Shown: positions 1 through 64,000 of the stretch, piece after piece | Position numbering within the stretch: position 1 is the first letter of the stretch | How the letters are laid out: every line of letters begins with the position of its first letter | Virus record (IMG/VR): IMGVR_UViG_3300045609_000049 | Direction: 5' to 3' (one strand) | Source of the DNA: an uncultured virus (IMG/VR IMGVR_UViG_3300045609_000049) | Taxonomy: Duplodnaviria > Heunggongvirae > Uroviricota > Caudoviricetes | Length of the DNA stretch: 64,000 bases | Program-made: the position numbers and the translations under genes | Notes under the pieces: model-generated | Seen by the model: only the letters and a program-made list of their open reading frames with translations | Database searches by the model: none | Told to the model about the DNA's origin: nothing

Positions 1-249
1 GAAGAGGAAGTTGTAGAAATTAAAGAACTTCCTACGGATTGGTATCAGAGATTTGATAACTATTGTAATAAGCTAGTTGGTAAATGCTACCCAACATCAG
101 ATCCTAAGAAATTTGGTACAACTTATGAACAAGTTTTAGATAAATTTGCTAAAGCATTTGAATCATCAACTAAAACTAAAGTTATCATAAATGTTGAACG
201 AATTGAAGGCGACTCATTTTACATAGTCGACGAGGTTTATAAAGACTAA
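1..249 (+). CDS. 3' end of hypothetical protein (partial)
   Basis: Open frame 1 from the window start to TAA at 247-249. Confidence 0.6.
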   Translation, partial: EEEVVEIKELPTDWYQRFDNYCNKLVGKCYPTSDPKKFGTTYEQVLDKFAKAFESSTKTKVIINVERIEGDSFYIVDEVYKD

Positions 250-260
250 AGTGAAAGGAA

Positions 261-1491
261 GTGAAAAATACAATGGCACAACAACAACAAGAAGCAAAAT
301 CTGTAAATGATGGTATTGCCAATTCCCATGACGACGTGCAAGTCTTAAAGGGTATACAGCCGAAACATCAAATCATGTATAAGTTTTTTAAGATATGTAG
401 ATTTTTGGCGATTTTTGGATTCGTGTTTGTAGTATTGGCAATAGCTGCAGCTATATTTGCTCCAAAGACTCAGAATGAATTTATTATGAGCATTACACAG
501 GCTAAAGCTTACAGATTATACTTTTGTATGGGTCTAGCTGGACTTTCTGCATCTATCTTATTCTTAGGAATTGTCGCTAAGTTATTATTCCTTAGAAAAG
601 CACCCTTTGATGATTGGGTATATGAAATTGCAGAAAAGCGTTTAGGCACATCAATTATATTCTATGATAGTCGATACATTTATATCAATTATGATAGATC
701 TGGTAAGGAAGTTGATAAGAAAGAGTTTGTTACTGAAATGTCAGATAAGTCTATCAACTACTCTTACTATTATATAAAGACATTTATTGATCAAGGTGTC
801 ATTATGGTTGAGTGTAAAAAGAGACAACCTATTCCTAATAAGGCATCATTTTCACCTAACGACGATAAGTTCTGGAATATCATTCCTATGGGACTTACCA
901 TCAATGGAAATACGCAAAAAATTTCGCCGGTAGGATGGTACCTGAACGATCAGAATAAGAATGATGAATTGTATGAAACAGTTCCATCTACATCAATACT
1001 GATTAACACCATATAGTCAGCGTATACAGTGATGTGTGCGAAAAATAATTACTTGAATTGCTGGAACAGTATCAAATAATGATACGAACCTAAAGACTTT
1101 TAAGCTACAACGTAAAGATGAAATACACTTAAGCGTGAATGCAGAGAAATCAGAAAAAATTAAAAGTATAGCCTATGGTCAAATCCTAAGGGCTAATTAG
1201 ATCCTATGGACTAATTAAAGAATGGAGAATCAGCAGCTAAGCCTCGAATAGAGGAAAGTTCAACGACTATTCCATCGGCCATGGCAAATAGTGGCAATAG
1301 AAGTAGGGCTTCAAATGAAGTGGGTGAGAATCCCTTAAATCGAAGTGGGTAGGTTCTCAAATGAGAATAAGATATAGTCTATTCCTATATGAAAGTATAG
1401 GTAGAATACACAATTCTAATAAAGTTGTGGTGGTACAGGATGCTTGGAGAAAGATACTCCGATCCTTATGTATGATACTTTAATTCACTAA
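261..1491 (+). CDS. FtsK/SpoIIIE-like ATPase 1, N-half (exons 261-1003 and 1425-1491): membrane domain, first half of Walker A, then a 16-aa split-intein N-piece
   Basis: Two hydrophobic helices; spliced product reads VPSTSILI-CGGTG-CLEKDTPILMYDTLIH*; SILICGGTG matches the FtsK HLLIAGxTG pattern; start may be ATG 273. Confidence 0.8.
1004..1424 (+). mobile_element. Group I intron, no ORF
   Basis: P1 ctgat/gtcag with U-G pair; core motifs aattgctggaa, aatcagcagc, ttcaacgact, gatatagtc; terminal G1424; removal restores the frame. Confidence 0.85.
1441..1488 (+). other. Split intein N-piece (block A only, 16 aa)
   Basis: CLEKDTPILMYD directly after GGTG, then stop. Confidence 0.8.
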
Positions 1492-1510
1492 AACGAAAGG
1501 AAATTACCTA

Positions 1511-2515
1511 ATGAGAATAATTGAACCATCTTCAATTTACTTAGACACAGCTGATTTATCACCGTATCAGTTTATGGAAAAAGCTGGTCGTACTTGTTAT
1601 AAGTCTGAAGCAAATATTACTGATGAAAGTGCAGTAAAATTTGTTAGAGGACTTAAGAAATCTGGACATACTGCTATGCTTGAACATTCACATATCATAT
1701 TGTCTGTTTCAAATGATATTGCAGTTCCATTTATTGAGTCTATTAAGAATAGTGATTTTGATGTAGACGGAACTAAGGTAAGAATCGGAAATTACCTTAA
1801 CATTACAGAATGTGGACCTGTATTTGTTATTTCTGGATCTTTTAGAGCATTTTTCGCTTTATATGACGAAAGATTCTCTGCAAACAAAACTAGTAATGCA
1901 GTTAAGCTCGTTATGAAGAAACTTAATGAAGCATTCCCAGATCTATTTGATGATGTAGACATTAAATTAGTAGATGGTAAAATCTTTGTTATGGATAGAG
2001 AAACATTTATTAAGTTTGCTACAGCTACATTTACACCAGATGCAGAAAAAGCAAATGTATGCATTAGTAGACATCTTACACATACTTGCAAATTTGTATG
2101 CGATAGAGGTGTTACTCATGAATTTGTTCGCCATAGACCAGCATCATTTGCACAGGAATCTACAAGATATTGCAATTATTCTAAAGATCAGTTTGGTAAT
2201 GAGATTACTGTAATTCGTCCATCTGAGTTTGTTGAAGGTACTGAAGAGCACAATGCTTGGAAAGATGCATGTGAAAAAGCAGAGTATGATTACTTTAAGT
2301 TACTTAAGCTTGGAGTTAAACCACAACTTGCTAGAGATGTTCTTCCAACCAGTATTAAGACTGAGATTATCATTACTGCTACTGAAGAAGAGTGGCAGCA
2401 TATTATAAATCTTCGTAAGCATTGTACTACTGGATCAGCACATCCACAGATTATACAGTCTATGAATATGGTATATGATACATTGCTTGAAAAGTCTAAT
2501 AACAGACTGTCTTAA
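1511..2515 (+). CDS. thyX: FAD-dependent thymidylate synthase
   Basis: RHRPASFAQESTRY ThyX motif; GHTAMLEH. Confidence 0.9.
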   Translation: MRIIEPSSIYLDTADLSPYQFMEKAGRTCYKSEANITDESAVKFVRGLKKSGHTAMLEHSHIILSVSNDIAVPFIESIKNSDFDVDGTKVRIGNYLNITECGPVFVISGSFRAFFALYDERFSANKTSNAVKLVMKKLNEAFPDLFDDVDIKLVDGKIFVMDRETFIKFATATFTPDAEKANVCISRHLTHTCKFVCDRGVTHEFVRHRPASFAQESTRYCNYSKDQFGNEITVIRPSEFVEGTEEHNAWKDACEKAEYDYFKLLKLGVKPQLARDVLPTSIKTEIIITATEEEWQHIINLRKHCTTGSAHPQIIQSMNMVYDTLLEKSNNRLS

Positions 2516-2618
2516 TATACTCTCCAACTTACTGGTATTCTATTCTTTAGAATATCAGTATTTTACTATATACATTTGCAAATATGCATGTTATAATTAT
2601 AGAAAGGAAATTAGATAA

Positions 2619-3116
2619 ATGTTTGATGAAAAGTTTATAGAAGAGTTCATGCCAAGCCTTAATACATTAGCAAAGAAGTACGCTAATGAGGAGCATGATG
2701 AAGATGAGTTGTTATCAGATGGTCAAATGGCTATGCTAGAATATCTAAGTAATACAGATCGTCTTAAGAATAAGAACCTTAAGTGTAATTTATACCACTC
2801 ATTATACTTAAAGTTAAAGCGAGCATCAGCAAAACATGAGGATGAAAAAGTCAATATTGAATTAGTTTCTTCCATGGATATAAGAACATATGAGTCTGAT
2901 AACTTTATTGACGCTATTAAAGAATGTCTTAGTAAAAGAGAATTTGATATACTTACTAGTTATTATGGAATCTTTACATATCGCAAGACATCGATAGCTA
3001 TTGCAAAAGAGAATCATATAACAAGCCAAGGAGTTCTTTGGATTATACATACATCAAAAGATAAGATTAGAAAATCTTTTGAGAAGAATGGAATCCGCTT
3101 TGAAGATTTATTTTAG
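2619..3116 (+). CDS. Small sigma-70-family/region 4 HTH protein
   Basis: DELLSDGQMAML region-2-like segment; LSKREFDIL...IAKENHIT HTH. Confidence 0.6.
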   Translation: MFDEKFIEEFMPSLNTLAKKYANEEHDEDELLSDGQMAMLEYLSNTDRLKNKNLKCNLYHSLYLKLKRASAKHEDEKVNIELVSSMDIRTYESDNFIDAIKECLSKREFDILTSYYGIFTYRKTSIAIAKENHITSQGVLWIIHTSKDKIRKSFEKNGIRFEDLF

Positions 3117-3128
3117 GAGGAAAGTGTT

Positions 3129-4988
3129 TTGTTAAATGAAGAGCAAATGACAGTAGTAAATCATATTTATGGTCCAGCTGCAGTATTATCTGGTGCAGGT
3201 AGTGGTAAAACATCTACATTAATTGGCAGAATCCAGACACTTGCCAATATTGCAGAACCTAATAGGATTATCATGCTTACATTTACTAATGTAGCTGCAG
3301 AAGAGATGAAATATCGTGCTTCTAAAGTAAATGAGAAATGTAAAGACGTATATGCATCTACATATCATAAGTTCTGCGGACTCATGCTTAGAAAATATGG
3401 TCGTGCTATTGGAATTATGCCTGGATTTGAAATACTTACAAGTTCTAAGTACAATACATTTATTGAGTATGTTAAGAGTACTAATGAATATTATGAAGAC
3501 CTTAAAAACTTTCCAAGTGCAACTAAATTAGGTACAATCTTCTCTAGAATCACTAATACTGATGCTAATGTAGAACAATGTATCTATAATACTAAGTATT
3601 CGGAATATGCAAATGAAATTAAACAATTATATGCAGAAGTTAAGAAGGCTGGCTTAGAGCAACAGAAACTTAACTTTGATGATATGCTAGTTTATATGAA
3701 TGATCTACTTAACAACAATGAAATTTGTGAGAAGATCGCAAAATCATTTGACTTTTTAATGGTAGATGAGTTTCAGGACACTAATGATTTGCAATTAAGA
3801 ATGTTGCTTAAACTTAGTAAGTTCAATGAAAATATAGTTGTAGTCGGAGATATTTCACAATCTATTTATAAATTCAGAGGTGCTAAAGTAGAAAATATAC
3901 AAAACTTTATTGATTCATTTCCTAATTGTGATGTATATTCGCTTAGTACAAACTTTAGATCTACTCAGGAAATTCTTGATGCTACAAACGCTATGATGAA
4001 TGCACATGTTAAGTCTTGGACTTATACTAATATGAAGGCAGATAATAAACATGGTGAAAAACCTACTATTAAAGTACATCGAGATGATAGAGATCAAGCT
4101 GAATGGGTTATCAACAAAATAAAAGACTTAAATATGAATCATAGGCATGATTTAAGCGATATAGCAGTTATTGATCGTAAATCAATGTCATCATTTAAGT
4201 TAGAAAATGAACTTACAAAAGCAGGTATTCCATTCATTAAGCGTGGTGGTCTTAAATTTACTGATTATACAGTTGTAGATGATTTATTATCATTCTTGCT
4301 GTTAACTACTAAGAAGGCAGATAAGTTTAGTTGGTTTAACGTCCTTAGAATGATTCCAGGCATTGGTGCAAAGGCTGCAGCGGATATTTCAGATAATTGT
4401 ACTGTAGAAAGATTTTGGGATAAATATGCAAAGAGAAAGTTTAGTAATGACCTTAATGAGTTGATCTCAAATATAGAAGATTGTAAAACTATGACTGATG
4501 ATGTTCCAAAATTACTTGGTAAGATTGCTGAATACTATTTTGGATTAAGAACAGCTAAGATTGAGAACTCTAATAAAATGTCTAGTAGTGCAAAGTTTGA
4601 TGCGCTTGAGAAGATTAAGCGAGATGAAGAAATTTATAAAATTCTTAAGAGTATGTCAGCAAGCTATAAAAATGTTACATCTTTCCTTGATGATATTGCT
4701 TTAGACTCAGTCAATGGAAAAGATAATAATGATGATGGTATTATTATAACAACAATCCATAGTGCAAAGGGTCTTGAATGGCCAACAACAATTTTACTTG
4801 ATTGTGTAGAATATGACATAGATGATGAAGAAGAGGAACTTAGATGTTGGTATGTCGCAATGACTAGGGCTGAAGATGATTTAATCATATCTATACCAGA
4901 AATTACAATTGTAAATGGATTGCCCATGTTTAATAGTATAGTTCATTTTTTGCATGGTTTAGAGAATCAATATTTTATAAGGAGATAA
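3129..4988 (+). CDS. UvrD/Rep/PcrA-like SF1 helicase
   Basis: GAGSGKT, VDEFQD, QSIYKFRGA, TIHSAKGLEW, YVAMTRA. Confidence 0.92.
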   Translation: MLNEEQMTVVNHIYGPAAVLSGAGSGKTSTLIGRIQTLANIAEPNRIIMLTFTNVAAEEMKYRASKVNEKCKDVYASTYHKFCGLMLRKYGRAIGIMPGFEILTSSKYNTFIEYVKSTNEYYEDLKNFPSATKLGTIFSRITNTDANVEQCIYNTKYSEYANEIKQLYAEVKKAGLEQQKLNFDDMLVYMNDLLNNNEICEKIAKSFDFLMVDEFQDTNDLQLRMLLKLSKFNENIVVVGDISQSIYKFRGAKVENIQNFIDSFPNCDVYSLSTNFRSTQEILDATNAMMNAHVKSWTYTNMKADNKHGEKPTIKVHRDDRDQAEWVINKIKDLNMNHRHDLSDIAVIDRKSMSSFKLENELTKAGIPFIKRGGLKFTDYTVVDDLLSFLLLTTKKADKFSWFNVLRMIPGIGAKAAADISDNCTVERFWDKYAKRKFSNDLNELISNIEDCKTMTDDVPKLLGKIAEYYFGLRTAKIENSNKMSSSAKFDALEKIKRDEEIYKILKSMSASYKNVTSFLDDIALDSVNGKDNNDDGIIITTIHSAKGLEWPTTILLDCVEYDIDDEEEELRCWYVAMTRAEDDLIISIPEITIVNGLPMFNSIVHFLHGLENQYFIRR

Positions 4989-4991
4989 ATT

Positions 4992-5768
4992 ATGTTATTT
5001 GGCGCAACTATAGGTGATATTGTAGGAAGTAGATTTGAAGCACACGACTACAAAGGAAAAGATTTTGAATTTTATAACTATGAAGATCGATTTACAGATG
5101 ATACTGTAATGACTATGGCAGTTTATGAAGCATGTGTAGAAATTAAAGAAAAGAACTATACAGATTCAATTGACATTGAAAATTGCTTTAGCGATGCTAT
5201 GGTTAGATGGGGTTATGAATACCAGGGCGTTGGTTACGGTGGACGATTTTGTGAATGGTTATTGAGTGAAGATCATCAGCCTTATAGTAGTTGGGGTAAT
5301 GGATCTGCTATGCGAGTATCACCTATTGGTTGGCTATTTAATTCTATAGAAGAAGTAGAAAAATTTGCGGAGCATTCTGCAAATCCTACGCATAACCATC
5401 CTGAAGGAGTTAAGGGTGCTAAGGCAGTTGCAGTTGCAGTATTCTTAGCTAGAACAACACATGATAAACACAAAATCAAAAAATATATTCAATCCTTAGG
5501 TTATACGCTTCATAGATGTGGAGCAGTAAGACCTAAATACAAATTTGATGTTTCTTGTCAAGGAACAATTCCAGTTGCTATTGAATCATTTTTAGAGAGT
5601 CATAGCTTTGAAGATGCGATTAGAAACGCAATATCTATGGGAGGTGACAGTGATACTATTGGTGCAATAACTGGTGCTATTGCTGAAGCTTATTACAGAG
5701 TTCCAGATGAACTTAAAAATGGATGTAAAGCATACTTAGATGATAAGATTCTTCGTATTATAAAATAA
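4992..5768 (+). CDS. ADP-ribosylglycohydrolase family protein
   Basis: GDIVGS, FTDDT, GNGSAMR, GGDSDT. Confidence 0.9.
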   Translation: MLFGATIGDIVGSRFEAHDYKGKDFEFYNYEDRFTDDTVMTMAVYEACVEIKEKNYTDSIDIENCFSDAMVRWGYEYQGVGYGGRFCEWLLSEDHQPYSSWGNGSAMRVSPIGWLFNSIEEVEKFAEHSANPTHNHPEGVKGAKAVAVAVFLARTTHDKHKIKKYIQSLGYTLHRCGAVRPKYKFDVSCQGTIPVAIESFLESHSFEDAIRNAISMGGDSDTIGAITGAIAEAYYRVPDELKNGCKAYLDDKILRIIK

Positions 5769-5783
5769 AAAGGATGGAAGATT

Positions 5784-6656
5784 ATGAAAAACAAAATACG
5801 TATAGTAGTACCTTATATTTTTCTAATTATAGGAATCTGCCTAATTTTGTCTGTTGGTACTTATTTATTTCTATATTTTAGAGATGCTAAGAAATCAGTT
5901 GATGCCTTTAAGGATCTAAAAGAATTAGTTGTAGAAGTACCTGTTGACGACGAAGACCCCAACGATAATACAGATCTTGGATCTGGAAATGAATTATCTG
6001 AACACACAAAACTTGATTTTAGTGCATTACTTGCAGAGAATGCTGATTTTATAGGATGGTTAACTGTAGACGGTACAAACATTGATTATCCTGTAATGCA
6101 AACACCTGATGATGAAGAATATTATTTGCATAGAAATTTTTATAAGCAATATGATTATTCCGGTGTACCATTTTGCAATGCGGCTGCAGATGTTGAAAGA
6201 CCTTCTGATAATACAGTTATTTACGGACATCATATGAGAGCCGGAACAATGTTTAATCACTTAACACGTTTCAAGGACGCAGATTTCTATGCAAAGCATA
6301 AAACTTTTACTTTCGACACTATTTATAGAACAGGCACATACGAAATCGTAGCGGTATGCCTAACACACGCAAATGAAGGAGCATTTAAGTATTGGGAAGT
6401 AACAGATTGTACTGAAGACGAATTCAACGAGTATGTTAACTGGTTAGCTAGCAAATCATTATATAAGACAGATGGAATTGACGACGTTGAATATGGTGAT
6501 AGACTAGTTACATTATCTACTTGCGCCTATCATACAACAAATGGACGTCTTATTGTTGTAGGAAAACTCATTGATTCAGATGATGCTGATCTCATCAATA
6601 ATAGATCTGATCGTACTTTGGAAAATAATGAAGAAACTATTTACAACGAAGACTAA
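5784..6656 (+). CDS. srtB: Class B sortase
   Basis: N-terminal TM helix; IDYPVMQ, IYGHHM, TLSTC and GRLIV catalytic motifs. Confidence 0.88.
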   Translation: MKNKIRIVVPYIFLIIGICLILSVGTYLFLYFRDAKKSVDAFKDLKELVVEVPVDDEDPNDNTDLGSGNELSEHTKLDFSALLAENADFIGWLTVDGTNIDYPVMQTPDDEEYYLHRNFYKQYDYSGVPFCNAAADVERPSDNTVIYGHHMRAGTMFNHLTRFKDADFYAKHKTFTFDTIYRTGTYEIVAVCLTHANEGAFKYWEVTDCTEDEFNEYVNWLASKSLYKTDGIDDVEYGDRLVTLSTCAYHTTNGRLIVVGKLIDSDDADLINNRSDRTLENNEETIYNED

Positions 6657-6668
6657 ATTTGTTATAAT
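6640..6668 (+). promoter_or_regulatory. Sigma-70-type promoter TTTACA-17-TATAAT (representative of a recurring AACTATTTACA family)
   Basis: Same architecture with -35 at 13583, 15352, 32897, 39922, 47115, 48785, 51372, 52574. Confidence 0.75.
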
Positions 6669-6695
6669 AATTAAAAATAAAGAGGAGAGTAAGTT

Positions 6696-7895
6696 ATGAA
6701 TGCACAGCTTAAGAGAAAATGCGACAAGCTTATAACACAAACTGAAAATGGGATTCTTATTTATGGCAATATAATAAATGAAATTGCAAAAAATAAAGAT
6801 TTGTTAAGGTACAGTACCACAATTCCTAATGCTATGAGTTACATTCGTAGTAATGGAATCACTATTATAATGCCTGAAGTAATAGAAACAGCAGAAACAA
6901 ATGAGTTATTAGACTCAGAAGTAATAATTGCAGATGGTTTAAGCGAAGACGCAATTGAAGAAGACGATATTGCACCAACTGATGATGAATTACGTGAAAT
7001 AGAATCTGAACCTGATACTTATTATGATAATGATGACGTTAAGCAGTATTTAAGAGATATTGCAGCTTTGCATGATCGTCTTTTAACTGCTGAAGAAGAA
7101 AAAGAATTAGCTATACAATATAGAAACGGCGATAATAATGCAAAAAACACTTTGATTGAATATAATCTTAAGTTGGTTATTAGTATTGCTAAGCATTATA
7201 TGTTTGTATGTAACACATCAATAATAAGCTTTAATGATTTGATCCAAAATGGTAATCTTGGACTAATTAGTGCTGTAGATAAATTTGATCCAGACCGTGG
7301 TTTTAAGTTTTCTACGTATGCTACATGGTGGATTAAACGGTCTATTATGAAAGCATTAGCAAATGATGGTAGAACAGTTAGACTTCCAGTTCATGCAATA
7401 GACCAACTTAGATATATTCATCGAGCTATTAAAGAACTTCAGAATGAATCTAGTTCAGAAAATCTACCTGAATATACTGATATTGCTGCACTCTGTAACG
7501 AAAATGGTTGGGTTATAAAGACTTCTAGCAATAATAAGAAGATTATTACTCCTGAAAAAGTTAAAGATTATCTTCAGTATTCGGATATGACATCTACGGT
7601 CTCGCTTAGTATTCCAGTTGGTGAAGATGACGATTCAAATTTAGGTGATTTTATTCCAGATTTAACACAGAATATTGAAAATGACGCTGAAAACAGAGAT
7701 ATGGCTGAGAAATTCGAGTATATCTTTAACAAGTATCTAACACCACGTGAAGCTGAAATTTTAAGAATGCGTTTCGGTTTTAATGGTCGAGACTGTATGA
7801 CTCTTGATGAAATTAGTAAAGTCTATGGTGTATCTAGAGAGCGTATCCGTCAAATTGAATTTAAGGCTAAGCTTAAAATTAAAAAGAAATATTAA
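6696..7895 (+). CDS. RpoD-like sigma-70 factor
   Basis: NLKLVISIAKHY, DLIQNGNLGL, DKFDPDRGFKFSTYATWWI, TLDEI...VSRERIRQIE. Confidence 0.9.
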   Translation: MNAQLKRKCDKLITQTENGILIYGNIINEIAKNKDLLRYSTTIPNAMSYIRSNGITIIMPEVIETAETNELLDSEVIIADGLSEDAIEEDDIAPTDDELREIESEPDTYYDNDDVKQYLRDIAALHDRLLTAEEEKELAIQYRNGDNNAKNTLIEYNLKLVISIAKHYMFVCNTSIISFNDLIQNGNLGLISAVDKFDPDRGFKFSTYATWWIKRSIMKALANDGRTVRLPVHAIDQLRYIHRAIKELQNESSSENLPEYTDIAALCNENGWVIKTSSNNKKIITPEKVKDYLQYSDMTSTVSLSIPVGEDDDSNLGDFIPDLTQNIENDAENRDMAEKFEYIFNKYLTPREAEILRMRFGFNGRDCMTLDEISKVYGVSRERIRQIEFKAKLKIKKKY

Positions 7896-8430
7896 GAATA
7901 GAAATTCAAAAATTGAATTAGAACAAACATTAGGTCGATCATGTACTGAAAAAGAGTTAGTAAAATACATTAATGACAATCAGTTGTTTGCATCTAAACA
8001 AATTACAAATATGGATATTCCTACACTTCGTTTGTATGAAAATACACTTGATGGAAACATAGTATCGCTATATACGCCAATTGGAAGTGAAGATGGTAGA
8101 GATGATTCATATTTAGGTGATTTTATTCCTTCAGATGAACCCTCACCCGAAGATGTTGCAATGAAGAACGCACTTAAAGATATAACGAATGATATTATCA
8201 GCGCATGTCTTAAGAGTGAAAAAGAAGTACGAGTAATAAGATTAAGATTTGGTTTAGACGATGGCATTCCTAGAACACTTGAGCAAGTATCAAAATACTT
8301 AGGTATGACTAAAGAAAGAATTAGACAAATTGAATCTAGAGCATTGAGACGAATTAGAAATAGTCAATATGATAGACAACAATTAAATGGATATGACATA
8401 GATTGGAAATATCCATTGAAAGGAAATTAG
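7804..8430 (+). CDS. Second sigma-70 fragment (regions 3-4 only), overlapping the first; possibly a pseudogene
   Basis: SLYTPIG...LGDFI, RLRFGL...TLEQV...TKERIRQIE; no region 2; no clear start. Confidence 0.6.
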   Translation: MMKLVKSMVYLESVSVKLNLRLSLKLKRNIKNRNSKIELEQTLGRSCTEKELVKYINDNQLFASKQITNMDIPTLRLYENTLDGNIVSLYTPIGSEDGRDDSYLGDFIPSDEPSPEDVAMKNALKDITNDIISACLKSEKEVRVIRLRFGLDDGIPRTLEQVSKYLGMTKERIRQIESRALRRIRNSQYDRQQLNGYDIDWKYPLKGN

Positions 8431-8925
8431 ATGTATAAGATAGTTTTAGATGATAATAGTTTTATTATTGCTGATGAAAATTACAAACTAACACTTTTTA
8501 GATTTGGTTTCAAAAAAGTTGTCACAATAAAAAACTATTTAATTACAAATAGGTACAGCAAACATCATCTTGTTGACTGTATTGATGGAAAACGAATGAA
8601 AAGAAATTTCACAATTAAGGAAACTTCAAATGAAGAAAATTATCCTATTGGTTCTAGAATTAAGCTTGCGCAAGATATTCAATTTGGCGATTTAGTACTT
8701 GGTAAAGATGGAGAACCAAGGCGAGTAAAAGAACTTCATACTGGAGAAGATGAGATGTTTGAAATCACAATTGATGGTGTATCTTATCGAGTAAATGGTG
8801 GACATATTCTTGCATTAGTTGACAAAGATACTGGTGAACATCTTGAAATGCCTGTAAATGTTTACATGCACATGAATGATGAGTTTAGATCTCATTATGC
8901 AATGGAGAAAGTTATGGAGGATTAA
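8431..8925 (+). CDS. Stand-alone intein (Hint) middle piece
   Basis: From residue 74: GSRIKLAQDIQFGDLVLGKDGEPRRVKELHTGEDEMFEI...YRVNGGHILAL (block B His); lacks block A and blocks F/G; alternative start 8596. Confidence 0.78.
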   Translation: MYKIVLDDNSFIIADENYKLTLFRFGFKKVVTIKNYLITNRYSKHHLVDCIDGKRMKRNFTIKETSNEENYPIGSRIKLAQDIQFGDLVLGKDGEPRRVKELHTGEDEMFEITIDGVSYRVNGGHILALVDKDTGEHLEMPVNVYMHMNDEFRSHYAMEKVMED

Positions 8926-9141
8926 AAATATGGCGCAAATTGCACAAATTGGACAAAATGCAAATGAACATCAACGCTCAACTATCGCTAATATGTTAGC
9001 TGCAGAGCTAAAACGACAAGGTATTCAATTGGATGAAGTTGGTACAGAATACATCATCGACACAAAACAAAAATTATCCTAATTGACAGGAGAAGACTCT
9101 TAATAGCTTTTCCTGTTATTTTATTTGGGAGGAAAGATATT

Positions 9142-10218
9142 ATGAAGAAATTATTGACAATATTGAGTTGTTTTATCATCGTCGTAAGTCTATGTGCCTG
9201 CAACAAAGAACCTGAGCCTTCAGTAGATGAACAACCACAAATTCAAGCAGCAAGATTCGATTGTCATGAATATAACATCGAAGGTCAGTATTTTACCGAT
9301 AACATTCTTGTTTCTATAAATCTAACAAGTGATTTTGAAGCAACCGATCAGTCAGCATTATTAGCACAAGACAATAAATATTATATTGGTGAGTTTAAGT
9401 GCAAAGATGCAGAAGGAAATGTTAATAAGACTATCTCATTATTTGAATACACTGATTCAGACTTTAACTTTGTAACTGATTGCAGTAAAGTAAGTCAGAA
9501 TTGGAGTATCTCAAATTCATCTATGGAAAATGATGATGCTTACATGAGAATTTTCTATACTGAGAAGAATGGATATATTATAGGTATGAGTATTGTTAAT
9601 ACTAACAAAGATCCATTATCTATCGAAGATGCTTTACAAGATGTAGAGTTTATGGTAAATGAAACATGCATGGCACCTGATCTTATAGAAGAACAAAGTG
9701 TTGTAGTTGAAGGCAGTTTAAGTTCTCCAGCAAGACTTGGTGAATGGGTTAGCACAATGTTGTATAATCCTGAAGTTGGTGCATATGAACCAGTATGTAT
9801 TAGCGTTACTAAGGTTGAAACTGGTGACTTAGCGGATAGAGTTGTAACAGATCACAATAACTTGTTAGATTCATATGATGGCGATCAACCGAGTCAGATA
9901 TTAAATCCAACAGACTGTATTTGGGCTGTATATCGTTATGAAGTATATTTTCCTACAAGTTTCACAGCTGAGAAAAATATTACTGGAATAACTGTTCCTA
10001 TTACTTTCTGTAATATCAATGATGATGGTGGTGGTATTAGTGGTTATCTTGACTTACAGCAGTCGTTATTAGATATTTCACCTAGTATGAGGAATGTAAA
10101 GCCAGGTACAATTTGGTCTGAAGGTGTTGGTTTCTTTGAAATTCCTATCAATGCAAACTATTTAATAAAGATTGCACCTGATGATAATCCAGCTAATGCA
10201 AAATATTTCAAACCATAA
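9142..10218 (+). CDS. Putative lipoprotein
   Basis: Signal peptide with lipobox LCAC. Confidence 0.7.
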   Translation: MKKLLTILSCFIIVVSLCACNKEPEPSVDEQPQIQAARFDCHEYNIEGQYFTDNILVSINLTSDFEATDQSALLAQDNKYYIGEFKCKDAEGNVNKTISLFEYTDSDFNFVTDCSKVSQNWSISNSSMENDDAYMRIFYTEKNGYIIGMSIVNTNKDPLSIEDALQDVEFMVNETCMAPDLIEEQSVVVEGSLSSPARLGEWVSTMLYNPEVGAYEPVCISVTKVETGDLADRVVTDHNNLLDSYDGDQPSQILNPTDCIWAVYRYEVYFPTSFTAEKNITGITVPITFCNINDDGGGISGYLDLQQSLLDISPSMRNVKPGTIWSEGVGFFEIPINANYLIKIAPDDNPANAKYFKP

Positions 10219-10235
10219 GAAAGGAATCAAATATT

Positions 10236-10982
10236 ATGAAAAAATTTTTAACACCTATAGCAATTACGGCTTGTGTATTATGTCTCGCAGGCTGTAGTAT
10301 GGGATCAGAACCTACAAATAAGCGTACTGATCCACTTCCTGATACAGCCGTAGAGTCTGAAGTTGAAGAGGAGACAACTACGACCGAAGAGGAAACGACT
10401 ACTGAAGCTACTACTGAAGCTACTACTGAAACGCATGTAAAAAATGATGAAGCAACTCAGGAAGAAACAACAGAAACTACTGGGGCTACTACTGAAGAAA
10501 CTACAGAAGTCCAAGATCCTTATGCAGGATTAGCAGTTTCTAAGTGTCATAGTGTAACACTTCCTAAGGGAGTTGATTATAATACTGCAATTGCAGAAAT
10601 TACAAAAGGTACTACAGCATATCCTAATACATTCCCAGTAATTGATAATGTAGACTTCAATACACCTGGAGTTTATTCTTGTGCTTGGGTAAGACTTATG
10701 GATGATGGTACTTATTTACCACTTAAATATGCTACATTTAAAGTAACAATTGTAGATGAATATACCGGTTCAGGTATTATTAATGCTGAATATTGTGCGT
10801 GGTCTATTTCAAATCATTCATTAGAAATTGTAGATTATGCAAAGCAGTATGTACATTACTATGGTACTGGAACAATTTCTGGAGCACTTACTAAAGAACT
10901 TAGTGCACCTGGTGAGTATACAATTCGTTGGACATCTACAGATGGTGCAACATTTGATCAGACTGTGTTAGTCACAGAGTAA
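10236..10982 (+). CDS. Putative lipoprotein with Thr/Glu-rich linker and Ig-like segments
   Basis: Lipobox LAGC; ETTT repeats; VDFNTPGVY. Confidence 0.7.
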   Translation: MKKFLTPIAITACVLCLAGCSMGSEPTNKRTDPLPDTAVESEVEEETTTTEEETTTEATTEATTETHVKNDEATQEETTETTGATTEETTEVQDPYAGLAVSKCHSVTLPKGVDYNTAIAEITKGTTAYPNTFPVIDNVDFNTPGVYSCAWVRLMDDGTYLPLKYATFKVTIVDEYTGSGIINAEYCAWSISNHSLEIVDYAKQYVHYYGTGTISGALTKELSAPGEYTIRWTSTDGATFDQTVLVTE

Positions 10983-11012
10983 GATACAGATTAGATATAG
11001 AAAGGAACTTAC

Positions 11013-12212
11013 ATGGATAACAAATGGTTAAGAGCTGCAATACCAGCTTTACTTATTCACTGTTCGATTGGAACTGTCTACTGTTGGAGTACATTTAAGG
11101 AATCAATTGCTCAGTCAATTGGTATGAGTACTTTTGCAGTAGGATGGGCGTTTAGCTTTGCGATTTTCTTCCTTGGGATGTCAGCAGCTTTTGCAGGTAA
11201 AATTGTAGAGCTAAACATTCACAAATCGTCTCTCATTTCAGCTATCTGTTTTACAACTGGTATGATTGGAACTGGTTTGACAATTAAGTATTGTACTGGC
11301 ATAACAGCCCTACTACTTATTTACTTATTTTATGGATGCATAATGGGAATTGGTCTTGGTATTGGATATTTAACTCCAGTTAAGACTCTCATGTTATGGT
11401 TCAAAGATAATAAAGGTTTAGCTACTGGAATTTCAATTATGGGATTTGGCTTAGCAAAAGCCATTGCAACACCTATAATGGAATTTCTTCAGAATCACTT
11501 TGGAATTACTGCAATGTTCTTAATCTTAGGTGCAATTTATTTTTGTATGATGTTTGCAGGACATCTGCTTCTTAGAAAACCTAAAGATTGGGTCGAAAGT
11601 AAAGATACAAATAATTTCAAAGCAAGTTCGATGTTTACTAATAAAATGTTTATAGGAATATGGTTGATATTCTACATCAATATTCATTGTGGACTTATGC
11701 TTATTACATATGAAAAGCAGTTGCTTAATAACACTTTTGCTGGATTAGCAATTCTTGGAACTATTATTAGTGTAGTACCTTCTGTTACTGCAATATGTAA
11801 TGCATTAGGTCGTATAGGTTATTCAACTATTTCAGATAAACTTAAAGATCGCGCAAAAATTTATGTAATAATCTTCATATCTTGTATTACAGTCACATTA
11901 GCTGCAAGATTTATTCCAGCAAGTTGGTTAATAATTGCAATGCTTATGATTGTAAATCTTGGTTATGGCGGTGGATTCTCAACACTTCCAGCATTGCTTG
12001 ATTCAAGATTTGGTATGGAGAATATTTCAAAATTGCATGGTCTCGCATTATCAGCATGGGCAATCGCAGGTTTGACTGGCAATAATTTGTCAGAACTTAT
12101 CTTAAGTCGTACTGATAATAACTATAGTATAGTAATTACTGTCGCTGCGGTTCTTTATGCGGTTGCGTGTGTAATTTGTCTTACTATGGTAACTAAAAGA
12201 AAAACGGTGTGA
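11013..12212 (+). CDS. MFS transporter, oxalate:formate antiporter (OFA)-like
   Basis: About 12 hydrophobic segments; GIGYLTPVKTLMLWFKDNKGLATG; GYGGGFS. Confidence 0.85.
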   Translation: MDNKWLRAAIPALLIHCSIGTVYCWSTFKESIAQSIGMSTFAVGWAFSFAIFFLGMSAAFAGKIVELNIHKSSLISAICFTTGMIGTGLTIKYCTGITALLLIYLFYGCIMGIGLGIGYLTPVKTLMLWFKDNKGLATGISIMGFGLAKAIATPIMEFLQNHFGITAMFLILGAIYFCMMFAGHLLLRKPKDWVESKDTNNFKASSMFTNKMFIGIWLIFYINIHCGLMLITYEKQLLNNTFAGLAILGTIISVVPSVTAICNALGRIGYSTISDKLKDRAKIYVIIFISCITVTLAARFIPASWLIIAMLMIVNLGYGGGFSTLPALLDSRFGMENISKLHGLALSAWAIAGLTGNNLSELILSRTDNNYSIVITVAAVLYAVACVICLTMVTKRKTV

Positions 12213-12244
12213 AGCTGTGCTCAGCTAAAGACTGACCACTTTCC
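12209..12244 (-). mobile_element. IS200/IS605-type right-end remnant
   Basis: Reverse complement ggaaagtggtcagtctttagctgagcacagcttcac resembles the IS end at 63743-63777; similar remnant near 41912-41950. Confidence 0.45.
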
Positions 12245-12670
12245 TTGCACGATTTTAGTATGAATTAGATGAAGCATGCAAATTGGTTTGTTCTCATTAC
12301 AATTTGTCCTATGAAAATGCATGTATAACATTCGATTTTAGGTGCGGTAGATTTATCATAGAAAATGTGAACGATATCATGAATGCAAATGAAGAGCTAT
12401 TTAATAACATAAGTTGAGAATTTCGAATGGAAAACTATGCGTGAGAAAATGTAAGAAAGAAACAGAGTTGAAAATAACTTCAGTAGTAAGTCTCACATTT
12501 AGTTCATTTGATAAGTCATCTATCGACTTAGCAGTTTTAACATTTGATAATGAAAAATGGAAAATTGCTGATTTATAACGATTGTTTCTTCTCGAAAGAG
12601 ATTTAACATAATAACAGAAAAACCATAATATTTTGTAAGAAAATTATCAAAGTAAAGGAGAAAGAAAATT

Positions 12671-13198
12671 ATGACAAAGACAGTTGAAACTAAGGTAGAG
12701 GCGGCTAAGGCTGCAGTTAAGGCATCTGCAAAGAAGGTTGTTAAGGCAGTCGAAGATAAGGCCGTTACAAAGGCAAAGGAAGCCGCTAAGACAGCAGAGG
12801 CAGCTGCAAAGGTCGCTGCAAAGGAAGCCGATAAGGCAATTGCTGCTGCAGCAAAGGCTAAGGAGAAGTCAGCTGCTGCAAAGGTTGCAGTAAAGACAGC
12901 TAATGCTAAGGTTAAGGAAGCTGAGAAGGCTGTGGCTCTTAAGGCTAAGGAAGCTGCAAAGAAGGCAGCAGAGAAGGCAAAGGTGGATGCCGCTAAGGCT
13001 AAGGAGAAGGAGCTTGCAGCTAAGGCTAAGGCAAATGCTAAGGTTGATGCAGAGAAGACAAAGGCTGTGGCTAAGAAGGCTGTAGCTGGTGCTGCTAAGG
13101 CTACTAAGGTTGAGAAGAAGGCTACAACTAAGCCTGCTCCTGAGACACGAGTAGTTCCTAAGAAGAAGGCTGAAACAGAAGCGCCTAAGGCTGAGTAA
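12671..13198 (+). CDS. Lys/Ala-rich histone H1-like basic protein
   Basis: AAKAK-type low complexity; strong RBS; biased AAG/GCT codons; hairpin downstream. Confidence 0.7.
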   Translation: MTKTVETKVEAAKAAVKASAKKVVKAVEDKAVTKAKEAAKTAEAAAKVAAKEADKAIAAAAKAKEKSAAAKVAVKTANAKVKEAEKAVALKAKEAAKKAAEKAKVDAAKAKEKELAAKAKANAKVDAEKTKAVAKKAVAGAAKATKVEKKATTKPAPETRVVPKKKAETEAPKAE

Positions 13199-13255
13199 TA
13201 CATAACGTGTATGACTCAATAACTAGGGTGCAGATCTGCAAAGGTCTGCATCCAT

Positions 13256-13501
13256 GTTTACTCTACACGTGTAGAGGGTTATTCTCAGGCTACTGGTTGT
13301 GCGGATATTTCGGTTGTGTTTTTCTCTACGTATGTAGAGGCTAGTCTAAAGTTTTTAAAATTTTTTGATAAAAAGTCAGTTAAAAGTCCCAAGTATTGAT
13401 TTTATTAACTGTTTTCTCTACGTATGTAGAGGTTTTTCTAATGAGAGTAATCGACGCAGCTATAGATGTATGTTTTCTCTACGTATGTAGAGGTTTATTC
13501 T
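13256..13501 (+). CRISPR. Mini CRISPR locus A: two repeat-spacer-repeat units separated by a 63-nt AT-rich segment
   Basis: Repeats at 13256, 13318, 13411, 13472 (consensus GTTTTCTCTACGTATGTAGAGGTTATTCY); 32-nt spacers 13286-13317 and 13440-13471. Confidence 0.85.
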
Positions 13502-13732
13502 TAAATTATAAAGCGATAAGAATATCACGACTGATGGTTATGAAAAATTTTTCAAACTTATGAAAAACTTTTCAAAAAACTATTTACACTTCATTCGAAA
13601 CATGATAGGATAATATCATGATTGAAATTAATTATTAGCTTATTGAAAATTATGATGATTGAGTATGTGATACAGATATTCATAAAGAAGATGTTATTGA
13701 GTATATTACACTACTGTGTATTCGAGGGGATT

Positions 13733-14155
13733 ATGAAGCGAATTTTTCGAGTGTTATTACTTAACACAATTGCCCCGGTTTTTATCGGTGCAATGTTCTA
13801 TTACATTTTCTGTCCCGATATATGGTTTGTACATATTTTGGATAATCTGTTTGACGGCGGATGGCATATAAGACTACGGACTGGAAACCGACTGATTAGG
13901 TTTTTCAGATATTATTTGCTAGATTTTGTATGGGCATATTCATTCATGTCTGCAATTCTTATTCTGTTTGAAAAGTCGTTTAACCGCAGGGTTTTGTATG
14001 TGGTTGTAATTCTTTTTGAGACAGCATTGGAGTTACTGCAGATTATTCCGCAAATAAGAGGAACTTTTGATGTTTTTGATATCCTCACAGAGGTTATTGC
14101 AAATATCTTAGTTATATATTTATTTTTCAGGAGGAGAGAAAATGAAAAAATTTAG
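13733..14155 (+). CDS. Membrane protein
   Basis: Hydrophobic; ELLQ...GTFDVFD motif; RBS gagggg before ATG 13733. Confidence 0.65.
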   Translation: MKRIFRVLLLNTIAPVFIGAMFYYIFCPDIWFVHILDNLFDGGWHIRLRTGNRLIRFFRYYLLDFVWAYSFMSAILILFEKSFNRRVLYVVVILFETALELLQIIPQIRGTFDVFDILTEVIANILVIYLFFRRRENEKI

Positions 14156-15071
14156 TGTTCTGCTTTTGTGTTTGGTAATGACGGTATTTGGATTGTGTGC
14201 TCTAGGAAGTAGTTCTGAATCTTCATCAGATCAGAAAGAAATAGTAACGAGTGATGCAAATTCTGCTGATACTGATACCTCTGCTGCGGCTACAGAGGAT
14301 GTAGCTGAAAGTTCTTCAACCGACGTAACAATTGAGGAGCAGGTATTGGTCGATCAGGATGGAATCAAAATAACAGCTACTGAGTACACAGCGGATAGCA
14401 TCTTGGGAGACGGTATAAAACTTTTGATAGAGAATACGTCAGCCAATGATTACACAGTGGGATGCGATGCCCTTATCGTTAATGATTATATGATTAATGA
14501 TTTGTTTGTATCGGACATTGCAGCAGGAAAGACAGCTAATGAAACCATGTATCTGTCATCGGGAAGCCTTAAGGCTGCCGGGATTGATTCTGTAGGAAAG
14601 ATAGAAATGTATTTCCATGCATATGATTCACAGATGGATTATTTATTCCAGAATGTATATTCTGAAATTCAAACGTCAGAGTTTGCAAATATGGATACGA
14701 CTCCAAATGATGAGGGAATAGAATTGTATAATCAGGATGGAATACGTATCGTTGGAAAGACCGTTGATGAAAATTCTTTCTGGGGCACAGCAATTTTACT
14801 TTATTGTGAAAATACATCAGGACAAAATGTAGGTATATCGGTAGATGATATGTCTATTAATGGCTTTATGATGAGTCCGGTTTTTGCAACAACTGTATAT
14901 GACGGAAAAAGAGCTGTTGAGCCGATTACGATTTTAAGCAGTGATTTAGAAGAAAACGGTATTGAATCCGTAGATGAAGTGGAATTGAAATTCCATATCT
15001 ATAATGCAGAGACGTTTGAAACAATTGCGGACTCTGATCCAATCACGTTTTCAGCAACAACAGTAATTTAA
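14142..15071 (+). CDS. Secreted/surface protein with internal duplicated domain
   Basis: Signal peptide; two copies of QDGI(K/R)I...G..I.L..ENTS. Confidence 0.7.
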   Translation: MKKFSVLLLCLVMTVFGLCALGSSSESSSDQKEIVTSDANSADTDTSAAATEDVAESSSTDVTIEEQVLVDQDGIKITATEYTADSILGDGIKLLIENTSANDYTVGCDALIVNDYMINDLFVSDIAAGKTANETMYLSSGSLKAAGIDSVGKIEMYFHAYDSQMDYLFQNVYSEIQTSEFANMDTTPNDEGIELYNQDGIRIVGKTVDENSFWGTAILLYCENTSGQNVGISVDDMSINGFMMSPVFATTVYDGKRAVEPITILSSDLEENGIESVDEVELKFHIYNAETFETIADSDPITFSATTVI

Positions 15072-15396
15072 TCGCCAGAGTAAAACCGGTCGACAGACTT
15101 TCCAAAAGCAGGGGGAGTCTGAGACCGGTTTTTTATTGCTTTAGTTTTAGGATGAAAAGCAGGAATCCTCAGTAATTCAATTGCCGTAGATGAAGGCATG
15201 TAACCGTAGATTACATCACTTGTTCTTTGCGTGCGATATGCTATGCGTACGAAAAAAGATACTAAACGCAGAGGTCGAAAAATATCTGAAAGAACTTGTG
15301 TTTCTCTATGCATGCAGAGGTTATTCCTTTTTAAGTTGCATAGAAAAACTATTTACAATGTCCCTATTTTGTGTTATATTATTTATAGATTGTTAG

Positions 15397-15608
15397 CAAG
15401 AAAACCCACTACCTTTAGGCGGTGAGATGAATTGCTTAAGAAAAAGTAGCGTTGTGAGCCTTACGGCTCTATACAGTAGCGGCGAAGTGGACACGCACGT
15501 AAGAATAAGGGTTGCCTAGTGATAGGTGGAAACTTAAATACCAAACTTCTTAAACGGAAATCAATGATTTCCTAGAAGCCCATTACCTTTAGGTGATGGG
15601 TGGTTCAC
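15397..15608 (+). mobile_element. Non-autonomous IS200/IS605-type remnant (both ends, no ORF)
   Basis: Left hairpin cccactacctttaggcggtgag; right end gaagcccattacctttaggtgatgggtggttcac. Confidence 0.65.
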
Positions 15609-15643
15609 ATCTATAGTATCATACATATAGGGAGATTATTGCG

Positions 15644-17518
15644 ATGACAGAAATTACAATTTTAGGGTTGATCCCTGAGTACTGTGCCTTGTTTCTCTTG
15701 TTGGTGATTATGTTTATCAATCAACGTAAAAACGATGCAAGGAAAATTACAGATTCTAGACAGAAGTTAATAAATCATGACTTTATAAATTGTGAGTTGA
15801 TTACACTTGCAATCATAGTTGTGGATACTGTTAGATACAGTGTTCATAGTCCTACAGTAGAATACTTAACTGCAATGATTTTCCATTGTTCAGTTGTTGT
15901 TGTAGCTAACTGTATTACTACTTATATTTATGATATTTTACCATCGCTTAAAGAAAAGTCAATGACATTCTATAAGATTAAGGGTAAGATTACTCTTGCA
16001 GTCGTATGTATTATGGCATTGCTTTCACCTACAGGTCTTATATATGGACTTGTTGACGGTAATGTAGTTGCTGGTAAACTTTGTTTCATCTCATATATTG
16101 TTGGCGCATCATTATTCGTTATTTGTATGTTTGGTGCATATAAATCAAATGTATCAAGAAAGATTAGACATACATTGTATGTTATAATCATCTGCACAGT
16201 TGTACCAGGTAGTTTTGAGTTTATTTTTAGATCTACAGTAACAAGCGGCATAGGATTTGTTGCAGGTCTGATTATGTTATCTGGTATGTTCCATGATGGA
16301 GTATTTGATATGACGCATGGAACTGAGTCATTTGCAAACATTGGCGGTCATCTTGCAAAGAACTCTAAAGTTCTCGTATTTGATATTAAACCTAATAAAG
16401 AACTCAGACATAATCAAATTGACGAAGATATTCATAAGGTACTTATGACTATTAAGGAAAAATTTGGTTGTTACACATTATATGAATCTAATGGACGATA
16501 TGCCCTTATTATCAAGGTAAAGTACATCAATGATGTCTCGTCTATTTGGAATGATATTGTATATAAGTATAATAATGAGTTTGATATTTATAGTCTTATT
16601 GTAGATAAGAGTTATATCAGTAATGTTAATATGTCAGTTCTTTCTGATGTAGAATTGAGTAATGAACTTAGAGCTTTTAATGATAATGATGTTAACAAGA
16701 TTGAACGTAGAAAAATGATTAAGAACACAATTCTTTCAATTGTAGGTAATGATAACTACTTTGATAAAAGACTTGTTACAGTAGTTCAGCCTATTAAAGA
16801 TATTACAATAAATAAGTTCTTAACCAGTGAAATGCTCACTAGATTGAGAGTAGATGGTATAGATGGATTAGTTATGCCTTATGAATTTATTCCAATCGTA
16901 GAAGAACTTAAATGTGTTCATAAGTTCAATCTTTGTATTCTTGATAATGCCTGCAGACTTATGAAGCAAATTCGAGCAAATAGAATTGAGTTCAATAGTA
17001 TTTCAGTAAACTTCGATCCTTCAGAACTTGTAGACAAGTCATTTGTCTCTGATGTATCAAGTATTGTATATAATAATGGAATTCGTCCTAAATGTATTCA
17101 TATTGAGATTACTGAGTCATCTGAATTGGAAGACTCTGAGAAGACTCGTAGCTGCATAACAGACCTCTTAAATCTTGGATTTAAAGTTTACCTTGATGAT
17201 TTTGGTACAAAGTATTCTAACATTGTAGAATTACTTAGTTCAAAGTTCAATGTAATTAAAATTGATCGTCAGCTTATTCTCAAAGCTCTTGAAGATGAAG
17301 CTGCTTACAAGGTAGTAACTGCACTAAGTTCCGCATGTAGTGCAGTCGGTTATAAAGTATTGTTTGAAGGAGTTGACAGTGACGATGGTATTAAGTTAGC
17401 TAGAGATAATGATGCAACTTATATCCAAGGTTTCTATTACTCAGAACCGCTTGAATGGAACGATTTTATGGAATTTATAAAAAATGAAAATCAAGCACAG
17501 TTGAAAGTAGTTAAGTAA
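15644..17518 (+). CDS. Membrane-bound EAL-domain protein (c-di-GMP phosphodiesterase-like)
   Basis: N-terminal TM helices; VQPI...SEMLTR, IEITES, LDDFGT, IKIDR, EGV, IQGFYYSEP. Confidence 0.85.
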   Translation: MTEITILGLIPEYCALFLLLVIMFINQRKNDARKITDSRQKLINHDFINCELITLAIIVVDTVRYSVHSPTVEYLTAMIFHCSVVVVANCITTYIYDILPSLKEKSMTFYKIKGKITLAVVCIMALLSPTGLIYGLVDGNVVAGKLCFISYIVGASLFVICMFGAYKSNVSRKIRHTLYVIIICTVVPGSFEFIFRSTVTSGIGFVAGLIMLSGMFHDGVFDMTHGTESFANIGGHLAKNSKVLVFDIKPNKELRHNQIDEDIHKVLMTIKEKFGCYTLYESNGRYALIIKVKYINDVSSIWNDIVYKYNNEFDIYSLIVDKSYISNVNMSVLSDVELSNELRAFNDNDVNKIERRKMIKNTILSIVGNDNYFDKRLVTVVQPIKDITINKFLTSEMLTRLRVDGIDGLVMPYEFIPIVEELKCVHKFNLCILDNACRLMKQIRANRIEFNSISVNFDPSELVDKSFVSDVSSIVYNNGIRPKCIHIEITESSELEDSEKTRSCITDLLNLGFKVYLDDFGTKYSNIVELLSSKFNVIKIDRQLILKALEDEAAYKVVTALSSACSAVGYKVLFEGVDSDDGIKLARDNDATYIQGFYYSEPLEWNDFMEFIKNENQAQLKVVK

Positions 17519-17556
17519 TATTTGCAACTGTGTAATAAATCACAGGAGCAAGTATT

Positions 17557-18912
17557 ATGAATAGCAATCAGTTATTTAGACAAGTAGCTAGACGTACACT
17601 AACTACGAAATTTGTCCCTCGAGGCAGATTTCAAAAAGGACGATTACGACGTCTATTAAAACAAGCAAAAAAGAATAGTTCATTTTATAGGGAGTTATAT
17701 AAAGATATTGATCTTAGTCGGATAACTCCCTATAATATTGCAGAATTACCTGCAGTGACTAAGTCTCAACTTATTGAAAATTATGGTGATTGGGTATGTG
17801 ATACAGATATTCATAAAGAAGATGTTATTGAGTATGCATCAAATGTTCAAAATATTGGAAGATTATATCTAGACAAATACTATATAACATCAACATCAGG
17901 TTCTACTGGAGAAAAACTAAAAGTTATCAATGAACAGAACGACTTCATAGAAATGTTAGCAATGGGTGCAATAGATACATGGCCTAAACTATCATACGCT
18001 ATAGACGTTGCTAAAAGTCATCGACCAGTTGTGTATATTGCACCTACTGATGGATTTTACGCATCTGTTCTTGTAGCTAGAACTTACTTAAATTTGTCAG
18101 ATAATTTTAACTCAGAAATTATTGATTTTAGAGTTCCTACTGATGAATTAGTACTTAGACTTAACCAAATCAATCCTATACTGATTGGAGGATATGTTAG
18201 TACATTTTTGATTCTTGCAGATGAAGCTAAAGCTGGACGACTAAATATAAATGTAAAGTATATGGTACCAATCGGCACAGCATATTCTGAAGAAGACAGA
18301 CAAAGAGTTAAGGAAGCTTTTGATTGTGAAACATTTACATCCTATAGTTGTACAGAAGCTGGAGAGATTGGATGCGAATGTGTATACGGACATTTTCATC
18401 TCGCTAAAGGTGTAATCGTTGAACCTGTAGATGATAATCTAAATGTTATTGAAGATGGAAAAGAATCTAGTGGCGTTCTAATCACAAATTTGTGGAATAG
18501 ATCAATGCCATTTATTAGATATTTGCTCAATGATAGATGTATTGTGCATAATGAACAATGCAAATGTGGACGTAAAACAAAATGGATAGAAGTCATTGGA
18601 AGAGAAGTAATTCGAGTTTACTTCTTAAATGATGACAACAAAGTAATTCAGATGACTGACTTTATGTTTGAAGCAATTCTAAACGATATTTGTAGTGGTA
18701 AAGCAGATCATCAAATGATTATAGATGGTAATACAATTGAAATGAGATTTAATATAAAGAATGATTTTATAAAGTTTAGTCAGTTCAAATGTATTAGAAG
18801 CAGAATACAAGAATTGGCAAATGTAAATGATCTCAGTTTAGATGTAGTACTTAGTGATGAATTACCTATTGTAGATAATTCAGGTAAAACAAAGAGAATA
18901 ATCATAAGATAG
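17557..18912 (+). CDS. Phenylacetate-CoA ligase/CapK-like adenylate-forming enzyme
   Basis: STSGSTG, YSCTEAG, MPFIRYLLND, CKCGR, SGKTK. Confidence 0.82.
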   Translation: MNSNQLFRQVARRTLTTKFVPRGRFQKGRLRRLLKQAKKNSSFYRELYKDIDLSRITPYNIAELPAVTKSQLIENYGDWVCDTDIHKEDVIEYASNVQNIGRLYLDKYYITSTSGSTGEKLKVINEQNDFIEMLAMGAIDTWPKLSYAIDVAKSHRPVVYIAPTDGFYASVLVARTYLNLSDNFNSEIIDFRVPTDELVLRLNQINPILIGGYVSTFLILADEAKAGRLNINVKYMVPIGTAYSEEDRQRVKEAFDCETFTSYSCTEAGEIGCECVYGHFHLAKGVIVEPVDDNLNVIEDGKESSGVLITNLWNRSMPFIRYLLNDRCIVHNEQCKCGRKTKWIEVIGREVIRVYFLNDDNKVIQMTDFMFEAILNDICSGKADHQMIIDGNTIEMRFNIKNDFIKFSQFKCIRSRIQELANVNDLSLDVVLSDELPIVDNSGKTKRIIIR

Positions 18913-19062
18913 TTTACTCTACGTATGTAGAGGTTTTTCCATTGAAGCATCAATCAAGTCTGCAGAGGCAGCGTTTTCTCTACGTATGTAGAGGTTTTTC
19001 CGTCATAGAGTTGATGTCAATTTCTACAAACTTGTCTTCTCTACGTATGTAGAGGTTATTCC
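18912..19062 (+). CRISPR. Mini CRISPR array B (3 repeats, 2 spacers)
   Basis: 29-nt repeats at 18912, 18973, 19034; 32-nt spacers; 61-nt period. Confidence 0.9.
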
Positions 19063-19100
19063 ACACAAAGAGGTTATCTAAGATAACTTTTATAAAAACA

Positions 19101-19139
19101 AAATGGTTTACCAATTTAGGTAAACCATTTATTTTTTAT
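19101..19139. terminator. Probable bidirectional intrinsic terminator
   Basis: aaatggtttacc-aattta-ggtaaaccattt hairpin with A/T tails between convergent units. Confidence 0.6.
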
Positions 19140-19145
19140 TCACAG

Positions 19146-20492
19146 TTATAAGCAATCTGCCAAATCATCTGCGTATTTGCTAAACTGTTCATAATTTCGT
19201 AAAGAATCTATAGTAGTATTTAATAGTTTATCAAATTTCTCTTTAGAATCAATAACTGAACGAGCACGATAATCATCATCGTCTTCGTTTGTCATATCAA
19301 CCACGAACTTAAATACATTCTGATCCTTAACTTGAGCCTTCTCCAACTTAACTAAAGGCGCTTTAGTATCAACAGCTACAATAGTCAAACATTCATGCTC
19401 TATATAGGAGTCATCACTATTATCCGCAAAGAATGCATCTATTGAGTCATATCTTGATTGTATGTCTAACTTAGATGAATCATCAATCCGGTATACAAAG
19501 TCCTTAAGTGCTTCTGTGTTTTCATCCGTATGTTCGTCGGTAGATTTGTCTCCAACTGTACAGAATCGAATTTCATAATCTACTTTAGCATTGCCATACA
19601 CCTGAGCATCACCATGCACTTGAGCATTATCATACACTTTAGCATTGCCATACACATAAGCATTGCCATACACATAAGCATTATCATACACTTTAGCTTT
19701 ACCATACACTTCAGCATCACCATACACTTTAGCCTTGCCATACACCCAAGCATGGTCATACACTTTAGCATCACCATACACATTAGCATACACATAAGCA
19801 TTGTCATACACCCAAGCATTGCCATACACTTTAGCCTTGCCATACACCCAAGCCTTGCCATACACTTGAGCATTGCCACACACCCAAGCCTTGCCATACA
19901 CTTGAGCATTGCCATATACTTGAGCATCATCATACACATGAGCATTGTCAAACACCTCAGCTTTACCATACACATAAGCATTGCCATACACTTTAGCGTC
20001 TTCATATACTTTAGCATCATCACACACTTTAGCATCGCCACACACTATAGCTGATTCACACACCCAAACATCACCGTACACCCAAGCATTGCCATACACT
20101 TGAGCATTACCATACACTTTAGCATTGCCATACACTACAGCTGATTCATGCACTTTAGCATCGCCATACACCCAAGCTTTACCATACACCTCAGCATTAT
20201 CATACACTTTAGCATTGCCATACGCATAAGCATCATCATACACTTTAGCATCGCCACACACTATAGCTGATTCACACACCCAAACATCACCGTACACCCA
20301 AGCATTGCCATACACTTGAGCATTACCATACACTTTAGCGTTGCCATCAACCCAGCAATTACCTTCCTGTGATAGATTTTCTTCTTTCTCAATCCAACCA
20401 CCAAGTTTGCCGTCGTTTAAGCGTTTAATTCGATGAAGAATATGGCCATCGAGATTCATAGTTTCAGCAGTAAATTCATATTTTGGTCCCAT
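19146..20492 (-). CDS. Hexapeptide-repeat (left-handed beta-helix-like) protein
   Basis: GGWIEKEENLSQEGNCWV followed by many VYGNAx repeats. Confidence 0.85.
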   Translation of the reverse strand: MGPKYEFTAETMNLDGHILHRIKRLNDGKLGGWIEKEENLSQEGNCWVDGNAKVYGNAQVYGNAWVYGDVWVCESAIVCGDAKVYDDAYAYGNAKVYDNAEVYGKAWVYGDAKVHESAVVYGNAKVYGNAQVYGNAWVYGDVWVCESAIVCGDAKVCDDAKVYEDAKVYGNAYVYGKAEVFDNAHVYDDAQVYGNAQVYGKAWVCGNAQVYGKAWVYGKAKVYGNAWVYDNAYVYANVYGDAKVYDHAWVYGKAKVYGDAEVYGKAKVYDNAYVYGNAYVYGNAKVYDNAQVHGDAQVYGNAKVDYEIRFCTVGDKSTDEHTDENTEALKDFVYRIDDSSKLDIQSRYDSIDAFFADNSDDSYIEHECLTIVAVDTKAPLVKLEKAQVKDQNVFKFVVDMTNEDDDDYRARSVIDSKEKFDKLLNTTIDSLRNYEQFSKYADDLADCL

Positions 20493-20759
20493 AGTTAGTT
20501 TCTCCTTTCAAAGAAAATGACCTATCTTTAAAAGATAAGTCATTTTTCACATCCGTTATTATAATTAAATAGCCTATAATACATACTAGTATAAGATACA
20601 ATAAGCTTGTATATAGTTTTTATCTATAGATATTTTATGTGTTTGATTGAAACTTAACTAATAGCACAAATAATTTATCTTATATAAAGATAGTCTCTAA
20701 GTGCTATTTAATTATATGAGCTTAATGCTATTATTTAGCAAAGGAGGAAAATTAAATAT

Positions 20760-21686
20760 ATGCAATGTACTATATGCAAAAGAGACTTTCGGTCTCATAA
20801 AGGATTAGTAAAGCATATTCAGTCTACACATGACATAATGGCTAAAGACTATTATGATCGATATCTAAAACCGCCTAATACTGGAATATGCCCTACATGT
20901 GGAAAGAAAACACGGTTCTTAACATTAGGTAAAGGTTATCAGACTTATTGTTCTATTAAATGTAGTCAGTTAGACTCAAATGGAAAGAACAACTTTAGAA
21001 ATAACAACCCGCAAAAAGATCCAGCTGTTAAGGCTAAAACACTTAAGACTTGTGAGGAAACTTATGGTGGTAGAGGATATGCTTCAGCTAACATACAAGA
21101 AAGAGCTATTCAGACTAGAAATTTTAGATATGGTCCATCTAACAAGATGATTGATAAAGCCATTAAGACTTATGCTAAAGAAAATAATTTAGTCTTTATA
21201 GAGAAAGCATTCACTCTCAATAATAATTGTGGTTGGATTGATAACATTGAGATAGTTCTTTACTATGGTCAGCGTTTGATTAAGAAGTCTGATTTAGATT
21301 ATATTAAGAACTATGAAGGTACTCAATTAGATTCAACTCCAGTTGTAGAAGCTATAAAAGAAGTATATGATGGTCCAATTGAGAACCTATATTTACCAGA
21401 TCTAGATATTTCTATTATGTACCATAGCAATCATGAAATTGCTTTAGAAAGTGGAAAAGGTAAAGACTATATTCTCAATCAATCTTTGCTATATAGAGAG
21501 AAAGGTTGTAGACTAATTCATATATTTGAGTTTGAAGACTTAGATAGACAACTTTATTTACTTAAAGAACTTATAAGAGGCAATGACTTATATGGAAATG
21601 ACTTCAATAAGAATAATTTGCAGAATTATGATAGTCAACCTACAATGATTTATGTAGACGCAAAGTTGACTATTTATGGATGTTAA
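20760..21686 (+). CDS. Free-standing zinc-finger plus PD-(D/E)XK-like homing endonuclease, possibly degenerate
   Basis: CxxC...H...H and CPTCG...YCSIKC; RLIHIFEFE; nuclease motif divergent. Confidence 0.65.
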   Translation: MQCTICKRDFRSHKGLVKHIQSTHDIMAKDYYDRYLKPPNTGICPTCGKKTRFLTLGKGYQTYCSIKCSQLDSNGKNNFRNNNPQKDPAVKAKTLKTCEETYGGRGYASANIQERAIQTRNFRYGPSNKMIDKAIKTYAKENNLVFIEKAFTLNNNCGWIDNIEIVLYYGQRLIKKSDLDYIKNYEGTQLDSTPVVEAIKEVYDGPIENLYLPDLDISIMYHSNHEIALESGKGKDYILNQSLLYREKGCRLIHIFEFEDLDRQLYLLKELIRGNDLYGNDFNKNNLQNYDSQPTMIYVDAKLTIYGC

Positions 21687-21879
21687 CTTTAATACAATCT
21701 CTAAGTGCTATTTAATTATAATAAGACACTATACAGGTGTCTTTTTATTATTGTTTTAGTGGTAAAACAGCTATGACGAGTAAAAAAGGAGGAAAAAGAT
21801 ATGAAATGGAATGATTCGTCCTAAAAAATGATATTAAGTAACCTTAATATAAAATACAAAGAAAGGAAAATTAAAAAGA

Positions 21880-22002
21880 ATGAGTACAGTAAAACAAGTA
21901 GATTTTACAGTCAAGCCTTTAAAGAAGACTGATCAATACTTTGGATTCTCTTTAGAAGATGATCCGATGCACATCATGCCTGACGGAACTATCTTCCATA
22001 AT
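21880..22002 (+). other. Split intein C-piece (41 aa, blocks F and G)
   Basis: DQYFGFSLEDD...DGTIFHN followed by Ser; own RBS and start. Confidence 0.85.
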
Positions 22003-25000
22003 TCTGGCAAGAGTGTTTGTGAGCAGAGCATAGTTGGCCACGTATCTAGATATTCAGATAGATTTCAGTTGGTAGGAGTCGACTGTAAGCGTATTTAATT
22101 CAATGCGCATTTCTATTGAACTCTATTGCTCAGAGGTGTGATTTAGATTTTATTCTAAATTGCTAACGGTATCAGCAAAATAAGCATAGTTGGTTGGGTG
22201 TTACAACAGTACCAACTTTAATAATGACGAAACAGCTGACTAAGAGAATCTAAGCCTAGAAATAGGTCAGTTAAAGACAATACCGTGCTAAGTCCGAAAG
22301 GAAAAGTGTATCGACTATCTCCGTGAGGAGAGTACATCCGAGAATGAGCTACGGGTGGAAGTGGTAGAAGTATAATTTTAAAGGAGTTTTTAATAATGAT
22401 TATTTGTAAAATTTGTGGAAAGGAATGTTCTGATAGAGGAATAGGCGCACATGTAAAAATCAGCATAGTATGATGCCTGTCCAATATTATGATACATATT
22501 ATGGTAAACATAAATGTCCAGTGTGTGGAAAAGATACAAATTTCAGAAGTATTCATCAAGGATATTTAGAATTTTGTAGCATTAAATGTGCAGATTTAGA
22601 ACGAAGTATATTTAAAACTAGAAATCCACAGAAAGACCCACAAATAAAGCAAAAAACACAGGAAACATGCATTAAAAGATATGGAGTATCTAATCCATAT
22701 CAAATAGAACATGTAAAAACTAAATGTATTGCAAATAATCATACAAAAGATGCTTTAGATAAACGTACAAAATCATTATATAAAAATCTTGAAAACTTTT
22801 GTAAAGCCAATAATTGTATTACTATGGGAGAAGCATTAAAAATAAATCCATGCATAGGTTGGTGGAGTGAAGTAGATTTTATTATCTATAAGAAATGGCG
22901 TAAATGTATATCTAAAGACGATTTAGACATTATTAAAAACTATAAGCCAAATAATAACCGAAGTAAAAATGAGATCAAATTATATAATCTTATTTGCGAT
23001 AATTTTAATGGTATAGTTGAACATTCAACTAGATCTGTAATAAATCCATTAGAATTAGACATCTACATTCCAGATCTTAAATTAGCAATTGAATATAATG
23101 GTTGTTATTATCATTCTATAGAAGCTGGAACACTTAAAGATTATCATCTTGAAAAATCATTAAGATGTAGAGATTTAGGAATTAGACTTATTCATATCTA
23201 TGACTTTGAAAATTTTGATACTCAATGTAAGTTAGTGTTAAAATTACTTCAGGGTACAGATGAATTTTGTAAAATAGACTTCAATAAAAATAATCTTATA
23301 GAAGTCGTTCCTAAACCTGAATTAATTTTTAGTGATTTGAATCTTCATGTTTATGGCGCTGGAAAATTATACAAGATATAGTCAGTTTATTATGGAAACA
23401 TAATAAGATAACGGTAGAATTTAATTTACTTAGAGGCGTAGATTTTGCGCATCTTTATTGAACCTTATTACTCAAGGGTGTCTTAGAAATAAGGCTAACG
23501 GTAGAAGTTGAATAAGACTGCTATATGAAATGTTACAACAAGATATATAGCCATAGACCAAAGACGAAGTCGCTTCGTAAGAGAACCTACGGTCCAGAAA
23601 TGGATAGCAGGCAATACCGTGCTAAGCTTATACTGTTTAAAGGTGCAATAAAACTTGATATAATAGTATTAGAAAGTGTATCGACTATTCCCGAGAGAGG
23701 GAAGTACAGCCGAGGATGAGTTACGGTTGGAAGTAGTAGAGGTATATAAAATGATTAAATGTAAAATATGTAATGCAGAATATAATACATATAAACAATT
23801 ATCTTGGCATGTCAAATATCATAATCTGACAAATCAACAATATTATGATATGTATATGAAACAGCCTAATGAGGGTTATTGTTTAATGTGTAGAAAAGTT
23901 ACTGCATTTATAAGTCTAAATTTAGGGTATAGACAACATTGTAATAAACAATGTACTAAGTTAGACAAACAAGTTCAAGTAAAAAGATTAAACACTAATA
24001 TTGATAGATATGGATATGCAACATCATTAAGTTCTAAAGAAACTCAAGATAAAATAAAACAAACATTTATTAGAAAATATGGAGTATCAAATCCTTATGC
24101 TGCAGAATCAGTAAAGGAAAAGATAAAACAAAATAATTTAGAACAGTACGGAGTAGAAAATCCACAACAACGTGATGATGTTAAACAGAAAACGGCAACA
24201 ACTAATTTAGAATTATATGGAAATACATGTGTAATGCAAAGTGAATCTGTAAAAAGTAAAGTAAGACAAACTATGCAAGAACGATATGGTTCTGATAACA
24301 TATTTGGTTCTGAATATGGAAAACAGAAAATTAAAGAAACTAACTTAGAACGTTATGGAGTTGAGAATCCTCAGCAGAATCATGATATTCACGTAAAAAC
24401 ACTGAAACATTATAAGTATAATTCATTAAATTTTGACAGTTCTTGGGAATTAGCAGTTTATATTTATTGTATAGACCATAATATATCAATTATTAGAGAA
24501 TCAGTACGATTCAAATATATCAATTCAAATGGTGTTGAAAGCTATTATTTTCCAGATTTTGAAATTGAAGGTCATATAGTTGAAATTAAAGGTGGACAAT
24601 TTTTAGACAAGAACAATAAGTTAAAAGATAAAGCAAAACAAAAATGTATAGATGAACATAATGTTGAATTATGGATTAAGTCAGATGTTCAGAAATATAT
24701 TCAGTATTGTGAAGAAAAGTTTGGTAGTACTAAATGGTATAATCAATTTAGATAATCATTTTATATATAAGATATAGTCAGTTCATTATTGAAAAATAGT
24801 GAGTAAATGAAAAGGTGTAAAAGGAGTAGCTTTAGATGTACCTACGGCCGCAGACGCCGTGGCAAATTTCCAACAGATTATGATGGAGAGATTTAAGTTC
24901 ATGGAGCAGATGCAGGTTGATTTTATAAAATTATTGGCTTGCGCGTAGAGTGATCTGCGTGAGAAATTAACTATTTAATTGCTGGGATAATATTCTTTTA

Positions 25001-28000
25001 ATGAATATGACTTTAACAACAATCAAGCTATAACATAATTGGAAACAATAAGTGTGAATTGCAACGAAAGTAGAAAAAATTGATTGTTTGACCTATGGTT
25101 AAATCCTAAGGGTTAGTAGAATGAGAAATCAGCAGCTAAGTACCCTAACGTTATACTGAGATCATCAGTTAGCTAAGTCGAGGGTAAAAGTTCAACGACT
25201 AGAGCTCACAGAGGCTACATCATAAAAATAAGAGTGGAAATCTCGAATATTTGTAGCAATACTCGTAGGGCCTATTATGGTGGGTGAGAATCCCTTAAAT
25301 CGAAAAGGTAGTCCCTTATTTATAAGGTGAAGATATAGTCTAAGGAGAGATCAGAATGAATGAAACAATATGTAGAATATGTAATCAACCAATTTCAAAT
25401 AGGTTGTTTAAGAAACATTTAGAACAACATAATATTAGTCAACAACCATATTATGATAGGTACTTTGGAAAAGGTGTATGTGAAGTATGTGGTAAACCTA
25501 CCAGCTTTAAGGATATTTTCAAAGGTTATAATAATTATTGTTCTAGATCATGCTTAAATAAATCTACTATACATTCTGATTCAGTTAAAACTACTAAAAC
25601 TATTAGGTATGGAACTCCTACATACAATAATCCAAGTAAGACAAGTGAATCTTTATTAAATAGAACAGATGATGAAAAACAAAAATCTATTCTTAAAAGA
25701 AAATCTACTTGTCAAGAAAAGTATGGAGATGAAACATATAATAATAGTAAAAAGTATAAAGAAACTTGTCTTAAGGTATATGGAACAGTGATTCCATTTG
25801 CTGCAGAATCAGTAAAGCAGAAAATTTCAGACAAATATTATGCTAAATCTGCTGAAGAAAAGAAAGCGATTTATACAAAGAGACAAGCAACATTTGATAG
25901 TAAAACTGAAGAAGAAATGAAAATTATTGGTCAGAAACATAGAGATGCATATATGTTGAAGTCAGATAAAGAAAAAGCTGAGATTAAACATAAAAGCTAT
26001 CTGACTAAAAAGAAGAATCATTCATTTAAGGTATCAAAGACTGAAGATTTATGTTATGTACAACTTTTAAGTATTTATCCAGATGCTAAACATGGATATA
26101 AGTCAACTAAATATCCTTTTGTATGTGATTTATACATTCCATCTAAAGATATTTATATTGAGCTTAACTTTCATTGGACACATGGATTACATCCATACAA
26201 TAAGAAAAATGATAGTAAAAAGTTAGCAGAGTGGATAGAAAAATCTAAAACATCTAAGTATTTTGAAAATGCTATTTATACTTGGACAGTTAGAGATACA
26301 CACAAGTTAAAAGTAGCTAAACATAATAAAGTACAATTATTTGTATTTTATACTAAATCTGAGTTTGATACTTGGTTATCTATGCAATAATGTTTATAAA
26401 ATCAAAGACAAGGAAGTAAATTATTTTACCACAATGGGCAAAACTGTTCAGTTTGATGAAATCTTTGAGCTTATGGTAGACCTTGACGAAAATGATAGAA
26501 ACTATAGTAAAATGAAGGCCATCTATCCTGAAGGACGTCAGCCTATTATTACGACTATTCAAAAGATTTATGATGGTATGATGGAAGGTAAGTGGGATGG
26601 TAGAAATCCTCAGTTACCTGAAGTAAAAGGTTACAACTCATATATCGACAAGAATAGTATTAGAATGACGAAGGGCATTTATACTCCTAAAGTATTACTC
26701 TTCCTTGCAGATGAGTTGAATGAGTTGATGACATCAGACGATTATAAGTCAGTTGATATTGTTAAACAAGCACTGGGATCTATAGCTAGACTCGGTAGAG
26801 CTTATTTGTTGTAGGCTCGGTATATAAAATTATAAGATATAAGGTAAATAAAATGTTAAATGAATTGCAATGTAAGATTTGTGGATATAAAGCATCTACA
26901 AAACAAGGTTTTAATAGTCATTTATCACATAGACATCATATAAAATCAAAAGATTATTATGATAATTATCTTAAACAAGATGGTGAAGGAATATGTCATT
27001 GTGGTAATCCAACAAAATTTAGAAATATGTGGTATGGCTATAACAGACATTGTTGTACTAGATGTATTCCATTAGATCCAGACGTACAAAATAAAATGAA
27101 AATTACTTGTCAAGAAAAATATGGCACAGATTATGCTTGGCAAGCAGAACAAACAAAAGCTAAGATTAAACAAACTACTAGAAATCATTATGGAGTAGAT
27201 TGTTATTTACACACAGATGCATGTAGAAAAATTACATCTGAAGTTACTAGTTCTGATAAAGTTAAAGATAAGATTAAACAATCTAATTTAAAACGTTATG
27301 GAGTAGAATGTTCATTTCAAGCCTCAGTAGTTAAAGATAAGATTAAGTGTACTAAATTAGATAGATATGGCCATGAAACTTATAATAACTTAGATAAAGC
27401 AAAAGAAACTAGTAGAGCTAAATATGGAGTAGATAATCCTGCTCAATCTATAAAAGTACAAAATAAAATGAAAGCTACATGTTTGGAACGTTATGGTGTT
27501 GATAATATCTGGAAAGATAGAGATTCTAGATTAAAAGCTAAAAAGAAGTCACAAAAATCTATGTGTAAACATGGAAATAGATCTTCCTTAGAAGCTTTAT
27601 TAGAGCAATATTTTATTGATAATCATATTAAATATGAACCAGAATATAATAAAGATATTCGTTATCCATATTTTTGTGATTTTTATTTACCAGATTTTGA
27701 TTTATTTATTGAAATAAATGGATATTACACACACTGTAATCATTGGTTTGATTCAAATAATTCAGAAGATGTTAATAAGTTAAACGAACTTATTGAAAAG
27801 TCTAAAGTTCATTCAATGTACAAAACTTGTATAAGAGTTTGGACTCAATCTGATGTAGAGAAACGAAATTGTGCCAAAAATAATAAACTTAATTATGTTG
27901 TATTATGGTCTAAACAAGATATTCTTGATTGGATTAATTCTGGATTTGAAATTAGACATGATTATTAAATTTATCTTATAATAATATATATAAAAATTAA

Positions 28001-31000
28001 CCTATTGAATTGCTGGAACAGTACATTAGTACGTACCTAAAGTTCTTTCAGCTACAACGTAGAGATGAAATATGCTCAAGCGTGATATGCGGAGAAATCA
28101 GAAAAAATGAAAGAAATGGCCTATGGTTAAATCCTAAGGGTTATAAGAATGGAAAATCAGCAGCTAAGCCTCGAATAGAGGAAAGTTCAGAGACTATCGA
28201 AAGCATAGTATAAGAGAAATACTTATATGAAGAAGTGAGTAGAGTAGCTTTATAAGCGAAGTGGTAGGCATTTCATATTGGCTAATGCAATATGGGATGA
28301 AGATATAGTCCAACTTTTATATGAAAGTATAAAATATAGTGGCAGCAGTACATCTTGCTCTTGCTTAACTAAAAATACGGAGTTTTATTAATGAAATGTT
28401 TAATTTGTGAACATGAAAGTCCAATATATTTGTAGAAATTAACGGTTATTGGATGTATAATACACATTGGTTTGATGAAAATTCTATAGAAGATTTAAAC
28501 GCATTAAAAGAGTGGAAAAAGAAAGCTAAAACTTCTACAAGAATGCAATCAGCTATAAATATTTGGACAAAAATTGATATAGAAAAACGTAATTGTGCCA
28601 AAAGTAATAAGTTAAATTACGTAGTTCTATGGACAATAGAAGATATTCAGAATTGGATAGATTCTAATTTCAAAATTAGACATGATTATTAAAAAACATA
28701 ATATTTAGACAGGCACTATATACAAGTAATTGTGTGTAGTTATCCCATTGAATTGCTGGAAACTCTTTAGAGCTTCTTAAACTACAGCATAGTACCTTAA
28801 ATGGTACAGGTGCGAATGTTTGAAAATTAAGAAGATTAGACAATCAGCAGCTAAGGCCGAAAGGTAAAGTTCAACGACTATCGAAAGTATAATTATAGAG
28901 AAATACTATAATGAATAAATGAGTAGAGTAGCAGAAATGCGAAGTGGTGGGCATCTTATAAAGGTTAATACAATATAAGATGAAGATATAGTCTAATAGT
29001 ACAATTGTACTAGTGTCAGAGAGCAAGTGGTTCTACTATTTCAACAGACTTGAAGAACAATATTCAGATGAGTGTTCTTTTAGGTGGATTTGATGATGGT
29101 GCATCACAGTTAATGTTTGAAAAGGATTAACAATGAATAGTCCCTATGTACAGAAATGTGCATAGCAAACCAATTTAATTGCTGGAAATTTAATTCCTAG
29201 AGAATTACGTAGAAATACGCTAAAGCCTTCTCGCCACAGCATAAGCATGAAATATAGTTAAGTGCGACGGTAGTGAAAACAGAAAGAAGTAAGAAGGATT
29301 GTATAAGGTTAAATCCTAAGTACAACAAAATGGATAACCAGCAGCCAAGTTCCGAATAGGAAAAGGTTCAACGACTATCGAAAGCTACAGGTCTTGAAAC
29401 ACAGATGAAAATAAGATGACTATTTAATTATATAGTCATACGAAGTGAGTAGAGTAGTGCCGAGTGGTGAGCATCTATATGAGATTAGTATAGAGTAAGT
29501 CTATTAAAACGAAATGGTTGGTATTATTTTAGATTAAAAATATAATAGAAAGGAGACTTACATGAAATGTTTAGAATGTGGACAAGATATTAAAAATAAT
29601 ATTGCATTAGGTTTACATGTTAAAAAACATAATATGACTAGTAAAGAGTATTATGATAAATATATGCGAAAATCTAATGAAGGCATTTGTCCTACTTGTA
29701 AGAAAGAAACTCCTTGGCAATCGTTTGATAGAGGGTATCTTAAACATTGTTCATATAAATGTACTCAAAATGATCCTAAAGTAATTAAAAAACGTGAAGA
29801 TCATTTTATGAGTAAATATGGTGTTAAGAATCCATATCAAGCAGAAGAAGTAAAACAAAAAATAAAAGAAAGTAATTTAGCTAATTATAGTGTTGAATAT
29901 AATTTACAGAGAAAAGAAACTATTCAACAGGCAAAACAAACTAAATTAGAACGTTATGGAGATCAAAATTATAATAATACAACAAAAGCTAAGACAACTT
30001 GTTTAGATAAATATGGAGTAGATTCATATTCAAAAACTGATAAATTTAAGTCTATTATTAGAGAACAAGTAGATTTTTATGCAATTGCTAAAAAAGGATT
30101 AGTAACACATAATAGTAAAGTAGATAAACAATGTAAGTTGGGATATATAACTATACAAGATGCTTTTATTAAGTACGGTCAAAGCTGGTATAAAAATAAG
30201 ATAGTTCCAATTTTATATAAATATCATACTGGATTTATTTCTCTAGCTGATGAACAGATTATAAAATTTTATTATGAAAATAATAATGGTCATAGTAGTC
30301 AAGAAGAAAATAAGCTATTAGAATTATTGCATAAGTATTATTCTGGAACTATAATTCATGGTGAACATAAAATAATTGCACCTTTAGAATTAGACTGTTA
30401 TATTCCTGAGTTAAACATAGCTATAGAATATAATGGTATTTATTGGCATTCTGCTAAATTTAAGAATAATGACTATCATTATAATAAATCTATGTCTTGT
30501 TTTAATAAAGGCATTAGACTTATTCACTTTTATGAATTTGAAGACTGGACATATATAGAACAGTTTATTAAAGATTTATTTAATAACACTGAGCAAATTA
30601 CACATAATTTTGATAAATTTTCTCCATTACAATTTGATTATTCTACAATTGAATTTTCAGGTCCGCAATTGTTAGAATGTAATATATTTGGATCTGGAAC
30701 ATTTAATCTAAAATAATAATGATATAGTCTACTCTCATGTGAAAGCATGAGGCGAAAGCATAATAGAGTAACGAACTATTATAAATGTAAGGATTTCTCA
30801 GTTGGCTAAACCTCAGATCAAGGGAAGAGGTTTTATCGGATTAACAATCTAGTCCGGGCGTACAGTGATGTGCGTAAAAATTATCCTATTTAATTGCTGG
30901 AAAACTGATTCCAAGAGAATCACGCAGAAATGTGCCTAAGAGCTCTTCAAACTACAGCATAATACCTGTAAAATGGTATAAGTGTGACAGTTACGAAAGT

Positions 31001-32647
31001 AGAAAAAATTGAAGAGATTGTATATGGTTAAATCCTAAGTACAATAAAATGGGTAATCTTAGCAGCGAAGACCGAAAGGTAACGTTCAACGACTATCGAA
31101 AGCTACAGGTCTTGAAACACAGATGAAAATAAGGTCATAATGACACGAAGTGAGTAGAGTAGTGCCAAGTGGTTAGCGTCTATATGAGATTAGTATAGAG
31201 TAAGTCTATTAAAACGAAATGGTAGGTATCATAACAATTTTCTGGTAAAAATAAAATGGAAGGCGAATAATAATTGAAATGTTTAATATTCAGCCTGACT
31301 TAATACTCAAGTGTTTTCTCTACGTGTGTAGAGGTTATTCCCTAAAGCTCACAATCCACAATGTAAGCATGAAGTTTTCTCTACATATGTAGAGGTTATT
31401 CTAATTTTGGTCCTATACCAGAAGGTCCAGAAATTATTTGTACTAAACCATATAGTATATATGGTGCAGGAAAATTGTTATGATAATGATATAGTCTCCT
31501 CTCATATGAAAGTATGAGGCGAAGGCATAATAGACTAACGAACTATTATAAAGATAAGGCAGGAAATGAAATTATCGAAACTCAAACTTATTACACACAA
31601 CCAGAGAATTAACAATCCAGTGGTTCTCTATAAACCTATTTAATTGCTGGAACAGTATCAAATAATGATACGGACCTAAAGCTCACAATCCACAACGTAA
31701 GGATGAAATAAGCCTAAGCGTGACGGGCGCGAAAGCAGAAAAAAGAACGTTATGTTCAAGTGAGATGGCCTAAGGACGATTTGGTGAGTCCTAAGGGTTG
31801 TAAGAATGGGAAATCAGCAGCCAAGCCTCGAATAGAGGACGGTTCAACGACTATCAAAAGCTACAGGCCTTGTAATACAGGATGAAAATAAGATGACTAT
31901 TATAATAGTTATACGAAGTGAGTAGAGTAGCGCCAGAGTGGTTAGTATCTAAGTGAGATTAGCTTAGAGTAAATCTATTAAAGCGAAATGGTAGGTGCTA
32001 TAGAAATATAGTGAAGATATAGTCTAGATTCTTATGAAAGTAAGGAAGGTTATGTATTTAACCAAAAAACGGACTGGGAGTTTGATGAAGACCAGAAATT
32101 GTCTTATAATAACCCTGTATTTATTGAGTTATTAAAGAGACGCGGTAAAAGCTTTGACGAGCTAAATACTGGTTGGGTACCTCAGCATAAGATTGGTGAG
32201 GAAGCAGAAGAACCAGATGAAGAAATTGAAGAAAAAGAGGATGAGTTTGAAGAAGATGAAGATGTAAATGAAGAAGATCTTTTTACATCTGCACCTAAAA
32301 TGGAAGCTCCACCTAAGAAAGAAGAAGATTCTAATGAAGTAAGCTTTAAGTTCGGTAGAAAATCTAAACCAGAAGAACCTGTTGCACCAGCATCAGTAGA
32401 ATCACCAGATTTAGGATTAAGTGGACTAGAAGCCATGTTTGGACCATCTACTTCAACTATTCCCGAACCACCTACACCATCTCAACCTAATTTTGGACAA
32501 CCGTCTAATAGAGATCGAATTGGTGCGGCTTTGAATGAAGTTCAAGGTGGAAAACCTAAAATTAAGTTAAATATTGACAAGACTTCTGCAGATCAACCGA
32601 TGAAGCCTACAATTAAACTCAATATTAAGCCTAAGGATCAACAGTAA
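21880..32647 (+). CDS. FtsK/SpoIIIE-like ATPase 1, C-half with N-terminal intein C-piece; exons 21880-22092, 23414-23439, 24810-24917, 26385-26802, 28342-28365, 29014-29127, 30793-30841, 31560-31609, 32072-32647
   Basis: Exons sum to 1578 nt (525 aa plus stop): IFHN-SGKS, VDCKRVEF, Walker B LLFLADELNELM, RLGRAAAVHLALACQRAS, KGRG, acidic/Pro-rich tail. Confidence 0.85.
22093..23413 (+). mobile_element. Group I intron with endonuclease ORF
   Basis: P1 gcgt/gcgc; gctaacggt...ataccgtgctaag, tcgacta, gatatagtc; terminal G. Confidence 0.82.
22396..23381 (+). pseudogene. Intron-encoded zinc-finger/PD-(D/E)XK endonuclease with 1-nt frameshift near 22455
   Basis: MIICKICGK start with RBS is out of frame with the 22470-23381 ORF (ELDIYIPDLKLAIEYNG); one extra A in gtaaaaatcag restores HVKNQH. 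Confidence 0.7.
23440..24809 (+). mobile_element. Group I intron with endonuclease ORF
   Basis: P1 gcgt/gcgc; same core family as the 22093 intron; terminal G; frame restored. Confidence 0.82.
23751..24755 (+). CDS. Intron-encoded endonuclease (zinc finger, YGVxNP repeats, PD-(D/E)XK)
   Basis: FDSSWE...YFPDF...VEIKG. Confidence 0.8.
   Translation: MIKCKICNAEYNTYKQLSWHVKYHNLTNQQYYDMYMKQPNEGYCLMCRKVTAFISLNLGYRQHCNKQCTKLDKQVQVKRLNTNIDRYGYATSLSSKETQDKIKQTFIRKYGVSNPYAAESVKEKIKQNNLEQYGVENPQQRDDVKQKTATTNLELYGNTCVMQSESVKSKVRQTMQERYGSDNIFGSEYGKQKIKETNLERYGVENPQQNHDIHVKTLKHYKYNSLNFDSSWELAVYIYCIDHNISIIRESVRFKYINSNGVESYYFPDFEIEGHIVEIKGGQFLDKNNKLKDKAKQKCIDEHNVELWIKSDVQKYIQYCEEKFGSTKWYNQFR
24918..26384 (+). 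mobile_element. Group I intron with endonuclease ORF after P7
   Basis: P1 gcaggt/gcttgc; P10 ttttataaaattattg pairs with exon caataatgtttataaaa; standard core motifs. Confidence 0.82.
25356..26390 (+). CDS. Intron-encoded endonuclease
   Basis: Zinc fingers; YPFVCDLYIP...IELNFHWTHG. Confidence 0.8.
   Translation: MNETICRICNQPISNRLFKKHLEQHNISQQPYYDRYFGKGVCEVCGKPTSFKDIFKGYNNYCSRSCLNKSTIHSDSVKTTKTIRYGTPTYNNPSKTSESLLNRTDDEKQKSILKRKSTCQEKYGDETYNNSKKYKETCLKVYGTVIPFAAESVKQKISDKYYAKSAEEKKAIYTKRQATFDSKTEEEMKIIGQKHRDAYMLKSDKEKAEIKHKSYLTKKKNHSFKVSKTEDLCYVQLLSIYPDAKHGYKSTKYPFVCDLYIPSKDIYIELNFHWTHGLHPYNKKNDSKKLAEWIEKSKTSKYFENAIYTWTVRDTHKLKVAKHNKVQLFVFYTKSEFDTWLSMQ
26803..28341 (+). mobile_element. Group I intron with endonuclease ORF ahead of the core
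   Basis: P1 gagct/ggctc; P10 tatttgttgt pairs with gcagcagta; core at about 28000-28320. Confidence 0.82.
26853..27968 (+). CDS. Intron-encoded endonuclease
   Basis: Zinc fingers, YGV repeats, YPYFCDFYLP...IEINGYYTH. Confidence 0.8.
   Translation: MLNELQCKICGYKASTKQGFNSHLSHRHHIKSKDYYDNYLKQDGEGICHCGNPTKFRNMWYGYNRHCCTRCIPLDPDVQNKMKITCQEKYGTDYAWQAEQTKAKIKQTTRNHYGVDCYLHTDACRKITSEVTSSDKVKDKIKQSNLKRYGVECSFQASVVKDKIKCTKLDRYGHETYNNLDKAKETSRAKYGVDNPAQSIKVQNKMKATCLERYGVDNIWKDRDSRLKAKKKSQKSMCKHGNRSSLEALLEQYFIDNHIKYEPEYNKDIRYPYFCDFYLPDFDLFIEINGYYTHCNHWFDSNNSEDVNKLNELIEKSKVHSMYKTCIRVWTQSDVEKRNCAKNNKLNYVVLWSKQDILDWINSGFEIRHDY
28366..29013 (+). mobile_element. Group I intron with deleted endonuclease remnant in the P1 loop
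   Basis: Guide gacaggca near 28708; core motifs; terminal G29013; frame restored (LALA-CQR). Confidence 0.8.
28391..28692 (+). pseudogene. Internally deleted endonuclease
   Basis: MKCLICEH start joined out of frame to FVEINGYW...KIRHDY, which is paralogous to the 26853 ORF C-terminus. Confidence 0.75.
29128..30792 (+). mobile_element. Group I intron with endonuclease ORF
   Basis: P1 ggat/gtcc; core motifs; terminal G. Confidence 0.8.
29562..30716 (+). CDS. Intron-encoded endonuclease
   Basis: MKCLECG zinc finger; ELDCYIPELNIAIEYNGIYWH. Confidence 0.82.
   Translation: MKCLECGQDIKNNIALGLHVKKHNMTSKEYYDKYMRKSNEGICPTCKKETPWQSFDRGYLKHCSYKCTQNDPKVIKKREDHFMSKYGVKNPYQAEEVKQKIKESNLANYSVEYNLQRKETIQQAKQTKLERYGDQNYNNTTKAKTTCLDKYGVDSYSKTDKFKSIIREQVDFYAIAKKGLVTHNSKVDKQCKLGYITIQDAFIKYGQSWYKNKIVPILYKYHTGFISLADEQIIKFYYENNNGHSSQEENKLLELLHKYYSGTIIHGEHKIIAPLELDCYIPELNIAIEYNGIYWHSAKFKNNDYHYNKSMSCFNKGIRLIHFYEFEDWTYIEQFIKDLFNNTEQITHNFDKFSPLQFDYSTIEFSGPQLLECNIFGSGTFNLK
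30842..31559 (+). mobile_element. Group I intron carrying a mini CRISPR array in place of its endonuclease
   Basis: P1 cggat/gtccg; core motifs; terminal G; frame restored (FIG-SGNE). Confidence 0.8.
31313..31402 (+). CRISPR. Mini CRISPR array C (2 repeats, 1 spacer) inside an intron
   Basis: Repeats 31313-31341 and 31374-31402; 32-nt spacer. Confidence 0.85.
31610..32071 (+). mobile_element. Group I intron, no ORF
   Basis: P1 gagaat/gttctc; P10 ccagt/actgg; core motifs; terminal G. Confidence 0.85.
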
Positions 32648-32968
32648 TTGCCGAGCGTCAGTTTGAAATATAGCTGACGCTTTATTACTCATTTATTGCA
32701 AAAAATGATACTCTAATCTGGTATATATAGAGTATAGAAATTGATAATCTTGAACCTTTTGAAGAAATGAGGCTCGAATTAGTAACATGAAAAAGTGCTT
32801 TTACCATTGTTTATTATGGCGCTAAGCCGGGGTTTGTTTATTTAACTAATATAAAATACCTATCTCGAAAGAGGTGGGTATTTTTCCTGAAAACTATTTA
32901 CATTTATACATAAACTTGTTATAATAAACTTATAATAATACAGCCGCTCAAAACAAAGGAGAATAGCT

Positions 32969-33808
32969 ATGCAGATTATTAAAAAAGAACATGATAGACA
33001 GTCATACCTCGAATATACTGATCTTGACAGCAAAATTACCTTCGACAACGGACATTATTTTATCATTGATATGACAGATAAAGAGCTGCAGGAAGACGTC
33101 GCTCACACTGGCGGATTCTGTGCTAACATCATGCGCCGCGAAATTAGTGACAAAAATCTTCAGAATGTCACAAAAATACTGTTCTACGGTGTTCCGCAAA
33201 AAACCATTGATTCACTATTTGGCATCATATATATGGATGACGATTATAATGTGAAACATTATCTATACGATGATAACTTCAATGATTATCTGTATTTTCA
33301 GAAAAGATTCAGCAAATACATTCGCACTGGCTTCATTTCCGAACTAAAGACGATCGACAATCTTGCTGAATTTACAGCGGAATTCGAAAATCCGAGCGTA
33401 GATTTTGGTTTTATGGTCGACAACCAGCCTGCAACGGTGGACCACGAATACACCGCTTCCGATTATACCGAAATGGTCATAGATGATGCAGCTAAACGGT
33501 TCAAAGAACTGAATGTAAGTCATATTAGACTCACACCACAGATTGATGTCATTTCAGGACTGCATCTCAAATGCGTCCCATATACGACTGACGGAGTCGC
33601 AATCAAAGAATATCAGTTCAAGGGTAAGTACAAATCTGAAGATGATTACGCAGCTTTCCTCCGACGACGCTACGAAGGCATAACTGACTACCAAGTACAA
33701 TGGCGCATTGATGCTGTATTGTCATTTGAAATGACGACTGAGTCACTGAGAGTCTTGGTCAACAAAAAGAATGTTAGACTAGCGTTTGCAGATAAACAGT
33801 GCAATTAA
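32969..33808 (+). CDS. Hypothetical protein
   Basis: 279-aa ORF with promoter and RBS; visibly more GC-rich than its neighbours. Confidence 0.7.
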   Translation: MQIIKKEHDRQSYLEYTDLDSKITFDNGHYFIIDMTDKELQEDVAHTGGFCANIMRREISDKNLQNVTKILFYGVPQKTIDSLFGIIYMDDDYNVKHYLYDDNFNDYLYFQKRFSKYIRTGFISELKTIDNLAEFTAEFENPSVDFGFMVDNQPATVDHEYTASDYTEMVIDDAAKRFKELNVSHIRLTPQIDVISGLHLKCVPYTTDGVAIKEYQFKGKYKSEDDYAAFLRRRYEGITDYQVQWRIDAVLSFEMTTESLRVLVNKKNVRLAFADKQCN

Positions 33809-33914
33809 CTTTGTTAGATATAATAATTACAATAAGGAGTAATTTATCAAAAAGTATGGTATTGCGGCAATAAATATCTATAAGAAAATTAAAGTAGATA
33901 TGGAATATTAAAGA

Positions 33915-33929
33915 GCTATTTATATATAA
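33915..33929 (+). promoter_or_regulatory. Recurring GCTATTTA-AT-rich motif, putative element-specific promoter (representative)
   Basis: Intergenic copies at about 12396, 20703, 21707, 36071, 42028, 46273, 48398, 59643, 61352 and 20566-20573 (minus), each oriented with the downstream gene or array. Confidence 0.6.
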
Positions 33930-33941
33930 CAAGAAGGGTGT

Positions 33942-34032
33942 GTTTACTCTACGTATGTAGAGGTTATTCCTTACAATTTGTCAAGCACAACCTATTAAAC
34001 TTGTTTTTCTCTACGCATGTAGAGGTTATTCC
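33942..34032 (+). CRISPR. Mini CRISPR array D (2 repeats, 1 spacer)
   Basis: Repeats at 33942 and 34003; spacer 33971-34002; promoter motif upstream and hairpin downstream. Confidence 0.85.
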
Positions 34033-34087
34033 ATTTAAGGAGGTCTCTTAGTTTTTAAGAGACCTCTAACTATAACAGGAGGTAATT

Positions 34088-34324
34088 ATGGCTAATCAGG
34101 AAAAATTACAAAATTGCATTGCTTGTGTAGAAATATATGCTGATACTTTGTCACAATATCTAGATGAACTTAGATCAGCTCATAAAGCACTTAAAGGTGA
34201 TCCAAATAAACTTTGTCAGAGCCTAGATCTTTATATGGATGGTATACGTTACAATACAAAGAAACTAGATGAATATTATAAAAAGACTTGTGATATGATT
34301 GGATATTATCCAGAACACGAATAA
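34088..34324 (+). CDS. Hypothetical protein
   Basis: ORF with ggaggt RBS. Confidence 0.6.
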   Translation: MANQEKLQNCIACVEIYADTLSQYLDELRSAHKALKGDPNKLCQSLDLYMDGIRYNTKKLDEYYKKTCDMIGYYPEHE

Positions 34325-34348
34325 GATAAGTTGAAGGGAAATTATACA

Positions 34349-34927
34349 ATGGCAAAAATCAGTTTTAGGTTTGGAGCAATGGGCAGCTCCAAGACTGCAA
34401 ATATGCTCATGATAAAATATAATTTTGAAGAGAAAGGTAAGAAGGCAATTCTTCTTAAACCTAAATTAGAAAATCGAGATGGAACTACTAAGATCAAGTC
34501 TAGAATAGGACTTGAATCGAAGTGTTTATATATTGAAGACTATTTGAAAGATGTCAAATTATGTGACTGTATTCTTATAGATGAAGCGCAGTTTATGACA
34601 GCTACACAAGTGGACGAATTTGTTAAGATTGCAGATATGTTAGATATTCCAATTATTGCATTTGGTCTTAAGACGGACTTTCAGGGACAGTTATTTGAAG
34701 GTTCTAAAAGACTTTTAGAAGTTGCAGATGACATTCAAGAAATTACAACTATTTGTTGGTGCGGTAAGAAAGCTAGATTTAATGCAAGAGTTGTAGCTGG
34801 TAAGATTGTTAAAACTGGTGAACAATTACAATTAGGTGGCAATGAAGGCTATGTATCACTATGTAGATTGCATTACAATTTAGAACAATTAGGCGACGAT
34901 AATGGACAAACATACAGAAAGAATTGA
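34349..34927 (+). CDS. tdk: Thymidine kinase
   Basis: GAMGSSKT, IKSRIG, LIDEAQF, FGLKTDF, ICWCG, YVSLCR. Confidence 0.92.
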   Translation: MAKISFRFGAMGSSKTANMLMIKYNFEEKGKKAILLKPKLENRDGTTKIKSRIGLESKCLYIEDYLKDVKLCDCILIDEAQFMTATQVDEFVKIADMLDIPIIAFGLKTDFQGQLFEGSKRLLEVADDIQEITTICWCGKKARFNARVVAGKIVKTGEQLQLGGNEGYVSLCRLHYNLEQLGDDNGQTYRKN

Positions 34928-35189
34928 ACGTTTTAATAACTTGAAGTATACTAAAAATCAATCAGAGTGGGAACATTGTGTCACTACTAGAGAAGAAGAT
35001 CTATATGATGGCGTAGAAGTAGATGATACTCTTGATATTATGGAAATTCTTGATGAGTACTATGAAAAGATTAGTAATAAACTCAGTGAACATGGACATT
35101 CTAGAGGAAGTACGACAATGTTGCAATCAATGATACGACATTTTCATAAGTGCTCAAATACAATACAGGACTTTTAAGGAGGTAACAAT

Positions 35190-35414
35190 ATGTGGGATTT
35201 AGAACAATATGTTGATGAATCAATTATAGAGGCATGTAAGAAGTCATTTGCAAGAGTTTATCCAGAATTTCGACCTTATTTATTAGGTGCTAGTCAAGAT
35301 AGAACTTGTATTATTGTTGAATGTGAAATGCCAGATGGAACATTTTATTTTAGAGTAACTGAAAACTCTGTATCAAGTTCATATAATACTGCTGAAGATG
35401 CAGATAGAGCTTAA
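35190..35414 (+). CDS. Hypothetical protein
   Basis: ORF with strong RBS. Confidence 0.55.
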   Translation: MWDLEQYVDESIIEACKKSFARVYPEFRPYLLGASQDRTCIIVECEMPDGTFYFRVTENSVSSSYNTAEDADRA

Positions 35415-35558
35415 GGGAGGTTGAAATAATGTATTATTATACAAAAAGCGTTCCAATTAGACCAAACTTAGCTGTACCTGAAGTCAAAGAATTAACTATT
35501 CAGTTTGAAGATCCTGATGTAGACAGATTGATTGAAAATATTATGAGGGAGTAGAGTT

Positions 35559-36065
35559 ATGGCTAATAATGAAAAACAAACAAAAGTGAAAGAAACAACT
35601 CAGGCTAGTATTGAGTTTTCTGATATTCAGGGACATGACACTAATGGTACTTATGCCATAAAGATCGTTCCTGAAAAACTCAATCTAAATCCAGCTAAAG
35701 CTGCTATTGATGTTAATATCTTTTATTACTCAGAGGGTAAAATTGCACACGCTGAAGACGAATATATTGGTGAGTACGAGATTAAAGCCAACATTTATGG
35801 TACACTAGTATTAGACATTAAGGACTTTATGGAAGCTATGCAGAAAAGTAGAAAGTCTCTTGGAGAGTCTACTATTTTGGCATTTAAGGTTGATAATGTT
35901 GAAATTACTGATCTTAATCCAATTCATACAAGTAACACTGTAAGCTTAGAGACTATTAAAAGCAGACTTATTCAAAAGTTTATGAATATGTCATCTGATA
36001 TCTTTATTGACAGTGAGTTACGTATAGCTGTTCTCCAGCAGAACATGTCTGTAGAGAATGGTTAA
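35559..36065 (+). CDS. Hypothetical protein
   Basis: 168-aa ORF with RBS. Confidence 0.65.
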   Translation: MANNEKQTKVKETTQASIEFSDIQGHDTNGTYAIKIVPEKLNLNPAKAAIDVNIFYYSEGKIAHAEDEYIGEYEIKANIYGTLVLDIKDFMEAMQKSRKSLGESTILAFKVDNVEITDLNPIHTSNTVSLETIKSRLIQKFMNMSSDIFIDSELRIAVLQQNMSVENG

Positions 36066-36154
36066 TAAGAGCTATTTATTTATATAGGAAGAATGCGCAT
36101 AATGGTTAATCTAGCAGTAGGCTAATCATTTTGCTGAGAAGGAGGTAAATACTT

Positions 36155-36508
36155 ATGATTGGCATACTTGAAGGTAACCTAATTTTTGAATTTAGGGACG
36201 AAGGACAATTAGAGATTGCATTAACAAATTACGCTGAAAGAAAAGGTTGTAGTACATTATTTATATGTGACAGAGGCGACAAGATTAAATCTGTCTTAAA
36301 TAAAGGTTTTACTTCAACGCCTAATCTTCAGGAAGAGACATCATATCTTATTTATGGATGTCCTAACTATAATAAAGACTTACCTGGCGTAAATGAACAT
36401 TTGCCAGATACCAGTGCTAGAGGATTTAGTGAATGGGAAATTTTAGGAACTCCATTTATCTATTCTTCAGGATTTAGAATTCCTAAACCGCTTGACTATT
36501 TGTCTTAA
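36155..36508 (+). CDS. Hypothetical protein
   Basis: ORF with promoter motif, leader hairpin and RBS. Confidence 0.65.
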   Translation: MIGILEGNLIFEFRDEGQLEIALTNYAERKGCSTLFICDRGDKIKSVLNKGFTSTPNLQEETSYLIYGCPNYNKDLPGVNEHLPDTSARGFSEWEILGTPFIYSSGFRIPKPLDYLS

Positions 36509-36591
36509 TATGTACGTTTGTACTTGACTATGATATAATTAACACATAAAGTGTTTATTTTAAATTTTTAATCCAGAAAGGAAATACAACT

Positions 36592-37362
36592 ATGGGCAAA
36601 ATTATTGATGCATTGTATCAGCCTATGACAGCTACTGGAAACAACATTGATCCTAGATATTTTAAGGATAATGGTGACGGTAGCTACACACTTACTCCGC
36701 TTATGCTCTACAATATTGCAAGAGATGCTGCAGAATATTTCAAGCAGCGTATTTTTGATATTGACATTGATTGTCAATATCACTCTGCAAGTGTTAGAGA
36801 AGTAAAGGACACTTTTACTGAAAAGGCACTTAGAGACCAGTGGAGACTCAAGTATGGTGAACAGCTTAAAGAAGCGAAAAAGAGATGGTATGAATATCGT
36901 GACGAACATCCAGATGAATTTGAGTTAGGTGCAAGAAGAATTGCAACTGGTGGTGAAGACGAAAATAGATATTTCGATAGTTACACACCATTTATTACAC
37001 CTAATTTAGTAAGCACAATTCAGACCTATAATGCTGCTAGAGAGTTATTAGCACGTTTTGATTCTGAGAATGGTGCAGAATATGAAACACTTCCATTTGA
37101 AGAGCCTTTATATTCTAGAGAAAAATTTGCACATGTTCATAAAGCTGTTAAAGCTAAGATCTATTCAGAGCTTGGTATTCCAACAAATCATCTTGAGGTT
37201 GGCAAAGTAGAAAAAGTAGTTTGTAGAATCAATAATAAGAAATGCGATGTTATTGCGACAGACGATTCAGAAATTGAAGGTTTCTATAAAGGTCTTATTG
37301 TATACATCACTGGATCTAACACAGCTGAATACAAACAGCGTAGATATGAAGAGTTGAAATAG
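36592..37362 (+). CDS. Hypothetical protein, paralog of 47188-48330
   Basis: Shared NID.RYF..N.DG.Y..TPL...NIARD.A and W..KY motifs. Confidence 0.75.
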   Translation: MGKIIDALYQPMTATGNNIDPRYFKDNGDGSYTLTPLMLYNIARDAAEYFKQRIFDIDIDCQYHSASVREVKDTFTEKALRDQWRLKYGEQLKEAKKRWYEYRDEHPDEFELGARRIATGGEDENRYFDSYTPFITPNLVSTIQTYNAARELLARFDSENGAEYETLPFEEPLYSREKFAHVHKAVKAKIYSELGIPTNHLEVGKVEKVVCRINNKKCDVIATDDSEIEGFYKGLIVYITGSNTAEYKQRRYEELK

Positions 37363-37421
37363 TGGATGAGAACAATGTCTAGTCTAATATAATTAGGCTA
37401 GGCATGTTGTTTATATAGTAT

Positions 37422-37937
37422 ATGAGGAGGATTATCATGAGCGATGTAATATTACTAAACAAATTAAGCAGATTTACTGACGACGATTTTGATCTGTATA
37501 GATACTTTAAGGACGCTACATCTAAGTCTTTTGCAGATGAAACTGAAGAACTTGATACATTAAGATCTGATTTAATTCTACTTAGCGCACAACAGTATGA
37601 TTTTGCTGGTTGGTTAACAAAAAGTGCAAAGGCATTAGAGTGTAAGCGAAATGAATGCATGGGATTATGTGAAGATATATGTAAGCTTCTTGGAAACCGA
37701 ATTCAGGAACTTTGTGACCACGTCAGAATACCTATTATCGCTAGTCCTACAAAAATGTACGCTTTTGGTGCATTAGAGGTTAAATGTCCATATTCTTCTG
37801 AATATCGTGTTGCATATGGATCTTGTACAGAAAATGCTGAGTCAGTTAATGTTGATGGAAAAGTATGTAAAGTAATTGAAACTAAACTCGAAATTAGCCC
37901 ATACTATACAATTAAAATTAGTTCATTAGATCTGTGA
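37422..37937 (+). CDS. Hypothetical protein
   Basis: ORF; likely start 37437. Confidence 0.6.
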   Translation: MRRIIMSDVILLNKLSRFTDDDFDLYRYFKDATSKSFADETEELDTLRSDLILLSAQQYDFAGWLTKSAKALECKRNECMGLCEDICKLLGNRIQELCDHVRIPIIASPTKMYAFGALEVKCPYSSEYRVAYGSCTENAESVNVDGKVCKVIETKLEISPYYTIKISSLDL

Positions 37938-38425
37938 AGGTGATAAACATGGCAGAAAGACACGACACTTATAGAGATTATGAATGGGTAATTACATTTG
38001 AACAAGATGGTTACAGATGTGGATATGTTGGAATACCAAACTGGCATCCGTTTTATGAACAGTCTAAAGAAGAATTACCAAATATAAGTTGTCATGGTGG
38101 AATTTCAATTACTAGTCATGGAAATACTGGATTTAGCTCAGATGATTGGTTAATTGGTTTTGACTGTGCGCATTATCTTTTAGATGCGATTGATTCAGCA
38201 TCAATTAGTAGATATTTTGGTGAAAGAGCTATAGATGATATTAAATGTAGTACATCCATATTTGAATATATAACTAAAGGTCATGTATGGACGGCCGATG
38301 AAGTTGAAGAAGAATGTAGGTCTGTTATAGATCAAATTATTAAATATATAGAAAATAGACAGCAAGTAGATCCAAAGATACTGAACGAAATAAGTAAAAT
38401 CTACGACGACTTTGTAAATAGGTAA
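37934..38425 (+). CDS. Hypothetical phage-type protein
   Basis: GYRCGYVGIP, CHGGI, IGFDCAH motifs. Confidence 0.7.
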   Translation: MKVINMAERHDTYRDYEWVITFEQDGYRCGYVGIPNWHPFYEQSKEELPNISCHGGISITSHGNTGFSSDDWLIGFDCAHYLLDAIDSASISRYFGERAIDDIKCSTSIFEYITKGHVWTADEVEEECRSVIDQIIKYIENRQQVDPKILNEISKIYDDFVNR

Positions 38426-38588
38426 AGATAATGCATCCTATTAGTTATGCAAAGAAAAATAGAATAGACATAGTGGCAGATTGTACCATTTATGGTATCC
38501 TACTTTGAAATCATTGGGCTTTAGCGATAGCACGGATAAAAGAGTTTGGATAAACTTAAGTAAATAGAAGCATATAAGGAGGTTAAAT

Positions 38589-38873
38589 ATGCAAGAAGCA
38601 ACTAGTAACAGAGAATTTGCAGAAAGACTTGTACAATTAGCAGAAGACTTTGATACATATGACTTTTTAGATAATATCGAAGACGATGAAATGCACGAAC
38701 AAACTACTAGAAGCATTGAGGCAGACGTAGTCAATCATAATGATACATGGATGCGAGATTGACTTAATGATGTTAAAGATGAACTTAAGTCCAAGATTGA
38801 TAAGGAAGATCCAGACTGTCTTGGACATTATGTTGTAGAATGTGATACTTTATTACGGTATCTCGATAAATAA
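38589..38873 (+). pseudogene. Small gene with in-frame TGA at 38760
   Basis: RBS and ATG; frame continues past TGA to TAA just before the next RBS. Confidence 0.5.
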
Positions 38874-38885
38874 GGAGGATAAATT

Positions 38886-39179
38886 ATGTTATTAGTCATA
38901 AATACGGAGACAATGTATATCGCTGACATAAAGGACGCAAGTGTATCAACTATTAACGAAATATTTGAAGCAGTTGGTCATCCTGAATACTATTTTGACA
39001 AAATGCTTCAACTTGATTCTGTTGAATTAGACCAAGAATATGATATATACGATTATGATGAAATTACAGTACCCGATGTAGTAAGTCGAATTGATATTGA
39101 TAATGTTGAACCAATTGGAACATTTAGAGTTGTTAGCCGCAAATATGTTATAGTCGATGGTACAGTTGATTTAGATTAA
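38886..39179 (+). CDS. Hypothetical protein
   Basis: ORF with RBS. Confidence 0.6.
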   Translation: MLLVINTETMYIADIKDASVSTINEIFEAVGHPEYYFDKMLQLDSVELDQEYDIYDYDEITVPDVVSRIDIDNVEPIGTFRVVSRKYVIVDGTVDLD

Positions 39180-39204
39180 AAATATTTAGAAAGGAACTTA
39201 CATA

Positions 39205-39585
39205 ATGAAGAAAACTATTGCAGATGTAAAGGTAGGAGATTTAGTTCTTGGTACCGATGGTAAATTCCATAAAGTTATTGAAAAGACTACAGCTAAACTC
39301 TCCTACCACATGTATGAAATAGAATTTAGCAATGGTAAAGTCAAATGTTCTAATGTACATCAATGGAATGTATTTATCAAAAACAAGATGTATATGATTG
39401 ACGCTGAAGGTATTTATCAAGAATTTGATTGGTACAAGGGTCGACATGTTGGAACTAACGATGGACCAACGATTGTTAATATTAGAAAAATTGAACCTGA
39501 AATTGTGCAGTGTATAACTACTGACGCACCTGACCATCAGTTTGCTATTTATACTGAAGGTGGCGCTGTTTGTAACGATAACTAA
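39205..39585 (+). CDS. Stand-alone intein middle piece (class-3-like; blocks B and F, no block A, no HN end)
   Basis: TIADVKVGDLVLGTDG, MYEIEFSNG, HQW, IVQCITTDAPDHQF. Confidence 0.8.
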   Translation: MKKTIADVKVGDLVLGTDGKFHKVIEKTTAKLSYHMYEIEFSNGKVKCSNVHQWNVFIKNKMYMIDAEGIYQEFDWYKGRHVGTNDGPTIVNIRKIEPEIVQCITTDAPDHQFAIYTEGGAVCNDN

Positions 39586-39979
39586 TATTTGAAAAAGGAT
39601 TGGGTAGAACGATGAAAAATGAAAATTTTAAGCGTTTATATAAACAAGTATTTGACGTAAACGGAAATATTACTGCATGCGGACGTGAAAAATGCATAGA
39701 ACTTATGCTAGCGGCAAATAAAATTAAAACTGGTAACTATGGTGATACGAATTCTGGACGATTAAATATTGAGAACGTTAAAGAACTCTATGAAGAATTA
39801 TGATAAGGACAAAAGCTTAGCCCTTATTATAACTGCAAATAATATTGGAGACGAGAAATATGGAGAGCTTGATTTTGGTCGTTTAGATATTGATGCGGTA
39901 AAGAGAATATATACCAAACTATTTACAACTTATTGTAAACGTGTTATAATAAATTTATAAAGAATATGGAGGCTTTGAC

Positions 39980-40507
39980 ATGAGAATCAGAACTGAATGT
40001 AAATTTAAGACATCACTTACTACTGAAAATAGTAGTATTGATGGTTGGGATGAATATATTGAGTATCTTAATGATATTATCCACAAGCGACTTGGCGGTA
40101 AATACGTAAAAGCTATTTACGAGTCTGATGAGTTTGGTACGCTTGCGATTACTGTAGGAATCTACACATTTATCGATGATACAGACGGTAAAGCCAGTAT
40201 TCTTGTCTGGATTAAACCTAAGAATGAAGAGCTTGAATATAATGATGATGATTGGTATGATTACATGACCGCATCCAATGGATTTGTAGAATTTATCGAA
40301 TCTAAGGTCGCAGAGTTTGTTGAACTTGTAAATACTACTATCAAGGATATTCAATTTCCTAAGAATGAGAATCTAGTCTTTAAGAATGAACAATTCTATA
40401 TGGAAATTAGTCCTATTTATCCAAATTATATACCTGAATATGTTCCATTCCAAATTGATACATATATCAATAGGGATGACATCATTGATAACTTGCTGCT
40501 ATGTTAA
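39980..40507 (+). CDS. Hypothetical protein
   Basis: Promoter, RBS, 175-aa ORF. Confidence 0.65.
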   Translation: MRIRTECKFKTSLTTENSSIDGWDEYIEYLNDIIHKRLGGKYVKAIYESDEFGTLAITVGIYTFIDDTDGKASILVWIKPKNEELEYNDDDWYDYMTASNGFVEFIESKVAEFVELVNTTIKDIQFPKNENLVFKNEQFYMEISPIYPNYIPEYVPFQIDTYINRDDIIDNLLLC

Positions 40508-40603
40508 TGGCGTAAAATAATAATATTTGAAATCTTGTAAATGATTTGAATTATTACTGCAAGATTAGCGATATTTATGTTGATACAATGGAGGAAACGA
40601 AAA

Positions 40604-41098
40604 ATGATTGAGATTAGATCTTCAATTTTTGAAACTAACAGTTCTAGTGTTCATGTATTAGTAATTCCAAAAGATACTTCTATCAGTATACCACACAAAG
40701 TATTTCTTCGGGGTGGAGAATATGGATGGAGCTTTGGTACTGAATATGATACATTAAACTATTTTTACCAGGCTCGTGTAGATCATGGCAGAGAAGAGCT
40801 TGAGAAGTTCTTTGAATATCTTAAAAGCAAGGGTGTAGAAGAAATTCATGCCCCAGAAATTAACTGGATAAAGACCGACTGGGGTGGTCAAGAGTATGAG
40901 TATGCCGAAAATAGTGATGGTTGTATCGATCATTATGAAGGAATACCTCTAGATGAACTTTTCGCTAATGAAAATCTTCTTGATAGATTCTTATTTGGAG
41001 GCTCATTTGTTGAAACTGGTAATGATAATGTTGAAGGATGTCCAGATGAACGTAATTATGACCCTAATATTTATGATACAATTGAGAAAGGAAATTAA
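40604..41098 (+). CDS. Hypothetical protein (FETNSSS family), paralog of 46534-47004
   Basis: MIxxRxxxFETNSSSxxVLxIP shared. Confidence 0.7.
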   Translation: MIEIRSSIFETNSSSVHVLVIPKDTSISIPHKVFLRGGEYGWSFGTEYDTLNYFYQARVDHGREELEKFFEYLKSKGVEEIHAPEINWIKTDWGGQEYEYAENSDGCIDHYEGIPLDELFANENLLDRFLFGGSFVETGNDNVEGCPDERNYDPNIYDTIEKGN

Positions 41099-41100
41099 GT

Positions 41101-41433
41101 ATGGAAAGAATCGATTGGCATGAAGCAAAAGAATACTTAAGAGAATTCAACAGGCAACATGGTTACAAATGCAGTAATAGTGGTTGTAGTGAAACTGCAC
41201 ACATTGTTGTTGTTTTTACTGCAGATAGTTTTGATGAAGAATATTCAGAAGAATCTAGAAGCTATATTGTGTCAAGCAATAACAAAGCTTTCCTTGATGG
41301 AATGATTGGTTATTCAATCTATGCATCTTGTCTTGATGGAACTGATCCATGCGTAAGACTTGAGGCGTATATGCGCGATGAGTATGGTGGAGAAGGCTGT
41401 TGGAAAGTAGAGTACTGTTACATTAAAGACTAA
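41101..41433 (+). CDS. Hypothetical protein
   Basis: 110-aa ORF following the upstream gene. Confidence 0.65.
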   Translation: MERIDWHEAKEYLREFNRQHGYKCSNSGCSETAHIVVVFTADSFDEEYSEESRSYIVSSNNKAFLDGMIGYSIYASCLDGTDPCVRLEAYMRDEYGGEGCWKVEYCYIKD

Positions 41434-41497
41434 GGTGTCGATTATATGCAAAAGTATGTGCTCTTTTACATGATTAGGAATATTTAGATAAAGTTTA

Positions 41498-41908
41498 ATG
41501 GGGAGGTATTTAGAGATGGCAACAAATATTGAAGAAATGAAAGAATGGGCTGAGAAAGTTCCTATGGAAGATCTTTTCTCAGAGTTAAGACGAATTACTA
41601 GTTTATCTGATCTTAAATTTACTTATAGAGTAGTTGAGCGAAATAATTCTGTTCGTATTTTATTTGAATCACAAGATCTTGTAGATAAAGTTGGTTTTCT
41701 TAAACTTATGTTTAAGAAAATTGTTATTTCACAGTTTAATTCAGAAGTAGCATATAAAGCTTATGAAGGTGAAGAGCCCGCATACCATTTCTGGGGAACT
41801 GCAGACTTTTCATACGCACATCCATCCGGTGGTTCTAATGGTTGTACATTCTTAACTTTCTGGTATGATGATCGTAAAGGTTGGACTTTTGATCAGAGAG
41901 GATGGTGA
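41498..41908 (+). CDS. Hypothetical protein
   Basis: ORF with RBS (likely start 41516). Confidence 0.65.
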   Translation: MGRYLEMATNIEEMKEWAEKVPMEDLFSELRRITSLSDLKFTYRVVERNNSVRILFESQDLVDKVGFLKLMFKKIVISQFNSEVAYKAYEGEEPAYHFWGTADFSYAHPSGGSNGCTFLTFWYDDRKGWTFDQRGW

Positions 41909-42043
41909 TGAAGTGACTTCGCACTCAGCTAAAGACTAAGCACTTTTCTTGGCTGTTATATATAAAAGCTTCAGAAGAAACTTTATATGTACTTACTAAT
42001 CATGAAGAAACTAGACTTATGCATTGAGACTATTTAATAATAC

Positions 42044-42103
42044 AGCAGGTAGCTTTGGTCTAGCTAACCAAAGAGATAATGATGCCTTAATCATTAAGCT
42101 GCT
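42044..42103 (+). ncRNA. Candidate structured RNA, copy 1
   Basis: Three stems with compensatory changes relative to the copy at 43910-43968. Confidence 0.55.
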
Positions 42104-42132
42104 TTATTTTATTTCTATTAAGGAGAAATATC

Positions 42133-43008
42133 ATGAAATGTCGTATATGTGGAAAAGAAATGGAAAAAGGTCATAGTTGGAAACATCATTTATCGTCCCA
42201 ACAATATTATGATCAGTATATTAAAACTGAAACTGATGGTATATGTAAAGTATGTAAAAGTCCTACTTCTTGGCATAAACAAAAATTTTGTTATGACGAG
42301 TATTGTAAAGACCATCAACCTAAAAAGATTCATAGTTTATACAATAATAGAGATAAAGCTATTGCCACATGTAAAGAAAAATTTGATGGTAAATTAAATT
42401 CTGGTGCATGGAATACTAGAAATCAAAGATTAGATCAATTTGAAAAGGATCATAATTGTACAAGAACTAAAAAGTTAATTCAGCAATATGGTCAAGGTTG
42501 GTTAGCCTTAAACTTGCCTAGAATATATTGTGGTAAACAAAATACGTTTATTAGTAATGACTATTTACATCAAATTGTAGAATATTCTACACATAAACAT
42601 GTAAATCTAAAAGGTAAAGCTGAGTCATATATACTTGAACATTTACAATATGATGGACAAATTCAGCCTAACAATCGTAAAATCATTCATCCAAAAGAAT
42701 TAGATATTTATATTCCTGATCTAAAGCTTGCTATAGAATTTAATGGTACTTATTGGCATGCAGAAGAACGTCAAAATAATATTTATATTCATAGAGAAAA
42801 ATCTATATTATGTCATGAAAAAGGAATTAGACTAATTCATATATTTGAATTTGAAGATTTAGACGAACAAATTGACAAAATAAATCAGTTAATTTTAGGA
42901 AATGACTTATTTGAACAAACATTTACTAAGAATAGTCTGTTAGACGTTCCTAAGTTAGATCCTATTATTATATATAAAGACGAAAAGAGCACATTATATA
43001 GTGCTTAA
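42133..43008 (+). CDS. Free-standing zinc-finger/PD-(D/E)XK endonuclease
   Basis: MKCRICG; ELDIYIPDLKLAIEFNGTYWH; RLIHIFEFE. Confidence 0.82.
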   Translation: MKCRICGKEMEKGHSWKHHLSSQQYYDQYIKTETDGICKVCKSPTSWHKQKFCYDEYCKDHQPKKIHSLYNNRDKAIATCKEKFDGKLNSGAWNTRNQRLDQFEKDHNCTRTKKLIQQYGQGWLALNLPRIYCGKQNTFISNDYLHQIVEYSTHKHVNLKGKAESYILEHLQYDGQIQPNNRKIIHPKELDIYIPDLKLAIEFNGTYWHAEERQNNIYIHREKSILCHEKGIRLIHIFEFEDLDEQIDKINQLILGNDLFEQTFTKNSLLDVPKLDPIIIYKDEKSTLYSA

Positions 43009-43058
43009 TGACTTCTAATATAGAAAATCTATGTCATGGAAAGGAGTTGATGATTACA

Positions 43059-43904
43059 ATGGAGACAGTTAAAAGAGGACTCATTTCGCACAACAGCGTT
43101 ACTTTGAGGAATGTCATATTCCATTGTATTTAGGCGAAAGCCTAAAATAAATCGAACATAATAATAAAATATCGGTCGCGTTGGTAGACATAAAGCAAAC
43201 GGAGTGCGTTTTTAAAGGATGAAGCTCCCGCGTATGGTGACATGCGTGAAAAATTCCCTATTGAATTGCTGGAACAGTATTCTTATAATGAATACGAACC
43301 TAATGCCAAATTAGCTACAACGTAAGAGAAATACTAAGCGTGATATGCAGCGAAAGCAGAAAAAATAATTTGGATGACCTATGGTTAAATCCTAAGGGTT
43401 AGTAGAATGGAAAATCAGCCGCCAAGTCTTGGTAACAGAGACAGGTTCAACGACTATCGAAAGCTATAGGACCTGAAATACGGTATGAAAATAAGGCATT
43501 TGCACGAAGTAAGTAGAGTAGAGCCAATATGGTTAGCATTTAGATGAGATTAGTCTAATATAAGTCTATTAAATCGAAGTGGTAGGGTTCTCTAATTAGA
43601 GAATATGATATAGTCTAATAATGTTTATCCTTTTAAGGGTATGAATGGTGTAGTAGCAGTTGCAAACTCGGTTCAAGAAGCAGCTGAGGTTTTGAGAATT
43701 GGTAGAGCCGTAATGTATTCTCGTAACAAGAAGCTTCAACAAATTGGATTAAATGATATGGCTTCCTATCAGCCGACTTTGTGGACTGGTAAGATTTGGA
43801 TTACTGGTCGTGAGTTTGATAAGGATGAGATGATCAAAGTTCGTGTTGCTGGCGAGGAAAAAGAAATGACAGCACTCGAAATTTACGAGTATTTGTACAA
43901 CTAA
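43059..43904 (+). CDS. FtsK-like ATPase 2, middle fragment with a 12-aa intein C-piece; segments 43059-43130, 43154-43205, 43624-43904
   Basis: METVKRGLISHN-SVTLRNVIFHCI/EHNNKISVALVDIKQTE/FYPFKGMNGVVAVA aligns without gaps to ATPase 1 SVCEQSIVGHV...VDCKRVEFNLLRGVKGVKGVA. Confidence 0.7.
43206..43623 (+). mobile_element. Group I intron, no ORF
   Basis: P1 ggagt/gctcc; P10 taaaggatgaa pairs with tttatcctttt; core motifs; terminal G. Confidence 0.85.
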
Positions 43905-43909
43905 TATAT

Positions 43910-43968
43910 TGTGGGTAGCGTTAGTCTAGCTAACTAACGAGATAATGTTGCTTACTCAACAAGCCACA
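43910..43968 (+). ncRNA. Candidate structured RNA, copy 2
   Basis: Same unpaired sequences as 42044-42103 with different but paired stems. Confidence 0.55.
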
Positions 43969-43998
43969 TTATATTTTTTCTTAGTAGGGAGAAATATT

Positions 43999-45972
43999 AT
44001 GGTTAAATGTTTAGAATGTGGTCGAGAATTTAATAGTAATAATGGTTTATCTCGACATATAGGCGTTCATATGAATCAAGAAGAATATTTTGATAAATAC
44101 TTACGAACATCCGAACAAGAAGGAAAATGTGTTATATGTGGAAAACCTACTAGATTTAGAAATTTTGTATATTCTAATTGCTGTAGCCAGTCCTGTAGAA
44201 ATACGTGGATAAATCAAAATAGGTCTGAGGAAGAAAGACAAGAATTGTCTAAAAAGATACGTAATGCCCATAGAACTGAAGACGTTTTATCTAAGACTAA
44301 ACAAACTAATATAGAAAGATATGGAGTTCTTTATACAACTCAAAATTCAGATGTTCAAGAGAAACGCAGACAAACTTGTCAAGAAAAATATGGTACAGAC
44401 TATTCATTTCAAGCTGAATGTGTAAAAGAAAAGATTCAGCAGTCTATACACGAACATTATGGTGAGAACGGTCTTGGAGCAGCAGAAGTTAGACATAAAA
44501 CTATTGCTACATGCCAAGAACGATATGGCACCAATAATGGCGGTGCTTCACAACAAGCACAAGAGAAAATTAAAAAAACTACTTTAGAACATTATGGGGT
44601 AGAATCGTCTTTTCAAGCCAATGAAGTAAAAGATAAAATTAAGAAAACTTGTCAAGAAAAATATAGTGTAGATTATGCTAGTCAAGCAGAAGTAGTTAAA
44701 ACAAAAATTGTTAAAACAACATTAGATAGATATGGAGTTAGATGTCAATATCAACGTTCAGACTTGCGAGCAAAACTATCCGATCCAGGCGTTATTGCTA
44801 AAAAATATGAAACTAAACGTAAGAATGGAACGTTTAACACCTCTAAACCAGAAGACAGATGCTATGAATTACTTCAATCAATCTTTCCAAATGCTAAAAG
44901 ACCATATAAGTCTGAACAATATCCATATCTATGTGATTTTTATGTACCAGAACTAGATTTATACATAGAGTGTCATTTTTTCTGGACACATGGTGGACAC
45001 TTTTTCGATAAAAATAATCCTGAAGATCTGGCTATTGTAGAAGAATGGAAATCTAAACACGCAAATTTTTATGATAATGCTATTCGAAATTGGGCTGTTA
45101 GAGACTTAGAAAAGCTTGAATGTGCTCATAGAAATAATCTTAAATATTTAGTATGTTGGTCAGAAGAAGAGTTTATGTCTATATTTGATAGAGACTTTTC
45201 TGAACATGATGAGCTTTCAGATAAAATTAAGAATGTAACTCAAGTGACTAAACTTGCTAATTGGAATGAGTACTTTAAGCGTGAAATTGAAATGCTTGAT
45301 AATCCATTAGTATTAGGTGAGTTATTTATCAATAGATATAAGTATTTAGGCAAGTTACCACATCAACTGTCTAATCTTGCCTTATTGAATGGACTTAGTA
45401 TTTCTGGTAAACTTCGAAAGTACAGTACATTTGATAATACTGGCATGATTCAGTTTATTGAAAAATATAAACCTTCTACTATATTTGACCCTTGTGCCGG
45501 TTGGGGCGAAAGACTTCTAACTTGTCATGTCAATGGAATTAAATATATAGGCCACGATATAAATCAAACTGTTGTAGAAGGTCAAAATGAACTAATTAAA
45601 AAATACAATATAGACGCAAAAGTCACTTGTATGGATTCTATTATGGATATGAGTCATTATGATTGTTTATTCACTTGTCCACCTTATTGGAATACAGAGG
45701 TTTATACTAGTATAGGCGTAGAAAATCTTGAGTATGACAAGTTTTTGCAGTGGTGGAAAAGTATTATTGAAAACTCATCTAGTAATTTTGTAGCCTATCA
45801 AATCAATCAAAAATATAAAGACGACATGAACCAACAAATTTTAGATTTAGGATATAGATTTACAGAAGAAATCATTTTGCCACAAAAGAGCTCTCATTTC
45901 ACTAGAAAAGCTGGAAATCAAAAACGAGAATTTGAGAGTATTCAAGTGTTTAGTAAACTAACTCAAGCTTAA
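43999..45972 (+). CDS. Zinc-finger/PD-(D/E)XK endonuclease fused to an amino-DNA methyltransferase-like domain
   Basis: YPYLCDFYVP...IECHFFWTHG, then FDPCAGWG (motif I) and FTCPPYW (motif IV). Confidence 0.78.
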   Translation: MVKCLECGREFNSNNGLSRHIGVHMNQEEYFDKYLRTSEQEGKCVICGKPTRFRNFVYSNCCSQSCRNTWINQNRSEEERQELSKKIRNAHRTEDVLSKTKQTNIERYGVLYTTQNSDVQEKRRQTCQEKYGTDYSFQAECVKEKIQQSIHEHYGENGLGAAEVRHKTIATCQERYGTNNGGASQQAQEKIKKTTLEHYGVESSFQANEVKDKIKKTCQEKYSVDYASQAEVVKTKIVKTTLDRYGVRCQYQRSDLRAKLSDPGVIAKKYETKRKNGTFNTSKPEDRCYELLQSIFPNAKRPYKSEQYPYLCDFYVPELDLYIECHFFWTHGGHFFDKNNPEDLAIVEEWKSKHANFYDNAIRNWAVRDLEKLECAHRNNLKYLVCWSEEEFMSIFDRDFSEHDELSDKIKNVTQVTKLANWNEYFKREIEMLDNPLVLGELFINRYKYLGKLPHQLSNLALLNGLSISGKLRKYSTFDNTGMIQFIEKYKPSTIFDPCAGWGERLLTCHVNGIKYIGHDINQTVVEGQNELIKKYNIDAKVTCMDSIMDMSHYDCLFTCPPYWNTEVYTSIGVENLEYDKFLQWWKSIIENSSSNFVAYQINQKYKDDMNQQILDLGYRFTEEIILPQKSSHFTRKAGNQKREFESIQVFSKLTQA

Positions 45973-46007
45973 ACGATACTACAATCGTTTATTTATAAAA
46001 TGTCAGT

Positions 46008-46044
46008 AAGAAAACCCACTACATTTAGGTGATGGGTGGTTCAC
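46008..46044 (+). mobile_element. Collapsed IS200/IS605-type end hairpin
   Basis: aagaaaacccactacatttaggtgatgggtggttcac looks like fused left and right ends of the 15397 element. Confidence 0.55.
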
Positions 46045-46533
46045 TAGAATGGAGAAGAACATATGTCATTATTAGAAACAATTGAAAACCTAAAACAAAC
46101 TAGAAAATATTCTATTGATCAAATCTATGATATTGCTACTAAAATTGAGGAAGAATTGGGACCTGCAGAAATGTGGAATACTTTAGGACCTGCATTTACT
46201 ACAGATGAATTAATAGAAAATTTAGAGTATATTGCTAAGGAACACGATTTATAAAGAACATATTAATTAAAAGCTATTTAATATTATAAGGATGAATGTG
46301 AACAATGACTAATTTAGTAATAGGTTAGTCATTTCTTTTGAAGGGAGTAAAATATGAAAACAGCTGAAATATACAAGAAACATATTGCTAATCATGGAAA
46401 TGACTATGAATATTATGTAGTTATTTTTTATAATGGAATACCTGAAGATGTAAGTAGGTATTGTCATACGTATGAAGAAGCTTTAGATTGGGCAAGAGCT
46501 CATAATGCAAAAGTAGAGGAGGAGGAAAAATAA

Positions 46534-47004
46534 ATGATTCAAGTACGTTATAATCAATTTGAAACAAATAGTTCTAGTGCAAATGTTCTAATTATTCCGA
46601 GATTTCAGAATATTCATGTACCAAAACGATTCATCTATATGGACGATGAAACGTCTACTAGACCACCTGAATTAGTGATCTATGAGATTATTCATGGTTG
46701 GAAATCTAATCGAGATGATATAGATAAGATTGTTAATTTTCTTTACTTTAATGGAGTTGAAGAAATAGTATATGGTGGACATGATAGATATTTTGAAGAA
46801 GCTATCGATAAATATCGTAATTGTCCAGAAGATCTTGGTGTACCAAATGGTTGGGACAAACCACAGCTTATGGGTGCATTATTTGGATCTGACACAGAAG
46901 TTCAGTATTTTGCAGATGGTGACGATGATTGTCCTAATGTCGACCCACAGTCAAAATACAGATATGATGAAGAAAATTGGTATAAAGAATATCCGGCAAA
47001 TTAA
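46534..47004 (+). CDS. Hypothetical protein (FETNSSS family)
   Basis: Paralog of 40604-41098. Confidence 0.7.
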   Translation: MIQVRYNQFETNSSSANVLIIPRFQNIHVPKRFIYMDDETSTRPPELVIYEIIHGWKSNRDDIDKIVNFLYFNGVEEIVYGGHDRYFEEAIDKYRNCPEDLGVPNGWDKPQLMGALFGSDTEVQYFADGDDDCPNVDPQSKYRYDEENWYKEYPAN

Positions 47005-47053
47005 GGAGAATTATTATGGTAGTTCAAACTCAATGTGGTTTATTGTAATAATG

Positions 47054-47074
47054 TACGTATGTAGAGGTTATTCT
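47054..47074 (+). repeat. Isolated partial CRISPR repeat
   Basis: tacgtatgtagaggttattct equals the 3' 21 nt of the repeat. Confidence 0.65.
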
Positions 47075-47187
47075 AATATTCAACTTAGTCCAATATAAAA
47101 ATTTCAAATAGTTATTTACAAATAGGGATTGACATGATATAATAACTATATCAAATAAATGAACCTATAATTCGAAAGGAGAAAATC

Positions 47188-48330
47188 ATGAATTTATTCG
47201 AAATGCTTTCAACAAAGAAGTTTACACCTGCAGGAAATATCGACGAGAGATACTTCCAGAAGAATGATGATGGTACTTATAGTGCTACACCGCTTTTTAT
47301 GCATAATATTGCAAGAGACGTAGCAGCCGATATTAAGGCAATTATCATTGGAACAGACGATCCCAACTACGTAGCACACTCTGACAATAAGGGTGCTGGT
47401 TATGATAAGATTGATACTTGGGAGAAGCATGAGCACGATTCAGCTTGGGGAGTTAAGTATAAGGCACAGATCGATGCTGCAGATAAGAAGTGGAAGGAGT
47501 ACAGAAACGCACATCTTGATGAGTTCGATTCGAATACATCTACTGTAGCTGTTGGTGATATTCCTACTGCAAGATTTTTCTCAGCTTATCATCCTGATTT
47601 CTCTGGTATGTCAAATGCAGATCTTATGAGTATGTATAAAGAAGCGGTTGAACTTAATAAGAGATATGGAGATAATGATGATCTTCGTGGTACTCTTCCT
47701 CAGAGACCTGGTAACTTACTCAGTAAGCCTGAATTTAAGGATGCTCATTCAGCAATTAGAAGAAAGATTGCTGAAGAAGTTGGTCTTCCTGAAGATGACT
47801 ACAATGCACCTACAATTCATGCAGATGATCGTGCATCTCTTATCAGATCTAACTCTAAGGTGTATAAAGCAATTCCTAATGCAGATGGTTCTATGTTTGA
47901 AGATTATGTTAACGGTCTTACTGCACATCTTACCAGCTCTACACCTGAAGCATATCAGAAGGAATGGGAAGAGCTTTACACTAACATCGAAGATGTATGT
48001 GATAATCTTACACGTGGTGGTAGAGGTACAAAACTGGTTGTTTCAAGAAGTAATCGTAAGAATGCGATGAATGTATCTATCTACACAGCTGATAAGGATG
48101 GTAGTGATAATGGCAGACGTAGACTTGCAAGTATTTCTAAGGTTGAACCTGCCGACGCATTCTACACAGTCACACTCTATATCACATCTGGTGGTAAGAG
48201 ACCTGTAAGACAGATTGCTACAAAGTCTGAACTTAGAAAAACTCTTGAAGATCTTATCGAAGTACTTGAAGATAATGATCTTGGTGAGTATGTTGATTGT
48301 GTACAGAACGCTATTGATGCAATCTGCTAA
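47188..48330 (+). CDS. Hypothetical protein, paralog of 36592-37362
   Basis: Shared N-terminal domain plus extra C-terminal region; promoter and terminator. Confidence 0.75.
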   Translation: MNLFEMLSTKKFTPAGNIDERYFQKNDDGTYSATPLFMHNIARDVAADIKAIIIGTDDPNYVAHSDNKGAGYDKIDTWEKHEHDSAWGVKYKAQIDAADKKWKEYRNAHLDEFDSNTSTVAVGDIPTARFFSAYHPDFSGMSNADLMSMYKEAVELNKRYGDNDDLRGTLPQRPGNLLSKPEFKDAHSAIRRKIAEEVGLPEDDYNAPTIHADDRASLIRSNSKVYKAIPNADGSMFEDYVNGLTAHLTSSTPEAYQKEWEELYTNIEDVCDNLTRGGRGTKLVVSRSNRKNAMNVSIYTADKDGSDNGRRRLASISKVEPADAFYTVTLYITSGGKRPVRQIATKSELRKTLEDLIEVLEDNDLGEYVDCVQNAIDAIC

Positions 48331-48432
48331 GTTTTAACATAAACAAAAAACCTTGAGGCGCATTGCGAAAGTGATGCGCCTTTTATGTTGCTCAAGAGCT
48401 ATTTAAAAATATAAATAAGCAAAGGAGCAAAA

Positions 48433-48714
48433 TTGATGAGTGTTAGTAAAGTTTTAAGTTATTTAGGTGGGTATTTTAATTCTACTGAATTTGAATTAGA
48501 TCTTCCAAAAGTAGCAGATATTGCTGAATACGAAGAGGAAGAGTTGACAGCTGAATTAGAAGAACTTCAGGTTGTAGGCGATATTAAGTTAGAAGGAAAC
48601 AAAGTCACTTTAATCAATATCGAACCTAAGACTAATAAAAAGTTCAATGACTTATACGCGCCAGTCGAGACAATGGTCTGGGGCAAAGGAATGAAATTAC
48701 AATTAGATAAGTAA
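48433..48714 (+). CDS. Hypothetical protein
   Basis: Promoter motif and RBS. Confidence 0.6.
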   Translation: MMSVSKVLSYLGGYFNSTEFELDLPKVADIAEYEEEELTAELEELQVVGDIKLEGNKVTLINIEPKTNKKFNDLYAPVETMVWGKGMKLQLDK

Positions 48715-48841
48715 GAAAGTGAAAAATGACTAGTTTCGAAAGAGGCTGGTCATTTTTATTTATGAGAAAATTATGCAATAACTATTTACAATTGGCAATT
48801 TTCTTGTTATAATTTATATAAAATAAAGGAGAATTACTAAT

Positions 48842-49363
48842 ATGAATGGAAATTGTCATTTTGTATATGGCGCATCAGTCGGTTCAATGATTGCTCTTAA
48901 CATGAATAATATAGCAACAGTTCTTCCACATATAAGTGCAACACCTGAAATTGCAACACTGTTAGTTATGGGTGGTGTATTAGGTGGTATCTTTCCTGAT
49001 ATTGATAATCCTTCTAGTCATATGGGAAAACTTGCTGCACCTGTATCAACTATAATTGGTGCAATAAATGAAAAGTTAGGTAAGACTGGTGCTAATCATA
49101 GAGGAATTTTACATGATCCTTTGATTTATCTCATAGGATTAGTGCTTTCTTATTTCTTCTTTTTACCATTGATTGGATTCTTTATTGGGTGTCTGTCTCA
49201 TCTATTTTTAGATATGTTCAATCCAAAAGGTATTCCATTTTTCTTGTTCAAGAAAGTTCATTTAGGTAACTTTAAGAGCGGTGAAATTGGAAGTATTGTA
49301 TTTACTTGGGTATGTGTATTCATTTGCATAACTATCGGAGTAATGTGTAAAGTCACATTATAA
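48842..49363 (+). CDS. YdjM-like membrane metal-dependent hydrolase
   Basis: FPDID, HRGILH, SHLFLDMFNPKG. Confidence 0.8.
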   Translation: MNGNCHFVYGASVGSMIALNMNNIATVLPHISATPEIATLLVMGGVLGGIFPDIDNPSSHMGKLAAPVSTIIGAINEKLGKTGANHRGILHDPLIYLIGLVLSYFFFLPLIGFFIGCLSHLFLDMFNPKGIPFFLFKKVHLGNFKSGEIGSIVFTWVCVFICITIGVMCKVTL

Positions 49364-49375
49364 GGAGGTACTTAT

Positions 49376-49750
49376 ATGACACTTTTAGAATATTTGTTGG
49401 AACACTTTAAAATTTGTTGGAAAAAACACGCTACAGCGCCAATTCCTAGGTTTAATGGAGAAAAAATTAACATTTTTAGTTTTAATCACAATACAGAAGA
49501 GCCTCTTCGTGATAAAAATTGTGAGGTGTATATACAAGATGACTATATTATGATAGATTGGTTATGTCAAGAAGAATGGTATTCAGGTCTATGCGGTATG
49601 GAAGATGAACTTACTAGATGGGCGAAGTATTGGGTTAATCAATATAAAAGAGAAATTAGCTCTGATACTGAAATAGAGACTGTACAGATTAAAGTAAAAG
49701 TAGCAGATAGAGATGGATTTAAGCGCGATTCATTTATACTAAAAATTTAG
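49376..49750 (+). CDS. Hypothetical protein
   Basis: ORF with RBS. Confidence 0.6.
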   Translation: MTLLEYLLEHFKICWKKHATAPIPRFNGEKINIFSFNHNTEEPLRDKNCEVYIQDDYIMIDWLCQEEWYSGLCGMEDELTRWAKYWVNQYKREISSDTEIETVQIKVKVADRDGFKRDSFILKI

Positions 49751-49855
49751 GAAGTTCTGACTTTGTTCCTTTTGATAAGAAATACTACTGAGATGTAGAC
49801 GATCTCGATGAAGAAGCCGGAGATTATTATGATGAGCTTAATGTATATGTAAGAT

Positions 49856-50215
49856 ATGTCATTAAGAAGACAGAAAAGGAGACTTAATATGGAATTATAC
49901 GAAAACAAAATGAATGAAGTAGAAGAGACTGTTTTTACTGCTAATGATGTGGATGTGGTTATTAGCTATTGGTGGGATTCACATGGGCGTCGTGTAGAAT
50001 GGTGCGATCCTAATGGTGAATTTAGAGAAGAAATTCATGCTGATTCAGTTAGAATTGTATATAAGGAATGTGATCTTAAGATTTATGGTGGCGACACATA
50101 CCGTCATGCATATTCTGAAGCTATTGTTGATGGTACAGTACTTGATGCGCTTAGCGTAGAATATCGAAAGACTCGTGGTACTATCTACATTGATGCAATT
50201 GTTGGTGCAGGTTAA
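49856..50215 (+). CDS. Hypothetical protein
   Basis: ORF; likely start 49889. Confidence 0.6.
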   Translation: MSLRRQKRRLNMELYENKMNEVEETVFTANDVDVVISYWWDSHGRRVEWCDPNGEFREEIHADSVRIVYKECDLKIYGGDTYRHAYSEAIVDGTVLDALSVEYRKTRGTIYIDAIVGAG

Positions 50216-50312
50216 GGCGGTATTTTAATATGTATGTTATAAGAATGGATGTGAACAATAGCTTATCTAGAAATAGGTAAGCTATTTATTTTACCATAAG
50301 GAGGATTGACAC

Positions 50313-51335
50313 ATGTCTGATGCAAATGTAACGAAAAACATGGAATTATTGCAGAAGTATTTGAATAAATATCAGGCTTGGGGTGCTGATGACAATAAGA
50401 TTGCAGACTTCAAAGAAGCTCAGTCATACTATAGTCAAGCAATAGATACCATGAGCGATTTTAATAGAGTTGAGAATACTGATACAATGACTAAAAGTGC
50501 TATTCTATATACAGGAACATTTATTACTATGAAGGCAGTAAATGGCTTTGAACATGTTATTGCTAGATATAAAGACGAATTCTATAAAGATGCTGCAAAT
50601 AAAGGAAGAGAGTTTAAGATTCCTGATACTGATTCAGATAAGATTGAATCATATGCAAATTTAGCACGAAGCGTCAGAGATTTAGCACCAGAAATGGATC
50701 TATGGTTGAAGAAATTTACTTTAGGTCAAACATATAATATGAAATCTGGAGCTTATCCCGGAGATAGACAGTTCTATGAAGTACCTATTACTGAAAAAGG
50801 ACTTAAGATCTATCACTTAAAAGCCTTAATTGATTATTGTGAAGTTATGATTAAGGGCATTAACATTTTGACTAGTAATAGTTTATCAGAAACATTTAAC
50901 GCAGAAAATATTAACTATTATTTTGAAAGAGGTAGTGGAAAGTTAACATCCTTAAGCATTATGTATGATGGAACATGTAAAGGAAATCCTGATAGTATCG
51001 AAACAAAATATCTTATTCAGTTTTGTACTAGATGTAAGAATATGTTTAAGGACTTTATGTCAGCTATGATACTTGCGGAATATCCTAATCTTGTAATTGA
51101 TGGAATGGATGTACAAGACTTATTTGATGAAATTATTAAGTGTACAAAATATAAGTCAGTCAATATGCTTATCGATTTTGAAGATAATCTTAAGTTAATG
51201 TTTGCAATTGATGAATCTAGAGATCCGGATGATCTTCCAGCTTCGTATAAAATTGTTAGCTGGGCAAGTAGAGCAATGGAAATCGCAAATGCTATGAAAC
51301 TAGATATTTCAGAAGGTGTTTGTAAATCTATGTAA
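50313..51335 (+). CDS. Hypothetical protein
   Basis: 340-aa ORF with leader hairpin and RBS. Confidence 0.7.
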   Translation: MSDANVTKNMELLQKYLNKYQAWGADDNKIADFKEAQSYYSQAIDTMSDFNRVENTDTMTKSAILYTGTFITMKAVNGFEHVIARYKDEFYKDAANKGREFKIPDTDSDKIESYANLARSVRDLAPEMDLWLKKFTLGQTYNMKSGAYPGDRQFYEVPITEKGLKIYHLKALIDYCEVMIKGINILTSNSLSETFNAENINYYFERGSGKLTSLSIMYDGTCKGNPDSIETKYLIQFCTRCKNMFKDFMSAMILAEYPNLVIDGMDVQDLFDEIIKCTKYKSVNMLIDFEDNLKLMFAIDESRDPDDLPASYKIVSWASRAMEIANAMKLDISEGVCKSM

Positions 51336-51583
51336 AAGGAGGTAGAATATGATTCAAGTACGTTATAACTATTTACATTGTATTTAAGTCATGTTATAAT
51401 TATCTCATAATAAAATAAAGGCGAATTACTAATATGAATGGAAATTGTCACAGGAAGGTGATTGTTAAGGTGTATTATGATGCACAAGTAAGAGACGACG
51501 CCCAGGTAAGAGGCAATGCTTGGGTATATACAATGCTGAAGTAACTGGTGACGCAGAAGCGTGAAGCTAAGGAGGTAGTTAAC

Positions 51584-52120
51584 ATGCAAAAATATGAAAT
51601 TATAACCGACCAAGAAGATGAAAACTACAGACACATTAGAGCTCTAACTGATTTTGATATTGTTAAAAAAGGCGACATTGGTGGTAAAATCGACAGCTAT
51701 GACAATTTGTCGCAAGAAGGCAATTGCTGGGTAGGCTACGGTGCTAGAGTATGTGATGACGCTAAAGTATATGGCAATGCTGGAGTTTATGGCCATGCTA
51801 GGATATCTGACAATGCTAAAGTATGTAGCAGTGCGGAAGTATATGACAATGCTGAAGTATTTGGCACTGCTAAAATATATGGCAATGCTGGAGTATTTGG
51901 CTATGCTAAAGTGTGTAATGACGCTAAAGTATGTGACAATGCTTGGGTATATGGCTTTGCTAAAGTATATGGCAATGCTCAAGTGTATGACAATGCTCGA
52001 GTGTATGACGAGGCTGAAGTGTACGGCAACGCTCAAGTGTACGGCAATGCTGGAGTATTTGGCCATGCTAAAATATATGGTAATGCTAATGTGTGCGGTG
52101 ATGCTGAAGTACGAATATAA
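51584..52120 (+). CDS. Hexapeptide-repeat protein
   Basis: IRALTDF...GDIGG...NLSQEGNCWV plus VYGNA repeats. Confidence 0.8.
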   Translation: MQKYEIITDQEDENYRHIRALTDFDIVKKGDIGGKIDSYDNLSQEGNCWVGYGARVCDDAKVYGNAGVYGHARISDNAKVCSSAEVYDNAEVFGTAKIYGNAGVFGYAKVCNDAKVCDNAWVYGFAKVYGNAQVYDNARVYDEAEVYGNAQVYGNAGVFGHAKIYGNANVCGDAEVRI

Positions 52121-52133
52121 GGAGGAAATTAAC

Positions 52134-52508
52134 ATGAAAAAATACGAAATCATAACCGACCAAAATGACGAAAACTACAGTCACATTAGAGCTCTAACTG
52201 ATTTTGGTGACGTAAAAAAGGGTGACATTGGCGGTAAAATCGACAGCTATGACAATTTGTCGCAAGAAGGCAATTGCTGGGTAGGCTACAATGCCGAAGT
52301 ATCTGACAATGCTAAAATACTTGACAATGCTAAAGTGTATGGCAATGCTAAAGTATATGGCAAAGCTCAAGTGTATGACGAGGCTGAAGTGTACGGCAAT
52401 GCTAAAGTATATGACTTTGCTTGGGTATCGGGCAATGCTAAAGTATATGGCAACGCTAAAGTATTTGACGATGCTTATATATCCACTATTCAAGTGTTTA
52501 TTACGTAG
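52134..52508 (+). CDS. Hexapeptide-repeat protein, tandem paralog
   Basis: Near-identical N-terminus to the 51584 gene. Confidence 0.8.
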   Translation: MKKYEIITDQNDENYSHIRALTDFGDVKKGDIGGKIDSYDNLSQEGNCWVGYNAEVSDNAKILDNAKVYGNAKVYGKAQVYDEAEVYGNAKVYDFAWVSGNAKVYGNAKVFDDAYISTIQVFIT

Positions 52509-52624
52509 TTATAGCCTTGTAAATGTTAATTAAGAAGACTAAAATATGTCACTTAAATTCGTCGAGAAAACTATTTACATCATTAAGTTTTCTTTTTATA
52601 ATATAATTGAAAGGAAATTATACA

Positions 52625-53674
52625 ATGTCACTATTAGATAAAATAACTAAACAGAAAGAGTATTATTCAGCTCATCCTGAAGAAGCTAATAAAAGAAAAG
52701 AAGAAGCTGAACGACGTAAAGCTGAAGAACAAGCTAAACGCGAAGCAGATCGCCTAGCGGAAGAAAAACGTCTAAAAGAAGCTAATGCAAAAGAAGTTAA
52801 AAAGTCATCTACTGCAAAGTCTAAACCTGTTAAAATTTCTAAATCTGTTAAACTAGTTAAGGTTGAAATAGAAGTAGAGCCATTACTTACTGAAAAGCAA
52901 GGTATTTATAAGTATATACCAGACCTTTTAGTAGATAAGACTACTGGTGAAAATATTATCTTTGCAGAAGATGAATATGAAGGTTATGGTTTGACTGACC
53001 TTTATACTGAAGATATAATGAAAGAACTTATTGCCTCAAAACAACTAAATTATAGAGTACGAAAGTCTCTTGAACATCAGAAATCTAGAACAAAGAAGAA
53101 TGCTGAGGTTTTCACTCCTAGTTGGATTTGTAAACAGATGATTGACATGTGTGAGCCACCTGAAGATTGGCAAGAGTTTGTTCAGTCTACTTGGCTCGAG
53201 ATTACCTGCGGCGAAGGAGTATTTTTAGTATCTCCTTATGATGCTACTACTGGTGAAGAAATTAAATTAAAAGATAGAATTGGTGTTCTTGATAGAAAAT
53301 TACAGGCTATTAATAAACACATTAAACAAGAAGATTATAAAGATGAGAGATCATATAAAGGGGCTTGGATGCAGTGGGTAATTAAAGCTTATCAAACTAC
53401 TTATGGATATGAATTGCAAGGTGATAATTTATTCATTGCTAGAGTTAATTTATTACAAACTTTCTTTGATTATTTTGAAGATAAATGGGATTATCAGGTA
53501 TCTAATCCTAAAACAATTGAAAAAATAATTGAAATAATTACATATAATATATGGCAGATGGATGGATTAAAAGATGTAATACCAATGACTGACATTCCTG
53601 CTAAGATAATGGATTGGCAAACAAATGAATTTATTGAATTTAGATCTTGTAAGGAGTCTATATGCCTATTATAA
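52625..53674 (+). CDS. Restriction-modification methyltransferase N-half (motifs X and I)
   Basis: AEVFTPSW, LEITCGEG, YGYELQGDN, NIWQMDG; no NPPY. Confidence 0.75.
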   Translation: MSLLDKITKQKEYYSAHPEEANKRKEEAERRKAEEQAKREADRLAEEKRLKEANAKEVKKSSTAKSKPVKISKSVKLVKVEIEVEPLLTEKQGIYKYIPDLLVDKTTGENIIFAEDEYEGYGLTDLYTEDIMKELIASKQLNYRVRKSLEHQKSRTKKNAEVFTPSWICKQMIDMCEPPEDWQEFVQSTWLEITCGEGVFLVSPYDATTGEEIKLKDRIGVLDRKLQAINKHIKQEDYKDERSYKGAWMQWVIKAYQTTYGYELQGDNLFIARVNLLQTFFDYFEDKWDYQVSNPKTIEKIIEIITYNIWQMDGLKDVIPMTDIPAKIMDWQTNEFIEFRSCKESICLL

Positions 53675-53702
53675 ACATAGTTAATAGAAAGGAATCTAGA
53701 AT

Positions 53703-54707
53703 ATGAAATTTTCATATGCAATCGGTAATCCGCCATACCAAGAAAGTCAAAATGGTAATAATACTCAAATTTGGCCAAAATTTATTGAAGAAACTAATAA
53801 AATAACAAGTACTCAATGTATGGTTCATCCTGGTAGATGGGTTATTCCAAAAGATAATATGAAAAAAGTAAGACAAAATTTAATAGATTTAGGATTAGCA
53901 TCTTTTAAATTTTATCCATGTTCTGAAGATGTTTTTAGTGGAGTATCTATAGATGGCGGAATAACTATTACGCGTATAAAACAAGGAAATCATAATATAA
54001 GTTATTATGTAAATAACGATTATAAAGGGGAATATAAAATTACAGATATTATTTTTCCAGGTAGTTATATGGAAGAAGCATATAATAAAGTATTTAATAA
54101 TATTAAAACTAATATGATGAAATATATTATTGGTGAATCTGGTAAATATGGAACCGGTGGTGGATATAATAAATCATTACATAACAATATTTTAAAAGAT
54201 TCATTAAATAATATGAAAAATCCTATTAAAATTTGGGCTTCAAAGGGATTTGGAAAAGGAGAATCTAGATTTAATTGGTATTATATTGAAAAAGAAGAGC
54301 TTATAGATCCACCTGATATTTTTAATACTCGAAAGGTCATGATAGACTCGAAAGGTCATGCTATTGCTCATGGTAAAGGTAACGTAATCAATAATTTACC
54401 TCAAATTTGCGATAAAAATGTATCTGGTAATGCTGTATTTTTTATTATACCTAAAAATGACAGCGAGAGAGAGTTACAGCTTATTAAATCTTTATTTATG
54501 ACTAAAACTGCTCGTTATCTTATGTGTATAACTATGAATAGCTTGCACGTTCGCGGATTTGAAAACATACCTGATTATCTAGAGCTCGCCAAGTTATTAC
54601 CAGAAGATGAGTTATTTACTGATAAGTGGTTTTATAAGACATTTGATTTTAGTAAAGAACTCATTGAAGATATAGAGACTAGAGTCTCACCGAAAGTAGA
54701 AAAGTAG
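53703..54707 (+). CDS. Eco57I-like methyltransferase C-half (motif IV plus specificity region)
   Basis: Starts FSYAIGNPPYQ; HPGRW. Confidence 0.8.
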   Translation: MKFSYAIGNPPYQESQNGNNTQIWPKFIEETNKITSTQCMVHPGRWVIPKDNMKKVRQNLIDLGLASFKFYPCSEDVFSGVSIDGGITITRIKQGNHNISYYVNNDYKGEYKITDIIFPGSYMEEAYNKVFNNIKTNMMKYIIGESGKYGTGGGYNKSLHNNILKDSLNNMKNPIKIWASKGFGKGESRFNWYYIEKEELIDPPDIFNTRKVMIDSKGHAIAHGKGNVINNLPQICDKNVSGNAVFFIIPKNDSERELQLIKSLFMTKTARYLMCITMNSLHVRGFENIPDYLELAKLLPEDELFTDKWFYKTFDFSKELIEDIETRVSPKVEK

Positions 54708-54729
54708 AAAAGTAAAAAGGAGAAAAGAT

Positions 54730-55755
54730 ATGCGTTTTGATTTTTGCATAGGTAATCCGCCGTATCAAGAGCAAAAAGGTGGAACTAAAAATGTTGATAT
54801 ATGGCCAGAATTTGTAAAAGAATCGACTAAGATTGCAGATACATCCTGTATGATTCATCCTGGTAGATGGGTTATTCCTAAAAAATACATGAAAAAGGTA
54901 CAACTATCATTATTATCATTAGGTATGACTAACTTTAATTATTTTCCAAATTCTAATGATGTTTTTGGTAATGTTTCCGTTGACGGCGGTATATCTATTA
55001 CCTTATTTAACTCTGACTCTAATGGAGATACTCATTATAGTATTAGCGGAGAAGATAAAGGTATTTTTAACCCAGATGAAAAAATATTCTCTAATAAGTT
55101 TGAAGAAGAAGCTTATATTAAAGTATTTACCAGTATTAAAACAAATATGGAAGCATATAGATATGGAAGAATGGCTTTTGATGGTGGTCAATATGGCTAT
55201 GATAAAAAGATAAATAGAGATAAAGTATTTGACAAACCTGATGGTATGAGACATCCAATTAAAGTCTGGTGTTCTACTGAATTTGGAAAAGGAGAATCAG
55301 AATACAAATGGAGATATATTGATAAAACAGATTTATTAGATTTTTCTGAAGAAAAATTATTTAGTTCTAAAAAAGTAATGATTGACAGTAAAGGTCATGC
55401 TATTGCACATGGTAAAGGTAACATAATAAATAACTTACCCGTTATTTGTGATAGAGAAACAACTGCTGGCCCTGGAGTATACTGGTTCTTTCCAAAACAT
55501 GAGATAGAGAGAGAGTTACAGCTTATTAAGTCATTGTTTATAACCAAGACAGCACGTTATCTTATGTGCATCACACAAAAGTCATTGTACGTAGCTGGCT
55601 TTGAAAACATACCAGATTATCTTGAGCTGGCTAAACTTTTACCTGAATATGAGTTATTTACAGACAAATGGTTCTATAAGACCTTTGATTTTAGCGACGG
55701 TCTTATAAATGAGATTGAAACTAGAGTTAGTCAAAAAGTAGATAAGGAGGTGTAA
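54730..55755 (+). CDS. Eco57I-like methyltransferase C-half, tandem paralog
   Basis: Starts FDFCIGNPPYQ; shares DSKGHAIAHGKGN and C-terminus with the upstream gene. Confidence 0.8.
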   Translation: MRFDFCIGNPPYQEQKGGTKNVDIWPEFVKESTKIADTSCMIHPGRWVIPKKYMKKVQLSLLSLGMTNFNYFPNSNDVFGNVSVDGGISITLFNSDSNGDTHYSISGEDKGIFNPDEKIFSNKFEEEAYIKVFTSIKTNMEAYRYGRMAFDGGQYGYDKKINRDKVFDKPDGMRHPIKVWCSTEFGKGESEYKWRYIDKTDLLDFSEEKLFSSKKVMIDSKGHAIAHGKGNIINNLPVICDRETTAGPGVYWFFPKHEIERELQLIKSLFITKTARYLMCITQKSLYVAGFENIPDYLELAKLLPEYELFTDKWFYKTFDFSDGLINEIETRVSQKVDKEV

Positions 55756-55758
55756 AGA

Positions 55759-58700
55759 ATGAATATAAAACCTAATAGTGTAATAAGACCTACAATATAT
55801 TGTTACACCACTCCTAACGATAAAGAACATGAGGGATGGTGTAAGATAGGTTACACTGATAGAGATACTGCAGAGCATTGTGTCTACACGCAGACTAGAC
55901 GTTCTGATACTCAAGCAAAATTAGAATGGGAAAGTCAAGCAGTATTTGAGAATGGTTCTTATCAGACATTTATGGACCATGATTTTCATAAGTATCTGAT
56001 TGCTTGTGGAATAGAAAGAAAAGAATCTGTATATGAAGGAAAGAAAGCGCCTGAGTATTTTAAGATTACACCTGAAAAAGCTAGAGAGCTATTATTCCAG
56101 TTCAAATCTCTAGTAGAACCTGCGAAAGCAATTAGTAACGATTATGTCCTTAGAGAAGAACAGGATAGGGCTGTAAATCTTACTATGGACGTAATGTCAA
56201 AAGAAGGTAGACATGAGGTTCTTTTGAATGCTAAGCCAAGATTTGGTAAGACTTTGACTGTATATAATTATTGTCAGCGAGAAAACTTTAAAAGAATCTT
56301 GATTGTTACTAATAGACCTGTAATTGCTACTTCTTGGTATAATGACTATGTCAAGTTCTTAAATACCGACAAATACAGATTTGTAAGTAACTGCGCTGAA
56401 GTCAAGAACAGGCAGTATTGTATTTCTAGAGAAGACTGGGATAAGACTGACAAAGAAGATTATAATCTTATAGAGTTCATTTCTTTGCAGGATTTAAAGG
56501 GTTCAAAGTATTTTGGAGGTCAGTTTAATAAGTTAAAAGAAGTCGCTGATATTGGTTGGGATATACTTGTTATTGATGAATCTCATGAAGGTGTAGAAAC
56601 GTTTAAGTCTGAAATTGCCTTTAAGCATATAAATAGAGAAAGAACTATCTATCTTTCGGGTACACCATTCAAACAGGTTGCTGGAGATAAGTTTGAAAAA
56701 GGTTCTATCTTCAACTGGACCTATGCTGATGAACAAGAGCGTAAAGCGGCTTGGGATTATGATATTGATGATGTCAATCCTTATGAAGAGCTTCCTCAGA
56801 TGAATCTATTTACGTATAGACTTACTGATATGTTCAAGAAGCCTACTGATATGGATGTGGCAGACGTTGATAAGTATTTTGATTTGAATGAGTTCTTTGA
56901 ATGTAATGGTAGAGCTTTTGTAAATAATGAAGACATTGACATTTTCTTAGATAAACTTGCAAATGACCCTCGTTATCCTTTTGCTAATAAAGAGTTCGAT
57001 GGTCTTATCAATCATTCACTTTGGTTATTAGATAGAGTCAACTCTGCAAAGGCTCTAGCAAGAAAACTAAAAGAACATCCCAAGTTCAGTCAATACAAGG
57101 TAATAATTGCTGCTGGAGATGGTAAGATTGATGATGCTGAGAAAGTAGATAAGTCTTTTAATGAGGTTGTAGATGCAATTGCTAAATATGAGAAAACTAT
57201 CACTTTATCAGTTGGTCAGTTAACTACTGGTGTTACAATTCCAGAATGGTCCGCAGTGTTTATGTTATGTAATGTAAAGAGTCCTTCTTTATATATACAG
57301 GCGACATTTAGAGCTCAGAATCCATGTAAGACAAGATTAAGTGATGGTTCTTATATACAGAAAGATAATGCTTATGTATTTGATTTTGACCCTGCTAGAA
57401 CTCTTAACGTAATGGAACAGTATGCAAATAACTTATACACTGACACGGCAGATGGTAAAGGTACAGAAGCTAAGAGATTAGAAAATATTGAACGCTTGAT
57501 TAAGTATTTTCCTATCTATGGTGAAAATGATAATGGTGAATTAGTTGCTTATAATGCTAAAGACGTTGTTACTATTCCATCTAAAATCAAAGCTATTGAA
57601 ATTGTTAAACATGGTTTTATGTCTAACTTTTTATTCCAAAATATTGGTAGACTATTCAATGATAGTCATGCATTAGCGATTTTAGGTAATGTTAAGTCTC
57701 AAGCGCAATATAGACTTACTACTCAGCCTAAATATAATGAAGATGGTAGTAATGAAATAGAGGATGAAGACAAGATTGATGAACAAGCTGAAACTTTACT
57801 GGAAGAAGTAAAAGACGATAGCCTTCAGAGTGACCAGAATGAATTTCAGGAAACTACAAATAAACAGATTATAGATTTTATAACCACAGTAAAAGCTGAT
57901 GCCAGAGAAGAATCTGAGAAACGGGAGAAAGCTCACAATGCCTATATAGACGAAAGAGTTGACAATGCTAAGAAAGTAGTTACTGCAGCCTTAGATAAGT
58001 CAGGCTCGACGATATACAATAAGGCAAAGATAGAAAAAGATGTAACTGACGGCCTTAAAGCAAAACTTACAGAATCACGAATCAATTATGATATTGACTG
58101 TGTAAAACGTAAAGAAGAATATAATAAAGTTATGGGTCAGGCTACTTCTAAAGAAGAAATGAAAGAACTAACTGTAAAACAGGCTCAAGCTGATGCAGAC
58201 GCTGAACTTGAACACATGTTTGAAATGAAGTTAATTGAGAACAACTTCAACAAATCAATTATTTCCGATACTATCAAGGAATCAAAAGAAACTCTACAAG
58301 CTAAAGAAAACAAGAAAGCTGAAAATGAGTTTGCATATCCTAAACTTAGGGCATTCTCAAGAGCTATTCCTTCTTTCTTAATGGCGTATGGTGATGAGAC
58401 AACTACCTGTAAAACATTAGCTAGAGCTATCAATAGCGAAATGTTTAAGGAAATGACTGGTATTGATTTGGCTGACTATGTTTACTTTATAGACCAGGAA
58501 TATTTCAATGAAGCTATTTTCAACTCATCAATTCAAGAATTCTTAAATCTAAAAGATAAACTAAGTAACTACTTTGAGGACACTGAGGAAGATATTTTTG
58601 ACTATATTCCACCTCAGAAAACTAACCAAATCTTTACACCTAAGAAGACTGTTAAAATGATGGTTGACTTCTTAGAACAGAATGACGCTGGTTGTTTTGA

Positions 58701-59010
58701 TGACCCTAATCATACTTTCATTGACCCTTATATGAAATCAGGTCTTTATATTGCTGAAATAGTTACTAGACTTTTCAATAATGAAAATATAAAGAAAGCT
58801 TATCCAGATGATAAAGAAAGACTAAAACATATCTTTGAAAAACAAGTATATGGTTTAGCTCCGACTGAAATTCTTTATAAGATAACAACTAACTTCATAT
58901 TTGGTTTTGATAAAGATGGTAAGTATGATAGAAGTCACTTTGTTCAATTAGATGCTGACCAATATGTCGGCGGTAAGCTAGAAGAAAAACTTACTGAGTT
59001 ATTTGGTTAA
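55759..59010 (+). CDS. Restriction enzyme-like protein: GIY-YIG-like N-domain, SF2 helicase, C-terminal methyltransferase N-half
   Basis: IYCY...KIGYT; KPRFGKT, IDESH, SGTP; C-terminal QIFTP and FIDPYMKSG. Confidence 0.8.
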   Translation: MNIKPNSVIRPTIYCYTTPNDKEHEGWCKIGYTDRDTAEHCVYTQTRRSDTQAKLEWESQAVFENGSYQTFMDHDFHKYLIACGIERKESVYEGKKAPEYFKITPEKARELLFQFKSLVEPAKAISNDYVLREEQDRAVNLTMDVMSKEGRHEVLLNAKPRFGKTLTVYNYCQRENFKRILIVTNRPVIATSWYNDYVKFLNTDKYRFVSNCAEVKNRQYCISREDWDKTDKEDYNLIEFISLQDLKGSKYFGGQFNKLKEVADIGWDILVIDESHEGVETFKSEIAFKHINRERTIYLSGTPFKQVAGDKFEKGSIFNWTYADEQERKAAWDYDIDDVNPYEELPQMNLFTYRLTDMFKKPTDMDVADVDKYFDLNEFFECNGRAFVNNEDIDIFLDKLANDPRYPFANKEFDGLINHSLWLLDRVNSAKALARKLKEHPKFSQYKVIIAAGDGKIDDAEKVDKSFNEVVDAIAKYEKTITLSVGQLTTGVTIPEWSAVFMLCNVKSPSLYIQATFRAQNPCKTRLSDGSYIQKDNAYVFDFDPARTLNVMEQYANNLYTDTADGKGTEAKRLENIERLIKYFPIYGENDNGELVAYNAKDVVTIPSKIKAIEIVKHGFMSNFLFQNIGRLFNDSHALAILGNVKSQAQYRLTTQPKYNEDGSNEIEDEDKIDEQAETLLEEVKDDSLQSDQNEFQETTNKQIIDFITTVKADAREESEKREKAHNAYIDERVDNAKKVVTAALDKSGSTIYNKAKIEKDVTDGLKAKLTESRINYDIDCVKRKEEYNKVMGQATSKEEMKELTVKQAQADADAELEHMFEMKLIENNFNKSIISDTIKESKETLQAKENKKAENEFAYPKLRAFSRAIPSFLMAYGDETTTCKTLARAINSEMFKEMTGIDLADYVYFIDQEYFNEAIFNSSIQEFLNLKDKLSNYFEDTEEDIFDYIPPQKTNQIFTPKKTVKMMVDFLEQNDAGCFDDPNHTFIDPYMKSGLYIAEIVTRLFNNENIKKAYPDDKERLKHIFEKQVYGLAPTEILYKITTNFIFGFDKDGKYDRSHFVQLDADQYVGGKLEEKLTELFG

Positions 59011-59173
59011 ATTTAAGGCTTCTGGTTAAGCTGATTATGATGATAGTAATATTGAAGAATTATTAGATTGTATGTCTAATGAAGATATATTATTATAAGA
59101 TGTATTTTTGTTTAGAAGACGAACTATATGGTATGCATCAGTTTTATAAAAATAAGAATGGAGATGAACAATT

Positions 59174-59473
59174 ATGGGAATATTGAGCGGTCTTAAAGCA
59201 GTCAATTCAGAACATTTTAGATTTGATAATTATGAAAGTAATTGGTGGTATATACTTGATATATCTTATGCTAATTCTATGAGTAAAGAAATTATAAAAC
59301 GATGTATTTTAGATTATGCAATAGGATATTGTGATGGCAGTAGAATAACAGTTAGACCTAATTTAAACTCGTATGCAATATTGTTTGAAAAAGATGGAGA
59401 ACAATTTTGGTTTCATGTAGAAAAATGGTTTATTGAAGAATGTGCAACTAATTTAGAGAATGAAGATTATTAG
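59174..59473 (+). CDS. Hypothetical protein
   Basis: ORF with RBS. Confidence 0.55.
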   Translation: MGILSGLKAVNSEHFRFDNYESNWWYILDISYANSMSKEIIKRCILDYAIGYCDGSRITVRPNLNSYAILFEKDGEQFWFHVEKWFIEECATNLENEDY

Positions 59474-59483
59474 GATGTTAGAT

Positions 59484-59610
59484 ATGTTACAAATACGAAA
59501 TTCTATTTTTTGAAACTAATAAGTATAAGGATCATCCAGAAGATATGGGAGTTCCTGATGGTTGGAACAAAGAAGTACTTAAATTTGCTACAGAACTGAT
59601 TTCACTGTAG
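59484..59610 (+). pseudogene. Deleted FETNSSS-family remnant
   Basis: MLQIRNSI..ETN start joined to KYKDHPEDMGVPDGW, matching KYRNCPEDLGVPNGW of the 46534 gene. Confidence 0.55.
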
Positions 59611-59707
59611 TAGAATGGGGTAGTAGAGAAGCTAAATAAAGAGCTATTTAATTATATAAGTAATTTGTCAAATTATTGTAGAAAATCAATTAAAAAAAGG
59701 AGATACT

Positions 59708-60043
59708 ATGATTGAAGTAATTTTCAGTGAAGGTGATTTCACATTATGTAAAGAAGATGGTATTGGAATAAGTGATACGCCTTGGGAAGGTCTTATCGTA
59801 AAAAGTTCTGATGCAGCTGAAAAGCACGTAGTAGAAGTTAGACTCTACAGAGTTGGTCATCCACCTTTTGATGGTACGCCTGTTAAGTATAGATACGATC
59901 CTGAGAGAACTGAAATCTCGCATGGTATGCGTATGCGAGTAGATACATTTGCAGATACTGAAGAGTATATTAAAGTTCTTGAGGCAGCTTTAGCGTTTGC
60001 TAAACGAGTTAACCAATACATTATTGATAGTGATTGGACATAA
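59708..60043 (+). CDS. Hypothetical protein
   Basis: Promoter motif and RBS. Confidence 0.6.
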   Translation: MIEVIFSEGDFTLCKEDGIGISDTPWEGLIVKSSDAAEKHVVEVRLYRVGHPPFDGTPVKYRYDPERTEISHGMRMRVDTFADTEEYIKVLEAALAFAKRVNQYIIDSDWT

Positions 60044-60055
60044 GGAGGAATTACT

Positions 60056-60421
60056 ATGCAATATGCAGAATTAGAAGAACATTTAACGTTCTTTGATAAC
60101 GCCGCTAAAGCTTATGAACAATATAGTCATGGAAATTCTGAAAATGATATGGAATATGCTGGATTTATTTCTGGAGATTTACATGAAACACATGAAATTC
60201 TCTTATATGCACTTTCTGATTCTAGAGAAAACTATGATGCAGTTACAAAGTTTTTAGAGGAGCATTGTCCTAATACATTTAATATCATGATTGCAAACTT
60301 AGCTAGTCGTCCAGATGATTACGAGGCACTTTACGATCTCTGCAGAGAAATTAACATTAGAAAAGAAGATAACTTTGAATTTCCTGAAGATTGTTTGCAA
60401 AAGATCAAAATCTATAAGTGA
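60056..60421 (+). CDS. Hypothetical protein
   Basis: ORF with RBS. Confidence 0.6.
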   Translation: MQYAELEEHLTFFDNAAKAYEQYSHGNSENDMEYAGFISGDLHETHEILLYALSDSRENYDAVTKFLEEHCPNTFNIMIANLASRPDDYEALYDLCREINIRKEDNFEFPEDCLQKIKIYK

Positions 60422-60863
60422 GGTGAATATTATGAAAAATGCGTTAGAAAAGCTTGTAGAATTTGCAGAAGAATCTGGTACAGATAATGTAACATTTACT
60501 GTAGAGTTATATGTTAAGGGGGCAGTAAGATGACCTATAGAGAACTAAAGCCCCCTATTAAGAGGTTTATATTATGTAAACTTTGATTATGATATTTTAT
60601 GTGATTTTGCTGAAAAGGCTGGATTCAATCTTATGAATGAACGAATCTTTGAACATTATGGACCACATGAAGCATATTTAGACGGTCTTGTGGACGATGA
60701 ACCTATATCAATTATGGATCCAGCTTGGGAAAATCTTGAACATTTGTCTAATGATAATTTTGTAAAAGATATATCACTTGATCGTTATACAGTTGATAAG
60801 ATTGAAGCTGATGACGAACATGGAATGGTGGTTCACCTTGTTCATGAATAAGGAGGAGTTATT

Positions 60864-61337
60864 ATGAGCAGAATTATTTCATATGAAGAGGCTTATGCTT
60901 TAACTAGAGTATGGGATGATGTTGATATTGCAAATACACCTATTTTCAAAGAAGCAGCAGAAAATGGTAATGCAGACTTATATATGTGCACAACAACAAA
61001 TCCGGTATCAATTGATATTATATACAAATACGAGTTAGGTACAAAAGATGGTGTTGGAATCTATATTGTTCCAAGAAAAGGTTATATCAATACTTGGGAA
61101 GCTTTTGAACAGAATGGAGACATTCGTGCTGGAGTACATCTTGCAGATGGAATTGATCCAGAAGCCAGTCTTAATGAAATTGTCAATAAGGCATTAGCAA
61201 TACTAAATATTTGTCCAGTATGTGGAAAATCAGTTCCATTTAATGAACAGCATAAATATTCATTTGCTGGCAGATGCTGTAGTGAATGTCTTCCAGCTAT
61301 GAGAGAAAAGTTTGAAAAACCTGGTTGGTATGATTAA
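60864..61337 (+). CDS. Hypothetical protein with C-terminal zinc finger
   Basis: CPVCG...CCSEC. Confidence 0.65.
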   Translation: MSRIISYEEAYALTRVWDDVDIANTPIFKEAAENGNADLYMCTTTNPVSIDIIYKYELGTKDGVGIYIVPRKGYINTWEAFEQNGDIRAGVHLADGIDPEASLNEIVNKALAILNICPVCGKSVPFNEQHKYSFAGRCCSECLPAMREKFEKPGWYD

Positions 61338-61434
61338 ACAAGATGATGATTGACTATTTAATAATAATACAGATGTGAAAAAATGGCTTATCCGCTATGG
61401 GTAAGTCATTTTAGTTATAAAAGGAGGATTTATT

Positions 61435-61866
61435 ATGTATTCACGTAAGACACTTGCAAAGTACATTGACATTGCATTAAACGCCGGCGCAGCTAATGGC
61501 ATGGTTGCTGAACTTATGAGTGAGCTGGAACAGATTCCCGTAAAAGCGGAAATAGAGGGTATGTCTCCAGCCGAAGCAAAAGAAGAGCTTAATCGTAATC
61601 TACCGGATTATTTGCCAGATATGCTCGAAGAAGACGAAGTATATACTGAAAATCCTAAGTATAAAACAGAAGCTAGAGATTTCAATATATACGATAGTAC
61701 TGGAAAGGTTATGCTTACTGTTTCTCCAGATAGAACTATCGACGGTCATGGAACATTAACATTCACTGTACCATTTTCTAGTCCTGAAGATAAGGAAGCT
61801 TTCCTTGATTTCTGTGATAGACTTCAGAAAAAGAGTGCAGTAAAATATCCAAAGAGCGAAGAATAA
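61435..61866 (+). CDS. Hypothetical protein
   Basis: Promoter motif, leader hairpin, RBS. Confidence 0.65.
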   Translation: MYSRKTLAKYIDIALNAGAANGMVAELMSELEQIPVKAEIEGMSPAEAKEELNRNLPDYLPDMLEEDEVYTENPKYKTEARDFNIYDSTGKVMLTVSPDRTIDGHGTLTFTVPFSSPEDKEAFLDFCDRLQKKSAVKYPKSEE

Positions 61867-62112
61867 TTTTAGGAGGCGATAATCGTGTTTGATTATAATA
61901 AAGTAGATTGGCACAAGAATGGTGGTAAAGCTAAGCTTGACTTCTTTTCTTGTGACTTTAACGTAGAAGATAATTGCAATATTGTAACTTTCCATATTGT
62001 AGCATTTAATTGCAATGGTACAGATCTAAATTGCGCCGCAGACGATATTTTTAAAGCAAACGAAGTAGAAATCCACTAAGTCTTTAGCTTAGTGGATGAA
62101 TACGAGGTAATT

Positions 62113-62511
62113 ATGTCAAATTATAAAAGTAAAAATCATAGTAAATTTACTCTAAAATATCATATTATATTTGTTTGTAAATATCGTAAGAAATTATTAA
62201 TTAAATATGGAGAAGAAATAAAACAAATTATAAAAGATATTTCATATAAATATGATTTTGATATTTTAGAAATTGAAGTAGATAAAGACCATATTCATAT
62301 TTTAGTTGATAGTGAACCTAAATTATCTCCGTTAATGATAGTGAGAGTTCTTAAGCAACAATCAACTATAATTCTGTATGGCAGGCATCATACAGAATTA
62401 AAAAGACACTTCTGGAAAGAAAATACCTTTTGGACGGACGGATATTTTTGTTCAACAATAGGCGAAGTTAGTAGTAAAACTTTAGAAAAATATATTCAAA
62501 ATCAAGGATAA
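62113..62511 (+). CDS. tnpA: IS200/IS605 Y1 transposase
   Basis: YHIIFVCKYR, DHIH (HUH), FWTDGY, YIQNQ. Confidence 0.95.
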   Translation: MSNYKSKNHSKFTLKYHIIFVCKYRKKLLIKYGEEIKQIIKDISYKYDFDILEIEVDKDHIHILVDSEPKLSPLMIVRVLKQQSTIILYGRHHTELKRHFWKENTFWTDGYFCSTIGEVSSKTLEKYIQNQG

Positions 62512-62573
62512 ATACTTGACAAAAATTAATTAAAATGTGTTATAATAAATATAGAAAGAGAGGTGAATTAGAA

Positions 62574-63665
62574 ATGGCAAACAAGGCTTATAAATTCAGA
62601 TTATATCCTAATAATGAGCAAGAAATTCTTTTCAATAAAACTTTTGGATGTGTTAGATTTATTTTTAATAAAATGCTTGGTGATAAAATTGAGTATTATA
62701 AAGAAACAAAAGAGAAGTTAAATAATACACCTGCACAGTACAAAAAAGAATTTGAATGGCTTAAAGAAGTTGATAGTTTGGCTCTTGCAAATGCTCAACT
62801 GAATTTACAAACAGCTTATAATAATTTCTTCAGAAACACAAAAGCTGGTTTCCCTAAATTTAAGTCAAAGAAAAGAAATAAGTTTTCGTACACAACAAAT
62901 AATCAGAATGGGACTGTTGCTATCGTTGAAGGAAAGTTAAAACTTCCTAAGGTCGGACTGGTAAAAATGAAACAGCACAGGATTATTCCATCTGACCAAA
63001 AGATAAAATCGGCAACCATTTCAAAAACACCCTCTGGAAAATATTATGTTTCTGTTCTCGTTGAATATGAACAATACATACCAAATATTCAGCTTGATAA
63101 AGATAAAGTATTAGGATTAGATTACGCAAGTCATAGTTTCTATGTCGATAGTCAAGGCAGAGAAGCTGATTACCCACGTTTCTATCGTAATGCTCAAAAC
63201 AAACTTGCAAAAGAACAACGTAAACTTTCACTTATGAAATACGGCAGTAACAACTATTATAAGCAAAAAGTGGTTGTTGCAAAAATTCACGAGCATATAG
63301 CAAATCAACGCAAAGACTTCATTCATAAATTAAGCACCCAGCTTGCTAATGAATATGATTATATTTGCGTTGAGGATATAAATATGCAGGGCATGGCACA
63401 GTCACTCAAACTTGGTAAATCAACAAATGATAATGGGTTTGGAATGTTTAGAACAATTATTGGTTACAAACTTTTTGACAGAGGAAAACAGTTGATTAAG
63501 ATTGACAAATGGTTTCCATCAAGTAAAATGTGTAGGCATTGTGGAGCAATAAATAAAGATTTGACACTTGCTGACAGAGTTTGGACTTGTGAATGTGGTG
63601 CAGTTATCAATCGTGATGAAAATGCAGCTATAAATATAATGAATGTCGGACTAAGCACGGTCTGA
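62574..63665 (+). CDS. tnpB: RNA-guided endonuclease TnpB
   Basis: AYKFRLYP, GLD, VEDI, SSKMCRHCG, CECG, RDENAA. Confidence 0.95.
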   Translation: MANKAYKFRLYPNNEQEILFNKTFGCVRFIFNKMLGDKIEYYKETKEKLNNTPAQYKKEFEWLKEVDSLALANAQLNLQTAYNNFFRNTKAGFPKFKSKKRNKFSYTTNNQNGTVAIVEGKLKLPKVGLVKMKQHRIIPSDQKIKSATISKTPSGKYYVSVLVEYEQYIPNIQLDKDKVLGLDYASHSFYVDSQGREADYPRFYRNAQNKLAKEQRKLSLMKYGSNNYYKQKVVVAKIHEHIANQRKDFIHKLSTQLANEYDYICVEDINMQGMAQSLKLGKSTNDNGFGMFRTIIGYKLFDRGKQLIKIDKWFPSSKMCRHCGAINKDLTLADRVWTCECGAVINRDENAAINIMNVGLSTV

Positions 63666-64000
63666 TAGTACAGATATATAAAGAACCGTAGGAACTACGG
63701 GGATAGCCTGTTGATACTTATATCATTAGATAGATTGAGCAGGAAGCCAATTGGTCTTTAGCCAATTGGTAGTTCACTGGTCCATTTACAATTAAGTTTA
63801 ATAGACCACTTCGTCTGGCCGGTATTAGAGAAGTTACTTATGACGAAGAAGATGCCACGTTAATTATTGATGGAGAGCAGTATAGACCTATGTATTCGGA
63901 TATAATCTATTTCTGTGGAGATTTTCAAGCAGAAGAAAAACAGGCATTAGGTAACTTAATGAAACGTTTGGCAGAATACATAAAATTAAATTATGTATAA

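Follow-up and report, generated by a model that had tools for sequence, protein, structure and literature searches.

Virus-borne CRISPR mini-arrays are reportedly the subject of work by Medvedeva et al. in 2019 (PMC6858448), and collaborative homing, or co-conversion by a free-standing endonuclease, is said to have been treated in a study of SegG. As portrayed in the part of Iranzo et al. 2020 (PMC7099407) drawn on here, the usual targets of phage mini-arrays are close relatives, and the mini-arrays resemble sequence of their own carrier. We describe a unit of this kind that lies in a group I intron (intron 7) of an uncultured phage, within a stretch of 64,000 nt that was analysed as a whole and that we call the window. 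Like the virus-borne mini-arrays of that account, it has one spacer, two repeats, a near-match in its own genome and no adjoining cas genes, and its target would likewise sit in a close relative. It departs from the same account in that it lies inside an intron, replaces an endonuclease gene and has the next intron as its apparent target, and in that its repeats match a system of the phage clade rather than one of a known host. The word 'intron' is absent from the mini-array papers PMC7099407 and PMC10120712.

Other described systems share some of these traits. In the interference competition of PhiPA3 gp210, as outlined in part of PMC11620839, an intron in a conserved phage gene likewise provides a weapon against a co-infecting relative; intron 7, unlike homing introns, PhiPA3 gp210 included, would be armed with an RNA guide that relies on a nuclease acting in trans and is directed at something other than the empty site. 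IStrons (IS607/IS605), in the portion of PMC10690162 that concerns them, also make one RNA both group I intron and guide source, and splicing and guide production may compete; intron 7 differs from them in having neither transposase nor TnpB, in its class 1 repeat-spacer guide and in the lack of overlap with a splice site. Collaborative homing by free-standing endonucleases, in the relevant section of PMC10448857, resembles the present locus in that a nearby cut carries an element along, and is unlike it in that specificity here would come from a crRNA and a processive Cas3 rather than from a protein endonuclease. With no ORF and with a target that is not the empty site, intron 7 does not belong to the homing introns, nor is it an IStron. 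A literature search, with most subscription papers and all supplements lying outside its scope, returned no description of a CRISPR mini-array in a group I intron. What we describe is genuine and out of the ordinary: in an intact group I intron the endonuclease has given way to a mini-array whose spacer matches the next intron.

Results

The window comes from a jumbo phage whose closest IMG/VR relatives are five genomes of 250-467 kb (G001 to G005), and its DNA is present in bioreactor-sludge sequencing runs; for the host, gene content, together with TnpB matches of 55-58% in plasmids of that phylum, makes Bacillota our guess. Positions 21880-32647 are taken up by the 3' portion of a gene for an FtsK-like ATPase, a weak assignment (Pfam FtsK_SpoIIIE, E 8e-5, below the cut-off), which is split by eight group I intron cores. 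Several introns of this gene encode DUF7487 proteins with a nuclease-like C-terminal domain. The sister intron 6 (29128..30792; this and the other features located below lie on the + strand) has an intact 384-aa endonuclease ORF at 29562-30716, whose best PDB match is 3r3p, 'Mobile intron protein' (E 0.02), which we take to be I-Bth0305I, with a Vsr-like fold. The exon that precedes intron 7 (30793..30841; ISQLAKPQIKGRGFIG) was placed by tblastn with the intronless protein of L006, and the exon between introns 7 and 8, 50 nt long (31560..31609), by mapping of the same protein and comparison of junctions.

Intron 7, the carrier of the array, spans 30842..31559, as delimited by Rfam, exon mapping and core pairing. 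At 25 bits (E 0.005), the Rfam Intron_gpI match (30852-31518) falls short of the gathering score of 50; helices P1, P2, P3, P4, P6, P7, P8 (17 bp) and P9 all pair, and in the core, R/S elements included, every pair is standard or G-U. P1 has a U-G where the 5' splice site lies, the last base of the intron is a G (31559), and P10 is 3 bp long. On the L006 protein, which is naturally intronless, the window exons end at 30841 and resume at 31560, and all five related phages lack the intron and have the two exons joined without a gap and in frame. Introns 6 and 7 are 79% identical in the 5' core and 90% at the 3' end. The 5' arm of P8 (31227..31243) pairs over 17 bp with 31469-31485 and closes the loop that bears the array, the equivalent of the one that in intron 6 contains the 384-aa ORF. 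Inside 30842-31559 we found no ORF of at least 50 aa, no transposase and no TnpB; instead of the intact endonuclease ORF that defines a homing intron there are only remnants of 5 and 26 codons. A contig from sequencing run X1 covers 31194-31671 with zero differences at depth 38, which speaks against an assembly artefact; as X1 may be the source sample, the contig bears on that point alone. Four of the 23 listed sequencing runs were compared to the locus, and the RNA-labelled run X6 was flagged as probably DNA. Among the pieces listed for X6, X9 and X11 none lies over the array, and with 543 others outside that list this does not imply absence.

Within the P8 loop the order is an RBS with MKCLI, 24 nt, repeat 1, a 32-nt spacer, repeat 2 and 26 C-terminal codons of an endonuclease. 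The start remnant (31258..31303), read from the sequence, comprises GGAAGG at 31258, a TTG start at 31274 and the first codons (MKCLI) of the lost endonuclease, with a stop after 9 codons; at 13 of 15 nt it is identical to the ORF starts at window position 28392 and in L094. Being so short, it is taken as a probable gene remnant on the strength of its position. The C-terminal remnant, 26 codons and a stop (31403..31483), begins at the end of repeat 2, and its last codons double as the 3' arm of P8. Against the ORF at 22470 it scores 36, a value equalled by 5 of 5000 shuffles; across the subfamily of that ORF the scores are 36 and up to 51, as against 24 for the intron-6 ORF and at most 38 for 44 homologs of the latter. 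The scores thus place the lost gene in the 22470 subfamily and argue that it was not a copy of the ORF of sister intron 6. A protein search for the intact parent of the remnant gave just four unrelated repetitive proteins. The original prediction, that a mini-array sits in place of the endonuclease in a group I intron, is borne out by the intact core and by the remnants that flank the repeat-spacer-repeat unit in the P8 loop, and the start remnant (RBS, TTG, MKCLI) that it had named resembles homologous ORF starts; the C-terminal remnant is present and 22470-like, as proposed, but longer than claimed, with its 26 codons running over 31403-31480.

The unit itself consists of repeat 1 (31313..31341), the 32-nt spacer (31342..31373) and repeat 2 (31374..31402), the repeats having been located by repeat search and folding and being type I-E-like, with a hairpin and an 8-nt handle. 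Each repeat folds into a 7-bp hairpin (z about -3.5), and the geometry, 29-nt hairpin repeats and a 32-nt spacer with a period of 61 nt, is as in the I-E locus L070. Type I-E processing yields a crRNA made of an 8-nt handle, a 32-nt spacer and a 21-nt hairpin, 61 nt in all, and a crRNA of about 61 nt, as had been anticipated, is the predicted product of the 29 + 32 geometry. The + strand of the window has 11 further copies of the repeat (at most 8 mismatches), most of them in four dispersed arrays; one match on the - strand, with 7 mismatches, is probably due to chance. A terminator-like match at 31378 proved to be repeat 2.

The spacer finds its counterpart in intron 8 (31610..32071), a group I intron without an ORF, recognised by Rfam (43 bits) and by its P1, P10 and junction. 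Sequence comparison places the match at 31676..31707, where 30 of 32 positions agree: the spacer is mismatched at its positions 21 and 27 and matches perfectly over the 20-nt seed side; the last base of repeat 1 also agrees with the base preceding the target. By chance, 8e-11 matches of 30/32 would be expected in the window. Spacer and match are 334 nt apart on the same strand, an arrangement that excludes antisense pairing of a crRNA with intron-8 RNA. The match lies 116 nt downstream of the intron-7 junction, and the spacer does not match that junction in its empty state. Among 27 intron cores (10 from the window, 17 from other loci) intron 8 alone has a close match, the next best having 9 and 12 mismatches, and at 13-15 of its 32 positions the spacer differs from the intron 8 of G001, G002 and G005. 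Since the target region is so variable between introns, the spacer came from the intron-8 allele of the window or from a very close one. None of the five relatives has intron 7 and three of them have an intron at the intron-8 site, so that genomes with intron 8 and without intron 7 do exist.

Several results count against a guide that targets intron 8. A perfect target of the spacer had no match in viral contigs, metagenome contigs or the five related genomes, and the alleles of the relatives are, as just noted, divergent; the 57 matches of the spacer in GenBank phages are all weak and at chance level. In the predicted equilibrium fold, moreover, repeat 1 binds repeat 2 (probability at least 0.99) instead of each forming a local hairpin; the window's other arrays also fold repeat to repeat, and local hairpins appear when the pair span is limited. 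Lastly, an array inside an intron is a single case: across the same 27 cores the repeat occurs in intron 7 alone, with no second array-bearing intron in this survey.

The PAM position of the match in intron 8 is occupied by GAC (31673..31675). In sibling introns a shared TACG motif is followed by AAC (the window intron near 1056, and L161) or by TAC (three cases), and among the siblings compared only intron 8 of the window has GAC there. Because the spacers of the window, G002, L071 and G004 have no convincing target in the five genomes or in other related loci, the PAM can only be inferred. In the type I-E system of V. cholerae, a distant one that serves as an analogy, AAY is the optimal PAM and GAC a weak one according to part of PMC12767519, and the repeat family of the window may likewise prefer AAY. 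This triplet occurs at 6.5% of positions; among the window repeats listed, the last base is C or T. As GAC is weakened and not dead in V. cholerae, self-protection of the window's own intron 8 is not assured. That every array-gene junction in the clade is an AAY PAM can be excluded, the junction in G002 being one that does not fit.

Which effector could serve the array? By its sequence relationships the repeat family belongs to the window's own phage clade: it recurs in G002, in L071 and, more diverged, in G004, and scans of viral contigs for the repeat gave no locus, then one (G002), then seven, five of which were unrelated tandem repeats. G004 (467 kb) has, directly upstream of the same ATPase gene, Cse1, a Cse2-sized ORF, Cas7, Cas5e, Cas6e, a degenerate array and a Cas2-Cas3 fusion; most of these Cas matches fall below the curated cut-offs, two Cas3 domain models pass, and the Cse2-sized ORF is without a family match. 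The shared repeat pattern has 11 forward matches in G004 and none in the control. For the G004 Cas7 we found 63 unnamed homologs at 48-98% identity, the other 7 matches, named cellular Cas7 among them, being at 22-26%, and a profile scan of viral contigs with the Cas7 alignment returned G004 alone. Two of the homologs sit on contigs whose lengths, 532,570 and 425,807, recur among the contigs that bear homologs of another gene of the clade, so these are probably the same large phage contigs. Cas7 and Cas3 of the G004 type were not found in four of the five relatives, and the six Cas proteins of G004 have no match in the 64-kb window, in L071 or in L007. G002 has a mini-array without such a Cas7 or Cas3, which indicates that arrays persist without cas genes of their own. 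On these comparisons the best effector candidate for the window array is most likely the phage-clade Cascade.

Discussion

We propose, with a probability of roughly 0.45, that the intron-7 guide targets the alleles of intron 8 in relatives that co-infect the cell, and that it could take over from the lost endonuclease. How might such a guide work? The anatomy is plain, intron 7 carrying a dispersed type I-E mini-array where an endonuclease gene once sat. The unit would be transcribed together with the ATPase gene, and Cas6e would cleave either the precursor or the spliced-out intron to yield the 61-nt crRNA. Cascade and Cas3 of the phage clade, encoded outside the window or by the co-infecting relative, would be the effector, and the target would be intron 8 of related co-infecting phages, in an AAY allele, the phage's own intron 8 being spared by the weak GAC PAM plus two mismatches. 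Cas3 degradation proceeds upstream of the PAM, as described in part of PMC9427990, and in a rival that has intron 8 and lacks intron 7, degradation on the PAM side would cross the empty intron-7 site, 113 nt off. The rival would be harmed, and repair from the window genome would import intron 7 along with the resistant intron 8. There may also be a selfish motive, since intron 7 could be lost through co-conversion of flanking DNA when a rival's intron 8, at a distance of 50 nt, homes. That the empty site lies on the side degraded by Cas3 is, taken alone, a 50:50 coincidence.

The fullest form of this proposal, a swap of endonuclease for guide in which a phage-encoded Cascade-Cas3 cuts intron 8 of rivals and intron 7 copies into the empty site, would amount to RNA-guided homing by a class 1 CRISPR system and to a conflict of intron against intron, and we regard it as unlikely. 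The original prediction had spoken of RNA-guided competition or homing: it gains a concrete target in intron 8 and loses homing of the classical kind, for a guide that does not match the empty intron-7 junction leaves only an indirect route, via a cut in intron 8 and co-conversion. Judged by its make-up, the unit may be likened to a viral mini-array and possibly also to a homing endonuclease.

The main rival explanation, somewhat doubtful in our view, is that the locus is a recombination scar, the unit now being neutral or decaying and its location in an intron accidental. A free mini-array with two spacers, both derived from the same strand of a single rival locus (intron 8 and the intron-7 endonuclease gene), would have recombined through its second spacer, which would have planted the array and deleted most of the gene; intron 8 would then have escaped by mutation. 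Such a history would explain why the gene remnant starts exactly where repeat 2 ends, and the codon before the junction, Asn (AAY) in 9 of 9 homologous C-termini in a register aligned by eye, would make the junction an AAY PAM. In G002 a second repeat directly adjoins the 3' remnant (125 nt, 95% identity) of a gene whose intact form is present in G001, and does so without any intron; this junction, however, is not AAY, and the closest intact homologs have Gly there. In favour of a scar, repeats 1 and 2 each depart from the window consensus at 1-2 positions; against it, neither repeat has lost its hairpin or its handle, and the 32-nt spacing is preserved. The failure to find cas1 in any of the five relatives, G004 included, favours movement of arrays by recombination, although an origin by recombination is compatible with present function.

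Two further accounts keep the guide and its match in intron 8 and differ in what acts on them. The effector might be the type I-E Cascade and Cas3 of the host, which the original prediction had taken as the default and which we consider quite improbable. Phage mini-arrays usually come without cas genes and rely on those of the host, according to part of PMC7099407, and G002 does have an array without Cas7; the cellular-type I-E locus L070 has a repeat related to that of the window (21/29 identical), and the two G004 repeats, though of the same hairpin-plus-handle family, are just 17-20/29 identical to it. Yet the 8-nt handle is common to the window and G004 and not to L070, and the related phage G004 carries a type I-E set of its own. 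GTDB (185,579 species genomes) had no exact match to the window repeat and, in a search for arrays, five matches, none of them an array of this repeat, a weak point in that the host may be unsequenced; the metagenome scan yielded two loci, one a related phage and one GC-rich with a different handle. Least probable among these accounts, and a slim prospect, is self-regulation, in which Cascade would bind the phage's own intron-8 DNA without cutting and form a roadblock that damps transcription of the last ATPase exon. The sole match found does lie in the genome of the phage itself and is perfect over the 20 nt of the seed side, and in other systems imperfectly matching mini-arrays repress transcription, as stated in a portion of PMC10120712. 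Known regulatory guides, however, hit promoters with short matches, and here the match is 30/32 and inside an intron, an extent that risks recruitment of Cas3; a promoter scan was at chance level, with 5 found against a shuffle mean of 5.0.

More generally, the locus draws attention to a clade of type I-E systems, encoded by phages and so far little studied, that employ dispersed arrays, and even as a mere scar the unit would still record how mini-arrays enter genes. If the unit is functional, intron endonucleases and mini-arrays, two weapons of phages against phages, would be joined in one element, and the locus would be a gene drive of natural origin built on class 1 CRISPR, in which 400 nt are enough to contain the guide, its target and the empty site.

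Arrays in the window and in related phages

Beyond intron 7 of the FtsK-like ATPase gene, where a repeat-spacer-repeat unit stands in place of the endonuclease gene, the window carries four further mini-arrays with the same repeat (13256-13500, 18912-19062 and 33942-34032). We found no targets for their spacers in the five related genomes or in the fetched loci; the spacer of the array at 13411 is also present in sequencing run X9, which belongs to a different study. Degenerate copies of the repeat, each standing alone, lie at 15299-15327 and 47046-47074, and these solitary repeats could be array remnants or decoy repeats.

Related phages have arrays of their own. In G001 a DUF1963 gene is complete (L006:6295-6419), and G002 retains a 125-nt remnant of its 3' end, directly adjoining the second repeat of a mini-array (L007:6711-6926); this junction is a second instance of an array in place of the 5' part of a gene. 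L071, a close relative with about 90% nucleotide identity across shared genes, has intergenic mini-arrays (L071:8027-10028) whose spacers differ. The related 467-kb phage G004 encodes a type I-E Cascade together with a Cas2-Cas3 fusion (L026:253-7729), with cas1 absent; a degenerate array occupies the interval between cas6e and cas2-cas3, and several further arrays are dispersed. The Cas7 of G004 groups with 63 unnamed homologs in a clade distant from cellular Cas7. A complete type I-E locus of cellular type, with two long arrays (L070:1-11100), has a repeat related to that of the phage (21/29 identical), with variation among its copies.

Introns, inteins and mobile genes

In intron 5 (window 28392-28692) the endonuclease gene has decayed: compared with the open reading frames of the fetched loci L026 and L027, which are intact, it lacks a large internal segment. 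Elsewhere in the window, a DNA methylase domain is fused C-terminally to a DUF7487 endonuclease-like protein (43945-45972), and an element of the IS200/IS605 type, carrying both tnpA and tnpB, lies at 62092-63665.

The ATPase gene itself is apparently scattered over 261-1430, 8431-8925, 21880-22098, 39205-39585 and 43220-43904. Its 5' part terminates in a group I intron, and an intron also precedes the open reading frame at 43641; Hint (intein) pieces occur at 8431 and 39205, and at 21880 an intein-like C-terminus continues into SGKS. This arrangement points to split inteins or to trans-splicing. Finally, a contig of run X9 is joined across intron 4 (26797-28340), and thus intron content varies among strains of the window phage.

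What the first reader, a model, noticed from the sequence alone, without database searches (positions are those of the whole stretch)
31342..31707. Intron-borne spacer matches the adjacent intron (30/32 nt), with a variant PAM-side flank
Seen: spacer ctaaagctcacaatccacaaTgtaagCatgaa (31342-31373) versus ctaaagctcacaatccacaaCgtaagGatgaa (31676-31707) in the next intron; mismatches are at positions 21 and 27. The self copy is preceded by tacgGAC, whereas the homologous positions in the introns near 1083 and 43293 read tacgAAC. Inference: the spacer targets a related intron in a competing element, and self-targeting is avoided by the PAM change and mismatches. Alternatively it regulates its own gene.
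Basis: partly seen in the sequence, partly recalled or inferred. Interest (0 to 1): 0.8.

Follow-up and report, generated by a model that had tools for sequence, protein, structure and literature searches.

The report
CRISPR guide replaces intron's homing enzyme
A self-splicing intron in a giant bacterial virus has lost the DNA-cutting enzyme gene that normally spreads it and carries, in the same slot, a tiny CRISPR guide aimed at the next-door intron, probably as a weapon against related viruses and possibly as a new RNA-guided way for an intron to spread.

Summary
Observation confirmed: the 32-nt spacer lies between two 29-nt type I-E repeats and matches the next intron at 30/32 (300 shuffles reach at most 23). 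The array sits in loop L8 of a group I intron (intron 7 of 8) in a jumbo-phage FtsK-like gene. A close relative (L087) has the same intron with an intact 335-aa endonuclease gene; a 113-bp repeat-spacer-repeat cassette replaced 911 bp of it. Two other arrays of this lineage sit where DNA was replaced and target that lost DNA in relatives, both with an AAT flank, so AAY PAM and phage-versus-phage targeting are supported. No perfect protospacer was found. Best reading: an intron-borne mini-array that uses host or phage Cascade-Cas3 against rival intron-8 alleles. Boldest: RNA-guided homing. The scan noted ordinary phage mini-arrays on other DNA before; the look-ups returned none inside an intron. 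No expression data.

The parts
30842..31559 (+). Group I intron 7 (718 nt) of the FtsK-like ATPase gene; carries the mini-array in loop L8
   Evidence: Exon junctions match relatives without the intron; P, R, S motifs at 30892, 31084, 31487; RF00028 25.3 bits, sub-threshold; 427/451 and 150/157 identical to L087 intron 7 outside the cassette
31274..31289 (+). First ~5 codons of the lost endonuclease ORF
   Evidence: Aligns to the start of the 335-aa ORF in L087
31290..31312 (+). 23-nt filler of unknown origin at the left junction of the cassette
   Evidence: Absent from L087 intron 7; best outside match 18/23 inside another endonuclease ORF of G002, inconclusive
31313..31341 (+). Repeat 1 (29 nt, type I-E architecture: 21-nt hairpin part plus 8-nt handle)
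   Evidence: same architecture as repeats beside I-E cas genes in L011; last 10 nt as in the repeats of G004
31342..31373 (+). Spacer, 32 nt
   Evidence: identical in contigs of runs X4 and X6
31374..31402 (+). Repeat 2; its end is the right junction of the cassette
   Evidence: X10 and X14 contigs rejoin the window at 31402
31403..31483 (+). Last 26 codons of the lost endonuclease ORF; its 3' end forms one strand of stem P8
   Evidence: duplex of 31223-31250 with 31463-31490, -22.5 kcal/mol
31560..31609 (+). Exon 8 (50 nt)
31610..32071 (+). Group I intron 8 (462 nt, no ORF)
   Evidence: X14 contig joins 31609 to 32072 exactly; RF00028 43 bits
31673..31675 (+). PAM position of the self copy (GAC)
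   Evidence: orthologous alleles TAC
31676..31707 (+). Self protospacer, 30/32, in the P5 extension of intron 8, same sense as the crRNA
21880..32647 (+). C-terminal half of a fractured FtsK-like ATPase gene: intein C-piece plus 9 exons and 8 group I introns, 525 aa when spliced
   Evidence: open frame, 90-96% identical to L001/L002 over residues 1-334; Pfam FtsK_SpoIIIE E 4.7e-5 on the L001 ortholog, just under the cut-off
33942..34032 (+). Sister mini-array; its spacer hits the gene that this region replaced in L087 (31/32, AAT flank)

Best explanation
Intron 7 is a group I intron whose homing endonuclease gene was replaced by a one-spacer type I-E mini-array (shown). The array is transcribed with the ATPase pre-mRNA or the excised intron, and Cas6e cuts out a 61-nt crRNA (inferred). 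A type I-E Cascade-Cas3 from the host or from a phage of this lineage uses it to destroy co-infecting relatives whose site-8 intron carries this sequence behind an AAY PAM (inferred from two sister arrays). The phage's own intron 8 survives because GAC is a weak PAM and two PAM-distal mismatches add to that (inferred). The array probably arose on a chromosome with intron 7 but without intron 8, like L087 and X14, and a tolerated intron-8 allele joined later (inferred).
For: L087 holds the endonuclease-bearing allele; 911 bp replaced by 113 bp; X14 and X10 contigs fit that allele. Splicing elements intact, P8 kept. Sister spacer at 33971 matches L087 at 31/32 with AAT, 53 bp inside a 4.8-kb segment the window lacks. 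In G001 a 90-bp array replaces 10.8 kb present in G002, and its spacer matches the lost part at 24/32 nt and 8/10 aa with AAT; 0 of 150 shuffled peptides score as well. G004 encodes its own I-E Cascade and Cas2-Cas3 with repeats ending in the same 10 nt. Site 8 is polymorphic: filled in 6 of the 16 loci that span both sites, L081 and L002 probably being one phage. Near targets and self-avoidance are the published pattern of viral mini-arrays (PMC6858448).
Against: No perfect or AAY-flanked protospacer for this spacer in viral contigs, metagenome contigs, 4 related phage records or 20 metagenome loci; best outside match 23/32. Orthologous alleles read TAC. The spacer's T at position 21 occurs in 0 of 40 scored introns, which suggests the spacer drifted. 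No RNA evidence, no promoter signal above chance (7 found, 5.9 expected). No cas gene in 58 of 69 window ORFs scanned or by tblastn; host not identified. Four other window spacers have no match above 24/32 in what was examined.
Confidence: 0.55

Rival explanations
1. RNA-guided homing: the crRNA replaces the lost endonuclease functionally. In a rival without intron 7 but with intron 8, the target lies 116 bp from the empty intron-7 site; Cascade-Cas3 breaks the rival there and repair from the array-bearing genome copies intron 7 in.
For: Cassette sits exactly in the endonuclease slot. The needed recipient haplotype (site 7 empty, site 8 filled) is the commonest intron-bearing one: 6 of 16 loci, two probably one phage. 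PAM orientation would send Cas3 towards the empty site (Cas3 direction recalled, not from a call). Two sister cassettes target the DNA they replaced.
Against: Cas3 degrades long stretches rather than making a clean break (recalled). The array-bearing intron was seen in only two studies' worth of data beyond possible source runs and in none of the 23 related loci, so no sign of a sweep. Of the two sister cases only one has the long side of the replaced region on the PAM side.
Confidence: 0.2
2. Relic: the array once worked, but after intron 8 entered the same chromosome the spacer drifted and now has no real target.
For: No perfect target found; spacer departs from an invariant C; repeats in the window vary and two are solitary or partial.
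Against: Both repeats keep full hairpins and handles; the identical spacer occurs in a run of another study and year (X6); the sister spacer still matches at 31/32.
Confidence: 0.15
3. Self-regulation: Cascade binds the weak self target without cutting and slows transcription of the ATPase gene, like crRNA-like regulatory RNAs.
For: GAC is a partial PAM in one AAY system and the seed is perfect; phage crRNA-like RNAs that repress transcription are described (bioRxiv 10.1101/2024.10.29.618823, abstract).
Against: Target is about 9.8 kb into the gene, not at a promoter; spacer is full length; crRNA has the same sense as the intron RNA, so it cannot pair with it; sister arrays have no self match above 23/32.
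Confidence: 0.07
4. Local duplication or misassembly.
For: Five runs holding 96-98% of the words are all of one year and habitat, three flagged as possible source; no listed contig spans both copies.
Against: X4 contig 31194-31671 has 0 differences; X6, another study, holds 30863-31373 with 1 difference; the match stops exactly at the repeat borders; two differences separate the copies.
Confidence: 0.02

Closest known systems
Virus-borne CRISPR mini-arrays (SPV1/SPV2; PMC6858448, section 9 and passages read; review PMC11656645, passages)
   Same: One or two spacers, no adjacent cas genes, targets in related viruses close to the array, orthologous self locus altered or deleted.
   Different: There intergenic with host-like leaders; here inside a self-splicing intron in place of its endonuclease, aimed at another intron, with no leader found. 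The paper calls the reason for the proximity unclear.
Intron endonuclease gp210 of phage PhiPA3 (PMC11620839, search listing and start of abstract only)
   Same: A mobile intron's cargo harms a co-infecting relative.
   Different: Cargo there is a protein nuclease; here a crRNA that needs Cas proteins in trans.
IStrons, group I introns with TnpB and a guide RNA (PMC10690162, passages)
   Same: A group I intron transcript that also yields a guide RNA, with possible conflict between splicing and guide maturation.
   Different: IStrons encode their nuclease and move by a transposase; 'CRISPR array' has 0 occurrences in that text. Here CRISPR repeats, no nuclease, no transposase in the intron.
Vsr-like homing endonucleases in fractured genes and group I introns (PMC2677866, passages)
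   Same: The displaced ORF resembles this family weakly (PDB 3r3p, 'Mobile intron protein', E 0.018) and the host gene is fractured with a split intein.
   Different: Family membership of the ORF is not established; in the window it is deleted.
Phage crRNA-like RNAs (bioRxiv 10.1101/2024.10.29.618823, abstract; 10.1101/2023.03.03.530964, passages)
   Same: Phage mini-arrays that borrow Cas proteins with imperfect targets.
   Different: Those silence host cas or toxin genes; the only target seen here is phage intron DNA.

Membership tests
Type I-E CRISPR array | 29-nt repeat with hairpin and 8-nt handle, 32-nt spacer, 61-nt period | tested here: met
   same layout beside Cse1/Cse2/Cas7/Cas5/Cas6e in L011 and in G004
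Type I-E CRISPR array | 5' PAM of AAY/AAG type at protospacers | tested here: met
   AAT at 2 of 2 protospacers found in relatives; one of them is only 24/32
Type I-E CRISPR array | Processed crRNA and interference | not testable with these tools
   Only assembled contigs could be laid
Viral CRISPR mini-array | One or two spacers, no adjacent cas genes, in a virus | tested here: met
   No cas hit in 58 of 69 ORFs or by tblastn; collinear with 290-394 kb viral contigs; rest of the genome not held
Viral CRISPR mini-array | Spacer targets a related virus | tested here: inconclusive
   Met for two sister arrays; for this spacer only the 30/32 self copy was found
Viral CRISPR mini-array | Repeat identical to a host array | tested here: inconclusive
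   No genome with this repeat; nearest cellular repeats differ at several places; nearest match in type is phage G004's own system
Viral CRISPR mini-array | Promoter-containing leader | tested here: inconclusive
   No lineage promoter motif before this array, unlike the one at 33942; sigma-70 scan at chance level
Group I intron | P/Q/R/S core, P1 U-G, terminal G, exons rejoin in frame | tested here: met
   Rfam scores are below the gathering cut-off
Group I intron | Self-splicing of the array-bearing allele | not testable with these tools
   No RNA of this allele
Mobile (homing) intron | Intron-encoded endonuclease | tested here: not met
   ORF deleted except both ends
Mobile (homing) intron | Nuclease target is the empty insertion site | tested here: not met
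   Spacer does not span the exon 7-8 junction; target lies 116 bp from it in intron 8
IStron | TnpA/TnpB encoded in the intron | tested here: not met
   No ORF of 40 aa or more inside intron 7; the window's IS200/TnpB pair lies at 62092-63665

The most novel reading that the evidence does not exclude
A group I intron that swapped its protein homing endonuclease for a CRISPR guide and homes by borrowing Cascade-Cas3. More widely, repeat-spacer-repeat cassettes in this jumbo-phage lineage act as 90-113-bp selfish drive elements that replace a stretch of DNA and then cut rival alleles at or beside that same locus.
Probability: 0.22. Interest if true: 0.92.

Novelty: new variant of a known kind. 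Interest (0 to 1): 0.72.

Why it matters
It joins two separately known weapons of phage rivalry, intron cargo and borrowed CRISPR guides, in one 718-nt element, with the ancestral endonuclease-bearing allele in hand. It also gives three cases, two with both alleles and the target, of mini-arrays lying at or beside their target locus, which makes the open question of why viral mini-arrays target nearby DNA directly testable as exclusion versus gene drive. A splice-out intron as a carrier for crRNA is also a usable design idea.

Tried and rejected
Exact scans for the spacer or target found nothing in viral contigs (one search gave 2 chance hits that are not introns) or metagenome contigs. Repeat scans: 0 in viral contigs, 1 locus with a looser pair pattern, 0 and 23 loci in genomes, of which 4 were I-E-like arrays of other repeats; host not found. 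INPHARED blastn: only conserved intron pieces, at most 21% of the query. G004 spacers have no convincing target among fetched sequences, so no PAM from them. RNA pairing of crRNA with intron 8 rejected (same sense). TnpB as effector rejected (IS200/IS605 pair 31 kb away; repeats are I-E). Strict exclusion of introns 7 and 8 rejected: the window has both and L098 probably too. Cas3 directionality as cause of the replaced segments: 1 of 2, no support. Uncovered bins and small-share runs were not used as evidence. The first pairing table was out of register by one base and was redone. Targets of the spacers in the arrays at 13256-13500 and 18912-19062 remain unknown beyond the fetched relatives.

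Full report
Observation. The spacer at 31342-31373 and the site at 31676-31707 differ at positions 21 and 27 only. The spacer lies between two 29-nt repeats, two of 13 copies (two of them solitary or partial) scattered over the window in small arrays. No other spacer has a self match above 23, and 0 of 300 shuffles of this spacer exceed 23/32. The match stops at the repeat borders, so it is a spacer and not a duplication. Five public runs hold 96-98% of the region's 136 sampled words; three are flagged as possible source and all are of one year and habitat. Of four runs laid, X4 has a contig over 31194-31671 without differences and X6, from another study, one over 30863-31373 with one difference and the identical spacer; no listed piece spans both copies, and 147 pieces were not shown.

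Setting. The window is collinear with viral contigs of 290-394 kb; its own genome is not held. The region 21880-32647 is the C-terminal half of an FtsK-like ATPase gene broken by eight group I introns. Removing them gives an open 525-aa frame whose junctions match relatives that lack the introns; a contig of run X14 joins 31609 to 32072 exactly. The array lies in intron 7 (30842-31559) between the R and S elements, in loop L8, where intron 6 has a 384-aa ORF. The self target lies in the P5 extension of intron 8 (31610-32071), 273 nt past the array.

Key result. One, L087, has the same intron 7 (427/451 and 150/157 identical on either side) with an intact 335-aa ORF. In the window 911 bp of that ORF are replaced by 113 bp: 23 nt of unknown origin, repeat, spacer, repeat. 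About five first and 26 last codons remain, and the last ones form a strand of stem P8, which explains their retention. The ORF is of the zinc-finger/DUF7487 kind found in the neighbouring introns and weakly resembles PDB 3r3p, 'Mobile intron protein' (E 0.018); calling it a homing endonuclease is inference from position and this likeness (Vsr-like family: PMC2677866, passages). Contigs of X10 and X14 also leave the window at the cassette and rejoin at 31402. L087 and the X14 contig lack intron 8.

CRISPR type and PAM. The 29+32 layout matches arrays beside I-E genes in L011. G004, a more distant 467-kb relative, encodes Cas8e, Cas11, Cas7, Cas5, Cas6e and a Cas2-Cas3 fusion and has repeats ending in the same 10 nt; 1 of 4 related records has such genes. 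G001, a complete record with a mini-array, has none. So the effector may come from the host or from a phage; the host was not found. Two sister spacers have targets. The one at 33971 matches L087 at 31/32 (32/33 as scored) behind AAT, 53 bp inside a 4.8-kb segment that the window has replaced with 32807-34039, which holds that array. In G001 a repeat-spacer-repeat unit stands exactly where G002 has 10.8 kb more, and its spacer matches the lost end of the broken gene at 24/32 nt and 8/10 residues behind AAT; 0 of 150 shuffled peptides score as well, though another 24/32 hit without protein or synteny support exists in G003. Four other window spacers had no match above 24/32 in the sequences examined.

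The AAC introns at 1056 and 43264 are paralogs. Of five orthologous site-8 introns whose flank was read (L001, L002, L082, L092, L098; L081 treated as a copy of L002; L089 not scored), four have TAC and one AGC, and none matches the spacer above 23/32. Both mismatches fall in RNA stems. Position 21 is C paired with G in 20 of 20 distinct hairpins and C in 40 of 42 distinct introns (2 not scorable); position 27 is a Watson-Crick pair in 20 of 20, with C-G in 3. The self copy is canonical at both, so the changes lie on the side of the spacer or of an unseen allele. In the V. cholerae I-E system AAY is optimal and GAC and TAC are 9-50-fold weaker (PMC12767519, passages); that is another system and only a guide. 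No perfect protospacer turned up.

Mechanism. Shown: intact intron core, endonuclease replaced by an I-E cassette, AAT-flanked targets in relatives for two sister cassettes, polymorphic introns. Of 23 loci examined, 16 span both sites: 8 have neither intron, 6 only intron 8 (two probably one phage), 2 only intron 7; L098 probably has both; 6 do not span. Inferred: transcription with the ATPase mRNA, Cas6e processing in L8, attack on rival intron-8 alleles, weak self-targeting. I put exclusion of rivals at 0.55. Homing, at 0.2, rests on geometry: in a rival with empty site 7 and filled site 8 the target is 116 bp from the empty site, on the side towards which Cas3 would travel (direction recalled). 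Relic 0.15, self-regulation 0.07, artefact 0.02.

Comparison and novelty. Intron cargo used against rivals (PMC11620839, listing) and introns that yield guide RNAs (PMC10690162, passages) are known separately. Searches for a CRISPR array inside a group I intron, or for mini-arrays as homing elements, gave 0 papers or no relevant title among those listed; 'intron' has 0 occurrences in three mini-array papers. The library lacks most subscription papers, and I did not see the supplement of 10.1101/2023.03.03.530964 that lists viral mini-arrays, which could include such a case. Earlier notes of this scan describe ordinary phage mini-arrays on other DNA; the sequence look-up found no look-alike. 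Verdict: real, a new variant of a known kind, interest 0.72.

Noticed in passing
window 261-1490, 8431-8925, 21880-22002; same order in G002 and G003: The ATPase's intein appears split in three pieces: a ~16-aa N-piece ending the N-terminal gene half, a separate ORF with the Hint middle (Pfam E 7e-9), and a 41-aa C-piece starting the C-terminal half. All three motifs found in the window and G003, two in G002. A natural three-piece intein would be notable; one paper search listed 3 papers, and I did not see the one 'three-piece' passage of PMC2677866.
   Followed up: partly
L103:7507-14983 (G004 241.5-249 kb): Phage-encoded type I-E interference operon with a Cas2-Cas3 fusion, no Cas1 among the ten ORFs scanned, directly before an intron-rich copy of the same ATPase gene; repeats dispersed 190-230 kb away.
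   Followed up: partly
G001 36503-36592 versus G002 269843-280642: A 90-bp repeat-spacer-repeat unit precisely replaces 10.8 kb and targets the lost end of the gene it breaks.
   Followed up: yes
window 32807-34039 versus L087:10237-15004: Replacement segment with a 279-aa ORF of no Pfam family and the array that targets the displaced gene.
   Followed up: partly
window 13256-13500, 15299-15327, 18912-19062, 47046-47074: Further mini-arrays and solitary or partial repeats; targets unknown. Solitary repeats could be RNA anti-CRISPRs (untested).
   Followed up: partly
run X6, contig over 30863-31373: Identical spacer at high depth, but about 20 unaligned bases at both ends and no cover of repeat 2; may be amplification tags or another context.
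   Followed up: no
window 12392, 20699, 21703, 33911, 36067, 46269, 48394, 59639: A recurring AT-rich motif upstream of genes, likely a phage promoter; a related motif occurs in G001, G003, G004.
   Followed up: no
window 19146-20492 (-) and 51548-52508 (+): 18-bp-period beta-solenoid repeat genes in opposite orientation.
   Followed up: no
window 5784-6656, 6696-8430, 11013-12212, 15644-17518: Phage carries a sortase, sigma-70 genes, an MFS transporter and an EAL-domain protein; the sortase hints at a Gram-positive host.
   Followed up: no
window 39205-39585: Another stand-alone Hint-like ORF (Pfam E 5e-4).
   Followed up: no

Follow-up and report, generated by a model that had tools for sequence, protein, structure and literature searches.

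The window analysed here, meaning the whole 64,000-nucleotide stretch of viral DNA, probably holds parts of two natural three-piece split inteins in one huge-phage FtsK-like ATPase gene. The first would be removed at the Walker A P-loop (GK/S, the slash marking the splice junction) and the second at a QNN/C junction of the same gene. Natural inteins are known as one-piece or two-piece elements. A search of the available literature for natural three-piece inteins and for split inteins in huge phages returned no natural case, and on sequence grounds the present one would be the first natural intein found in three parts. The available text of a 2023 preprint (10.1101/2023.01.30.526203) describes inteins of more than two pieces as unproved in nature, partly because short pieces are hard to find. 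The family examined here would provide a natural example across its whole breadth, with all intermediates, from which the route from a contiguous form through two pieces to three can be read directly. It also bears on how far a phage gene that looks essential can be broken up by homing endonucleases while remaining under selection.

Table 1. Coordinates of intein, extein and associated features in the window.
Feature	Position	Strand	Remarks
M-b middle piece	39205..39585	+	126 aa, TAA stop; QNN/C junction of the FtsK-like gene
Homing endonuclease gene	42133..43008	+	PHROG 3339, E 3e-28; immediately 5' of the C-piece
Ribosome-binding region AAGGAGTTGATGATTACA	43041..43058	+	5' of the C-piece start codon
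C-a, 12 aa C-piece METVKRGLISHN (block G)	43059..43094	+	P-loop GK/S intein
C-extein segment 1, SVTLRNVIFHCI	43095..43130	+	Walker A Ser and next helix of the FtsK-like ATPase
Non-coding gap, 20 nt, TAG first, inside a 7 bp hairpin	43131..43150	+	
C-extein segment 2, (I)EHNNKISVALVDIKQTE and first base of a Phe codon	43151..43205	+	
Group I intron, 418 nt, interrupting a TTT codon	43206..43623	+	
C-extein segment 3, Walker A-Walker B region, FtsK-like, ending YEYLYN and stop	43624..43904	+	

A free-standing Hint core without blocks A and G

ORF 39205-39585 (M-b) encodes a genuine Hint domain from which blocks A and G are missing. The Pfam profile Hom_end_hint matched it weakly (E 5e-4; 20.5 bits, cut-off 32.1), aligning residues 2-49 on profile positions 15-59. 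Since the match starts at profile position 15, it begins past block A. A profile built from 30 M-b relatives matched the class 3 DnaB1 inteins 6rix, 6riy and 6bs8 (E 1e-8 to 1e-6), placing query positions 5-54 on DnaB1 chain residues 17-67 and HQW on HQW. When the AlphaFold model of M-b (pLDDT 87.2) was searched with Foldseek, the top match was the class 3 DnaB intein 6bs8 (TM 0.72-0.74), and every one of the 11 matches at E <= 0.001 was an intein. M-b also shares 37% identity with the second intein in the contiguous homologue from L005.

The first-pass annotation had described this ORF as starting just past block A and ending without His-Asn, and the same start after block A and stop before block G were found in all 30 aligned relatives. 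Each runs to DHQFAIYT and then into a variable tail that has no His-Asn. M-b retains block B (S-x-x-H52, W54) and block F (C103), with His52, Trp54 and Cys103 invariant in 30/30 aligned relatives. The T/S-x-x-H motif of block B is present as C48-S-x-x-H52, and H52 lines up with the block B His in 6rix. The Trp at block B position 12 (N3:12) that belongs to the class 3 definition (PMC7891396) is W54, which falls on the corresponding Trp in the alignment with class 3 DnaB1 inteins. The Cys at block F position 4 (C2:4) is C103, where VQC aligns to VRC of 6rix and 6bs8. At block G position 5 (C1:5), which lies outside the window, Thr was found (FTHN/C) in four of four related genomes and in most fused relatives. 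The class 3 signature proposed earlier therefore stands for HQW and VQC but not for SHN as the G5 motif, because the true C-piece has Thr.

Two sets of three pieces in related genomes

The full set of six intein pieces and four extein genes was found in G001, G002, G004 and G005, that is, in each of the four complete-rated genomes with a stand-alone M-b. They are dispersed across roughly 70-140 kb; the G001 pieces map to 5, 17.6, 55.4, 62, 84.8 and 97 kb in scrambled order. G003, the only genome with the contiguous form, has no stand-alone core. Each intein occupies three genes, the middle one carrying no extein, rather than the two of a two-piece split intein, and blocks A and G lie in separate genes rather than on one polypeptide. 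The three-piece fragmentation noted in the first pass is thus real as a gene arrangement. The window's own four missing pieces are predicted from these relatives, whose M-b proteins are 64-86% identical to that of the window.

In the related genomes, the QNN/C intein has a 12 aa N-piece, PLSIDTLVEVKD, at the end of the Walker B extein gene and a C-piece, ..[IV]FTHN, at the start of the C-terminal extein gene. In G001 the gene for the Walker B extein and N-piece is at 97066-97461, M-b is at 55361-55717, and the gene for the C-piece and C-extein is at 84773-85231, the last with an in-frame TAG that is absent in G004. The N boundary was set by an intein-free paralogue (..KNN/IQMS..). The N-piece starts with Pro (QNN/PLSIDT) in 4/4 genomes, with no Cys, Ser or Thr at intein position 1. 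The contiguous protein of L005 and G003 (780 aa), like P0085, reads ..ILRSN/PLALDT..HQW..C-ITT..IYTHN/CG.., and M-b type cores occur fused to FTHN/C plus the C-terminal extein (18 relatives) and to QNN/PL..DT (six). Since relatives carry contiguous and two-piece forms, the pairing of each intein's pieces is fixed. M-b is, as judged from these homologues, the middle piece of a class 3 intein at the ..IIQNN/C.. junction. A layout was assigned to 63 proteins, made up of P0075 and 62 family representatives, with P0120 placed by eye. There were 20 stand-alone middle pieces, 18 proteins with middle, C-piece and C-extein, four with N-extein, N-piece and middle, and two contiguous forms. The others were four middle and C-pieces with a short tail, three fragments and 12 other long intein hosts.

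The 12-mer encoded 3.5 kb downstream of M-b belongs to the P-loop intein. From ATG 43059, preceded at 7 nt by a GGAG-type ribosome-binding site, the frame reads METVKRGLISHN/SVTLRNVIFHCI and then TAG. A GGAG/GGTG-type site at similar spacing is present in four relatives. The core GLISHN/S occurs in 5/5 genomes, and its seven codons vary synonymously only. The residues after the junction align with those past TGGGK in the contiguous homologue of L005 and G003 (TGGGK/SVAIQNIIYGGI), which identifies the +1 Ser as that of Walker A GKS, as had been proposed for this unannotated peptide. It is a real, conserved intein C-piece. The first-pass annotation had also predicted an FtsK-like N-half ending in GxGK plus 10-15 block A residues. 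Such a gene was found in all four relatives rated 100% complete, where TGGGK is followed by AIYIDQSVEVQSDEM, ..DEV, AIYIEQEVEVL or SLFVEQEIDVDNE and then a stop, giving N-pieces of 11-15 aa.

The P-loop intein has a middle piece of its own, M-a, a separate ORF of 195-197 aa (MKWKDVKVGD...CFCISTDTGRYET, then stop) that is present in four relatives and absent from the window. M-a type cores are fused to ..LNGLIHHN/SVAVQNII in P0089 and to ..VNDLTNHN/SVTINNII in P0093, and M-a ends at the exact point where these two proteins run on into ..LIHHN/SV and ..LTNHN/SV. Pfam recognised no Hint domain in M-a and Foldseek alone gave nothing at E <= 0.001; comparison of the M-a model with inteins gave a Z of 9.4, with the match beginning at intein residue 13. 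A word-index search for longer M-a relatives was empty, a weak test that also missed the known relative P0089. Compared with the class 3 signature, the block F Cys of this intein is invariant (CFC-ISTD), position 1 is Ala in three genomes and Ser in one, block B position 12 is Leu or Phe and not Trp, and G5 is Ser, His or Asn. To judge from the relatives, M-a and the N-piece of the window's P-loop intein lie outside the window. Synteny with G001 predicts M-a about 3 kb ahead of the window's first position and the gene for TGGGK and its N-piece about 15 kb ahead of it, with the FTHN/C gene immediately beyond the window's last position and the gene for QNN and its N-piece about 11 kb beyond.

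These findings bear on the earlier claim that the 12-mer supplies the last strand of M-b, so that the two would be middle and C-piece of a single P-loop intein. The two lie in the same window, the N-pieces of both inteins share the motif x-[LI]-x-I-[DE]-x-x-V-E-V, and SHN resembles the THN of class 3. We nevertheless consider such a pairing extremely improbable, because a P-loop middle ORF is separately present in 4/4 relatives, M-a runs on into the homologous last strand and then the same extein in P0089 and P0093, and M-b type cores are joined instead to the QNN/C pieces. A co-fold of M-b with the P-loop N-piece and the window 12-mer gave no verdict (score 0.02, mark 0.32), with chains of fewer than 30 residues and a mismatched pairing. 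The idea that one Hint core serves both junctions, which had come from a tblastn search with M-b that gave one such core per genome, was dropped once M-a, a second middle ORF that looks unrelated to M-b, emerged via the fused P0089 and P0093.

An interrupted extein gene under purifying selection

Downstream of the C-piece, the extein gene of the window is interrupted twice more. The 20 nt gap is flanked by an ATT codon and an ATC codon; its equivalents measure 21, 18 and 26 nt in three relatives, and G004 has none. A ribosome hop probably carries translation across it. In the 13 codons past the gap, the window and G001 differ at six synonymous and no non-synonymous positions. The extein genes contain in-frame stops and short gaps, and reading through them needs recoding. 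TAG as a sense codon was rejected, as TAG terminates 12 of the 50 long ORFs of the window and 23-28 of 208-306 in relatives. Because the gaps also hold TAA and have lengths that are not multiples of three, TAG recoding alone is an insufficient explanation. A scan of the genomes for in-frame stops gave 474 hits, mostly in non-coding frames of conserved DNA.

The group I intron is preceded by an exon whose last base is T, and its own last base is G. A narrow search with RF00028 gave 19.4 bits (E 0.012), under the gathering score of 50, and the intron was seen in that search only; Rfam over 38500-46500 at E <= 1 gave no match. The intron is present in G002 and missing in G001, G004 and G005, where the frame is continuous. 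No joint, whether at the borders of the intron or spanning the 20 nt gap, was seen in contigs from four runs aligned to the window, two of them probably DNA; as RNA evidence this weighs neither way. The third extein segment, within which an 87 aa ORF (43641-43904) falls, shares 39.5% identity with residues 438-523 of L005 and 79-90% with the four relatives. Of the homing endonuclease gene, G001 keeps a mere remnant.

The pieces of the FtsK-like gene are under purifying selection. dN/dS was 0.04-0.23 for M-b and 0.06-0.39 for M-a, and in the short pieces residues are kept across many synonymous changes, TCA/AGY serine switches among them. These values weigh against decay, in which the FtsK-like gene would be dead, broken by homing endonucleases and introns, with the pieces as remnants. 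The scattering of the pieces, the endonuclease genes alongside, the in-frame TAG stops, the gaps that break the frame and a neighbouring cis intein with terminal Gln in place of Asn in G001 and G002 are all what decay could leave behind. Decay is very unlikely, however, given the dN/dS of both middle pieces, 12 aa pieces and post-gap codons that change synonymously only or mostly, and catalytic H, W and C residues invariant in the 30 aligned relatives. The identical six-piece set also persists in four genomes whose M-b proteins are just 64-89% identical to each other. The first-pass view of a system rather than decay holds on the dN/dS values, the co-occurrence of all pieces and the existence of intermediate forms.

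Proposed splicing and comparison with known inteins

Arrangement, homology and selection are shown by the sequences, and we infer that the pieces probably splice. At the QNN/C junction, the N- and C-pieces would supply the M-b core with its absent first and last strands. Cys103 (block F4) would attack the bond preceding Pro1 and hold the N-extein as a thioester, the N-extein would pass to the +1 Cys of the C-extein, and cyclisation of the C-piece Asn would free the ligated FtsK-like chain. Since the break between ..YEYLYN and MGW.. holds no intein, the two spliced chains would stay separate proteins. That the gene already tolerates this intein-free break is also compatible with an absence of splicing, the fragments acting as non-covalent docking modules or the Hint cores having been recruited to cleavage or regulation. 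Tight binding between split-intein fragments is an established property and would suit docking. We regard an absence of splicing as rather unlikely, because residues that serve the chemistry alone are retained: Cys in block F, His in block B, the His-Asn terminus and Cys or Ser at +1.

A broader and more tentative possibility is that the stand-alone Hint cores are free-standing protein ligases, with three-piece splicing having arisen at least twice in one gene and being common in huge phages. The core would recognise the upstream protein by a tag of the 12 aa class and the downstream one by a short HN tag. The upstream protein would move to the block F cysteine of the core as a thioester and then be handed on. 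The core would not be chemically consumed and so may turn over.

Engineered three-piece split inteins have been derived from Ssp DnaB, Rma DnaB, Npu DnaE and gp41-1 (available text of 10.1101/2023.01.30.526203), and S1/S11 atypical split inteins are described in the accessible part of PMC3620165. As far as those texts go, the N/M/C architecture is common to the engineered sets and the window's inteins, the natural N-pieces (11-15 aa) correspond in length to the engineered S1 site (11-12 aa), and the natural M/C break falls just 5' of the last strand, as at the S11 site. The engineered sets are laboratory constructs of class 1 inteins, and the natural C-pieces measure 11-32 aa against 6. Protein engineers would gain natural class 3 type N/M/C sets for testing, with the nucleophile on an extein-free core, N tags of 11-15 aa and conserved C motifs of 6-7 aa.

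Fractured genes, in which phage genes are broken at inteins with free-standing endonuclease genes adjoining, offer a second comparison (Dassa et al. 2009, PMC2677866). In the available text of that report the endonucleases include a Vsr-like family, and the model foresees later relocation of gene parts to separate loci. As there, a homing endonuclease gene adjoins the window's C-piece. Fractured genes as described in that text are in two pieces at one locus, whereas the inteins of the window's lineage are broken twice and dispersed out of order; there is no single locus that has both parts in their original order on either side of an endonuclease gene.

M-b shares the HQW and V-x-C motifs of the mycobacterial DnaB1 class 3 inteins (6bs8, 6rix, 6riy), which match it best in sequence (E 1e-8) and in structure (TM 0.72-0.74, 27-28% identity). 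Those are contiguous, cis-splicing and located in a helicase, whereas about 12 residues at the start and 10 at the end are missing from M-b. The QNN/C intein also resembles AceL NrdHF, a naturally split metagenomic intein of class 3 layout that has its nucleophile, a Cys, in block F and none at the N-terminus. AceL NrdHF comes in two pieces and carries an MCT triplet, whereas the M-b intein has three pieces, and its full W-C-T triplet is distributed over two polypeptides, with W and C on the middle piece and T on the C-piece. AceL-TerL is reportedly a natural, atypically split intein with a short N-piece. VidaL (PDB 6vgv), which ranked 21 among the Foldseek matches of M-b, combines a short N-piece with a large remainder, like the 18 two-piece relatives; unlike in VidaL, the large remainder in the window's lineage is split again, 5' of the last strand.

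The Hint core at 39205-39585

The ORF at 39205-39585 (M-b) was confirmed in the sequence. A word-index search returned 74 relatives of 69-137 aa, every one predicted as a separate small protein. The 30 aligned relatives start with MKK, except two with MQK or MIK, and end in DHQFAIYT followed by a variable tail; His-Asn was found in none of the 30, and H52, W54 and C103 were invariant in all of them. The match of M-b to Hom_end_hint was weak (profile positions 15-59 on residues 2-49). The alignment profile matched the class 3 DnaB1 inteins 6rix, 6riy and 6bs8 (E 1e-8 to 1e-6), beginning at residue 17 of these inteins, the HQW motifs being aligned to each other and VQC to VRC. The structure nearest to the AlphaFold model of M-b (pLDDT 87.2) was the class 3 DnaB intein of Mycobacterium smegmatis (TM 0.72-0.74). 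The alignment and the class 3 profile and structure matches thus bear out the first-pass annotation's description of a Hint core that starts past block A, stops past block F and has both the Trp and the Cys of class 3.

In the related phage genome G003, the locus L005 contains a single continuous 780-aa ORF for an FtsK-like protein (Pfam FtsK_SpoIIIE matches) with two cis inteins, ..GLVCGA/PLSLDT..TYN/TGGGKSVAIQNIIYGGI.. and ..TILRSN/PLALDT..HQW..C-ITT..IYTHN/CG.. (slash, splice junction). M-b shares 37% identity with the second intein (E 7e-22) and just 29% with the first. A local search of the whole of G003 found no stand-alone core.

Pairing of the intein pieces

The first-pass annotation had also assigned a downstream 12-aa C-piece to M-b as its last strand. 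The C-piece is real, with its own ATG and ribosome-binding site, and GLISHN/S is common to the window and the related genomes G001, G002, G004 and G005, the differences in its seven codons being all synonymous (CTC/TTG/TTA, TCG/TCC, CAC/CAT, AAC/AAT, AGC/AGT/TCA). As SVTLRNVIFHCI of the window aligns to SVAIQNIIYGGI of L005, the +1 residue of the C-piece is the Ser of Walker A. The assignment to M-b did not hold. The predicted proteins P0089 and P0093, two of the 63 sorted by layout below, begin with sequence of the type of M-a, the middle piece of the P-loop GK/S-site intein, and run directly into ..YELNGLIHHN/SVAVQNIIYGGI and ..YCVNDLTNHN/SVTINNIISACI, respectively. Stand-alone M-a ORFs end exactly where these two proteins continue (alignment A2), which makes the 12-mer the final strand of the intein to which M-a belongs. 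Foldseek returned no match at E <= 0.001 for the model of M-a (pLDDT 83.0); a second structural comparison with inteins gave Z 9.4, aligning 96 residues at an rmsd of 2.1 Å and starting at residue 13 of the inteins. The best 31 rows were all Hint-fold proteins, after which Z falls to 4.6.

M-b pairs instead with QNN/PLSIDTLVEVKD and ..FTHN/C. With the FTHN C-piece the class 3 triplet (defined in PMC7891396) is complete as W54-C103-Thr, and because its first residue is Pro, this intein is without an N-terminal nucleophile. A HMMER search with the M-b profile gave 62 cluster representatives at E <= 1e-10, which were sorted by layout by script together with P0075 (63 predicted proteins, some possibly cut by a contig end); P0120 was placed by eye. 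Stand-alone cores without blocks A and G made up 20 of the 63, and 18 were cores with ..THN/C and a C-extein of ~120 aa (two-piece, short N-piece). Four had an N-extein, QNN or RSN/PL..DT and a core without HN (two-piece, short C-piece), four a core and C-piece followed by a short tail, and two were contiguous; three were fragments and 12 were long proteins bearing other inteins.

Whole sequences of G001 to G005 were searched locally for the pieces. The same set of six genes was present in all four genomes with a stand-alone M-b (G001, G002, G004 and G005), and in G001 the pieces are scattered, their order lost. The P1 N-pieces of the four genomes are AIYIDQSVEVQSDEM, ..DEV, AIYIEQEVEVL and SLFVEQEIDVDNE. 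In the window only M-b and P2 were found; P1, M-a, P3 and P4 gave no match there below E 0.05, and we infer from the relatives that the window's phage has these four elsewhere. The cis intein beside TGGGK in P1 ends ..YTYN/T in G004, G005 and G003 and ..YIYQ/T, with Gln, in G001 (5780-6238) and G002 (319189-318731); P0085 is an allele without it.

Intein pieces and neighbouring features (window coordinates unless G001 is stated)
Feature	Position	Strand	Description
M-b	39205-39585	+	126 aa; homologue in G001 at 55.4 kb
P2 C-piece	43059 (ATG)	+	METVKRGLISHN/SVTLRNVIFHCI, then TAG; GGAG-type ribosome-binding site in front
P2 extein, next stretch	43641-43904		87-aa ORF; 39.5% identity to L005
P1	G001, 5.0 kb		transmembrane N-extein ..CVGS, cis intein (PLGLNT.. 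to YTYN or YIYQ), TGGGK, 11-15 aa N-piece, stop
M-a	G001, 17.6 kb		stand-alone, 195-197 aa, MKWKDVKVGD...LPCFCISTDTGRYET; TAA stop in 4/4
P2	G001, 62 kb		C-piece ..GLISHN, then SVTLRN.. to ..YEYLYN, stop
P3	G001, 97 kb		MGW...DEIAEL...CTQRNDA..IIQNN, 12 aa N-piece PLS[IL]DTLVEVK[DEN], stop
P4	G001, 84.8 kb		C-piece of 17-32 aa with terminal [IV]FTHN; C-terminal extein starting C[AG]AR..
Non-coding gap	43128-43153		20 nt, its first three TAG, directly after ATT codon; next codon ATC or ATT (window and relatives)
Group I intron	43206-43623		interrupts Phe codon (T/TT); last base T in upstream exon, G in intron
Methyltransferase ORF	43945-45972		675 aa, directly 3' of extein gene
IS200/IS605 pair	62092-63665		TnpA Y1 transposase and TnpB/Cas12f-like ORF
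Paralogue pieces	339-1004, 21880-22089, 24811-24927, 26317-26802, 29014-29127, 30793-30840, 31559-31609		second FtsK-like paralogue
Rfam intron	28712-29013		one border of paralogue pieces
Hint N-half ORF	8431-8925		164 aa; past block A, through block B GGH

Selection, proposed splicing and origin

The fragmented arrangement and class 3 homology are accompanied by conserved catalytic residues and purifying selection, dN/dS being 0.04-0.23 for M-b (nine pairs; a tenth was saturated) and 0.06-0.39 for M-a. The 12 aa N-piece retains PLS[IL]DTLVEVK although most of its codons vary, Ser for instance being TCA, AGC or AGT. The stops of the N-pieces are TAA, TGA or TAG, and the C-pieces each have their own ribosome-binding site. 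Such a pattern is that of genes under selection, not debris. Counting against live genes, the cis intein ends in Gln in G001 and G002 and the extein genes contain stops.

By analogy with the established class 3 pathway (PMC2807308, PMC7891396), the short N-piece and C-piece would finish the Hint fold through strand insertion, in the manner of split inteins engineered at the S1 and S11 sites (PMC3620165). The N-extein would move to Cys103 as a thioester and be accepted by the +1 Cys of P4, and cyclisation of the ..FTHN Asn would release the ligated chain. The middle piece would be chemically unchanged after the reaction, so that turnover would be possible. Two chains would make up the mature protein, one from the P1 and P2 exteins and one from the P3 and P4 exteins; no intein lies at the break from ..YEYLYN to MGW.., which is also found in the distant relative P0081. 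The origin of the pieces is consistent with gene breaking as modelled by Dassa et al. (PMC2677866), with endonuclease genes adjoining P1, P2 and P3. Three-piece inteins are known as engineered constructs (10.1101/2023.01.30.526203); the literature searched, which spans part of the journals, yielded no natural three-piece intein and no such split inteins in huge phages.

The window and its further interruptions

The window is AT-rich (GC about 0.28-0.37), carries nearly all its long ORFs on the + strand and holds numerous homing-endonuclease genes (DUF7487, PHROG 3339); scans found one group I intron (Rfam) and no tRNA in it. The relatives nearest to it, IMG/VR viral contigs 290-467 kb long, are rated 100% complete and mostly have direct terminal repeats; the window is collinear with G001 at ~21.3-86 kb (blastn). 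We take it for a fragment of a huge-phage genome. The 675-aa ORF joins a zinc-finger/DUF7487 homing-endonuclease module and a DNA methyltransferase domain in one chain, and the IS200/IS605 pair lies on the approach to the FTHN/C extein gene expected from G001/G002 synteny. An in-frame TGA at 38760, against Trp in G001, interrupts an otherwise conserved small ORF (..NDTWMRD, stop, LNDVKDELKSKI), and G001 has TAG at 30348 against Gln in G002; these stops could reflect mutation, readthrough or local recoding.

The gap at 43128-43153 has counterparts in the related loci L037 (2399-2439), L038 (1984-2021) and L040 (2384-2429), of 21, 18 and 26 nt, and is absent from G004. A hairpin of 7 bp, UUUAGGC/GCCUAAA (z -2.0 to -3.8), includes its TAG, and the 13 codons past the gap show six synonymous and no non-synonymous differences between the window and G001, despite the frame shift. 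The gap resembles a short ribosomal hop such as that in T4 gene 60. Further gaps occur in G005 (GTA-13 nt-GTA, ATT-TAGCTGA-ATA, CGT-18 nt-AAC), G001 (ATT-TAG-ATC), G002 (ATT-TAG-GTC) and G004 (ATT-TAGCTC-AAG). The intron at 43206-43623 scores only 19.4 bits against RF00028 (E 0.012), with conserved core stretches aligning; it is also in G002, is absent from G001, G004 and G005, and has closely similar copies in many contigs of wastewater and sludge runs.

The second FtsK-like paralogue is in at least seven pieces with endonuclease genes between them. Its P-loop piece begins with 41 aa of a canonical intein C-part (MSTVKQVDF..GTIFHN/SGKSV), and an in-frame TAA stands behind an ATT codon at 22087. 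The ORF at 8431-8925 (Hom_end_hint E 7e-9) stops without block F and has homologues in G002 and G004; it could serve the P-loop intein of the paralogue as middle piece, and would then be part of a third fragmented intein with a different break site. In other lineages, represented by the metagenome proteins P0075 and P0126, a third P-loop site holds further inteins, split or tandem (..THN/CGG/PLALDT.., ..THN/CGGTGSGKS), so the Walker A region has been targeted repeatedly in this gene family.

Follow-up and report, generated by a model that had tools for sequence, protein, structure and literature searches.

A 23-nt coding gap, probably bypassed by ribosomes, in a split ATPase gene of an uncultured phage

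An insert of 23 nt interrupts a split ATPase gene in the DNA of an uncultured phage, and comparison with homologous sequences suggests that it is probably a translationally bypassed coding gap, similar to that of T4 gene 60 but part of a separate system in which serial hops and natural 6-nt stop hops would occur. It lies in a stretch of 64,000 nt, the whole of which is called the window here, and an earlier note written from the letters of this stretch had proposed such a hop. Bypassing is supported as the best explanation of the insert, the homologs providing far stronger evidence than the single sequence could.

The gapped gene and its setting

The window is AT-rich and mostly one-stranded, and both group I introns and ORFs for endonucleases are numerous. 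The four phage genomes most closely related to it measure 290-467 kb and have 34-55 tRNA matches. A relative was found on a contig of a Bacilli MAG, and homologous proteins also bear the label Bacilli MAG, a weak hint of a Bacilli host. No match was found among cultured phage records, and L005 (32% identity, E 1e-4), tried as a further relative, was discarded as unrelated.

By sequence similarity, the gapped gene is the middle piece of an FtsK/SpoIIIE-like ATPase (ATPase 2): the homolog P0005 matches PF01580 (E 4.5e-9) and aligns to FtsK structures over the stretch after the P-loop. All features described below lie on the plus strand. A Shine-Dalgarno sequence and start codon are found at 43040..43061 (ATG at 43059, with another in-frame ATG at 43050), and the layout is identical in the relatives. 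The first 12 codons (43059..43094) form a split-intein C-piece that ends in His-Asn and is followed by Ser+1. In the unsplit homologs the Walker A motif GGGK abuts the equivalent Ser, while the N-terminal ATPase gene of the four relatives ends in GGGK plus 10-15 additional residues. The first 12 extein codons (43095..43130), which according to PF01580 and the FtsK structures encode the helix after the P-loop, precede the gap. Downstream of it follow the resumed coding sequence (43154..43205), a group I intron of 418 nt (43206..43623) and the last exon of the middle piece (43624..43904; 78-90% identity to the four phage relatives and 80-82% to unsplit proteins). The intron begins 52 nt 3' of the gap, has P, Q, R and S motifs at 43264, 43413, 43446 and 43607, and its position is continuous in the intronless relative L002. 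Circle joints of this intron occur in RNA runs X6 and X16 (43623>43210) and X18 (43622>43218), while an Rfam search at E<=1 did not list it.

ATPase 2 is made in at least four pieces, the further ones sitting elsewhere in the relatives, and the middle piece is present in a single copy per related genome. A free-standing Hint ORF (39205..39585) is a candidate for the middle part of a three-part split intein at this junction and presumably pairs with the C-piece at 43059..43094. Its match to class-3-type DnaB inteins (E 7e-8) begins at residue 16 of the latter, and it is conserved in the relatives; class-3-type inteins are marked by a W/C signature. A complex prediction of the three intein pieces gave a score of 0.01, which counts neither for nor against their pairing, and the intein C-terminal HMM was too insensitive for C-pieces this short. 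Apparent natural three-part split inteins, in which the upstream genes have N tails of 10-16 residues, the middle part is a free-standing Hint ORF and the C piece is short, were seen in the window (39205-39585 and 8431-8922), in L017 and L022-L024 (N pieces), and in L055 and L056; we found no such natural case in the literature searched. With three junctions but only two strong Hint ORFs detected per genome, one of these ORFs may serve two junctions. The N-terminal ATPase 2 gene also contains a cis intein-like insert in L023 (4979-6298), L022, L024 and L017, which has Pro at its start and Gln/Asn-Thr at its end and lies four residues 5' of the split junction. The third ATPase piece likewise ends in a Pro-led tail.

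The 23-nt gap in the window

The layout described earlier, in which CAT TGT ATT TAG is followed 23 nt further on by ATC GAA, was borne out by a coordinate check, and the insert comprises ATT, TAG, a 7-bp GAAA hairpin and ATC. The putative take-off codon ATT (Ile, 43128..43130) is the last sense codon 5' of the stop. The UAG (43131..43133) would occupy the A site at take-off. A 7-bp hairpin with a GNRA (GAAA) loop is predicted at 43129..43146 by RNAfold, its 5' arm including the stop and the final TT of ATT. This structure, already proposed around the Ile codon and stop, recurs in both the MFE and the centroid fold, the stability of the 91-nt region as a whole being not unusual (z = -1.25). No intrinsic terminator was found at the hairpin. 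The candidate landing codon ATC (Ile, 43151..43153) is the earliest in-gap triplet fully cognate for tRNA-Ile(GAU) and is followed by the resume codon GAA (43154-43156). A possible 6-bp 5' stem-loop, of putative role, is predicted at 43108..43122, 5 nt upstream of the take-off codon; it is found in seven of the 12 long site-C alleles tested (site C being the site of the window), the others being without it.

No frame is open across the gap, as stops interrupt the 0 frame (43131, 43143), the resume frame (43148) and the +1 frame (43159). Hence neither readthrough nor a simple frameshift can join the two halves, and the -1 route in particular is closed by the TAA (43148..43150) that abuts the landing codon in the resume frame. 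The ungapped match of 43 residues between the joined product and ATPase 1, pointed out in the earlier note, holds after removal of the introns of both genes (13 identities; none of 10,000 shuffles attained its BLOSUM62 score of 63). Among 466 ordinary ORF ends taken as a chance control, a synonymous codon within 40 nt of the stop was common (358/466), while a 7-bp hairpin over the stop was rare (8/466), as was its combination with a synonymous codon (5/466). A matched codon is therefore weak evidence by itself, and the case rests on the homologs.

The need to skip 23 nt is plain, and we infer the take-off, sliding and landing as follows. The ribosome would translate 24 codons and then pause, its peptidyl-tRNA-Ile(GAU) wobble-paired (G:U) to AUU while UAG fills the A site. 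Starting in the take-off codon, the hairpin would fold while the mRNA leaves or enters the A site, and the anticodon would release. The ribosome would then slide 23 nt, re-pair on AUC with full Watson-Crick pairing and continue at GAA. Ribosomes that do not hop would release a 24-residue peptide. The group I intron would be spliced out of the mRNA, and the intein C-piece would link the product to the N-terminal ATPase piece made elsewhere.

Gaps in related genes

The gap of the window is one member of a family located shortly downstream of a split-intein C-piece. Thirty rows, at least four of which are re-deposits of the same genome, were aligned to the homolog, 26 being split-intein alleles and four unsplit. 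All 26 split-intein rows, fetched as DNA, have one to three gaps, whereas the four unsplit rows have none; L078 is a 27th split allele with a gap. The gaps fall at four sites within 25 codons, namely after Leu4, Arg5, Ile12 or Ile25. The site of the window carries a gap in 17 rows, with lengths of 5, 9, 21, 23, 24, 29 and 38 nt; 14 of these rows have the same stem, and the take-off codon is ATT in 16 and GTA in one. The C-terminal ATPase piece, which also lies behind an intein C-fragment, has gaps in three of the four genomes, giving five gap sites in two genes in total.

Across these sites we distinguished 29 gaps of 5-38 nt, which occur in every frame (17/4/8, that is 17 in frame and 12 frame-shifting). 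The alleles overall are gap-free or have gaps of 5, 6, 9, 10, 11, 15, 17, 18, 21, 23, 24, 29 or 38 nt, with matched, wobble or mismatched landings, with or without a hairpin, and single or serial. The opening triplet is TAG in 27 of the 29, the remaining two being ATA and the rare CCG (1.8 per 1000). Compared with the codon before the gap, the landing triplet is identical in 12 gaps, synonymous in nine and a near match in eight (five with a true mismatch at position 1 or 2), while triplets inside the gaps are synonymous in only 6 of 269. Mismatches are concentrated at codon position 3 (15, against six at position 1 and two at position 2), and the near-matched Ile landings all end in C (5/5), a Watson-Crick pair with G34. 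In 22 of the 29 gaps no equal or better triplet lies 5' of the landing. This pattern follows the rules of tRNA re-pairing, and we hold bypassing to be probable. The matched codon could nevertheless be partly a by-product of insertion with duplication.

In the long site-C gaps a 6-bp stem is invariant in 11 of 11 aligned alleles, with three different loops, and hence gives no covariation. In three site-A alleles a hairpin has the take-off codon within its 5' arm and the stop within its loop; two compensatory changes were noted in these hairpins (by eye). A stable hairpin is often absent from gaps of 5-11 nt, and 5' stem-loops were not significantly enriched at any gap site (p = 0.09-1.0). A mini-SD before the landing codon is absent; in the window the stretch 5-7 nt upstream is all A/T.

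A comparison with homologs lacking the insert, as suggested earlier, shows that the gap-free alleles read C-I-E-H with one Ile. The unsplit homologs run from Walker A into S-V-T-L-R through C-I-E-H, and the gap-free, single-Ile form was found in six unsplit proteins and in 12 of the 14 intein-C-bearing proteins among the 120 listed. Some gap-free split alleles sit on contigs of more than 300 kb. In a comparison with 20 gap-bearing loci, pN/pS was 0.11 upstream of the gap and 0.10 downstream of it; the last exon had a value of 0.23, four rows with truncated or chimeric ends raising pN there. The codons flanking the gap are thus under purifying selection.

The 29 gaps share ancestry, and the counts are therefore not independent trials; perhaps 8-10 origins are represented. 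Independent gains were not counted from the exon-3 tree (four of 17 branches starred, six of 26 rows left out) because it is poorly resolved. Gaps were found only in the two ATPase pieces in a comparison of about 110-140 kb per genome with filtered ORFs. The 18-nt hairpin pattern had seven viral matches, one at this site, five intergenic and one within an open frame. A homology-free scan for a start, short ORF, stop, matched codon and long frame returned 31 rows, only three of which are real gaps (in two genes), and overlooked that of the window because of the intron; hence the pattern alone is not diagnostic.

tRNAs and stop-codon usage

Genes for tRNA-Ile(GAU), Arg ACG and Val UAC are present in all four related genomes, and G004, which has an ATT-to-ATA gap, additionally possesses tRNA-Ile(UAU). 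TAG terminates 11 of the 48 long ORFs in the window, and opening TAG raises the coding cover only slightly, from 0.705 to 0.725 there and from 0.706 to 0.707 in G004. No tRNA with a CUA anticodon was found in the tRNA clusters fetched, nor did we find the genome-wide in-frame TAGs that a reassignment of TAG to Gln implies; TAG is a working stop in these phages. No release-factor gene was found in the four related genomes. One tRNA with a UUA (ochre) anticodon occurs in G001 (L069:10279-10350), and tmRNA genes were seen in G001, G002 and G003 (L069, L071 and L074); the phage tmRNA could clear ribosomes that fail to land.

Alternative explanations

Removal of the gaps from the RNA is unlikely, though it ranks first among the alternatives. 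The gaps would then be micro-introns excised by a trans-acting group I ribozyme or a nuclease-ligase pair, and maybe relics of collapsed introns, an origin that had been considered earlier. Group I ribozymes can excise in trans, and the window is full of group I introns. The TAG that opens nearly all gaps might serve as a 5' signal, a 14/16 match to the gap hairpin is found near an intron 3' end at 30748, and a cut between codon positions 2 and 3 would restore the right codon, near matches included (by inspection). However, the splice-site rule for group I introns (a U preceding the cut and a terminal G) fails in the window, contrary to a collapsed intron, and gives the right peptide in only four of the 28 gaps tested. 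The gaps have no common 3' end, shrink to 5 nt and lack TAG in two cases; a full intron occurs at the gap sites in none of the 30 rows; and both the third-position drift of the landing codons and the C-ending near matches obey tRNA pairing rules. Run X6, in which intron circles are present, keeps the gap intact at depth 65 (contigs) with no joint that skips it, which argues weakly against excision; the exon-exon joint of the adjacent 418-nt intron was likewise not seen in the RNA contigs. Runs X15, X16 and X18 do not cover the gap, the match of X18 contig 15 ending at 43133.

We give slightly less credence to an unprogrammed leak, that is spontaneous low-level hopping or UAG readthrough of short in-frame gaps with an incidental hairpin. 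It would suit the 17 in-frame gaps, those of 6-9 nt containing one stop, and it can point to the ochre-anticodon tRNA of G001, to a TAG aligned to Gln in the sigma-factor gene of G002, and to eight database proteins with Gln plus 1-5 residues at the gap sites (P0014, P0018, P0176, P0178, P0182, P0184, P0197 and P0199). In all eight, though, Gln comes first and no other first residue occurs, 54 proteins have normal spacing, and two of the insert-bearing proteins are letter-for-letter equal to the fetched TAG alleles L058 and L059; most simply, the Gln-led inserts would reflect a gene caller reading TAG as Gln. Moreover, a leak is impossible for the window, with stops in all frames, and for the 12 frame-shifting gaps, it conflicts with TAG being a working stop and with the lack of a CUA-anticodon tRNA in the clusters fetched, and up to three serial gaps would cut its product to near zero.

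It is very unlikely that the stop is real and that the downstream part is re-initiated as a separate protein which assembles non-covalently, even though the ATPase is already made in several pieces and an in-frame ATG exists at 43641. The 17 codons from the gap to the intron are as conserved as stated above (pN/pS 0.10) and yet lie 5' of this ATG, the landing triplets ATC, CTT, AGT, GTC, ACC and CAC are not shared starts and have no SD ahead, and the break shifts among four sites of one helix-strand unit. Least credible of all are a decaying gene inactivated by the insertion and a faulty assembly, to which the existence of gap-free alleles and of isolated nonsense codons in some other genes might be thought to point. 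The former is contradicted by purifying selection on both sides and by the different gaps that recur in relatives, at five sites of two genes with a single copy per related genome. As for the latter, contig 22 of run X6, from the independent study P6, spans 42900-43239 with 0 differences, and the same stem occurs at this site in 14 of the 26 split-intein rows, the window counted. Most likely, then, on the comparative sequence evidence, ribosomes hop these gaps, a very rare mode of reading genes.

The upstream endonuclease

The ORF that adjoins the gapped gene upstream (42133..43008) is a putative free-standing homing endonuclease, which matches PHROG 3339 (E 3e-28) and has a Vsr-like C-terminal motif (by eye); no Pfam match was found for it. 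The ORFs preceding L051 and L052 share 80-82% identity with it. Of the 22 gap-bearing loci, 13 have an endonuclease-like ORF immediately upstream; no such ORF was seen in the stretch examined at the other nine. Gaps might arise and persist by breaking the DNA sites that homing endonucleases cut beside the intein insertion point, leaving the protein unchanged, as the gap breaks the endonuclease site in T4 MobA / gene 60 according to the available parts of the sources (10.1101/2022.08.31.505936; PMC7026636). Such a protective role suits the location of the gaps and the upstream ORFs of the 13 loci, but is weakly supported overall. The type of gap does not track the type of endonuclease: L051/L052 have the endonuclease of the window but different gaps, and L001 has the gap of the window but a different upstream ORF; the existence of gap-free split alleles also speaks against protection.

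A repeated structured leader with an 87% identical core occurs at 42048-42135 and 43914-44001 of the window, preceding two nuclease-like ORFs, and the relatives have it too. The ORF at 43945-45972 (675 aa) is a fusion of zinc finger, DUF7487, nuclease-like and DNA methylase-like parts.

Comparison with known systems

To our knowledge, natural bypassing is known only from T4 gene 60 and its homologs, from the byps of yeast mitochondria and from a Streptomyces phage candidate. We found no description of the present gaps in the main text of mostly openly readable papers, and bypassing is not mentioned in the accessible part of a recent jumbo-phage paper. The comparisons below likewise refer to the parts of the sources available to us.

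The 50-nt bypass of gene 60 and its MobA-element homologs have been described by Manning and Atkins (bioRxiv 10.1101/2022.08.31.505936). As there, the take-off codon lies on the 5' side of a stem-loop with a UAG or rare sense codon adjacent, the loop is of GNRA type as in some clades (a likeness by layout), landing would use the same tRNA after an AU-rich stretch without a premature landing triplet, and the gap interrupts the downstream piece of a split gene close to its beginning, with a homing endonuclease ahead of that piece. In contrast, the gene here encodes an FtsK-like ATPase rather than a topoisomerase, the codons are for Ile, Leu, Arg and Val instead of Gly/Asp, the gaps measure 5-38 nt against about 20-50 nt in the gene 60 family, and their five sites, spread over two genes, compare with a single position (+/-1 codon) in that family. 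Furthermore, there are up to three serial gaps, near-matched landings and no mini-SD, the nascent peptide would have 24 residues (fewer at sites A and B) compared with 46, and the gaps follow a split-intein C-piece. The marks of the T4 gene 60/MobA insertion (topoisomerase II large subunit, Gly46/Asp45, CTE and NTE) were not found here. Because gene, codons and lengths differ and the mini-SD is lacking, the gap does not belong to the gene 60 family; if bypassed as we suppose, it works like gene 60, yet it is neither a member of that family nor a byp.

The byps of Magnusiomyces capitatus mitochondria (Lang et al. 2014, as described in PMC5009743 and by Manning and Atkins) share several inserts per gene, hairpins and relaxed two-of-three matches between take-off and landing. 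They measure 27-55 nt, use an unused sense codon, and occur in 12 of 15 genes with relaxed mitochondrial ribosomes, whereas our gaps occur in two pieces of one ATPase (in the 110-140 kb compared), at a working stop and with bacterial ribosomes. Synthetic stop hops were reported by Weiss et al. 1987 (per PMC5009743), and a 2016 review states that natural hopping over in-frame stops is not known (PMC5009743). The terminase of Streptomyces phage phiHau3 likewise has short inserts (7-10 nt), two per gene, in a conserved phage ATPase, and its junction peptide has been demonstrated by MS in E. coli (PMC10732093). Its trigger is, however, the rare UUA, with a proposed role as a regulatory sensor, whereas UAG without any sign of regulation is found here. 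Fractured genes (Dassa et al. 2009; PMC2677866) have the split intein, the free-standing Vsr-like endonuclease before the C-piece and the hairpin leader on the endonuclease gene in common with our case. Coding gaps are not reported in the available text of that paper ('frameshift' has 0 matches), while the pieces here are dispersed and the intein is apparently three-part.

We lean, with considerable reserve, towards a broader reading in which these jumbo phages have evolved bypassing over and over again, gaining stop-led gaps of 5-38 nt many times immediately downstream of split-intein junctions. Ordinary bacterial ribosomes would then hop as often as three times within 25 codons, make natural stop hops of 6 nt and land on codons that match at two of three bases, and they would do so with neither the long nascent-peptide signal nor the mini-SD known from gene 60. 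If this is true, efficient bypassing would be easy to evolve and common in phages, or else aided by a phage factor, and databases would conceal it under truncated genes or TAG=Gln calls. Coding gaps may lie behind some of the TAG=Gln annotations and 'pseudogenes' that phage databases contain. As one gene supplies a natural allelic series, the minimal signals for hopping become directly testable, as does the existence of in-frame stop hopping in nature.

Additional observations

The isolated in-frame stops of other genes (window 38760; L010:15348; L011:11227 and 19635) are TGA or TAG for Trp and TAG for Gln; the genes are open in relatives, and the stops are probably nonsense alleles. ATPase 1 (window 21880-32300) is interrupted by many group I introns, some apparently nested, and its exons are down to 26 nt long (23414-23439). 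In the intron at 22093 the 5' end looks like a degenerate copy of the next exon, and an apparent stop at about 22095, tried as a further gap, is the start of this group I intron. An IS200/IS605-type element with TnpA- and TnpB-like ORFs (by eye) is present at 62080-63662. Dispersed CRISPR-like mini-arrays, with a 29-nt repeat at 61-62 nt spacing, were seen in the window at about 13410, 15300, 18910-19060, 31311-31405, 33940-34035 and 47050. One of their spacers (31341-31373), located within a nested intron, matches a further group I intron (31675-31707) with 94% identity over 33 nt.
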